A stretch of 44,239 bases of DNA, filler included, from Catajapyx aquilonaris (GCA_000934665.2; 2 parts of 2 records of this genome joined end to end with filler, not necessarily neighbours in it); one strand, 5' to 3'; shown: positions 1 through 44,239, numbered from the whole stretch's first letter. Notes: generated from the letters alone by a model not told the origin. Numbers and translations are program-made.

Positions 1-1100
1 CCCTGGGTCTTCTTCCCAACTGCCACCCTCACGTCGTCCCCACCAGCACCCCGCAAGGGATCTCTTGATGGTTAGGGGATTGATGCCCATCCCACCCTTT
101 TTGTCCCAGAGGCCTCCGTATCCATGTTTGCTCCTCCAAGTCCTTCCACTCAGTCCTCAGATGTCTGGACCCTTTGTAAAGCTTGAAGACCAAATCCATT
201 GGTTCTATGAAATGCTATGAGGATCTGTCTTCTTCATTGTCAGGTGCACTTAGCAAGCACTGAGTCTACCAGACTAGTAGACTGGAATTGCTTCATAACT
301 TGATACATGCTTGGTGATTGAAGTTGTTGAATGTGGGCAGTCCTTTGGCACTGAAAACTGCTTGTAGAAGAGAATGGCACTGGATCATGGCAGGTTGGAT
401 GCACCAATGGGTAAGTGAATTCAGGTGAAACTCTAGGAGACAGCTTAGCCAAAGGATGGAGACAGTTATTGCCACTGGAAGTCTCCACATACAAATGTCA
501 CTTGTAGAACCACCCTGTAGCATCCAGATTTGTGACGTTTGGGCAATAAGCTTCAAGTGTTGTCAGCCAAATCCAGGTATCAGTTGCTCTGCTTGTTGTC
601 ATCCACTGGGGCCAACAAGCATTAATCAGCACTGAACATGACACCTAAGAAATGTTTCTTCGCCCCCCGCGTGGTTGATTAGGCCAGATAAACTCCATCA
701 ATATGCAACGGTCTGTTTAAATGTACTACTGGAGAAGCCACCCCTCTTCTCCATAATTCAAGACCAGCCAAAAAATGATTGCATATAAACCTAACTATGC
801 AAACTGAAATTATGATCCCCAGCCAAGTTCCTTATCACAAGGACATGCAAGTTGGCACACACATGCTCTGCCGTCAAAGCAATCTCGGTCCACATGGCCA
901 TCGGCAAGCGCATTATGCACAGTCTCTTGCAATGCGATTTTGCTCTTATTGAAAAGAGGAAGACTGTCTCAACTGCCATGGTGCCAGGCCACTGGAAGGA
1001 AGTGTCATAGGAAAGTTGTCCAAGCAGGCCATTCCAAGTGCACGAGATGAAGTAAAAGATTTTAATTCGAGTCTGCATATTGCCGAAGACTCCTGCTGAT

Positions 1101-1237
1101 TCCAGGCGGGGATTGCACTCATCCCCGCCGGGCCGCGTACTTGGCGGGGCGCATCTCAAGGCAACGGGCCCATTGCCTTGAGATGCCCGCCAGCCAAGTG
1201 CGCAGGCCGGCGGGGATGAGTGCAATCCTCGCCTGGA
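1101..1237. mobile_element. GC-rich 137-bp hairpin (MITE-like)
   Basis: TCCAGGCGGGGATTGCACTCATCCCCGCCGG ... CCGGCGGGGATGAGTGCAATCCTCGCCTGGA, with inner stem GCATCTCAAGGCAA/TTGCCTTGAGATGC. Confidence 0.7.
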
Positions 1238-2063
1238 CCTCGCCTGGACTACCTGTGGAAGCAGGCTGATGACCAACGATCTTGGATGTCACTGCAATTA
1301 ATTGATGCAAGGGATTCCAAGATGTTGGTTCCCGGACTACACGAATTATTAAGCTGAGAGAGAATTGCCAATTGCGACGGCCTATAGTAGTGTGTGACTC
1401 ACTTCACTTCAACAAAACCTGGCAATAAAAAAGAAATATAATATGACCATATTGATCCATTATTATTGATTGACATATAGGTTGCATGAGCGAAAATTGG
1501 TGAAAGCTTCTCAATAATAGTCCATAATACTGGTAGCTCCACACTGTGCTCCTGTGCATGCAGCTTAGTCAGTTTAAAATTTCTCGCATTGTGGAAGAGG
1601 AAGCCGCAGATGGAGCGAGGAAAGTCGCTCAGGACAATTATTGTTGGTGAAAAGAGCGGAAGGTATCAGGCGACCTTTGCTACTGCACATGATGAATGCA
1701 TAATATGCTGACATATCTTGTTAATACACAATCTTCATGGCCTAACTGCAGCGACGAATTTCAGCTCTGATGTAACCTAATAGCCTACTTGTTGTACTGC
1801 ATGTAATAATGTATTATTTACTCTTGATGCCATGTTGAAACATTGTTGGAACGAGCTACCCAGTCATTTGCTGCAAGTGCTAATTATTATTAGAAAATAA
1901 TTTATGGCACTGCAAGTATTATGCAATCAATATTGAGCAGAGCTGACAACAAAACTAAGGAGCTCTGGGCTTACATTCTCTACCTCCCCAGAAAAGACGT
2001 GACTAACAAAATGTATTGGCAGATATCCTAATCAAGCTCTGGGGAGGCACCAAGGCAAGAAAT

Positions 2064-2139
2064 GAGGGGTTGGATCGAAAAACTTGATAACCCTTACGGG
2101 ATCCCGTAAGGGTTATCAAGTTTTACGATCAAACCCTTC
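2064..2139. mobile_element. 76-bp spacerless palindromic mini-element with 4-bp TSD AAAT (Sola-like)
   Basis: Palindrome centred on GGGA|TCCC (2101/2102); AAAT on both flanks (2060-2063, 2140-2143); copy B has the empty site CAAG-AAAT-ATAAATGG at ~10962. Confidence 0.75.
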
Positions 2140-4319
2140 AAATATAAATGGCTTTGGATTTGTCTACTTCCAGAGCACCATTCGGGACTTCACAATCCCC
2201 ATTCCATCATTAAAGGAGTGATTACTTGGGAGGTTGTCTGGGGAAACAGGAGTGCCATTTACCAGATAATTGGGCACCTCCTGGAGAAAGTGACTGGCCA
2301 AGAAATTCCTTCATTGCCACTCCTGCATTCCATCAGTTATGCAGCAAGCCATGAACCAACGTTCCATCCTACACCAGATTGCCCTGAATCGTGCCAGCAA
2401 TGGACGAAACACCGAAAATTCTGGGCAATGATTTATGCCACACACGACATGAAAATGGCTTCTGACATGCATAGATTCATTAAGAATAATATTAAGGTTT
2501 CGCAGCCTGTAGGGTCCTCCTTCATAGATATTCCATTTGAAAGCAATATTTGAAAGGGTGAAAGTAAGTTATTGTGCAGAATTATTTTTCACCTATGAAA
2601 TGCAACCGTGCACACTCGGGCATCATGGAGCCCGAGCTTAAACTACAGAAATAGCCACCTAACGAAGTTGTTGTTGTTAACCACGGTTGCTCACTAATTT
2701 CCCCTGCCTCCACACCAGCAGTGTGACACACATGCTCCAATACTGGCCACTAGGGGAGATATTAGAGACAAGGTCATCAACCCAAGGGAACTCATGACAC
2801 AAGATAGAGAGGGACATGAGTTGAGATTTCTACATCTCCAGAGATATTATGTCGACAGCTGTTAGCTACTTGACATTGTTGAGAGAGAGCTTTCACAACT
2901 TTGCAAAATTTCTAGAAATTGATATTTCTGCACCCATCAGAACCTTCTCCTTACCCCTCCACCTGATGCGCTCCGGATTGCTTCTACTGATATACTTTCC
3001 ATAGCGAATCACTATCGGCCAACTGGTTCGGTTTCACTTCACCAGAAGGTGAAAAGAAGGTTGCAGTTGTTACTACAAACTTCCTGGAATCAACAAAAAA
3101 CCAATGGCCTTGAGTTCACAGCCACCATACCCAACATTTGGAAATAAAAAGTATCGAGAGACTTTTCAAAAGAGACATTGCACAGGTTTCCATCTCATCT
3201 AGTTCCTGAGCAAATAGCCCTTAACTACTTCAAGATGCAGAAATGTTGCATAAAAATTTGAATATGTCGTTACTTTGAAATGCAGGCCCTCCAAAAAAAA
3301 TCTTTGTGGTTTTCATTCATAACTAGGTAAGGACACAGGATACACCAAGTTTCATGAAAATCCGAGGGGTCTAGGGAGTATCAGTGGGATGATTGGACAT
3401 GGAAGGACTCTTTGATGACTGGTGGATGGTCCATTAAGATGGTGCGGGGCAGTTGACGTAGATGCAGATTTACTGGTGATGGTCTAACTCTGTCTGTCGC
3501 ATCTAGTCCTGAACGAGTACAAGGCGTGGATTAGGCCCCTGGGTCTTCTTCCCAACTGCCACCCTCACGTCGTCCCCACCAGCACCCCGCAAGGGATCTC
3601 TTGATGGTTAGGGGATTGATGCCCATCCCACCCTTTTTGTCCCAGAGGCCTCCGTATCCATGTTTGCTCCTCCAAGTCCTTCCACTCAGTCCTCAGATGT
3701 CTGGACCCTTTGCAAAGCTTGAAGACCAAATCCATTGGTTCTATAAAATGCTATCAGGATCTGTCTTCTTCATTGTCAGGTGCACTTAGCAAGCACTGAG
3801 TCTACCAGACTAGTAGACTGGAATTGCTTCATAACTTGATACATGCTTGGTGATTGAAGTTGTTGAATGTGGGCAGTCCTTTGGCACAGAAAACTGCTTG
3901 TAGAAGAGAATGCCACTGGATCATGGCAGGTTGGCTGCACCAATGGGTAAGTGAATTCAGGTGAAACTCGACAGCTCAGCCAAAGGATGGAGACTGTTGC
4001 CACTTGAAGTCTCCACATACAAATGTCACTTGTAGAACCACCCTGTAGCATCCAGATTTGTGACGTTTGGGCAATAAGCTTCAAGTGTGGTCAGCCAAAT
4101 CCAGGTATCAGTTGCTCTGCTTGCTGTCATCCACTGGGGCTTTATCAGCTCATATCTGGACAACCTGTCAAAGACAAAAAGGACAACATTAAGATTCCGT
4201 GTCATGCAATTACCCAATCAACACACTTTTTACCAAATATTATAATCACAATGAACCAAAGCAGTGGCGGCGGAGGGGATATGGTATCCGACAGCTAGTC
4301 GGTAGGTCCTGGCGGGATT

Positions 4320-4617
4320 GAGCGGAACTAGGCGTCAAAGGGCTGTGTCCAAAATACTTTGATATCAAGACAGCTCACAAGACCGCTCTAGACGTCTCAA
4401 GATATCGCGGTGGATTAACAGGCGTTTGCGCGGTCTGTATAATAACTGGTTCACAACCTCAATACACTGATAGGAATCGCAATGGGCTTATAATTCATCC
4501 CACAGATACATCTGTGATCCGATGTGATCCATCTTTGTAGCAAGCCTTTGAATCTACCGCGATATCTTGAGCTGTCCAAGTATTTTGGACGCAGCCCACC
4601 GATGCCTAATTCCGCTC
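4320..4617. mobile_element. MITE-like inverted-repeat element (second copy ~13150-13437; related to arms of 6935-7887)
   Basis: GAGCGGAACTAGGCGTC..GGGCTGTGTCCAAAATACTT pairs with AAGTATTTTGGACGCAGCCC..GATGCCTAATTCCGCTC. Confidence 0.6.
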
Positions 4618-4813
4618 GGACACGTGGTGATGTACGTGCATAGCCATTAATGTAGGGTACTGTACCCCTTGATGCCTTTATTTAGCAACATAAAAAATTT
4701 CAGCGTAAGGGCTTAAAATAACATGGGGCTGCAACCTCTGACAAGTACACACGTCATCAGCCTAACTCTTGGTCCATCTCATTACAGATTCTTTTCTGCA
4801 ATAGTGCCTTATA

Positions 4814-5193
4814 CAGGGTGTTTGTTACTAGTCCAGTCAGCGGCCGTCAGCGTATTCCTTGAGCCAAAAGAAGTCGAAAATGTAGGGGAGAGAAATGTCT
4901 AGGGAGCAACTTTTAATATGACCTTGACCAGAAACATTATTGGTCAATGGTTGCCGAAGGAGCAGGATATGAGCGTAGAAACCGCTACTGTTGGGATTTG
5001 TAAGGGCACCTCTCTCACAGAAGTGATCATCACCGCTCATACCCTGGACCTTCGGCAACCACCTCCTAATGTTTCTGGTCATCTGCCTGGTTAAAGGTTG
5101 GTCCCTGGACATTTCTCCTCCCTACATTTTCGACTTGTTTTGGTCCAAGGAATAAGCTGACGGCCGCTAGCTGGACTAGTAAAAATCACCCTC
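4814..5193. mobile_element. Tc1/mariner-type MITE, ~380 bp, ~100-bp TIRs, TA TSD
   Basis: TA|CAGGGTGTTTGTTACTAGTCCAG ... CTGGACTAGTAAAAATCACCCTC|TA with long inverted arms. Confidence 0.85.
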
Positions 5194-5904
5194 TATAGTG
5201 CGATCCAAAATATACCTGTCCAGCTGCTATTGCTATTGTTTTGCAGTTACTTTTGCACAATTACTTCAATGGTAACCTATCTGCGATGATCTGGGTTAAA
5301 GTTCCTTTACCTATGGATATGTAAGTTTGAATTAATTGGATCTATGCACATGAACAAGATGGCCCTATCAACTTCCACAATTGATGCACTATCATCATCA
5401 TCATCATCATCCATCAATGCCCAAATATTTGGGGTGCCAGCAAATAACAAGGAAAAACAACTTCTAGTTGTTTTCTAAGGCCCAACATTTTTCACAGGTT
5501 TTCTTTGGCTAAATATTAGTAGCAAATGTTTCGCAAAGTTAATGACTGGCTCAGTATGACATGCAGACTAGAGACAATAACAGGGGGGGTGTTAAATTAA
5601 AATTCGAACCCATCATGGGTAACCCTCTTCCAAAATATGGTACACATGGTGCTGAACNCCCCCCCCCCTGTACACCCACTCCGAGATTTTAGATACACGC
5701 AACCCAATTTCCCACTGGAGTGGAGTGCTCAGAATCGCAATCAGAAGGGTGGAGGCATACAAAATAATGATTTTTTTCTCAAGTTTTGGTATGACCACTC
5801 ATCACAGATGAGAGACGCTCTAATGTGCAGCCAAGAAAATTTAAAATTTAAAAGAGATTAATTTAATTTTTTAAACAAATTTCATACCCCGTGCTAGAGA
5901 CTTT

Positions 5905-6132
5905 GGCTCCCTTAGGGGGGATGGATTACCACCATTGGATGGGACCAAGGATAGGGAAGGAAGGAAGCGGCTGTGGCCTATCTTTACAAAAACGACCTCG
6001 GAATTGTCCTGGAGGGGACCATGGAAACCACAGAAAACCATGGTCAGGGTCCCAGGCCCAGGGATTCGAACCCAGGACCTGCTGATTAGCAGGTAGTCAC
6101 ATATAGCCCTGTATGTGACCACCAACACTGGT
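5905..6132 (-). mobile_element. tRNA-derived SINE
   Basis: Minus strand has B-box GGTTCGAATCC, then GGTTTTCTGTGGTTTCC...CCAGGACAATTCCG...AGGCCACAGCCGCTTCCTTCC, a body I recognise from insect tRNA-SINEs. Its 3' segment recurs at ~39455-39477 near an (ATT)n run. Confidence 0.75.
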
Positions 6133-6934
6133 TCTCAGCCACATACATTCTTAGTTTATACATTGGTACATGGTGTCATTTGCTGCCGTCAAAGACGCAG
6201 CCAGACATTTGTTTGGGATGGATTGGTTTGCTCTTTCTGCTTCACAATGGACAAGTTTGTGAATGAGGGGTAGGCATACATGCACTTTATGTAATTACTC
6301 ATGAAGACACACCTTGAAGGCCTGAAGTAGGCCTTCCTTTTGGAAAATACGCTACTTACAAGTAATACGGCTCGATATTTATAGGCAACACTAGCCCTGG
6401 TGTGACATCAGTGCAAGCACTGCATTTACCTATTTCGGGGTGAACTCTGGTGATTGGATATTACGAGGCAGGAGTAAGCTGTGCAAGGCTTTCTTACATT
6501 GGCTAAGCAGTACCATCATTACAGGGCGTCTTACACTACATCTTCCAATAACTAATAACCTTATTGTACTTAGCTATGCTCTGAAAGACATATTTCTTTT
6601 GCAAGTCATCTGTTATTGGCTGGAGACCAGAAAATTTGTGTCATTGCAAAGATATTTAAGAGCTTCTATGAATGTAATAAATAATTTTAGTGTATCTAGA
6701 CCCACAGGAAGACATCACATTGACTTGAAATTAACCTGGCACACAGCTCCACTAAGTGGTAATAACTTGTGAGCACCCTAGTCCAAATACACGTTCAGTA
6801 GCACAAAATAATAGTCGGAAAATAAGTATTGCATATCCACACATTCAGAACCCATAGAGGCATAGACTTACAGGGTTGAAAAATATTACATACTGCAACA
6901 TGTCTGTTCGCCATTAGGTCTCCTGCAGTAATGG

Positions 6935-7887
6935 GTACACTACCCTGCATTAAAGGCTATGCACAGACATCGCCACCTGGCAGACATAAGTCGCGGCAGC
7001 TGCGTCCAAAATACTTGGGACAGCTCAAGACTGCTCGCGACACCTCTCAAGACATTGCTGCGGATTCAAACGCTTGCTGCAAAGATGGATTAGATATATA
7101 ATATGTGTCTATGGGATGGATTATAAAACCCTTGCGATTCTTCTCAATGCACTGAGGTTGTGAACCAGTTTATTACACGGACCACGATAATCCTTATTAG
7201 TGATATTATCGTCTCTTGTTCGTGTGTTTGAGATGGCCAGGTGGATTGTTCCTGGTCATGGCTGGTAACTCCATCTTAGGGATATGCCGTGAGTGTAATG
7301 AAATGAATGTTCAAATGGTCTCTTGTTATTAAATGTGGGGCTGTGTAGGGGACTTTTGGGAGTGCAGATAAACAGCATCACTCTTCTCTTATCATTCCAC
7401 TGTTAGATTCAGGAGTTTTTAATACACTGTAGTCTGTAGTAAAATGAAGCGAGTCATATAGGGTGGTGCAAAAGATTTGGTATAGGCGACAACTGTCATT
7501 CGAGAGACTTACGTATGACTCTGACTAATGATTGGCAATGGATGACATTTCTTGTCAAGCCCAGCAGATGCTACCCCTTCCTTGTAGATAACTTCTGAGT
7601 TAAAAAGCGAAATCATGCGAGAAGAGTGATGCTGTTTACATGCACTCAAAAAAGTCCCCTATACAGCCTCACATTAACTTGAAAAAACAATATACGCGGT
7701 CCGTGTAATAACTGGTTCACAACTGCAGTGCATTGATAGGGATCGCAATCTAAGATCCATCTTTGTAGCAAGCGTTTGAATCCATCGCGATGTCTTGAAC
7801 TGTCTCAGTATTTTGGACCCAGCCGCTGCTGCTTATTTCCGCCAGGTGGTGATGTCTGTGCATAGCCATTAATGCAGGGTACTGTAC
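6935..7887. mobile_element. Foldback element, ~200-250-bp arms, with an inner inverted pair (7330-7389 / 7619-7678)
   Basis: GTACACTACCCTGCATTAAAGGCTATGCACAGACATC... pairs with ...GATGTCTGTGCATAGCCATTAATGCAGGGTACTGTAC; inner AATGTGGGGCTGTGTAGGGGACTT pairs with AAGTCCCCTATACAGCCTCACATT. Confidence 0.75.
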
Positions 7888-8413
7888 AGGCAAACCCTAA
7901 CCAGCACTTTATTATTCATGACTACTGCCGCACATGCACGCAGACTTCACCATAGAGTAAAAAAACAATAAAACCTACGCACATCTTGCCATGATACTAT
8001 GGGAACAAACTTGATGCTCGTTTTTTGACGTGCATCCAAGTAAGCGGCCATAAATATTATTGAAAACCTCAATACTGCATGTGAACTGAAAAACACATAT
8101 TCAAGTAATAAAACTTTAAAGACAAAGAACTCGAAAAAAACCAATCAACATGATCTAACAACCACGTGACATGGCCAACATGTGATTCTGACTATCAGTG
8201 AGCTGATCAAGGCTGTAATTTTATTTCTCCTCTTGGATCTGGAGAGATGTACAAGACAGTCGCAAGTTTGAAAGTCTTGTCATATTGTCAGGGTGAAGCT
8301 ATGACACCTGTTCACAGCATCTGGAGCGAATACTGCTGAAAGCAGGGACTTGAAACTTCCATCACAGCATGATAGTACCAATACCTATTAAATGCATAGG
8401 TGCAAGTCTGCAC

Positions 8414-8873
8414 CATTGTTATTCAATTTAATTCTGATGGCCGAGGGCAATAGAACTGGAATAACAAATGTGCTGACCTCCTTTCAGCACTCTCGACACG
8501 GTACATTGCTGGACATTAATTCAGTCATACTGCTAGCGACATTTTCCGATGTGGTAAACATGCAAATTGAAGTGATAGAGTGCGAGCTGTGCAAGTAAGA
8601 AATGGTAGCCCTTGGGTGACATCAGTGGCTGGGGACAAGCCTTTTCTCCATTGCCCCCCAGCTGGTGACGTCACTCAAGGCCTGCCCCTCCTTACTCCCA
8701 TGGCGCGCACTACATCACTTCGATTTGCACTTCGGCCGCATCAGAAAATGTCGCTAGCAGTATGACGGAATTAATGTCCAGCACTGTACCCTGTCGAGTG
8801 TGCTGAAAGAAGGTCAGCACATTTGTTATTCCAGTTCTATTGCCCCTCTGCCATCAGAAATTGAACAACAATG
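8414..8873. mobile_element. ~460-bp foldback MITE
   Basis: CATTGTTATTCAATT...GGGCAATAGAACTGGAATAACAAATGTGCTGACC pairs with GGTCAGCACATTTGTTATTCCAGTTCTATTGCCC...AATTGAACAACAATG; lies in a segment absent from copy B. Confidence 0.8.
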
Positions 8874-9197
8874 CCCTGATCCCACCCGGGCATGCTTGAC
8901 AAGGTGCACACCACTTCGGAATGGCGGGCGCGGTATGCACCCGCGGACTCTTACCCATGCGTTTAGGAGGCAGAGATACTATCCTGCCATGGGGAAAGTT
9001 TCAAGTCTCAGCCCTATCCACTCCAGATGACACAAATTGGCTTTATGTGATTCACCCCTGTACTTATAAAATGAGGCAAATTTTAAATCAAGTCCACTTT
9101 GTAATGATACGAGCACATCCCTGTAACTGTGGCCTTGCCTAATTCAAAGCCGGGTCTGCCACTAGAACGTGATACTAAATCGTATAAACTTGAGTTA

Positions 9198-9317
9198 GGC
9201 TGTGTTCACATGTGAGCGACTCGCTCAGCGATGAAAAGAATTGTTTGGAGCATTTGTAACCATCAATATTCGCCCCCATCATCCCTGAGTGACTCGCTCA
9301 CATACACAAACGCAGCC
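9198..9317. mobile_element. ~120-bp MITE, possibly PIF/Harbinger-type
   Basis: GGCTGTGTTCACATGTGAGCGACTCGCTCAG pairs imperfectly with CTGAGTGACTCGCTCACATACACAAACGCAGCC; TSD not clean. Confidence 0.5.
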
Positions 9318-10063
9318 TACGACATCACGCATGGGCTTCCCTATAGCCGCAGCTCCTCCTCCCACTTGGAGAGCACAACTGAATGCACGTGATGCCCGAG
9401 TACATCTCGCCCCAATAAGCCTTTTTGGGCTAATGGATGAACCCTAGGCAGCAAAAGGGCCTGCAATGCAAATGAGGGTGATTAGGGCACTGTACTCACC
9501 AGTAGTGGCCATCATCAGTGAGGCGAGGTATAATAGGCATGGGCTGGAAGGTGTGCCGCCCGATGGTGTCCTTGGCGAGGGAGGCAGGCCCCCAGTTCCG
9601 TCCCATCCAGGCGTCCTGTGGTGGGCAGCCTGCCCCTGGTCCTTCCCAAAGGCCCGACCACCCACCCTCCTGCTTGACCTGGCCCAATCCGTCTGCTGCT
9701 GGCGCCACCCATCCCGCCTTCCCTCCCCTTCCCTCCCCTTCCCTCTCCCTCCCTCCCACCCTGGCAGTGTTGCCGGCTCATTCCCCACTGGCTCTCCTTA
9801 CCGGGGGATACACTTGGCAACAGGGGTTCTTTAAGGTGGGGAGGGAGGGAGGGAGGGAGGACACAATGTTGCAACATGGCATGACTTTGGCCTCCAATGC
9901 ATGGGGGGGAACTGGATGTAAAAATAAATTTGGAGTAAATTCACATGGACGGTACCCAATTTTCCAGTCTTCACATTTCCATTACCAGCATCAAATTGTT
10001 ACTGGAGAAGCCACCCCTCTTCTCCATAATTCAAGACCAGCCAAAAAATGATTGCATATAAAC

Positions 10064-12994
10064 CTAACTATGCAAACTGAAATTATGATCCACAGCCAAG
10101 TTCCTTATCACAAGGACATGCAAGTTGGCACACACATGCTCTGCCTTCAAAGCAATCTCGGTCCACATGGCCATCGGCAAGCGCATTATGCACAGACTCT
10201 TGCCATGCGACAGCGATTTTGCTGTTATTGAAAAGAGGAAGATTGTTGCAACTGCCATGGTGCCAGGCCACTGGAAGCAAGTGTCATAAGAAAGTTGTCC
10301 AAGCAGGCCATTCCAAGTGCACGAGATGAAGTAAAAGATTTTAATTCGAGTCTGCATATTGCCGAAGACTCCTGCTGATTCCAGGCGAGGATTGCACTCA
10401 TCCCATTACTGGTAGCTCCACGCTGTGCTCCTGTGCATGCAGCTTAGTCAGTTTTAAAATATCTCGCATTGTGGAAGAGGAAGCCGCAGATGGAGCGAGG
10501 AAAGTCGCTCAGGACAATTATTGTTGGTGAAAAGAGCGGAAGGTATCAGGCGACCTTTGCTACTGTACATGATGAATGCATAATATGCTATGCTGACATA
10601 TCTTGTTAATACACAATCTTCATGGCCTAACTGCAGCGACGAATTTCAGCTCTGATGTAACCTAATAGCCTACTTGTTGTACTGCATGTAATAATGTATT
10701 ATTTACTCTTGATGCCATGTTGAAGCATTGTTGGAACGAGCTACCCAGATATTCGCTGCAAGTGCTAATTATTATTAGAATATAATTTATGGCACTGCAA
10801 GTATTATGCAATCAATATTGAGCAGAGCAGACAACAAAACTAAGGAGCTCTGGGCTTACATTCTCTACCTCCCCAGAAAAGGCGTGACTAACAAAATGTA
10901 TTGGCAGATATCCTAATCAAGCTCTGGAGAGGCACCAGGACAATTGTAACGTAATGTAAGACAAGAAATATAAATGGCTTTAAATTTGTCTACTTCCAGA
11001 GCACCATTCGGGACTTCACAATCCCCATTCCGTCATTAAAGGAGTGATTACTTGGGAGGTTGCCTGGGGAAACAGGAGTGCCATTTACCAGATAATTGGG
11101 CACCTCCTGGAGAAAGTGACTGGCCAAGAAATTCCTTCATTGCCTCTCCTGCATTCCATCAGTTATGCAGCAAGCCATGAACCAACGTTCCATCCTACAC
11201 CAGATTGCCCTGAATCGTGCCAGCAATGGGCGAAACACCGAAATTTCTGGGCAATCATTTATGCCACACACGACATGAAAATGGCTTCTGACATGCATAG
11301 ATTCATTATAAGAATAATATTAAGGTTTCGCAGCCTGTAGGGTACACATTCCTAGATATTCCACTTGAAAGCAATATTTCAAATGTTGCAATGTAAGTTA
11401 CTATGCAGAGTTTTTCACTTATGAAATGCAACCGCACACACTCTGGCATCATGGAGCCAGAGCTTAAACTACAGAAATGGCCACCTAACGAAGTTGTTGT
11501 TGTAAACCACGGTTGCTCACTAATTTCCCCTGCCTCCACACCAGCAGTGTGACACACATGCTCCAATACTGGCCACTAGGGGAGATATTAGAGACAAGGT
11601 CATCAACCCAAGGGAACTCATGACACAAGATAGAGAGGGACATGAGTTGAGATTTCTACATCTCCAGAGATATTATGTCGACAGCTGTTAGCTACTTGAC
11701 ATTGTTGAGAGAGAGCTTTCACAACTTTGCAAAATTTCTAGAAATTGATATTTCTGCACCCATCAGAACCTTCTCCTTACCCCTCCACCTGATGCGCTCC
11801 GGATTGCTTCTACTGATATACTTTCCATAGCGAATCACTATCGGCCAACTGGTTGGGTCGTTTCACTTTACCAGAAGGTGAAAAGAAGGTTGCAGATGTC
11901 ACTAAAATGTTCATGGATTCAACAAAAAAACAATGGCCTTGAGTTCACAGCCACCATATCAAAGATGTGGAAATAAAAAGTATCGAGAGACTTTTCAAAA
12001 GAGACATTGCACAGGTTTCCATCCCATCTAGTTCCTGAGCGAATAGCCCTTAACTACTTCAAGATGCAGAAATTTTGCATAAAAATTTGAATATGTCGTT
12101 ACTTTTGAAATGCAGGCCCTCCAAAAAAAATCTTCGTGGTTTTCATTCATAACTAGGTAAGGACACAGGGTACACCAAGTTTCATGAAAATCCGAGGGGT
12201 CAAGGGAGTATCAGTGGGATGATTGGACATGGAAGGACTCTTTGATGACTGGTGGATGGTCCATTAAGATGCTGCGGGGCAGTTGATGTAGATGCAGATT
12301 TACTGGTGATGGTCTAACTCTGTCTGTCGCATCTAGTCCTGAACGAGTAGAAGGCGTGGATTAGGCCCCTGGGTCTTCTTCCCAACTGCCACCCTCACGT
12401 CGTCCCCACCAGCACCCCGCAAGGGATCTCTTGATGGTTAGGGGATTGATGCCCATCCCACCCATACTGTCCCAGAGGCCTCCGTATCCATGTTTGCTCC
12501 TCCAAGTCCTTCCACTCAGTCCTCAGATGTCTGGACCCTTTGCAAAGCTTGAAGACCAAATCCATTGGTTCTATGAAATGCTATCAGGATCTGTCTTCTT
12601 CATTGTCAGGTGCACTTAGCAAGCACTGAGTCTACCAGACTAGTAGACTGGAATTGCTTCATAACTTGATACATGCTTGGTGATTGAAGTTGTTGAATGT
12701 GGGCAGTCCTTTGGCACAGAAAACTGCTTGTAGAAGAGAATGGCACTGGATCATGGCAGGTTGGCTGCACCAATGGGTAAGTGAATTCAGGTGAAACTCG
12801 ACAGCTCAGCCAAAGGATGGAGACTGTTGCCACTTGAAGTCTCCACATACAAATGTCACTTGTAGAACCACCCTGTAGCATCCAGATTTGTGACGTTTGG
12901 GCAATAAGCTTCCAGCGTTGTCAGCCAAATCCAGGTATCAGTTGCTCTGCTTGCTGTCATCCACTGGGGCATTGGCAGCTCATATCTGGACAAC
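10064..12994 (-). pseudogene. Decayed LRR-like coding fragments, copy B
   Basis: Duplicate of 791-4164 with the same acceptor (12994) and shared stop codons. Confidence 0.4.
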
Positions 12995-13639
12995 CTGTCA
13001 AAGACAAAAAGGACAACATTAAGATTCGGTGTCATGCAATTACCCAGTAAACACAATTTTTACCAAATATTATAATCACAATGAACCAAAGCAGTGGTGG
13101 CGGAGGGGATATGGTATCGGACAGCTAATCGGGAGGTCCTGGCGGGATTGAGCGTCAAGGGGCTGTGTCCAAAATACTTTGATATCAAGACAGCTCACAA
13201 GACCGCTCTCGACGTCTCAAGATATCGCGGTGAATTAACAGGCATTTGCGCAGTCCATATAATAACTGGTTCACAACCTCAATACATTGATAGGAATTGC
13301 AATGGGCTTATAATTCATCCCACAGATACATCTGTGATCCGATATGATCCATCTTTGTAGCAAGCCTTCGAATCTACCGCGATATCTTGAGCTGTCCAAG
13401 TATTTTGGGCGCAGCCCACCAATGCCTAATCCCGCTCGTTCTCGGCCAGGTGGCGATGTACGTGCATAGCCATTAATGTAGGGTACTGTACCCCTTGATG
13501 CCTTTATTTAGCAACATAAAAAATTTCAGCGTAAGGGCTTAAAATAACATGGGGCTGCAACCTCTGACAAGTACACACGTCATCAGCCTAACTCTTGGTC
13601 CATCTCATTACAGATTCCTTTCTGCAATAGTGCCTTATA

Positions 13640-14019
13640 CAGGGTGTTTGTTACTTGTCCAGCCAGCGGCCGTCAGCGTATTCCTTGAGCCAAAAGAAGT
13701 GGAAAATGTAGGGGAGAGAAATGTCTAGGGAGCAACTTTTAATATGACCTTGGCCAGAAACATTATTGGTCAATGGTTGCCGAAGGAGCAGGACATGAGC
13801 GTAGAAACCGCTACTGTTGGGATTTGTAAGGGCACCTCTCTCACAGAAGTGATCATCACCGCTCATACCCTGGACCTTCGGCAACCACCTCCTAATGTTT
13901 CTGGTCATCTGCCTGGTTAAAGGTTGGTCCCTGGACATTTCTCCTCCCTACATTTTCGACTTGTTTTGGTCCAAGGAATAAGCTGACGGCCGCTAGCTGG
14001 ACTAGTAAAAATCACCCTC
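13640..14019. mobile_element. Tc1/mariner-type MITE, duplicated copy of 4814-5193
   Basis: Same termini, TA TSD and flanks as in copy A, so it inserted before the segmental duplication. Confidence 0.85.
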
Positions 14020-14216
14020 TATAGTGCGATCCAAAATACACCTCTCCAGCTGCTATTGCTATTGTTTTGCAGTTACTTTTGCACAATTACTTCAATGGTA
14101 ACCTATCTGCGATGATCTGGGTTAAAGTTCCTTTACCTATGGATATGTAAGTTTGAATTAATTGGATCTATGCACATGAACAAGATGGCCCTATCAACTT
14201 CCACAATTGATGCACT

Positions 14217-14257
<41 letters not shown>

Positions 14258-16164
14258 TCAATGCCCAAATATTTGGGGTGCCAGCAAATAACAAGGAAAA
14301 ACAACTTCTAGTTGTTTTCTAAGGCCCAACATTTTTCACAGGTTTTCTTTGGCTAAATATTAGTAGCAAATGTTTCGCAAAGTTAATGACTGGCTCAGTA
14401 TGACATGCAGACTAGAGACAATAACAGGGGGGGTGTTAAATTAAAATTCGAACCCATCATGGGTAACCCTCTTCCAAAATATGGTACACATGGTGCTGAA
14501 CAAAATAAATCATATTATCGTCTCTTGTTAGTGTGTTTGAGATGGCCAGGTGGATTGTTCCTGGTCATGGCTGGCAACTCCATCGTAGGAATATGTCGTG
14601 AGTGTAATGAAATGAATGTTCAAATGGTCTCTTGTTATTAAATGTGGGGCTGTGTAGGGGACTTTTGGGAGTGCGCGTAAACAGCATCACTCTTCTCTTA
14701 TCATTCCACTGTCAGATTCAGGAGTTTTTAATACACTGTAGACTGTAGTAAAATGAAGCAAGTCATAAAGGGTGGTGCAAAAGATTTGGTATAGGCGACA
14801 ACTGTCATTCGAAAGACTTACGTACGTATGACTCTGACTAATGATTGGCAATGGATGACATTTCTTGTCAAGCCCAGCAGATGCTACCCCTTCCTTGTAG
14901 ATAACTTATTCTGAGTTAAAAAGCGAAATCATGCGAGAAGAGTGATGCTGTTTACATGCACTCAAAAAAGTCCCCTATACAGCCTCACATTAACTTGAAA
15001 AAACAATATACGCGGTCCGTGTAATAACTGGTTCACAACTTCGGTGCATTGATAGGAATCGCAATCTACGATCCATTTTTGTGGCAAGCGTTTGAATCCA
15101 TCGCGATGTCTTGAACTGTCTCAGTATTTTGGACCCAGCCGCTGTCGCTTATTTCCGCCAGGTGGCGATTTCTGTGCATAGCCATTAATGCAGGGTACTG
15201 TACGGGCAAACCCTAACCAGCACTTTATTATTCATGACTACTGCCGCACATGTACGCAGACTGCACCACAGAGTAAGAAAACACTAAAATCTATGCACAT
15301 ATTGCCATGATTCTATGGGAACAAACTTGATGCTCGTTTTTTTTGACGTGCATCCAAGTAAGCGGCCATAAATATTATTGAAAACCTCATTACTGCATGT
15401 GAACTGAAAAATACATATTCAAGTAATAAAACTTTAAAGACAAAGGACTCGAAAAAAACAAATTAACATGATCTAACAACCACGTGACATGGCCAACATG
15501 TGATTCTGACATCAGTGAGCTGATCAAGGCTGTAATTTTATTTCTCCTCTTGGATCTGGAGAGATGTACAAGACAGTCGCAAGTTGCTGCTGGATTTTGG
15601 GCTAGTGGATGAACCCTGGGCAGCAAAAGGGCCTGCAATGCAAATGAGGGTGATTAGGGCACTGTACTCACCAGTAGTGGCCGCAGTGAGACGAGGTCAT
15701 AGGCATGGGCTGGAAGGTGTCCCGATGGTGTCCTTGGCAAGGGAGGCAACAACAGGCAGGCCCCCAGTTGGGTCCCATCCAGGCGTCCTGTGGTGGTCTC
15801 CTGCCGGTGGAAGCCTGCCCCTGGTCCTTACCAAAGGCCCGACCACCCTCCGGCTTGACCCCAATCCGTCTGCTGCTGGCCCCACCCAACCCACCCTGCC
15901 CTTCCCTCGCCCTCCCTCCCTCCCTCCGAACCCGGGAGCAGGACTGCAGCAATTTCTTCAAAATCTCGGTCCACATGGAAATGGGCCCCCAACAAGCAAT
16001 AATCACTGAACATGACACCTAAGAAATGTTTCTTTGCCCCCTGTCTGGTTGATTAGGCCAGATAAACTCCATCAATATGCAACGGTCTGTTTAAGTGTAC
16101 TACTGGAGAAGCCATCCCTCTTCTCCATAATTCAAGACCAGCCAAAATATGATTGCATATAAAC

Positions 16165-16327
16165 TTACGTCGGAATTGATTTGACGTACAAAGATCTTGA
16201 TTCGACTTACAAAGGACTTGATTCCACTTACAAAGGACTTCATTCGACTAACGTCAGACTTGATTTGACGTACAAAGGGTTAGATTCGCCTTACGTCGGA
16301 ATTTATTCGAGTTACGTCGGACTTGAT
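16165..16327. repeat. 21-bp tandem repeat, ~8 degenerate units
   Basis: Consensus about TTACAAAGGACTTGATTCGAC / TTACGTCGGACTTGATTTGAC; one frame reads YKGLDST/YVGLD heptads. Confidence 0.9.
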
Positions 16328-17243
16328 GTCTTCATATTGTCGTTCCCAGCTGCCTCATCTCTTCTTCCCTGTACCCAGACGGACAGGTGAAGGAAGTCTC
16401 AATCCGTTGTCCATGTGCCCACTGCCCAGATTTTGCTGCTGTTGGCTGCTGCATGGCAATTGCTTCATATTGTCGTTCCCTGCTGCCTCATCTCTTCTTC
16501 CCTGTACCCAGACGGACAGGTGGAGGAAGACTCTCTTCGTCGTCCATGTGGCCAGATTTGCTGCTGTTGGCTGCCTCCGTGGCAATAAATTGATTCAAAT
16601 TGTCGTTCCCTGCTGCCTCATCTCTTCTTCCCTGTACCCAGACGGACAGGTGGAGGAAGTCTCAATCCGTTGTCCATGTGCCCATTTCCCAGATTTTGCT
16701 GCTGTTGGCTGCTGCATGGCAATTGCTTCATATTGTCGTTCCCTGCTGCCTCATCTCTTCTTCCCTGTACCCAGACGGACAGGTGAAGGAAGACTCAATC
16801 TGTTGTCCATGTGGCCAGATTTTGCTGCTGTTGGCTGCTGCATGGCAATTGCTTCATATTGTCGTTCCCTGCTGCCTCATCTCTTCTTCCCTGTACCCAG
16901 ACGGACAGGTGGAGGAAGTCTCAATCCGTTGTCCATGTGCCCATTTCCCAGATTTTGCTGCTGTTGGCTGCTGCATGGCAATTGCTTCATATTGTCGTTC
17001 CCTGCTGCCTCATCTCTTCTTCCTGTACCCAGACGGACAGGTGGAGGAAGACTCAATCCGTTGTCCATGTGCCCACTGCCCAGATTTTGCTGCTGTTGCC
17101 TGCTGCATGGCAATTGCTTCATATTGTCGTTCCCTGCTGCCTCATCTCTTCTTCCTGTACCCAGACGGACAGGTGAAGGAAGACTCAATCCGTTGCCCAT
17201 GTGGCCAGATTTTGATGCTGTTGGCTGGCTCCATGGCAATTGC
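16328..17243. repeat. Minisatellite, ~7 units of ~126-133 bp
   Basis: Unit TTCATATTGTCGTTCCCTGCTGCCTCATCTCTTCTTCCCTGTACCCAGACGGACAGGT...GCATGGCAATTGC starts at ~16331, 16464, 16595, 16727, 16853, 16986 and 17118. Confidence 0.95.
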
Positions 17244-17489
17244 TGTTGCGGCTGTGGCTGTGGCGCCGGAGGCGGAGGCGGCGTTGGCGGTGGCTGTGTG
17301 GTAAAAAGTGATTCTATGAATCACGTCTGATGCCAAATTTTTCAATGGACCATTTTGCAATGAAATTTCAATGCAAATCAGAGCTACGAGAGGTGATTCA
17401 ATTTGTCTTATTATCATTAGCAGGTTTTGATAACCACTATAGTAGTCTCTATTCGACAGTAACTGCTTAGTAATAAGCATTTGGGATCT

Positions 17490-17872
17490 ACCTGGTTTTG
17501 AAAGTTCATAATTTGCATTTATTTGCAATTGAAATGGCCATAGGAGACACTAGGAATCTTCCAAAATTTTACATTTAATTTTTCTGGCAATAGCACATGA
17601 TGGCCATTTTTTGCTTTGTAAAATGTTCAAGAACAGTGATTTTACGGACATTTAAAATGTGAGCGGGTATACTCCCCCATTGTTATACCCCATATATGAG
17701 GTGTGTTGCCACATTGCTCATTAATACTTGATTACATTAAGCATTACTTTATGTAAGCAATACAGGAATCACTACCAGGAAAATTAAAATTAAAATTCTG
17801 GTAGATCCTTAGTGTCTGCTGTGGTCACGTCATGTGTGAAAAAAATTACAATTTCTCAACTTTCCAGCTCAG
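17490..17872. mobile_element. Old degenerate foldback
   Basis: TGGCCATAGGAGACACTAGGAATCTTCCAAAATTTT (~17536) pairs with AAAATTCTGGTAGATCCTTAGTGTCTGCTGTGGTCA (~17827); weaker pairing extends outward. Confidence 0.55.
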
Positions 17873-18179
17873 GTTTTCACAATTTATGGGACAGACACAT
17901 TATTTTACACATGAGTTTTAACTTTTCCATCTAATGTCATTAGGAACAACCTCCAACAAAAACCATGTTCCCCTGCAGCTAAATCTATCCTTCCTGACAT
18001 TCCCTGAAATTATGCATTTTCTTCCTATTTAAAATCAACACAGTAGGTGCTAGAAACCATTATAATTTCGATTCTATTTTATCTAGCAGCATATCTTGCA
18101 ACACCCAACTTTAGAGCTACGTTTTATTTATAACTGAATATAACATCATCAGAAAATGTTAAATTCTGACTTATTTTAC

Positions 18180-18318
18180 CACATTATTGTTGCTGTTGCG
18201 GCTGTGGCTGTGGCTGTGGTGGCTGTGGCCCCAGAGGCGGAGGCGGCTGCGGCGCTGGAGGCGGAGGCGGCTGTGGCGCTGGAGGCGGAGGCGGCCAGAG
18301 CAGTGGCTGTGGGGGTGG
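18180..18318 (-). other. Low-complexity exon-like block (Pro/Gln-rich in one frame); related block at 17243-17293
   Basis: Acceptors ttttcgtccatctgcag| (18318) and tttttaccacacag| (17293) are both followed by CCACC..CCGCCTCCG..CCACAGCCACAGCCGCAACAGCAA; possible donor GTG|gtaaaa at 18180. Confidence 0.35.
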
Positions 18319-18473
18319 CTGCAGATGGACGAAAACCAGGTACAGAATATTAAATGAACAGATGATGAGAGTGTAAATCTATGTCGCATGCATCATGTTT
18401 TTATTTATGAGTACTCTGAAATCTTTTCCCATTTTGCTTCAAATAACAAAATGTGCAGAACTTAATTAATGTA

Positions 18474-19198
18474 CAGGTAGTTTATAAAAGAATGGTGGGG
18501 TTTCATTAGGGAATAAAAAAAGCTGTTTACAACCTTTCATGGGAGTAACCTGCACCATTAGGAAGACCAAAGGTCCAAGTTTGAGACGAATTACCAACAG
18601 TTCATAATGATATGGTCACCACAGGGCCACTGCAAGACCAGTTTTCAAAATGGCGCCTCTGCAGGAGGAGGCATTCTGTATTTTCCAGGAAAGTCAATGA
18701 CCAAAGGAAGCAGAGAATTTAACATGCCAAAAACGACAGTCTGTAAGGTACAAGTTGCGGTTGGTGCAGGCCCTAACACAAGCAGACAAGGTGAAAAGAA
18801 GTGACTTTTGCCTGGAAATGAAGTCACAAATGAAGGAAAGGTGGTTTCGTGGAATGGCTTGTTTTCAATGATGAAGCCACATTTCATATCGGTGGCAAGG
18901 TTAATGGTCAACACCTTCCAGACTGTCGTTTACGGAATATTCAAAATTCACTGCTTCCTTAGTTCCTTTAGTCACCGACTTTCCATGGAAACACAGAATG
19001 CCCTCCTCCTGCAGACTGGCCATTTTAGAAACTGGCCTTGCAGTGGCTCTGCAGTGACCATAATTAATGAACTGATGGTATAACTCATCTCAAACTCGGA
19101 CCTTTGCTTTTCCTAATGGTGCAGGTTACACCCATGTAAGGTAGTAAACAGTTGTTTTAATCACTTACGAAACCCCACCATTCTTTTATAAACACCCT
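18474..19198. mobile_element. Tc1/mariner-type foldback, ~725 bp, ~270-bp diverged arms
   Basis: TA|CAGGTAGTTTATAAAAGAATGGTGGGGTTTC ... GAAACCCCACCATTCTTTTATAAACACCCT|TA. Confidence 0.8.
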
Positions 19199-19200
19199 TA

Positions 19201-21955
19201 TTAATAATAATAATACAACAACAACAACATCACGACATTTCCCTATGAGGGGTAGTCAGCGATGAAGGGAGACGCAAGCTAACCCAACATATGAACTATA
19301 AAACTCATGATAATAGACCTAAAAACAACCTGTCCCACCCCCCACCCCTGCCCACCTCAGACATCACCTTATCCTCAAACATATTTACCTATTTACCCAT
19401 TAATTAACCTACGCCATTTACACCTATCCAAACAAACAACCTAGCCTCATCCACGTCCATGGTCCTATTGACACAAGAACGTCTTGGCTTAACACTAGCA
19501 ACACCCTTAAGACACTGACCCACCTGGTCCAACCATGTCTTCCTAGGCCTACCCTTGCCCCTCTTACCAACTACTCCACCCAAATAAACCTTCTTCACAA
19601 TCTCCTCCTCCTTCATCCTCTCCACATGGCCAAACCACCTTAGAGTAGACCTACACACCTTATCTTTAACAGTCTCCTTAACATTACACCTCTCCAAAAT
19701 CTCCTCATTCCTAATCCTATCGAACTTGGTAACCCCACAAACAGCCCGGAGATAACGCATCTCTGTAGCCAACACCCTACTCTTATGCCTCTCAGACCAA
19801 ACCCACGCTTCACTACCATACATAAGTGAAGGAACAATAACGTGAGAATAGACAGACAACCTACAGGCAGAAGATAAGTCCTTATTTCTCGAAAACTTAC
19901 TTGTGGCACCTATTACTTTCAACCCAGAACTAACTCTCCTGTCTATTTCCCCATCAATTCTACCATTACTCTCAAGGACACTACCCAGGTATACAAACTG
20001 GTTGACCTGCTCAACCAGTTTTCCTCGTACCTGCAACATACAAGGAGAAACCTGCTGTCCCCTCTCAAATACCAATACCTCAGTCTTATCTACGTTAATC
20101 CTCATGCCCCTCTTTTCACAAACATTATCTAACTTGCCTAGGATCAACTGTAAATCAGCCTCACTCTCCGCCAGAAGGGCAGAATCATCTGCATAAAGCA
20201 AGTGACTAACTAACTCATCCCCAAAACTGCACTCCTACACCTTCAACCATTGCTTCCCTTACACATGCATCTAAGTACAAGTTAAATAACCAGGGAGACA
20301 TGACACAACCCTGCTTAACCCCAACACTAATGTTAAACCAGTCAGAGAAACCCCCACTAGTTCTAACACAAGCTCTACTCTCTTCATACAATGACTTTAC
20401 AGCCTCCAACAGGCGGCCCTTCACTCCATAGAGACTCAGCACCTCCCACAAACCATCCCTACTTACTGTGTCATATGCTTTCTCTAAGTCTACAAAGGCA
20501 ATAAAAACCTTCTTGTTTACAGCTAAATACTTTTCTATCACGAGTCTCATACAGAATATCTGATCTACACAACTCTTACCCGACATAAACCCACTCTGAA
20601 TATTCAGTATTCTCTGACTTGTGGCCCTCTTAACTCTTTCTATCAAAACCTTAGCATACACTTTCCCTGGTACACTTAACAAACTAATGCCACGATAATT
20701 CTTGCAGTCACACACATCTCCCTTACCCTTATACGACTACAGAGGCACTATAATAGCATCCCTCCAATCCCTAGGAACTACACCATTATCAAAAGAAACC
20801 CTACATAAATTAGTCAAAACAGTAACTACATCATCCCCGCCGCACCTCACCATTTCCGAAGAAATAGCATCAACCCCAGGGGATTTACCTAGTTTAAGTC
20901 CTAAAGCAGCAGCTGCAACTTCCTTCTTAACAATATCCCCACAACCATCATTACTTGATACAACATCCCCAATTAAGCTAACAGATACATCTACACTGGC
21001 CTTATCACTTGCTGACAGCAAGTCCTTAAAATACTCTCCCCAGCGCCCTTTCGCCTCTCCTCCATCCCACAGCATGTCACCCTTCTTATCCTTCACACCC
21101 ACTACACTAACCCCATGGCCAGTTCTTAACCTCCTAACAGTCTTCCAAAAAGACTTCTCATCCTCTCCAGGGCCTTCTCCAGCCTCTCACTCTCCTCTAG
21201 ATCTACCTGCTTCTTACTCTCCCTAACAACCCGTGCTGCCTCCCGCTTCCAAAACCTATACTCCCCTGCAGGGACACTACCCTGCAGCATTCCTAAGTAA
21301 GCCTCCTTCTTACGATTAACAGCCTTAGCCACCTCCTCGTTCCACCAACGATCCCCCTTCTTACAACCCACCTTAGCCATACCACAAATATCAACAGCAC
21401 TACTCACTAAGGAGGACTTGAAACAATCCCAACCCTCTTCTAAGGACTTAGCTGTCTTGTTCCCTTCTATCAACCTATCAGAAACTAGCTGTTGATATTC
21501 CAAACCTAATGCTGGAAGTTGCTCAACCTTAATAATCCTCTCAACCACCTCAGGTTTTTTCTTAAACATCCTCCATCCAATACCTAGCCTTAACCTAGAG
21601 ACGACCAGGTAATGGTCGGAACCAACATCTACACCTCTAACCACCTTAGTATCAACTACCTTTGACCTCAACCTATTATCTATCACTACAAAGTCAATCA
21701 AGGACTTCTGACCTAATGACCTATTCTCCCAAGTATACTGATGAATCCGTTTGTGTGGAAACACAGTATTAGACACATACAAGCTCCTCTCTACACATAA
21801 ATCCAATAAACTCACACCATTTCCATTAACCCTGACATCCCCATAACGACCCAACACTCCCTCATACCCCGGGCGAGAGACACCCACCCAAGAATTAAAA
21901 TCCCCTGCAAGAATTATCCTGTCATTACCATTGAACCCATCCAACACAGCACTTA
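19201..21955 (-). mobile_element. RTE-clade non-LTR retrotransposon (APE endonuclease + reverse transcriptase), disrupted, 5' end lost in the gap
   Basis: APE motifs AGDFN, YTW, IDF, GSDH; RT motifs NYRGISLLS, QSGF, FVDLEKAYD, GVKQGCVMSP, YADD; C-terminal LRWFGHVERM and GRPRKTW. Frameshifts near 21165, 20222 and 19435; in-frame TAG at 20737; short 3' UTR ending in (GTT)n(ATT)n. Confidence 0.95.
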
Positions 21956-22055
21956 NNNNNNNNNNNNNNNNNNNNNNNNNNNNNNNNNNNNNNNNNNNNT
22001 TAATTAATTAANNNNNNNNNNNNNNNNNNNNNNNNNNNNNNNNNNNNNNNNNNNN
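21956..22055. other. Assembly gap/linker: 44 N + TTAATTAATTAA + 44 N
   Basis: Exactly 100 positions with a six-frame-stop spacer in the middle; artificial contig join. Confidence 0.95.
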
Positions 22056-23464
22056 AATAAAATTGATTTCCATCCAAAATAAAAAAATATTATGCACACC
22101 TCCAAATACCAGCTTCGTCCGCGCAACCGTCAGCGCCACGCCGTTCTGCCACGTCACATCCGGGGCCCCTCTTCTCTCCCCCTTCCGGACCGGCGTTCTT
22201 TCTCCCAATTTTTGTTCTTTTATTTTTCCCGTTTCACCGGTGTTGAGGGCTTCTGCTTCTCCGCTGACAGCATATTTTGAGAAGGTATGTAATGATTACT
22301 TGGGATGTAATAATCACATGGGAAGATGGGATGTATTAACCACAATTGGATACACAGTCATTGCTGGTGGCGGGACTCTGGGAGGGCTATCCGGATCTGT
22401 TTGGAGTCTCTCTCTAGTTCGATTGGTTTCTCACCCGTGCTCAGCATTCATGACAGCCGCTGATTACGCCGCTGATGACTGTACTCACTAAATTGCTAAA
22501 CCCAGCGGCGTATTAGCTCTGAAATAAGACAACAATGACAACAATTGGCAACTAAAATAATTATTCATTTCAGAGGCGAGAGGCATGAAGGGGCCAAAGC
22601 GATTGGGAGAAGCCAAACCTAAGCTAGCAATCTTTGATTTGGGTAAGTAGTGCAAATCTCTATATAGGATGGCTCTCACGTTTGCACGCATAGGTAATTG
22701 CATTACAATTTTATTGTTGGTTGCCAGGTTGCCAGTGTTGTCAACCAACAATTTTAAAAAATTACCTATGTGTCCAGGCTTTAGGACCTGCATGTATAAT
22801 TGCATAAAATCCTGGCTGCTGCAGACTATATTCAGGGTACAACAACAGTATTGCTCACTGCAAGTTTCACAAACTACTTTCATGCATTTAAGTCACTCAT
22901 GAATTCCCAAACCAAGTGTATGATAATGATTGTATTGGCCTACCAAAAGAACACTACACGAGTGTGGGCTTCATGAGACTTACTAACTGGCCAATCTAAC
23001 TACTGGTTCTAGTTAGGGGTGAATTTTCAACATGGGCTCCGACATTGCAGTCTTCTAAATGCACATGTATGGCAGGTGAAGCCTGAGATGTCCTTCAGGA
23101 ATACTGCCAGATTGTGCAAAGGTTGACATACTAATAAGTCTATACGTATACGTACTTTCTTGTTCAAATATATCAAACAATACTATTTCGATTTCCTACG
23201 CTGTCCTATCCACTGGGACTTCATCTGAATTGACTTTTATAATTTTCTCGTCTTAACTGGCTTAATTAAAAAGTTTAACCCATCGGGGGGAGTTTTAAGA
23301 TATGGTATATTCTTGCAGTTTATGAGATTATATGCTTTGGTACTTTAACATTACTACCGAGAAGTGATCTGATCCTATTAAATTACTTACAGTAAAATCT
23401 AAAGTTGATTTCAATAGCTCCCTGGTTCCTATTTTATAATAACACTATTGCACTTTTCTTTTTG

Positions 23465-23851
23465 TCCCATGTACAAGAGTACATGAATATTCGATTCCTA
23501 TTGTATTTTTTGCTATGATTTCAATTAGCCAATTTCTTATATCACCCACAGTTTTTGAGTAATCGGCATTTTATGGTAGCAATGAACTTCCCGCTTCAAT
23601 GTATATGTAGCACTGATCGACAAACTTGCAATTATTTTGGCGCATGTACATGAATGTGCAATTCCTAAAGTACTCTTTGTCCTGATTTTAAATCCGCTAA
23701 CCATTTTATTCTATCACCTACAGTTTTTGAGTAATTGGCATTTTACAGTAAAAAAGTACTTCATTTTGTATCACTGGTCAACAAAATTAAAATATTTTCG
23801 GCACATGTACATACATACATACATACATACATACATACATACATACATACA

Positions 23852-23882
<31 letters not shown>

Positions 23883-23980
23883 GGGAAAATCATATTGTAT
23901 TATTTGTTCCGATTTCAAATATGTTAACCGATATTTTCTATCACCTACAGTTTTTGAGTAATTGTCATTTTTATGGTATC
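23465..23980. repeat. Three degenerate ~175-bp tandem units; the third contains an (ACAT)n expansion at 23808-23882
   Basis: TATCACCYACAGTTTTTGAGTAATYGKCATTTT at ~23540, ~23712 and ~23939; CATGTACA at ~23468, ~23643 and ~23804. Confidence 0.75.
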
Positions 23981-24183
23981 AAAGTCTCTCTTGATGTAGG
24001 CTAGAGTCATACACTTTGAAATATTTCTCAGTAATGACTAACAGGACCTAGTATGGGCTTAATATGGATTAGTTATGATGCCCCCATTGTAGATATACCA
24101 AAATCCTCATATGGAATCATGTTTACAAAAAATATGCATAAGGTGACAATGAGCAATGTTCAGTAATTCTAGAAAACAAGGTA

Positions 24184-24564
24184 AGGTAAAGTGGGGGAAG
24201 TGTACCCCTGTTTTGTAATAGATCACTTTAAATCATCTATCGCATCCCACCTGTTCCTTGTATCTGAATGAAAATTTTGCCTGCAGTTACTCCTGTCCAT
24301 TACTAAGACACTGTTAGAAGGAGAATGGTTCATAACGAAGTGCTTCAAGGCAGCAACAATCATGCGGAACAATGCATGAGGTGTGCACTTCCCCCGGGCA
24401 CCCGGGGTAAGTGCATCCCCCCCATCCAATTCCTGCATGCAATTATATTTCTGCTGCGATGGGGGCAGTGCGTCATAATCAAAATCAGAGCTAAAACATG
24501 CCATTTACAGAATGATGATATCTCAATTTGTTCAGGAGATACGAACTTCATTGCGTATAACTGC

Positions 24565-24622
<58 letters not shown>

Positions 24623-25197
24623 CCTCCCCATTTTGACATTTGCTGCTTTGGAACTCAGAAGGCTCAGAGTAAGCTAGTGCCAGTAAGTGTAACATGTAAA
24701 GTAAATGTAGCGTAAGTGTAAAATGTAACATTCACACAGAAAATGAACTCAATTATTATGTGGTACATCATGAGTGCACTTACCCCAAGCAGCAGAGGTG
24801 CACTTGCCCCAGCCGTACATTTTCCGGGGGGAAGTGCATACCCCCCCGCCACATTCAATGATTACCCACTTCCATCACTCTTACTGTACATACATATAAT
24901 ACTGTTGAACGCCACCACAACTGTGTAGTAGGGACACTGGGTGATGGAAACTTACCGGAAAAACTCGCTCAGATGTTGCTGGCAGGTATCTCACATCAGG
25001 GGTAGGCAGTGCAGAACTCGCGAAACAGCATGTGCTTCTGGACAAAAAGGGCAGGTAAACCTGCCCTCTTATGCCAGATTACAAGACCATAGTATTCACT
25101 AGTAGAACGATACATGGCGCAGCAATACCTTTCACACATCCCCAGCTAGCAACCAGAGATGCACTTCCCCCGATTGTGCACTTCCCCCACTTTACCT
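24184..25197. mobile_element. Non-autonomous pogo/Tc1-superfamily-like element, ~1 kb, TA TSD; contains (GTAA)n at 24565-24622
   Basis: TA|AGGTAAAGTGGGGGAAGTG ... CACTTCCCCCACTTTACCT|TA; the TIR core TGCACTTCCCCC recurs internally in both orientations. Confidence 0.8.
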
Positions 25198-25513
25198 TAT
25201 ACGATTGTTACAAGAAAATGGATGGCGATATTAAAATTCTGACTTCATATTCACAATCAGCGCCTATACTAATACATGAGAGACACCAAAAATGGTGCCT
25301 TAAACAAAACCCAATGATGCCCAATAAATTAATAATATTGAGCTATGCAAAGTAGGCCTTCTCTCGGGATAGTCAGGCATGTTACAGGAAAATGGATACC
25401 GATAGAAATATTTTGACTTCAAATTCAAACTCAGCGCATTCTAATACACAATAAAAATTGAAAATGGCTCATTTAACAAAACCATCGTTGACCATTAATT
25501 TTATTAGCCACAT

Positions 25514-25879
25514 CAGGGAGCACATACTACATAAGAGGCGCAAACATTCGATTTCCGCGTCTCTCTGTTTGGGGCGTTGCCAAGGCTGGCGGCCATTTTG
25601 AAGTGTGGGCAAATCCAACGAGGTATAAATAGGGTACGTACAGCAAAAATAGGGTCCGCCATCTTTGATTCGCGCGTGTTCTTGCCGTGTAGTTGCCATG
25701 GCCGCCAAAACCATCAAAGATAGCGGATCCTGTTTTTGCCTGTATCCTATTTATACCTCGTTGGCGTTGCCCACACTTCAAAATGGCCGCCAGCCTTGGC
25801 AACGGCCCCAAACAGAGAGACTCAGAAATCAATGGCGCAGATCGAAGTTTGCGCCTCTTATGTTAGTATATGCTCCCTG
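25514..25879. mobile_element. 366-bp foldback MITE with 7-bp TSD GCCACAT (P-like)
   Basis: GCCACAT|CAGGGAGCACATACTACATAAGAGGCGCAAAC ... GTTTGCGCCTCTTATGTTAGTATATGCTCCCTG|GCCACAT. Confidence 0.85.
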
Positions 25880-26156
25880 GCCACATTGAGCAACATTTGT
25901 GCAGTGTACTTTCCCCAAAATAACGTACGGCTGTTACAAAAAAAAATGGGGGGTGGTGGAAACTTTCTGACTTCATATTCGGAATCAGCGCACATGAATG
26001 CATTAGAAACAGCTAAAATTGTTCATGAGCCAAAAACCTTGTTGACTAGTGTAATCTATCACTGATCTCCTTCTGACTGAACAATTGGGCGCCTCGAAAA
26101 AAAAAATATTCGAAAGTTGTAGTTCACTAGTGAAAAGAAGTTGTGTTGGGCGATCC

Positions 26157-27688
26157 CAGGCCTATGACACTCCTCGAATACGGTAGGTTAACTCCTGTGT
26201 CCTGGCCAGACGGCGCTGATGGCGGAAAATGGCGGATGTCCCTCCACCAGTGTCTGCCGCCATCTTGAAGGCCCATTCCGGTTGGCCGGCAAGTCAATCT
26301 GCCTGCGGGTGGGTGCCAAAAAAAACATGCCGAAAAATAAGTACGGTACTGCTCGGAACTGCTAGCTATCTTTAGTCACGTCTAAATAAAATAAATGGTA
26401 CACTTACAATGCTCGGTAAATGTGCAGAAAGCATTCTGGGACACACCAAAAATGTCAAGGGAGCAGGAGGTGATTGTAAAAGAGCATTGTAAGTGTACTA
26501 ATTATTTTATTTAGACATGACTAAAGATAGCTAGCAGTACCGAGCAGTACCGTACTTATTTTTCGGCATGTTTTTTTTTGGCACCCACCCGCAGGCAGAT
26601 TGACTTGCCAGCCAACCGGAATGGGCCTTCAAGATGGCGGCAGACACTGGAGGGACATCCGCCATTTTCCGCCATCAGCGCCGTCTGGCCAGGACCAAAG
26701 AGCTTAATACTAGGAAGAGTGGAAAAAACGGTTTCCAAGCGTCGCCACTTTTTGGCCAGTTGTTTAGTCAACGTGCTTGGCTGACGACCACTACGCGGCG
26801 CCACTAGGCGGCACCGTCGAGTGCTGTCGAGAGGAATTTCAATAAACTGTGTTGATTTAATATCAAGAGCCACATAATTAAGAGTTATAAATCTAAAAAC
26901 TGACCAATATGAGGTCGTATGCGGTTAAGGCACTAATTTTGGACCCGAAACCGATATTCGACGCAGCTTGCCACCCTGCACCTAACAATCCAAATAATCA
27001 CCGATCGTTGCTTAGAAATCACGTTCGAATTTTGAAATAGAACAAGTTCCAAGGCCGGCATAGTGGGGCGTAGACGGTCGGGGGTTGGGTGCCGAGTGCT
27101 ACTACTGCTGTTCGCGCACGGGGTCTCGGATCGCATTCTTTTCATTACCAAAGGACCCTCCACGGCTCTCGAGTTCACGGTAGAAGAACAACAAGCCCGT
27201 CCCGCCACAAGATGGACATAGCAGCGGGGGGTATATTTTCCTGTCATGACCATGCTCAGCATCATGACCAGTGTGTACAGTAGCCTACCGTGGTGTGTAT
27301 TGTAGAGCGCAGAGTGTGGGATTATTGTAGTGGCAATAAACTTCTGGCAAACAATTTGCTTTTCGTGATGGTATTTTATTCACAGGTCTTCTACATCGTG
27401 TTTTGTCGTCAATTTTTACACCAACGAGAGTATACGAGTGCTTATAGCTTATTTCCAACCTCTGGGGCTTTTATTGCCATATTTCCGGCACTGCCTCGAT
27501 CTACCGTATTGTACAATACAGTGTCGAGTTTGGCTGTCGATCGCCAGGTGGCAGGTCAGTCGATTGGAGACACGGTTGCTATGCTACCAGCTGTTTTTTC
27601 CACTCTTCCTAGTATTAAGCTCTTTGGCCAGGACACAGGAGTTAACCTACCGTCATCATACATGTAGGTGGGCTGTGTCAGGGGGCTG
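26157..27688. mobile_element. Foldback MITE with 8-bp TSD GGCGATCC (hAT/P-like), interrupted by 26696-27626
   Basis: GGCGATCC|CAGGCCTATGACAC ... GTGTCAGGGGGCTG|GGCGATCC; near-perfect arms 26181-26394 vs 26502-26695 + 27635-27652. Confidence 0.8.
26696..27626. mobile_element. Non-autonomous P-element-like transposon, 931 bp, ~34-bp TIR, 8-bp TSD GCCAGGAC
   Basis: GCCAGGAC|CAAAGAGCTTAATACTAGGAAGAGTGGAAAAAAC ... GTTTTTTCCACTCTTCCTAGTATTAAGCTCTTTG|GCCAGGAC; possible THAP remnant (AFFSLPKDPPR) at ~27133-27165. Confidence 0.8.
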
Positions 27689-28629
27689 GGCGATCCTTTT
27701 GACGGGTAAAAAATCTGAGTCATGTGGGTTAATACCCTGAGGCTCCGCCAGGGGCGTAAGGGACGCAACTTCCGGGTTTTCGCTTCTTGGTGTGCGAGTA
27801 CACTTATCCGGCTTAAAAATGAAAGGTTGTGGCCATTTGGGGTGAAATGTCGTTATTTTTGCGATATCTTGTATCGTTGACGAGATATTGATCAAAAACA
27901 CAGGTCCAAAAATTACACAGAGAAACGAAATTGTTGTTGTTGTTTTTTTGTACCTTGAAGGTTAGACCGATGTTAGAGCATATCTGTGGCACTGATTCCA
28001 AAACTGGCATCCGTTTTGCCCCATCAGATCAGGTTTTTGAGATATATCGCTTTAAAGTTTGGACCGGTTTACTATAGGGTCTTCCCTAATCAAGTGAGCC
28101 GAAATGTTTTTAGACTTAGATGATCTCGGATCTTGGTGAAAATAATCACAGATGTACAGACTTATGACATAATGCTGCATATCAAGTTTCAGCCACATTG
28201 CGCAATACCATTGGGAGCTAAGAAATCGAGAATCTTTGAAAATGGCCGTGTCTGAACAAGTGACCAATGAAATGTACAAACAAATTTTTGTTACATTTAA
28301 GAGAAAAACTAATTCCATCAGCGCATTATCCTGGTATTTCTCTTTCTTTTGATATATATGTTCATTGGGTTTTTATCAATTCCACTAACCGAAAAAAGTT
28401 CTACAAATAAGGGCTCATTTTCGGCCATTTTCAATGTTTCTCGATTTTTCCCCCTCCCAATGATATTGCGCAATGTGGCTGAAACTTGATATGCAGCATT
28501 ATGGCATATGTCTGATTGTCTGTACATCTGTGATTATTTTCACCAACATCCGAGATCATCTAAAAAGATTTCGGCTCACTTGATTCGGAAAGACCCCTAG
28601 TAAACCGGTATAAACTTTAAAACGATATA

Positions 28630-28883
28630 TCTATATAAATAATGCCGTTTGTGAGTCTGTCTGTCTGTCCGCCTGCCAACCGGTGTTGGGACTTGGGACT
28701 ACAGATGGCAGGCAAATGACGGTTGCCGTTATACAGGCGGGAGAGGTTGAAGGTGTTGGAGTAGCAGGACCACAGATGGCATTGGTGGGCGGACACACAG
28801 AAAGACAGACAGTTGACGGGGCTACTGGCAGGAGTTTTCCCTTCATTCATTTCTTTCCGGGCAACGCCGGGTGCCGCAGCTAG
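28630..28883 (+). mobile_element. Non-autonomous Helitron, 254 bp
   Basis: A|TCTATATAAATAAT 5' end, (GTCT)n tract, subterminal hairpin CCGGGCAACGCCGG, 3' CTAG|T, no TSD; removing it restores the host foldback arm. Confidence 0.85.
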
Positions 28884-30565
28884 TATCAAATACTAGAGCT
28901 GATGGAGCAAAATGGATGCCAGTTTCGGAATCAGCGCCAGAGATATGCCCTAAAATCGGTCTAACCTTCAAGACACCCCAAAAAAATTTAATTTTGTTCC
29001 CCCTGTGTAATTTTTGGACCTGTGTTTTTGGTCAATATCTCGTCAACGGTGACTCAGGATATTAACCCACATGACTCAGATTTTTTACAAGTCAAAAGGA
29101 TCACCCAACACAACTTTTTTTTTTTCACTAGCGAACTGCAACTGCAACTTCCACTTCGACCCAGGGTCCCCTACATGGTTGCCTCCCCCACCCTAACCAG
29201 GGTATTGTCTCCACGTAGTCCTTATGGGGCGTCCATAATGGAGCTAGATTGCATGCTGGAGGATAGGAAATTGGCAAGCGTCCAATTTTTTTTTTTCAAT
29301 GACATTTTTTCACTGCATGCAGATCCCATCTGATTTAGATCCGATATGTCGGAGAGACAATACCCTGTCTAGGTTAGAGAGGCACTCATGGAGGTTACCC
29401 TGCTTCGACCAACTCAGCTTGGAGGCTCACTGCTATCTCCCTTTCCACCACCTATCCCCCTCCCAGGAAACCTTGGGTGGGATCCGTCATGCATTGGGCT
29501 GGTGAAATAGTATTAACAGGATTGGGTAATGAAAGACAAGGTTGAAGGTAATGTGCAGGTGCTTACATGGCCGTTTGGCCACCTGGGCACATCATATTGT
29601 GACACCTAAAGTTTAAGGTCGCAAACCTAATTGCTATTTTTAATTGGCGCCAAACCTGGTAGCACCTTGAGAATGAGATGGCTCGTCTCTGTATTTCATA
29701 TATTTTGTGTGTAGTGCCCAAATGAAGTTATTTTCAATTTCACATATTCATTACCTAGGTCCTACCTACATTAGCTATAGGGCTGGACTCTTATGAATTT
29801 GAAAGGGGTCTAACAGTTGTTACAAGATGCTAGTGCTTTGCTCGGCAAATAATAATTGAATGCCACAATGCAATAAGGGCCCATCTGTCAATTTTTACGG
29901 AAATGCTTTTATGGCATATTGTATACTTCCTCTGGTCCATCCGTATAAAATACAAGAAGAGCCGAAATGTCACTAGTAATGCCTGAAAAAGGCTTCTAAC
30001 CAGCGACGGACCAAAAACACGATTTCTCTATAGCAGTGACAATACTGACAAACGTGATTGTCATTTGAAAAGCGCGATTTTAATACATTACAAGTGACCC
30101 GCGATTTGAAAATAACGGTGATTTTTAGCGCGACGTGATTTTTGTCTCATAGCTACTTCTGAAGGCGATGCGTTACTTTACCATTTAGAACGTTCCCCTC
30201 TGAGGAGAAGTGCTAAACCTAGTGGAAAACGAAAAGAAAGTAGACTTGTGGGTCTACTCTCTACTGTATATGTCACCAAAAAATCTTTGACCTACGCCCT
30301 CGGAAAGTGGTCAAAAATGGCTGCTACTTTATGATCAGGTAGACCTATGTGGCATGGGAGACCAAAAAACATTAAATTTAATTAAATATAATGTGCAATT
30401 ACTCTGAAGCGAATAATGTGTCTCCTGCATATCATAATATTCATTCTTTTTACCTTGAGACGGTTTATTTCTCCATATTTAAGCCAAAGGAATGATATAC
30501 ATTGCAATAAGGGCCCAAACGCCCAATTGTGAGCATTAATGGTATTTAAATAAAATATAAATTAC

Positions 30566-30593
30566 ATGGGCATTTCAATGAAAGTGCTGTCAG
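30566..30593 (+). CDS. Tentative first coding exon (MGISMKVLS-G) of the MDP-1-like gene
   Basis: ATG at 30566 and 30578 in frame; CAG|gtattc donor in phase 1 matches the phase-1 acceptor at 32776 and completes a signal-peptide-like N-terminus. The intron is only ~180 bp once the SINE and Tigger insertions are removed. Confidence 0.4.
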
Positions 30594-30618
30594 GTATTCA
30601 TGTTGTAGATATCTGTCA

Positions 30619-30670
<52 letters not shown>

Positions 30671-30751
30671 GATACCCCGTGACAAGCCTCCTTGGGCTTT
30701 TTAGGGGATCATCTTTTTTAATTAACCGTCTTTAATCATTGCCTTTGCTGT
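30619..30751 (-). mobile_element. 5'-truncated SINE 3' end with (ATT)n tail
   Basis: Reverse complement of 31268-31353, followed by ~17 ATT units. Confidence 0.75.
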
Positions 30752-31199
30752 TATCTGTCATTAGGTTTAGAGCACAATTGCCTACCGTGAACAGAAACAG
30801 AAATACAGTAAAACTTCTATAAGTCGAACTTCCCTAAGTCGAATTTCTACAACTCGAATTTCTCCATAACTCGAAGTGCAGGCAGGGCCTTACGATGGGA
30901 TATCAATGCATTTTCAGTCTCCCTATAAGTCGAAGTTCATGTTGGCGAGTACGTAAAATTGTCTCATTTCCCAGCCGAAGGGTCGAGAGTCGGCCACATG
31001 TACAGAAAGACTCTTTCCTGATATCCGTCTACCAGACGTACCGAAAGAAGTGTTTGACTCGATTGTGAGGAACATTGTAAGTACTAGCGCACCCGTAGCC
31101 AAAATTTGGCAAAACCTGCAATGAGGAAGACAATGGAAATGAAAAAAATTGAATGAGATGGCTCGCTACGGGTGCGCTAGTGTGGCTATAGTTTCGATG

Positions 31200-31353
31200 G
31201 GTTCTCTCCGTGTTCGCGTGGGTTTTCTCGGGGGTTCTCCCGTTTCCTCTCACAATCAAAATCCATCACAGCAAAGGCAATGATTAAAGTCGGTCAATTA
31301 AAAGATGATCCCCTAAAAATCTCAAGGAGGCTTATCACGGGGTATCCATTATC
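31200..31353 (+). mobile_element. SINE fragment with V-domain-like core
   Basis: GTTCTCTCCGTGTTCGCGTGGGTTTTCTCGGGGTTCTCCCGTTTCCTCTCACA resembles the recalled V-SINE central domain; 3' end shared with 30619-30751. Confidence 0.65.
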
Positions 31354-32352
31354 TCCACTGTCATCTGTTGTGGCCCCGCCAGGCAGGGTTCGTCGCCCTG
31401 CAGGATATTTTTAGGTAATGCGGAGAGGAAGCGGAGCTGGGCGATTATTGTGGGTTTCGTATCCGCAACATTTACAGTACTGTCCGTCTTGTGGCGGTGG
31501 AGGCCAACGGACGTTATTGTGGCTTTGCCAACCTCCAATCCCCTGCTGATCCCACCGCTGATATCTTGTTTGCTTGCTCCGGGAGGTTCATGCTACGCCG
31601 CCAAATAAGTCGCAATGGTTTACTCTAAGCTAAGCTATCCGCTGAAAATGATAATAAGTTGCTACAGTAGATCTGGATCCAAGATGGCGGCATAGTTAGA
31701 AAGTGGGGCTGAAAGTAGCAGCGTATATGACAGCTTTCTGAATATGGGGGTGGCGACATGAGAAGCTCAGCGTAGGTGGCAGCACTGGGCTTGAGGCCTC
31801 AGCAGATATGAGCGCCAAAATACAGGTTGGAGTAAATGGAGGTTTCTCTTTACTGAGTGACAAGCATTTCGACTAAATCTCGCGGAGCATTGTGGCTGAC
31901 ACGGTTATAAGTATACATTAATATATAACCTGCATAATATCCATCCGTGCAGTAATCCTCTTCCAAAAAGTGATCCCGGCACACCCGCGGGACGCTGATG
32001 TACACACAAAATTCGCTCTTTTTTTATAGCTGCCAACCACTTGGAGCACTTTATCCCTGGGGAATCGGTCCCCCCCCCTTCTTACTGCACCAGTAGGCCA
32101 CACACGTAGTCGGCATTTTGTTTTACAAAGTGTAAATGCGATGAGCGAGTCAATACAAAGCACATTGCCAGCAGCCATGTCCTTGGTTTACAGCCCCAAG
32201 CCCCCTAGCGCTCCAGCGGCCAAAAGTAGCTGTCGCCACCCCCATTCTGAGGCTCAGATTGAATCAGTTGGCAGACCTGTATTGGCGGGAAAGGAAATAG
32301 GTGGCGGTTAGGACTTTTGGCGGGAAGGGAAAGCGGCGGCCTGATGACGAAT

Positions 32353-32444
32353 TAGTGCCGTACTGACCAAAAGGTGGAAGCACTCCCTTGGCCACCGCCA
32401 AAGGCCGCCAAGGGAGTGCTGCCACCTTTTTCGTCACGGCACTA
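32353..32444. mobile_element. 92-bp hairpin mini-element with TAG...CTA ends
   Basis: TAGTGCCGT..AAAAGGTGGAAGCACTCCCTTGGC pairs with GCCAAGGGAGTGCTGCCACCTTTT..ACGGCACTA. Confidence 0.65.
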
Positions 32445-32775
32445 CTTCTTCAGGCAGCAACATCTGGCGTTCCAGACAATGCTATTATTATGGGGACGAT
32501 GATAGTGACAGTTATTTTTAAGTTATGAACACCTTTCGCCGCTGGATATAAAGGTAATAGGCTTCCTTGCAGAGTAATGTGCTTTAAAAAATCCAAACTT
32601 CTCTAACTCGAATCTTCTATAACTCGACGTTTTTTTCCGGTCCCATGGAGATTCGACATATAGAAGTTTTACTGTAAATAGTTTTTTTCGCTTCCTGGAC
32701 ATTTTCAATTTTCACAATTGGACCCTGATTGAATTGTGGTCCTCAATTATAAGCTTTTGCTTTTCGGAAATTTAG

Positions 32776-32896
32776 GTATTGTTTTTTTTGTACTTTTGAT
32801 TATATTCCTTCGAATAAGGAGGGCGCACAGTATTAACGAGTGTATCGAGTGCAAGGGGCCCGGGGGGCATACCCCTCATTTCACAGATATAGGCAG
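32776..32896 (+). CDS. MDP-1-like gene exon: hydrophobic leader and N-terminal segment
   Basis: tttag|GT acceptor; reads (G)IVFFVLLIIFLRIRRAHSINECIECKGPGGHTPHFTDIG(R); CAG|gtggat donor in phase 2 matches the next exon; HTPHF aligns with MDP-1 HVDPPF. Confidence 0.6.
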
Positions 32897-33353
32897 GTGG
32901 ATACGCCAATACGAATAACATACTTACCATTGAACATCTCAATTCAATAAGGTGGGAAAACATAAAAATAATGTTCAGGAAACGAACAAAACTCTTTATT
33001 TCTGTCCGATCATATAGTTAACAAAATTTTGAAAGCCTGCTTCAGGCGCTTCTAGTGACATTTCAGCTCTTGCAATCTCGACCGATGGGTATTCACCAAA
33101 ATAAAGACAATACTACACACTAATTTATTCAATATTGATGTATTCTTCACTTGCGTATATTGTTGAATTATAAGTTTCAACCCGGCAATAATTATGTTCG
33201 AAGTGAATGACCATTCGTTCTATTATTTCAGAAAAAACGCTGTTTGATTTTGCTATCACTGAAGTATTCCCACCTCTCACCTACATCCGGTAAGGCAATA
33301 AATGCATATTTAGTATGAAAACTCAGAAACTTACCTCCCTCTACCTTTTTCAG

Positions 33354-33593
33354 GCCAAATGTCCTTAGAGACGATCTTGCCTGTACCTTCAAAGCATACC
33401 CTGGAGCAACAGAGGTAATGGAATACCTGCACGACACGGACATCCAAATAGGGATCATCCATGACACATGGGGAGATTGCGACGAACATGATGACATGCA
33501 CACTCACCCATGGCTTACCCACATATTGAAGTGGGATCAGTACATAACCCATGCGGCTATATACCCAGAAAATAAAGATCACTTGCTCCTAAG
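33354..33593 (+). CDS. MDP-1-like (HAD-superfamily) gene, central exon
   Basis: ctctaccttttttcag-type acceptor, AAG|gtaggg donor, 240 nt open: PNVLRDDLACTFKAYPGATEVMEYLHDTDIQIGIIHDTWGDCDEHDDMHTHPWLTHILKWDQYITHAAIYPENKDHLLL(R). Collinear with recalled MDP-1 VRD..LYPEVPEVL...RYFVHREIYPGSK. Confidence 0.85.
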
Positions 33594-33827
33594 GTAGGGT
33601 ATAGATTGTCTTGTATGGTTTTTGGACACGAAATGAGACTAAAGTAGAAGACTATATTTGAGTATGAAACAAAATTAATATGAGGGGTCTCGTGGGGTAC
33701 CTAACTCGTAAAAATTATCCTCTTCCACCTCGTCCTCTTCTTCCCCCGCGCCCGCCTCTGCCCACACCCCCCTCAAATAGAAACAAGATTGGCAAATCAT
33801 GTGAGCGTGATTAGAACAGACTACTCA

Positions 33828-36367
33828 TAGTGCAGTCATTTTAGACCAAAATGTTGGCGTCAGGTAAAAAAATCCTTACAAGCAAGAGATTTGGTGTATG
33901 TGTAGTATTTGATCACCCTTGTAACATACTAAAAGTCCTCGGAAATCCATGCTGTGCGACGGCCGCCATCTTGAAAAATGGCGGCCGAAATCCAATTTTT
34001 CACTCTTATCTCGGAAAATACACATGTTATTAAAATGTTTTTTAAACAAAAAATGTTTGCTATGCAATTGCCCATAAAATCTATTCTTATCATTATTTTG
34101 ATAAACCTTGCCATTATGCCAGAAATCTAATTTCCTTTGTTCAATATATGTCGAAAAATGGGATTTCAGCCGCCATTTTCCAAGATGGGCATTTTTCAAG
34201 ATGTGGGTGTGGGTGTAGGTTTATCAACAGGACTGGTAGGTGACATATATCAGTAACTTGTGACAAAGCGAGAGAGAAGGGAGAAGAATCAATGGAGGAA
34301 ATGAAAGGGAAAACCTTTGGCACGCTTACAATACAAAGGAAATACAAAGTGAAACCGCTTGCAGGGGTTAGTTCTGCTATCCGGCTAGGAGACGATTCTG
34401 TTGTTGTTAACACCCAGCAGGTTTTTAACAGGATTATATGTGTTGAGAGAGAACCACATAAGCTAAAGGAGTATTTTACGTTTGAGCATGCACCAAGGCC
34501 TCCTTCCTTATTTGAGGATGTATCACAAAGGAAAGAAGTGAAATCTTCTTTGGTAAAAGCATTCCAAGTCGAGGAGTTCCCACACATTCCTGAGAACTGT
34601 GCGTACATTATAGACGGTGAGCATCTCCTGCACCGTGTAGTATGGCCCCGACCTGACGATTGTTATCCAATCTTAATACGGGAGCAACTGCGTGGTGGTT
34701 TTCGATGGATACCCTGATTATCCTACAACCAAATGCTGTGAACAGCAACGAAGAGCTGCCAGAAGAACCTCTGCTGCAATTGATCCATAAGAAAATACAG
34801 AAACGATAACAATGCAGGCTGAGTTCTTAGCAAACAGAAGAAACGAAAAAATCCATAGAACTGCTTTCAAGACATTGCCTGTCATCAAATATACAGGTGA
34901 GGTTAGCAGAATCAGATGCTGATACCCTGATTGTTTCAACAGCATTAGAGAGGTAAATTGCAGGAAATGAAGCTATTGCAAAAGGACAGTTTCCTGAGGG
35001 AAGGCAGGAAAGTTTTTAACGATCCTTCTTCAACCAAAAGAAGAGGTAGCTGCTGCAGGAGAAGACTTTTTACTTCGCTTATATGGATTATCAAGAAGTA
35101 ATACCTTATATGCTTTGCGCTACTACAGATCGCCTACCATCTTCTAAATATCCAAACAGCCAGTCGGCAAAACGTTGACCTCGCATCTCTGCCTCCAACT
35201 AGTGATGCTGCAGGACAACATTCATACCGGGCGTATCTACAAGTTCAGAATTGGAAAGGTAACAGGATGAACCCTTCTGACTAGGGGTGGATACTAAAGA
35301 GAGACAGTTTCACACTCGTGTCTATGACAAAAAAAAAAAAAAACGCTCCGCAGGAATTGTTAACGCTAACATCGTGTACCTGTAAAATCAACTCTGCCAA
35401 CAGATGTAAATGTAGAAAATCTGGAATGAAGTGCTCGACTATGTGTAGAGAGTGTCAAGGACTATATCCTGCATGAATTCCGAAGATGTTCAATCCGATG
35501 AAGATGATGATAATGTCTAGTAGGCCTACTTGTGTATATTGCAAGTAGAGTCTTTTCTTTTTCGCTGAACTATTATACTATATCTGGCATAATGGCAAGG
35601 TTTATCAAAAGAAGGCTAAGAATAAATGATGTGGGCAACTGCACAGCAAACATTTTTGTTTAAAAACATGTATAGTTTCCGAGATAAGTGTGAAATATGC
35701 TGGGATTTAGGCTGCCATTTTCCAAGGTGGCGGCCGTCCCACAGCCTTGATTTTCGAGGATTTTTACTATGTTACAAGGGTGATCAAATACTACACATAT
35801 ACCAAATATCTCGCTTGTAAGGATTTTTTAATACCTCATTTTCATAAAATGACTGCATCACTATTTGGCCAGCATAATGTAGCCATGGGCCACGTTATAA
35901 TATTATTTTATATTATAATAACCCTTACAAGCAAGAGATTTGGTAGCCTATGTGTAGTATTTGATCACCCTTGTAACATACTAAAAGTCCTCGAAATCAA
36001 TGCTGTGTGACGGCCACCATCTTGGAAAGTGGCGGCCGAAATCCCATTTTTCGACATATATTGAACAAAGGAAATTAGATTTCTGGCATAATAGCAAGGT
36101 TTATAAAAATAATGATAAGAATAGATTTTATGGGCATTTGCATAGCAAACATTTTTTGTTGAAAAGACATTTTGATAACATGTGTATTTTTCGAGATAAG
36201 AGTGAAAAATTGGATTTCGGCCGCCATTTTTCAAGATGGCGGCCGTCGCACAGCATGGATTTCCGAGGACTTTTAGTATGTTACAAGGGTGATCAAATAC
36301 TACACATACACCAAATCTTTTGCTTGTAAGGATTTTTTTACCTAATTTTCATAAAATGACTGCACTA
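33828..36367. mobile_element. Academ (AcademX-type) DNA transposon, internally deleted and composite, 3-bp TSD TCA
   Basis: TCA|TAGTGCAGTCATTTTA ... TAAAATGACTGCACTA|TCA; ~350-bp TIRs; TAG..CTA ends; decayed nuclease and Cys-rich coding region. Confidence 0.8.
34250..35520 (+). pseudogene. Decayed C-terminal part of an Academ-type protein (XPG/PIN-like nuclease + Cys-rich finger)
   Basis: FTFEHAPRPPSLF, YIIDGEHLLHRVVWP, EFLANRRN, LASLPPTSDAAGQHSYRAYLQVQNW...GW...APQELL...CTCK...CKCRKSGMKCSTMCREC; many frameshifts and stops. Confidence 0.8.
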
Positions 36368-37162
36368 TCATTCTTTCAATATAATGAAACTTATGGGTAA
36401 TTTCTCCCCAAATAAAGTAACATTGACGAGCAAGTAAATCAAGTTTAATAGTAGGCCTATACTAAATTTACACATTGTTACAAAAGATTATTACAGTAGA
36501 ACCCCTATTATCCGTCACGGGACTGGGACATTGCATTGCTCTGAAACTCTGAAGTAGGCGTATACGTGTAGAGTGAACCCGGAATTAAACCGGAAGTGGC
36601 GGGTCTCCAGAAGTTGACCATGACACGTATTTAAGTCACGCTTAATCCGAATATGAAAACTGTTTGTCGCTATCTTTTACGGTTGAGGCCCTGATACCTG
36701 TCCACAGACGGACAGACAGAAAGACAGACAGAGTCGTTCTATAAGACTTTTTTCGATGATGATAAAAAGTCTAAAAGTCCAGTGATGCCCATTACTCTCT
36801 ACTCTCCCATAATAATAGGATATCCACTTCCTACAGACATGTGTCTTCTTAGCAAATCAGCTTTTCAGCACCCGACTTTATTCTAAATTAAACTGATGCT
36901 AGGCCCACATTTGAATGCAAAACAACTCCTAGAAAACGGCTCAGCTGAAGAGATTCCATCGGAACTTCTAAAATAGGGAGAATATTCGAACAAGGGACCT
37001 CTCGGAAGTGGAATGGGTATGGGTATACCTTATTATCAATGGCTTTTCAACTCAACAACAGTTAATCAAAAACATTTCACTTGGTCTCATATCGTGTCAT
37101 TTCGAATCCTCTTATAAGTAGGAACTTATTCAATAGTGTCCTAAATATTTTCCCTGCTATAG

Positions 37163-37337
37163 GATCATCGATGACGCCACGTACCCAGCCAAAGACATGA
37201 TCTATTTTGACAGCACCCTGGACGGAACCAATCACGCCGAATCTGTGGGAATAATGCCCTTCTTGGTAGAAGGGGGGATCTCGATGTCGGCCCTAGACTT
37301 TGCCCTAGATGAATTCGCCGTGAAAAGGGCTGCCTAA
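37163..37337 (+). CDS. MDP-1-like gene, terminal coding exon
   Basis: ttttccctgctatag|G acceptor in phase 2; reads IIDDATYPAKDMIYFDSTLDGTNHAESVGIMPFLVEGGISMSALDFALDEFAVKRAA*. Collinear with recalled MDP-1 TGIPFSQMIFFDDE...LGV...GMNLQTLSQGLETF. Confidence 0.85.
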
Positions 37338-37543
37338 CCAGCTTCTGACCTACCACCTGCTACCACTTGTTCTTGTTTGTGTTTTTGTTGCATTTCAGTC
37401 CTTGGTGTGTGGCATGTCGAGGATCTCAGGGGCTCCTGGCAGGACCAGGGGGCCAAATCCTGGCTCCGGCATGGACTTTGACGTAACGGGTTGAGCACGG
37501 ACCAGGACTGCCGCATCAAGGCTCACATGTTCGCTAAATTGTA

Positions 37544-37618
37544 AATAAATTTCAATCGCCTTGTTGTTAGTATTAAATTAATCGTTCCCAAGCTAATGAA
37601 CTACTAATTATAAATAAA
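37544..37618 (+). terminator. Candidate polyadenylation signals for the MDP-1-like gene
   Basis: AATAAA at ~37544 and ~37613 and ATTAAA at ~37572, 200-280 nt after the stop codon. Confidence 0.4.
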
Positions 37619-37682
37619 AAATTTAATTCCCCATGAAAATAGCTTTACTGGTCCAAAAAAAGGAATTCCAAAAGTCTACCTA

Positions 37683-38403
37683 GTGGCCATATCAGGAACA
37701 AGTGCACATGATATGGCCACCCTTGTTCCATGTTCTACAAATCGTGATTTTTTCCAGTTTCATAGTCCAGTTCTGCTGAAATTAAATGATTTTGGTGTGA
37801 AATCAATAAACATGATACGAAATAATCCTTTTTGTTATTCGAAAGTGGATTCAAAACAGGAATTTCCCTTAAAAATGAGGTTGTTTGCAAACTTGACATG
37901 ACAATTTCTTTCAAAAACCAAAATGTGACATTATTCAAGAGAAGAGTACAAGACGAAAATGAGATTGTTAAAACAAATTACTGTTCGTAATTGGGACAAA
38001 TATAAATGTCTTTGTCAGTAGCAGTGACTGGGTGGCCATATCAGGAGCAGGTCAGCTTTTACGAAAATCGTTTTATTATGAACAACTCGTAAAACATACG
38101 CCATCAACGACAACACCAATCGAAAGAGCATTAAAAACTTAATAGCGTACGATGGTTTTCATGAAAAATGTATTTTAAAAACATGCATAAAACAAAGGAG
38201 ACGTACCTGAGAAAAACAAGAGGTCACACGAAAAACACGAAGCAGGCAACTGACGCCACATGGCTCAAACCTGGGTGGATGGTAAATGATCAAGTGACAC
38301 CACTTGGAGGCGCCCTCACTGGCTGCTGATGCCATATAGCGGATAACTCCCAATAGCGGGATGACCATATCAGGAACATGGCCATATCCGGGACATCCAC
38401 CTT
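37683..38403. mobile_element. DNA-transposon fragment with a repeated subterminal motif
   Basis: TGGCCATATCAGGA(A)C-like motif at ~37685, ~38034, ~38362, ~38378 and inverted at ~37710; only one plausible end (CCACCT|TA). Confidence 0.45.
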
Positions 38404-39344
38404 ACATATTTATGTATGCGGCCAACTGGCCAACCAGCTAGCGGGTAGCGGCTGCAAGTAACCGGTGGCGATTTAATATGCCAGAAAAAGCTCCCCATCC
38501 AGCCCCCCTCTTGCGGGAGGGAGCCAATGGGAGGCCTGGATTTAGGTCCTATTCTGTACTGTTGAGCTTTTGTAAATAGGCGTCCGGGCTACCTAACACA
38601 CGTCCACACCTCTGAGAACGCTTAAAATTTTCACACTGATGCTAAATCTGCATGTGGCTGAGGAAAAAGTCCGAAAACTGCACTTTTTAAATTCTAAATG
38701 CCGAAAATTAATTATTTATTTGGTTTGGAGGGAGCTTGGATGGGTGGCCGCCTTTGCTCAAGACCTTTGATCAAAAACGTCTCCCCACAGCCAAACCTCC
38801 AAAGCACAAAGGCACCTCGCCTGCGCGCCACCGTGCGGGAGGGCCGGGAAGCTCACAAGAGAGAGAGAGAGAGNGGGGGGGGGGGGTCAGAGCTCCCTCG
38901 AGAGAGCGCAGCGCATGCGCCGTTCCGTTCATCGCCGATCCGATCACTCCATCGGATAACTGCTACTCCGTAGCAGCTACTGCCATTCCGCTATCCTGCT
39001 ATCATATACGGATGTAGTCATCACATCCGTACGTAGGGCTGTATACGTGAAGATAGGGCTGCATACGCTGAAGATAGGGCTGTATCCGCAACGAGTGAAG
39101 GTTAGGTTAGGTTAGGTTGGGTTAGTACAGTGCCGTGCACAATAGCATATAACAAGTGTAAACAACGACTCCGGCGATACCTGGCAACTGGGCGTGTTCG
39201 GACATCGGCATGTGGAGAGTGCTTAGCGTTCTGTCTGTCGTTGCCACTGTTTACAGGTAGCGATTGATGCTGGGCGACGTATATAGCGAACGGTGTGTGC
39301 ATGCTTACCAATGCATGGCATCGGAATAAGCGGGCGGAGGGGGA

Positions 39345-39423
<79 letters not shown>

Positions 39424-39480
39424 TTATTACCCCATTGGGATTTACCATATCCTTTAGGGGGGTGGATTACCACCATCGAA
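39345..39480 (-). repeat. (ATT)n microsatellite adjoining a retroposon 3' fragment
   Basis: ~26 ATT units, then TTAGGGGGGTGGATTACCACCAT shared with ~5912-5935. Confidence 0.7.
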
Positions 39481-40856
39481 AATTGGAGCCATATAAGAAG
39501 ATCTTATTTAATTACTCCAGGGTAGGTAGGAGGGGATGTGCAAAGTGCAGGTGCAATGTCTCTAACGGGTGGCTTAGGGCTGCAAAATGAACGCCCGCCT
39601 GCAAGTACTTGCAGTAAACAAGTTACCTGCGTTCGGTCTCCATAGTTACAATGCGAGCTAAAAAGAACACCGTTTTCGTGCGGCTGCAAATGTTGCGGTC
39701 GGACTGCAAGTAGGCAGGTTTGGAAATACGGAAACCGCCAGGAGGGAAGCCATATCATGACGTCACGTTTGTTATACCTATTGTTATACCCATTGTTATA
39801 GTACCTAGGCTAACCTAGTATGCCGATCGGGTATCCCTCCAATGGAAAAGCTCAGCACCCCCAAAAAATCGAACGCCGCCAGGCGGCACTGCTGTCGACA
39901 GATGTTCACCCCCCCTGCCTGCCGCTTACGGCGGGCTGCATGGACGCGGGTAGTTTTATGCCTACAATTATTGCGGTTTATTGTGCTCGGATAATTATCA
40001 TTATTTTTTGCGGTAGACTTTAAACCATAACTAACTGTTCGGTGCAGGTCCATCGTCTGGGGGGACATGCTGGAGTGTGAGAGAGAAGCTCTAAATGTGG
40101 CTATCTGAACCTGCAGCACAAAATTATCTCTGTAGCATTCTTCATATATGCGGATCTTTCAGCTTTGAATATGGGCCCTCCACTCCACCTTGACTTAATG
40201 TAAGCATTATGGGGATAGGTGTTCAGTGTAACACCACCACTACCATAATCATCATCATCACATATATCTTTCATATATCACAGAATATATTATGGTCCAG
40301 AGCCGCCCGCCATCCAATGACAGCCCAATAATGTACATGGTCACAATTTATTTTTCATCGTCATCCATTGTCAGTGGTCCAGTCAAAGATAAAGCACAAT
40401 ATTTCGATACAATTGGGTCCCACCAAGTTATAGTAATATAGGATTATTCAGACCCGGCTGCGAGTTTTAACGCGGCTATTATTTTGGCAGACAGTATATT
40501 TAGAGGTAGCTATAATAACTGATAGGAACAAGCTCCAGATTTTTTTGCCTGACATTTGGGGCGAAACTGCATTGTGATATCAGTTATTCCATAGTAGTTA
40601 TATTGGTTACATCACACATACAAGTTATAACCAATATATTACTATCATACTACCATAGTTACATTGGCTATGTTAGTCATATTAGTTATAAGTTATAACT
40701 AATATAACTGTCATACTACTGTTGTTATAATGGTTATATCAGACATACTGGTTACATTGGTTACATCATACAAGTTATAACCAATGTGCGTAACATACAA
40801 CTACCATAATATCCAATATAACTCAGTTATATTGTCGTACAGGTTTATTGGTTATA

Positions 40857-41049
40857 CAGGGTGTTCAAAATTCGTGGGTAGGTTTTTATAACTGATATCA
40901 CCCAATAGTAGTTATTTTTGGGGCTTGTTGTGCTCCATTTTACTCCCAGGGGGTCGAGTTGCTATATAGAATGGGCCATCTGGTTAGGGGCACAACAAGC
41001 TACAAATAATAACTAATATAAAAACGAGCCACGAATTTCGAACACCCTG
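40857..41049. mobile_element. Mariner-type MITE (~190 bp) in the left arm, mirrored at 42124-42314
   Basis: TA|CAGGGTGTTCAAAATTCGTGG ... CCACGAATTTCGAACACCCTG|TG. Confidence 0.8.
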
Positions 41050-41145
41050 TGTATCCATCATACTGGCTATAACCAATGTAGCAATCATACTAGCTATATT
41101 CGTTATATCAGCCATACTATTAGGCTACATTACATTAGCTATATA

Positions 41146-42024
41146 CAGGGTGTTGCAAGTTCGTGGGTCACTTTTCTTATGACCAAATTTGGTATACCGT
41201 CGTAATAAAGGTACCCCCCGACGAAGAAACTGCGTGGGGCGTTCGAAGACACTTCCGTGGTCGCTCAGAACTCTCCCGCCGAAAATGTACCCGGACCAAA
41301 AGTGACCAGTATAGTGTCCAAGTGAAGATTTCCCCACTACAAAAGCGACTGCAAGTCACTTGCGGGACCCCTCAACCTGCCTGCAACTTGTGGCTGCAAG
41401 TCTGCAATCTGCAGGCCGACTTGCAGCCTGCAAGGGTGTTCGTTTTCGCGCCCTCCCGCAAACCGCAGGTAACCCAGGTAACGTAAACACTTTGGCGGCT
41501 GCAACTTTCCAGGCGGGCGTTCATTTTGCAGCCCTTAGTCTATCGGAAATTGCCACCCGAAATGAAGCCAGAGATGGCCCAACTCTGCACGGATCAAGGT
41601 GGGAACCCAGGGTGGGGATCGAACCTGAGACCTTAGGACTGCAAAATGAACGCCCCCCTGGAAAGTTGCAGCCGCCAAAGTGTTTACATTACCTTGGTTA
41701 CCTGCGGTTTGCGGGAGGGAGCGAAAACGAACACCCTTGCAGGTTGCAAGTCGGCCTGCAGATTGCAGACTTGCAGCCACAAGTTGCAGGCAGGTTGAGG
41801 GGTCCCGCAAGTGACTTGCAGTCGGTTTTGTAGTGGGGAAATCTTCACTTGGACACTGTACTGATCACTTTTGGTCCGGGTACATTTTCGGCGGGAGAGT
41901 TCTGAGCTACCACGGAAGTGTCTTCGAACGCCCCACGCAGTGTCTTCGTCGTGGGGTACCTTTATTACGACGGTATACCAAATTTGGTGATAAGAAAAGT
42001 GACCCACGAACTTGCAACACCCTG
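41146..42024. mobile_element. Mariner-type foldback at the palindrome core, enclosing a CACTAC...GTAGTG module (41335-41835) with CTGCAA/TTGCAG repeats
   Basis: TA|CAGGGTGTTGCAAGTTCGTGGG ... CCCACGAACTTGCAACACCCTG|TA; a diverged fragment of the core occurs at ~39575-39750. Confidence 0.7.
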
Positions 42025-42894
42025 TATATAGCTAATGTAATAATAGTATGGTTGATATTACGAATATAGCTAGTATGATTGCTATATTGGTTATAGCAGG
42101 TTATAGCCAGTATGATGGATACACAGGGTGTTCGAAATTCGTGGCTCGTTTATATATTAGTTATTATTTGTAGCTTGTTGTGCCCCTAACCAGATGGCCC
42201 ATTCTATAGCAACTCGACTCCCTGGGAGTAAAATGGAGCACAACAAGCCACAAAAATAACTACTATTGGGTGATATCAGTTATAAAAACCTACCCACGAA
42301 TTTCGAACACCCTGTATAACCAATAAACCTGTATGACAATATAACTGAGTTATATTGGTTATTATGGTAGTTGCATGTTACGCACATTGGTTATAATTAA
42401 CTTGTATGATGTAACCAGTATGTCTGATATAACCATTATAACAACAGTAGTATGACAGTTATATTAGTTATAACTAATATGACTAACATAGCCAATGTAA
42501 CTATGGGGTTATGATAGTAATATATTGGTTATAACTAGTATGTGTGATGTAACCAATATAACTACTATGGAATAACTGATATCACAATGCAGTTTCTCAC
42601 CAAATATCAGGCAAAAAATCTGGAGCTTGTTCCTATCAGTTATTATAGCTACCTCTAAATATACTGTCTGCCAAAATAGCCGCGTTAAAACTCGCAACCC
42701 GGGTCTGAATAATCCTATATATTGTTATAACTTGGTGGGACCAAATTGTATCAAAATATTGTGCTTTATCTTTGACTGGACCACTGACAATGGATGACGA
42801 TGAAAAATAAATTGTGACCATGTACATTATTGGGCTGTCATTGGATGGCGGGCGGCTCTGGACCATAATATATTCTGTGATATATGAAAGATAT

Positions 42895-44239
42895 GAGGCA
42901 TTCCACGTCAAGCGGGCCACCTTCCGACAAATCTTCGAGGACTTTGACCAAATTGTAATGACATGTACTACTCATCGACCTATGCCGGAAGCCAAAATAT
43001 TATACCTCTGCGTTGCGTGGTTGCGTAACTACAGGGTGCGGAATCTACCAATTTATGCGGATTTTTGCAACGCATGCAGTCACTTGGATTACCATAACTC
43101 CCAGAGGATAAGTGCAAATGCTAAACTTGATGTATGCGTTGGATACGTATTTTAACGCTCTATAAGTTGGCCATACCGATGATTGAGAGAATCAAAAATT
43201 TAAAGTCAAAAATTGGCGCTCCAATTTTGATTTTGATTTTTCTCAAACTTGGACATTTTTGATTTTTTTTTAATGACTCTTAAAATGAAGCTGAACATGT
43301 CTGGCCGTAATTTTCGAAAACTCCCCGAGACCGAAATTGGTCTTTCTCGCGCTATAAGCCGCAACGCAACCCGTGTACGGATTTTTGCTTAGCATGCAGT
43401 CACTTGGATTACCATAACTCCCAGAGGACAAGTGCAAATGCTAAACTTGATGTATGCGTTGGATACGTATTTTAACGCTCTATGAGATGGCCATACCGAT
43501 GATTACGAGAATCAAAAATTTAAAGGCAAAAATTGGCGCTCCAATTTTGATTTTGATTTTTCTCAAACTTGGACGTGTTTGATTTTTTTAAATAAGTCTT
43601 AAAATGAAGCTGAACATGTCTGGCCGATATTTCCGAAAACTCCCCGAGACCAAAATTGGTCTTTCACGCGCGATAAGCCAAAACGCAAACCGTGTGCATG
43701 CACGTGGACCATCCAAGCGAATATCTATCGTTTGTACTGATCTGAAATAAATCATAAGTGCCTACGTCATGCGTATATGCTAATATGACAGAACTCGAGC
43801 TCTCTAAGTACCGGGTACAGTGGGAGTATAATTTGACACCAAACACTGACATGATTAGATCTGTCCAATGCAGTACTAGTGTATTGCTCTTTGTTGGTCA
43901 CTTATGATTTATTTCAGATCAGTACAAACGATAGATCTTCGCTTGGATGGTCCACGTGCATGCACACGGTTTGCGTTTTGGCTTATCGCGCGTGAAAGAC
44001 AAATTTCGGTCTCGTAGAGTTTTCGGAAATATTGGCCAGACATTTCCAGCTTCATTTTAAGAGTCATTCAAAAAAAATCAAAAACGTCCAAGTTTGAGAA
44101 AAATCAAAATCAAAATTGGAGCGCCAATTTTTAACTTTAAACTTTTGATTCTCGTAATCATCAGTATGGCCATCTCATAGAGCGTTAAAATACGTATCCA
44201 ACGCATACATCAAGTTTAGCATTTGCACTTGTCCTCTGG
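42895..44239. mobile_element. Foldback element (possibly Sola-like) with ~320-bp tandem units in its arm; runs off the window
   Basis: Begins ATAT|GAGGCATTCCACGTCAA; direct units at ~43060 and ~43380; ~43420-43760 is the reverse complement of ~43900-44239. Confidence 0.75.

Follow-up and report, generated by a model that had tools for sequence, protein, structure and literature searches.

The locus at positions 33207 to 37337 of the window (the whole stretch of DNA analysed, 44,239 nucleotides) is probably a compact three-exon gene on the + strand, encoding a cap-less HAD protein of 165 residues that is of the cytosolic type, derives from the MDP-1/Acid_PPase branch and has no signal peptide. 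It would be transcribed and spliced as 33207-33289 / 33354-33593 / 37163-37337. If this model is right, an arthropod-like genome carries an unannotated gene of the MDP-1 type that has diverged strongly and has other residues at half of its catalytic positions. An initial annotation of the same DNA had already proposed a spliced gene of the MDP-1/Acid_PPase branch that is hidden from the plain ORF track, and the profile matches of the last two exons bear this out. The proposed features, from 5' to 3', are:

33169-33174, + strand: TATAAG, a TATA-like hexamer 38 nt 5' of the ATG at 33207, read directly
33207-33289, + strand: proposed first coding exon, 83 nt from the ATG at 33207, phase-2 donor CCG/GTAAGG; encodes MTIRSIISEKTLFDFAITEVFPPLTYI
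33290-33353, + strand: intron 1, 64 nt, GT..AG, pyrimidine-rich 3' end cctccctctacctttttcag, GC 0.34
33354-33593, + strand: second coding exon (exon 3 of the initial annotation), 240 nt, flap region to motif III
33594-37162, + strand: intron 2, 3569 nt, with a transposon-like insertion at about 33827-36368 that has long terminal inverted repeats
37163-37337, + strand: last coding exon (exon 4 of the initial annotation), 175 nt, with motif IV YFDST, the C-terminal helix region and the stop codon TAA at 37335-37337
37544-37549, + strand: AATAAA, a polyadenylation-signal-like hexamer 207 nt 3' of the stop codon, read directly

Gene model and family assignment

The first exon was found by listing all in-frame upstream exons able to join position 33354, which it reaches in phase over the 64 nt of intron 1. 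By a rough consensus matrix, on which all splice-site ranks and percentiles given here are based, its donor ranks third among the 2253 GT dinucleotides on the + strand of the window, compared to ranks 9, 90 and 221 for the donors of 33354-33593, 32776-32896 and 30566-30593, respectively. There are 36 ATG-initial candidates with a donor at least as good as that of 32776-32896, and the nearest of them, 33207-33289, also has the best donor (score 5.9). Percentiles refer to the AG and GT sites in 25000-38000. The acceptor at the end of intron 1, and thus of the second exon, lies at the 99.9th percentile among 738 AG sites, the donor of the second exon (AAG/GTAGGG) at the 99.4th and the acceptor of the last exon at the 96.9th percentile.

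The proposed first exon encodes a degenerate HAD motif I, FDFAIT (D14-x-A16-x-T18), and is the sole match to the pattern [LIVMFT][LIVMF][LIVMF]DxxxTx[LIVMFW] in the 88474 six-frame residues of the window, in which the plain pattern FD...T occurs nine times. Its peptide alone has no match in Pfam or among PDB sequences. An in-frame TGA stands immediately 5' of the ATG, which has a T at position -3 and an out-of-frame ATG 13 nt upstream. The hexamer TATAAG is a weak hint at a promoter directly upstream of this exon, but it might also occur there by chance, since the surrounding DNA is AT-rich.

The family assignment comes from the other two exons. The last exon matches the Pfam family Acid_PPase/MDP-1 (PF12689) with an E-value of 8.7e-4 and 19.6 bits (residues 7-52 of the exon, profile positions 122-167 of 169) and ends five residues past this match. 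Within the 165-residue product, which is nearly as long as the profile, the match covers residues 115-160 and is offset from the profile by 7, while it would fall at residues 137-182 of the earlier four-exon model of 187 residues. Since the exons were scored singly, the match to the family rests on this one exon, whose score lies below the gathering score of 27 bits; neither 33354-33593 nor 33207-33289, each scored alone, matches that profile. The second exon has a weak match to Pfam HAD_2 at the motif II region, with an E-value of 0.12 for the whole exon (profile 77-103 of 178) and of 0.036-0.042 for its first 32-40 residues. In Pfam searches, none of the 149 control frames taken from the + strand of 23013-33415 matched a HAD family. 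Judged by their sequences, the exons 33354-33593 and 37163-37337 exceed chance.

There are three colinear pieces on the same strand, with motifs I, II/III and IV following each other in the correct order. They are joined by phase-compatible and top-ranked splice sites, begin with an ATG and end where the profile ends. This stands against the notion that there is no gene at all and that two open frames resemble HAD proteins by chance. We consider this extremely improbable, also in view of the control frames, even though both single matches are weak and below gathering, homologues were not found in protein searches, and E-values near 0.003 do arise by chance in 150 frames (0.0028 was the best value among the 149 controls). 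Language-model look-alikes, which are taken as leads only, include HAD families for the second exon (scores 0.81-0.86) and HAD-type clusters for both the second and the last exon (all named matches below 0.9). The AlphaFold2 model of the second exon alone was unusable (mean pLDDT 44.7), and co-folding of the three exon peptides, each entered as its own chain and the first exon serving as partner, gave a score of 0.02, which speaks neither for nor against the model.

Word-index searches with the second or the last exon found no close relatives, and HMMER detected no family member at E ≤ 0.001 when the second exon was compared to 1.84 billion representatives. Three HMMER matches at this threshold (506-949 aa) were taken as compositional, two of them consisting of six short stretches on the His/Asp-rich part. 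A single locus from a metagenome scan was rejected as spurious, as the match lies outside any ORF and opposite the ORF of a bacterial membrane protein. NCBIfam gave no match for the three exon peptides, and PDB sequence searches with the three exons gave E > 1 or nothing.

This lack of a relative detectable by sequence might also be expected if the three-exon unit were a silent or recently disabled relic, that is an unexpressed paralogue with eroding motifs and a frame that is still open through recent loss of constraint. The same holds true for the weak start context with its upstream ATG, the repeat-rich surroundings, the transposon in the intron, and the change of three out of six catalytic positions, which early decay of an unused gene would produce as well. 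However, despite the divergence, all 165 codons, the GT-AG borders of both introns, the top-ranked donors and the canonical position of the stop codon are intact. Long neutral decay should break the frame: the joined exons (498 nt, no internal stops) retained an open frame in only 6 of 20000 within-exon shuffles. The composition is also coding-like, with a GC content of 0.47 and a GC3 of 0.54 in the coding sequence versus GC contents of 0.34 and 0.39 in the introns. We therefore regard a relic as rather unlikely.

The insertion in intron 2 has inverted arms at 33862-34188 and 36017-36343 (327 nt, 97% complementary), which BLAST extends to 33827-34188 and 36017-36368. Six of its internal ORFs were tested and had no Pfam match at E ≤ 0.01.

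The practical gain of the three-exon reading is a corrected gene model for an MDP-1-like locus, which on present evidence is ordinary rather than surprising.

The proposed upstream leader exons

The initial annotation had placed exons 30566-30593 and 32776-32896 in front of 33354 and had interpreted the hydrophobic stretch encoded there as a signal-peptide-like leader, which would redirect the protein to secretion or to a membrane. The exons, borders and phases themselves were described correctly: the four exons join to 564 nt, or 187 codons with a terminal stop; each of exons 2-4 is preceded by AG, and each of exons 1-3 is followed by GT. The interpretation as a leader is not supported, since the better motif-I exon 33207-33289 joins 33354 with a much higher-ranking donor. 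At the sequence level, another upstream exon carrying motif I thus largely takes the place of the leader, although its motif reads DxAxT and not DxDxT.

Since this better first exon adjoins the conserved part, exons 30566-30593 and 32776-32896 are most likely frames that happen to be open in T-rich intergenic or upstream DNA; in the sequence comparisons, they are not beyond chance. Indeed, 683 ATG-to-GT and 4523 AG-to-GT open segments within 32 kb upstream can join exon 33354-33593 in frame, and 12 of the internal ones have both splice sites at least as good as those of 32776-32896. It is very unlikely that the two exons nonetheless supply the hydrophobic leader of an MDP-1 derivative that lacks motif I and is secreted or membrane-bound, whether this is the main product or a second isoform made from an upstream promoter. 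Such a transcript would skip exon 33207-33289, with its far stronger donor, inside its own intron. The join is open and obeys the GT-AG rule, and among local sites the acceptor of 32776-32896 lies near the 97th percentile and its donor near the 96th, but the exon has no family match in Pfam. Its hydrophobic run is about 12 residues long and averages 3.1 on the Kyte-Doolittle scale; the underlying DNA is 60% T, however, and the six frames of the window contain 26 equally hydrophobic 12-mers. Moreover, the run is followed by R-I-R-R, which would be unusual for a cleaved signal and would rather favor a membrane anchor with the domain in the cytosol. A minor isoform from an upstream promoter, with 30566-30593 and 32776-32896 as a membrane-anchoring leader, is a remote possibility next to the three-exon product. 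In general, this case calls for caution, as "signal peptides" from T-rich DNA and stop-free GT-AG joins arise cheaply by chance.

Catalytic motifs and possible function

In PMC8069645, HAD motif I is given as DxDx(T/V) where strand 1 ends, comprising the Asp that acts as nucleophile and the Asp that acts as general acid/base, motif II as a Ser or Thr where strand 2 ends, motif III as a conserved Lys, and motif IV as two acidic residues, DD or DxxxD, which hold Mg2+. In the 165-residue product, FDFAIT keeps D14 and T18 of motif I and has Ala (A16) at the second Asp. The region of the DxD nucleophile had previously been regarded as absent, but a motif-I-like exon lies at 33207-33289, between exons 32776-32896 and 33354-33593, with the nucleophile Asp in place. 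None of the window's six frames contains an intact DxDx[TS] with a hydrophobic lead-in; eight loose matches to D.D.[TS] were rejected, because they lie in repeats or stop-ridden contexts.

At the place of motif II, the second exon encodes the hydrophobic I-G-I-I, within which the HAD_2 match ends (profile 101-103), followed by H-D-T. The His would occupy the expected Ser/Thr place, and the Thr comes two residues later. After a short His/Asp/Cys-rich insert follows Y-P-E-N-K, whose K102 we take to be the Lys of motif III, based on the MDP-1 motif IYPGSK given in the initial annotation and on the spacing. In motif IV of the last exon, Y-F-D-S-T, which lies inside the Acid_PPase match, a single Asp (D124) is followed by Ser instead of a second acid. 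The survival of motif III and the degeneration of the other motifs (FDFAIT, IIHDT and YFDST), as read from the exon translations, agree with the initial annotation.

Half of the catalytic set would therewith be kept (D14 as nucleophile, K102 and D124), and the exchanged half would consist of the second Asp of motif I (Ala), the Ser/Thr of motif II (His) and the second acid of motif IV (Ser). Going by this motif content, the product might at best be a very slow phosphatase. It could still bind a phosphoryl group and perhaps take it over on D14, and both the protonation of the leaving group and the hydrolysis of the intermediate would be poor. The protein could then be a "pseudo-phosphatase" with a role in binding or regulation, or else an enzyme limited to activated substrates. 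Since motif I is DxAxT rather than DxDxT, "weakened or dead phosphatase" stays a fair reading.

One could go further and assume that the product is a selected, lineage-specific MDP-1 derivative without turnover. The phospho-accepting Asp, the Lys and a single Mg ligand would have been retained, the general acid/base would be gone, and a His/Asp/Cys-rich loop would have been added. Such a derivative might trap or sense a phosphorylated (e.g. glycated-and-phosphorylated) protein or act as a metal-binding regulator. We consider this clearly unlikely. If it were true, it would be the first pseudo-enzyme of the MDP-1 branch; in the open-access literature, we found neither a pseudo-phosphatase of this branch nor a member with an altered second Asp in motif I. 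To our knowledge, HAD pseudo-phosphatases have been little studied, and a confirmed and conserved case would be a useful small example of cap-less HAD enzymes becoming binders.

Comparison with MDP-1 and other HAD proteins

Fortpied et al. (2006) reportedly described MDP-1 as a protein-fructosamine-6-phosphatase. In PMC8069645, MDP-1 appears as a C0 (cap-less) HAD protein that acts on macromolecular substrates. The locus product resembles MDP-1 (PF12689) in its size (165 aa versus a profile of 169 positions), its single small cap-less domain and the order of motifs I to IV, and its C-terminal third agrees with the family profile as far as the latter's end. The nucleophile Asp is shared as well, and so is the Lys of motif III, which stands in a Y-P-x-x-K context. 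In contrast to MDP-1, the locus product has Ala in place of the general acid/base Asp (D-F-A-I-T), presumably His at the Ser/Thr place of motif II, D-S instead of two acids in motif IV and an extra His/Asp/Cys-rich stretch after motif II. The divergence is so high that single-sequence searches find no family member.

Altered second Asp residues in motif I are known from other HAD proteins, for example phosphonoacetaldehyde hydrolase (Ala) and the P-type ATPases (Thr), and the second Asp is altered or missing in non-catalytic FCP1-like domains with a HAD fold, e.g. Tim50. As in the locus product, the HAD scaffold is kept in these proteins and the general acid/base is changed, which goes along with another chemistry or with lost phosphatase turnover. 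They represent other branches of the HAD superfamily, which carry caps or extra domains.

The protein 38K, known from arthropod-infecting viruses, belongs to the same HAD branch as an offshoot restricted to one lineage, as the locus product would be. It is viral, about twice as long and keeps DxD, S, K and DD, whereas the gene described here is built like a host gene, with introns, and its motifs are degenerate.

Family assignment of the two 3' exons

The four exons of the initial annotation are accurately described, since their translations, the joined frame and the AG and GT borders are all reproduced. Exon 1 (30566-30592) reads MGISMKVLS, exon 2 (32778-32894) reads IVFFVLLIIFLRIRRAHSINECIECKGPGGHTPHFTDIG, exon 3 (33355-33591) gives a piece of 79 residues and exon 4 one of 57 residues with the stop at 37337. 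Joined by coordinates they amount to 564 nt (187 codons and the terminal stop), with AG before exons 2-4 and GT after exons 1-3. The following elements are considered here:

30566-30593, exon 1 of the initial annotation
32776-32896, exon 2 of the initial annotation
33207-33289, + strand, first exon of the three-exon model
33290-33353, intron of 64 nt
33354-33593, + strand, exon 3, second exon of the three-exon model
33594-37162, intron of 3569 nt
37163-37337, + strand, exon 4, last exon of the three-exon model
207 nt 3' of the stop codon, + strand, AATAAA hexamer (direct reading)

When the exons were scanned singly against Pfam, exon 4 hit the MDP-1 family, Acid_PPase (PF12689), with an E-value of 8.7e-4 (19.6 bits). 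This match covers residues 7-52 of the exon peptide and positions 122-167 of the 169 in the profile; it ends two positions short of the profile end, and the stop codon follows five residues past it. Exon 3 gives an E-value of 0.12 against HAD_2 as a whole and of 0.036-0.042 when its first 32-40 residues are scanned alone, over profile positions that run into motif II. The control set comprised 150 stop-to-stop frames of the + strand of at least 24 aa, from 23013 to 33594. Apart from the frame of exon 3, none of the remaining 149 matched a HAD family in Pfam, and the lowest E-values that arose among them by chance were 0.0028 and 0.003. In a protein-language-model atlas, the look-alikes of exons 3 and 4 also include HAD-type clusters; these are leads only, because all named matches scored below 0.9.

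Splice sites were scored with a rough consensus that serves for ranking only. Among the 738 AG and 681 GT sites in 25000-38000, the acceptor of exon 3 lies at the 99.9th percentile, its donor at the 99.4th, and the acceptor of exon 4 at the 96.9th. Both exons are single-copy within the window. We conclude that exons 3 and 4 probably encode the last two thirds of a HAD protein of the MDP-1-like kind.

Close relatives were not recovered. Word-index protein searches, for longer proteins and for proteins of near length, found none; HMMER with exon 3 over 1.84 billion representatives gave three matches, which we take as compositional; and a scan of metagenomes gave one locus, which is spurious.

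The 5' end of the gene

The initial annotation had read exons 1 and 2 as a signal-peptide-like leader that redirects the protein to secretion or a membrane, and most of its interest had rested on this leader, which was not borne out. A stop-free GT-AG join to exon 3 is no evidence by itself, because thousands of such joins are possible: the 32 kb upstream of 33354 hold 683 ATG-to-GT and 4523 AG-to-GT open segments that join in frame, and for 12 of the internal segments acceptor and donor both score no worse than in exon 2. Exon 2 is without any Pfam match in the single-exon scan. The DNA behind its hydrophobic run is 60% T, compared with 28% for the window, and the six frames of the window contain 26 non-overlapping 12-mers at least as hydrophobic as this run. 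Exon 1 is 28 nt long and separated by 25 nt from an (AAT)17 microsatellite downstream; its donor ranks 221st of the 2253 GT sites on the + strand of the window. We regard the leader as unlikely. Were it real, a cleaved signal would not normally be expected to continue with R-I-R-R, as this hydrophobic run does, and an anchor with a cytosolic domain would fit better.

The same upstream enumeration yielded a better first exon, 33207-33289, which lies 64 nt 5' of exon 3 in the phase that exon 3 requires. Its ATG directly follows an in-frame TGA, and its donor (CCG|GTAAGG) ranks third of the 2253 GT sites on the + strand of the whole window, compared with ninth for exon 3 and 90th for exon 2 of the initial annotation. 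Towards its 3' end the intron is rich in pyrimidines, and CTTAC occurs about 20 nt ahead of the acceptor. The encoded peptide, MTIRSIISEKTLFDFAITEVFPPLTYI, carries F-D-F-A-I-T after a short hydrophobic lead-in. FDFAIT is the sole match to a relaxed motif-I pattern in the 88474 six-frame residues of the window, in which the bare pattern FD...T occurs nine times. Some features speak against this exon. Taken alone, its peptide of 27 residues has no match in Pfam or the PDB.

Also unfavourable is the start codon, which has T at -3. An out-of-frame ATG (33194-33196), 13 nt before the proposed start, opens a frame of about 17 codons that overlaps it; whether this ATG is present in the mRNA depends on the transcription start. 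With the acceptor at 33232, 33207-33289 could alternatively be an internal exon fed from upstream, and the phase of exon 1 of the initial annotation fits this acceptor. Such a join would alter only the first nine residues and add no hydrophobic leader.

The three-exon model starting at 33207 comprises 498 nt. Its 165 codons, free of internal stops, compare with 169 positions in the Pfam profile. It brings the PF12689 match to residues 115-160, against profile positions 122-167, while the four-exon model places it at 137-182. GC content is 0.47 (0.54 at third codon positions) in the coding sequence versus 0.34 and 0.39 in the two introns, and 6 of 20000 within-exon shuffles remained stop-free. 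We consider this three-exon structure likely to be right.

Repeats in the window

The window is otherwise repeat-rich animal DNA, with the following features:

19404-22007, - strand, broken remnant of a LINE-type retrotransposon (RVT_1, E-values 7e-23 and 3e-7)
727-8268 versus 10000-15585, direct segmental duplication of several kb (about 96% identity, pieces of 405 to 3549 nt)
1-612, 3537-4140 and 12367-12970, copies of a 612-nt repeat
16163-16327, 21/42/63-nt array, immediately before the next array
16330-17244, tandem array with a period of 133 nt (7 copies, 89% matches) or 263 nt
30619-30669, (AAT)17 microsatellite
39345-39429, (TAT)28 microsatellite

The LINE remnant shows RVT_1 and endonuclease/exonuclease/phosphatase domains over at least four frames and adjoins N runs near 21956 and 22012. 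In several frames, the array at 16330-17244 produces long open stretches that consist of the repeats themselves and reach 348 codons. A 90-nt inverted repeat pair (30665-30754 versus 31265-31352, 91% identity, about 510 nt apart) begins at the end of (AAT)17 and looks MITE-like. At 41139-41486 (+) and 41684-42031 (-), two 115-codon frames on opposite strands have nearly the same translation, which suggests a foldback or inverted duplication some 350 nt in size, its copies separated by roughly 200 nt. The long second intron of the gene holds a transposon-like insertion (33827-36368). Its terminal inverted repeats measure 327-362 nt and are 94-97% complementary, and partial copies recur internally at 35580-35857 and 35703-35829. 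Six internal frames of the insertion (within 34244-35473, +) gave no Pfam match at E ≤ 0.01.

The active site in comparison with MDP-1

In HAD enzymes, as defined in PMC8069645, the nucleophile is an Asp of motif I, and the Asp two positions after it serves as general acid/base. Motif II contributes Ser or Thr, motif III contributes Lys, and Mg2+ is bound by the acids of motif IV. In the 165-aa product, motif I is D14-F-A16-I-T18. The DxD nucleophile had been described as absent; its first Asp is in fact present in exon 33207-33289, and it is the second, the acid/base, that is lost to Ala. At the place of motif II, H-D-T comes after the strand I-G-I-I, so that His64 takes the expected place of Ser/Thr and a Thr lies two residues further. 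Motif III is Y-P-E-N-K102. Motif IV reads F-D124-S-T and thereby has a single acid, Ser125 standing in for the other. With 19 Asp and 9 Glu against 6 Lys and 5 Arg, the product is acidic. It contains nine His, many of them in the stretch following motif II.

In the most likely mechanism, the HAD scaffold would still bind a phosphoryl group and Mg2+, albeit weakly, and D14 might be phosphorylated by activated substrates. Since leaving-group protonation and hydrolysis of the intermediate would both be inefficient, the product would turn over very slowly or act as a binder. Elsewhere in the HAD superfamily, branches in which the acid/base residue is changed perform other chemistry.

Frame, top-ranked splice sites and canonical start and end are intact despite very high divergence, a combination that speaks for constraint which is either still acting or lapsed recently. 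That three catalytic positions are lost would fit either a new function or early decay. If the three-exon structure is right, an expressed gene appears more probable to us than a silent relic. The core idea of the initial annotation, a hidden spliced gene derived from MDP-1 that probably encodes a poor or dead enzyme, seems to stand. No MDP-1-branch pseudo-phosphatase came to light in a narrow search of the open-access literature, which is no proof of absence.

The known system to compare is MDP-1, a cap-less HAD phosphatase of the C0 type (solved structure of the mouse protein, 1U7O), from which the three-exon product would derive and like which it would work. Two features that define a catalytic member are missing from it, in motif I the acid/base Asp and in motif IV the second acid. 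Since these two positions differ and the exons were scored singly, the locus is best filed as a putative MDP-1-like variant with a degenerate active site and not as a bona fide MDP-1.
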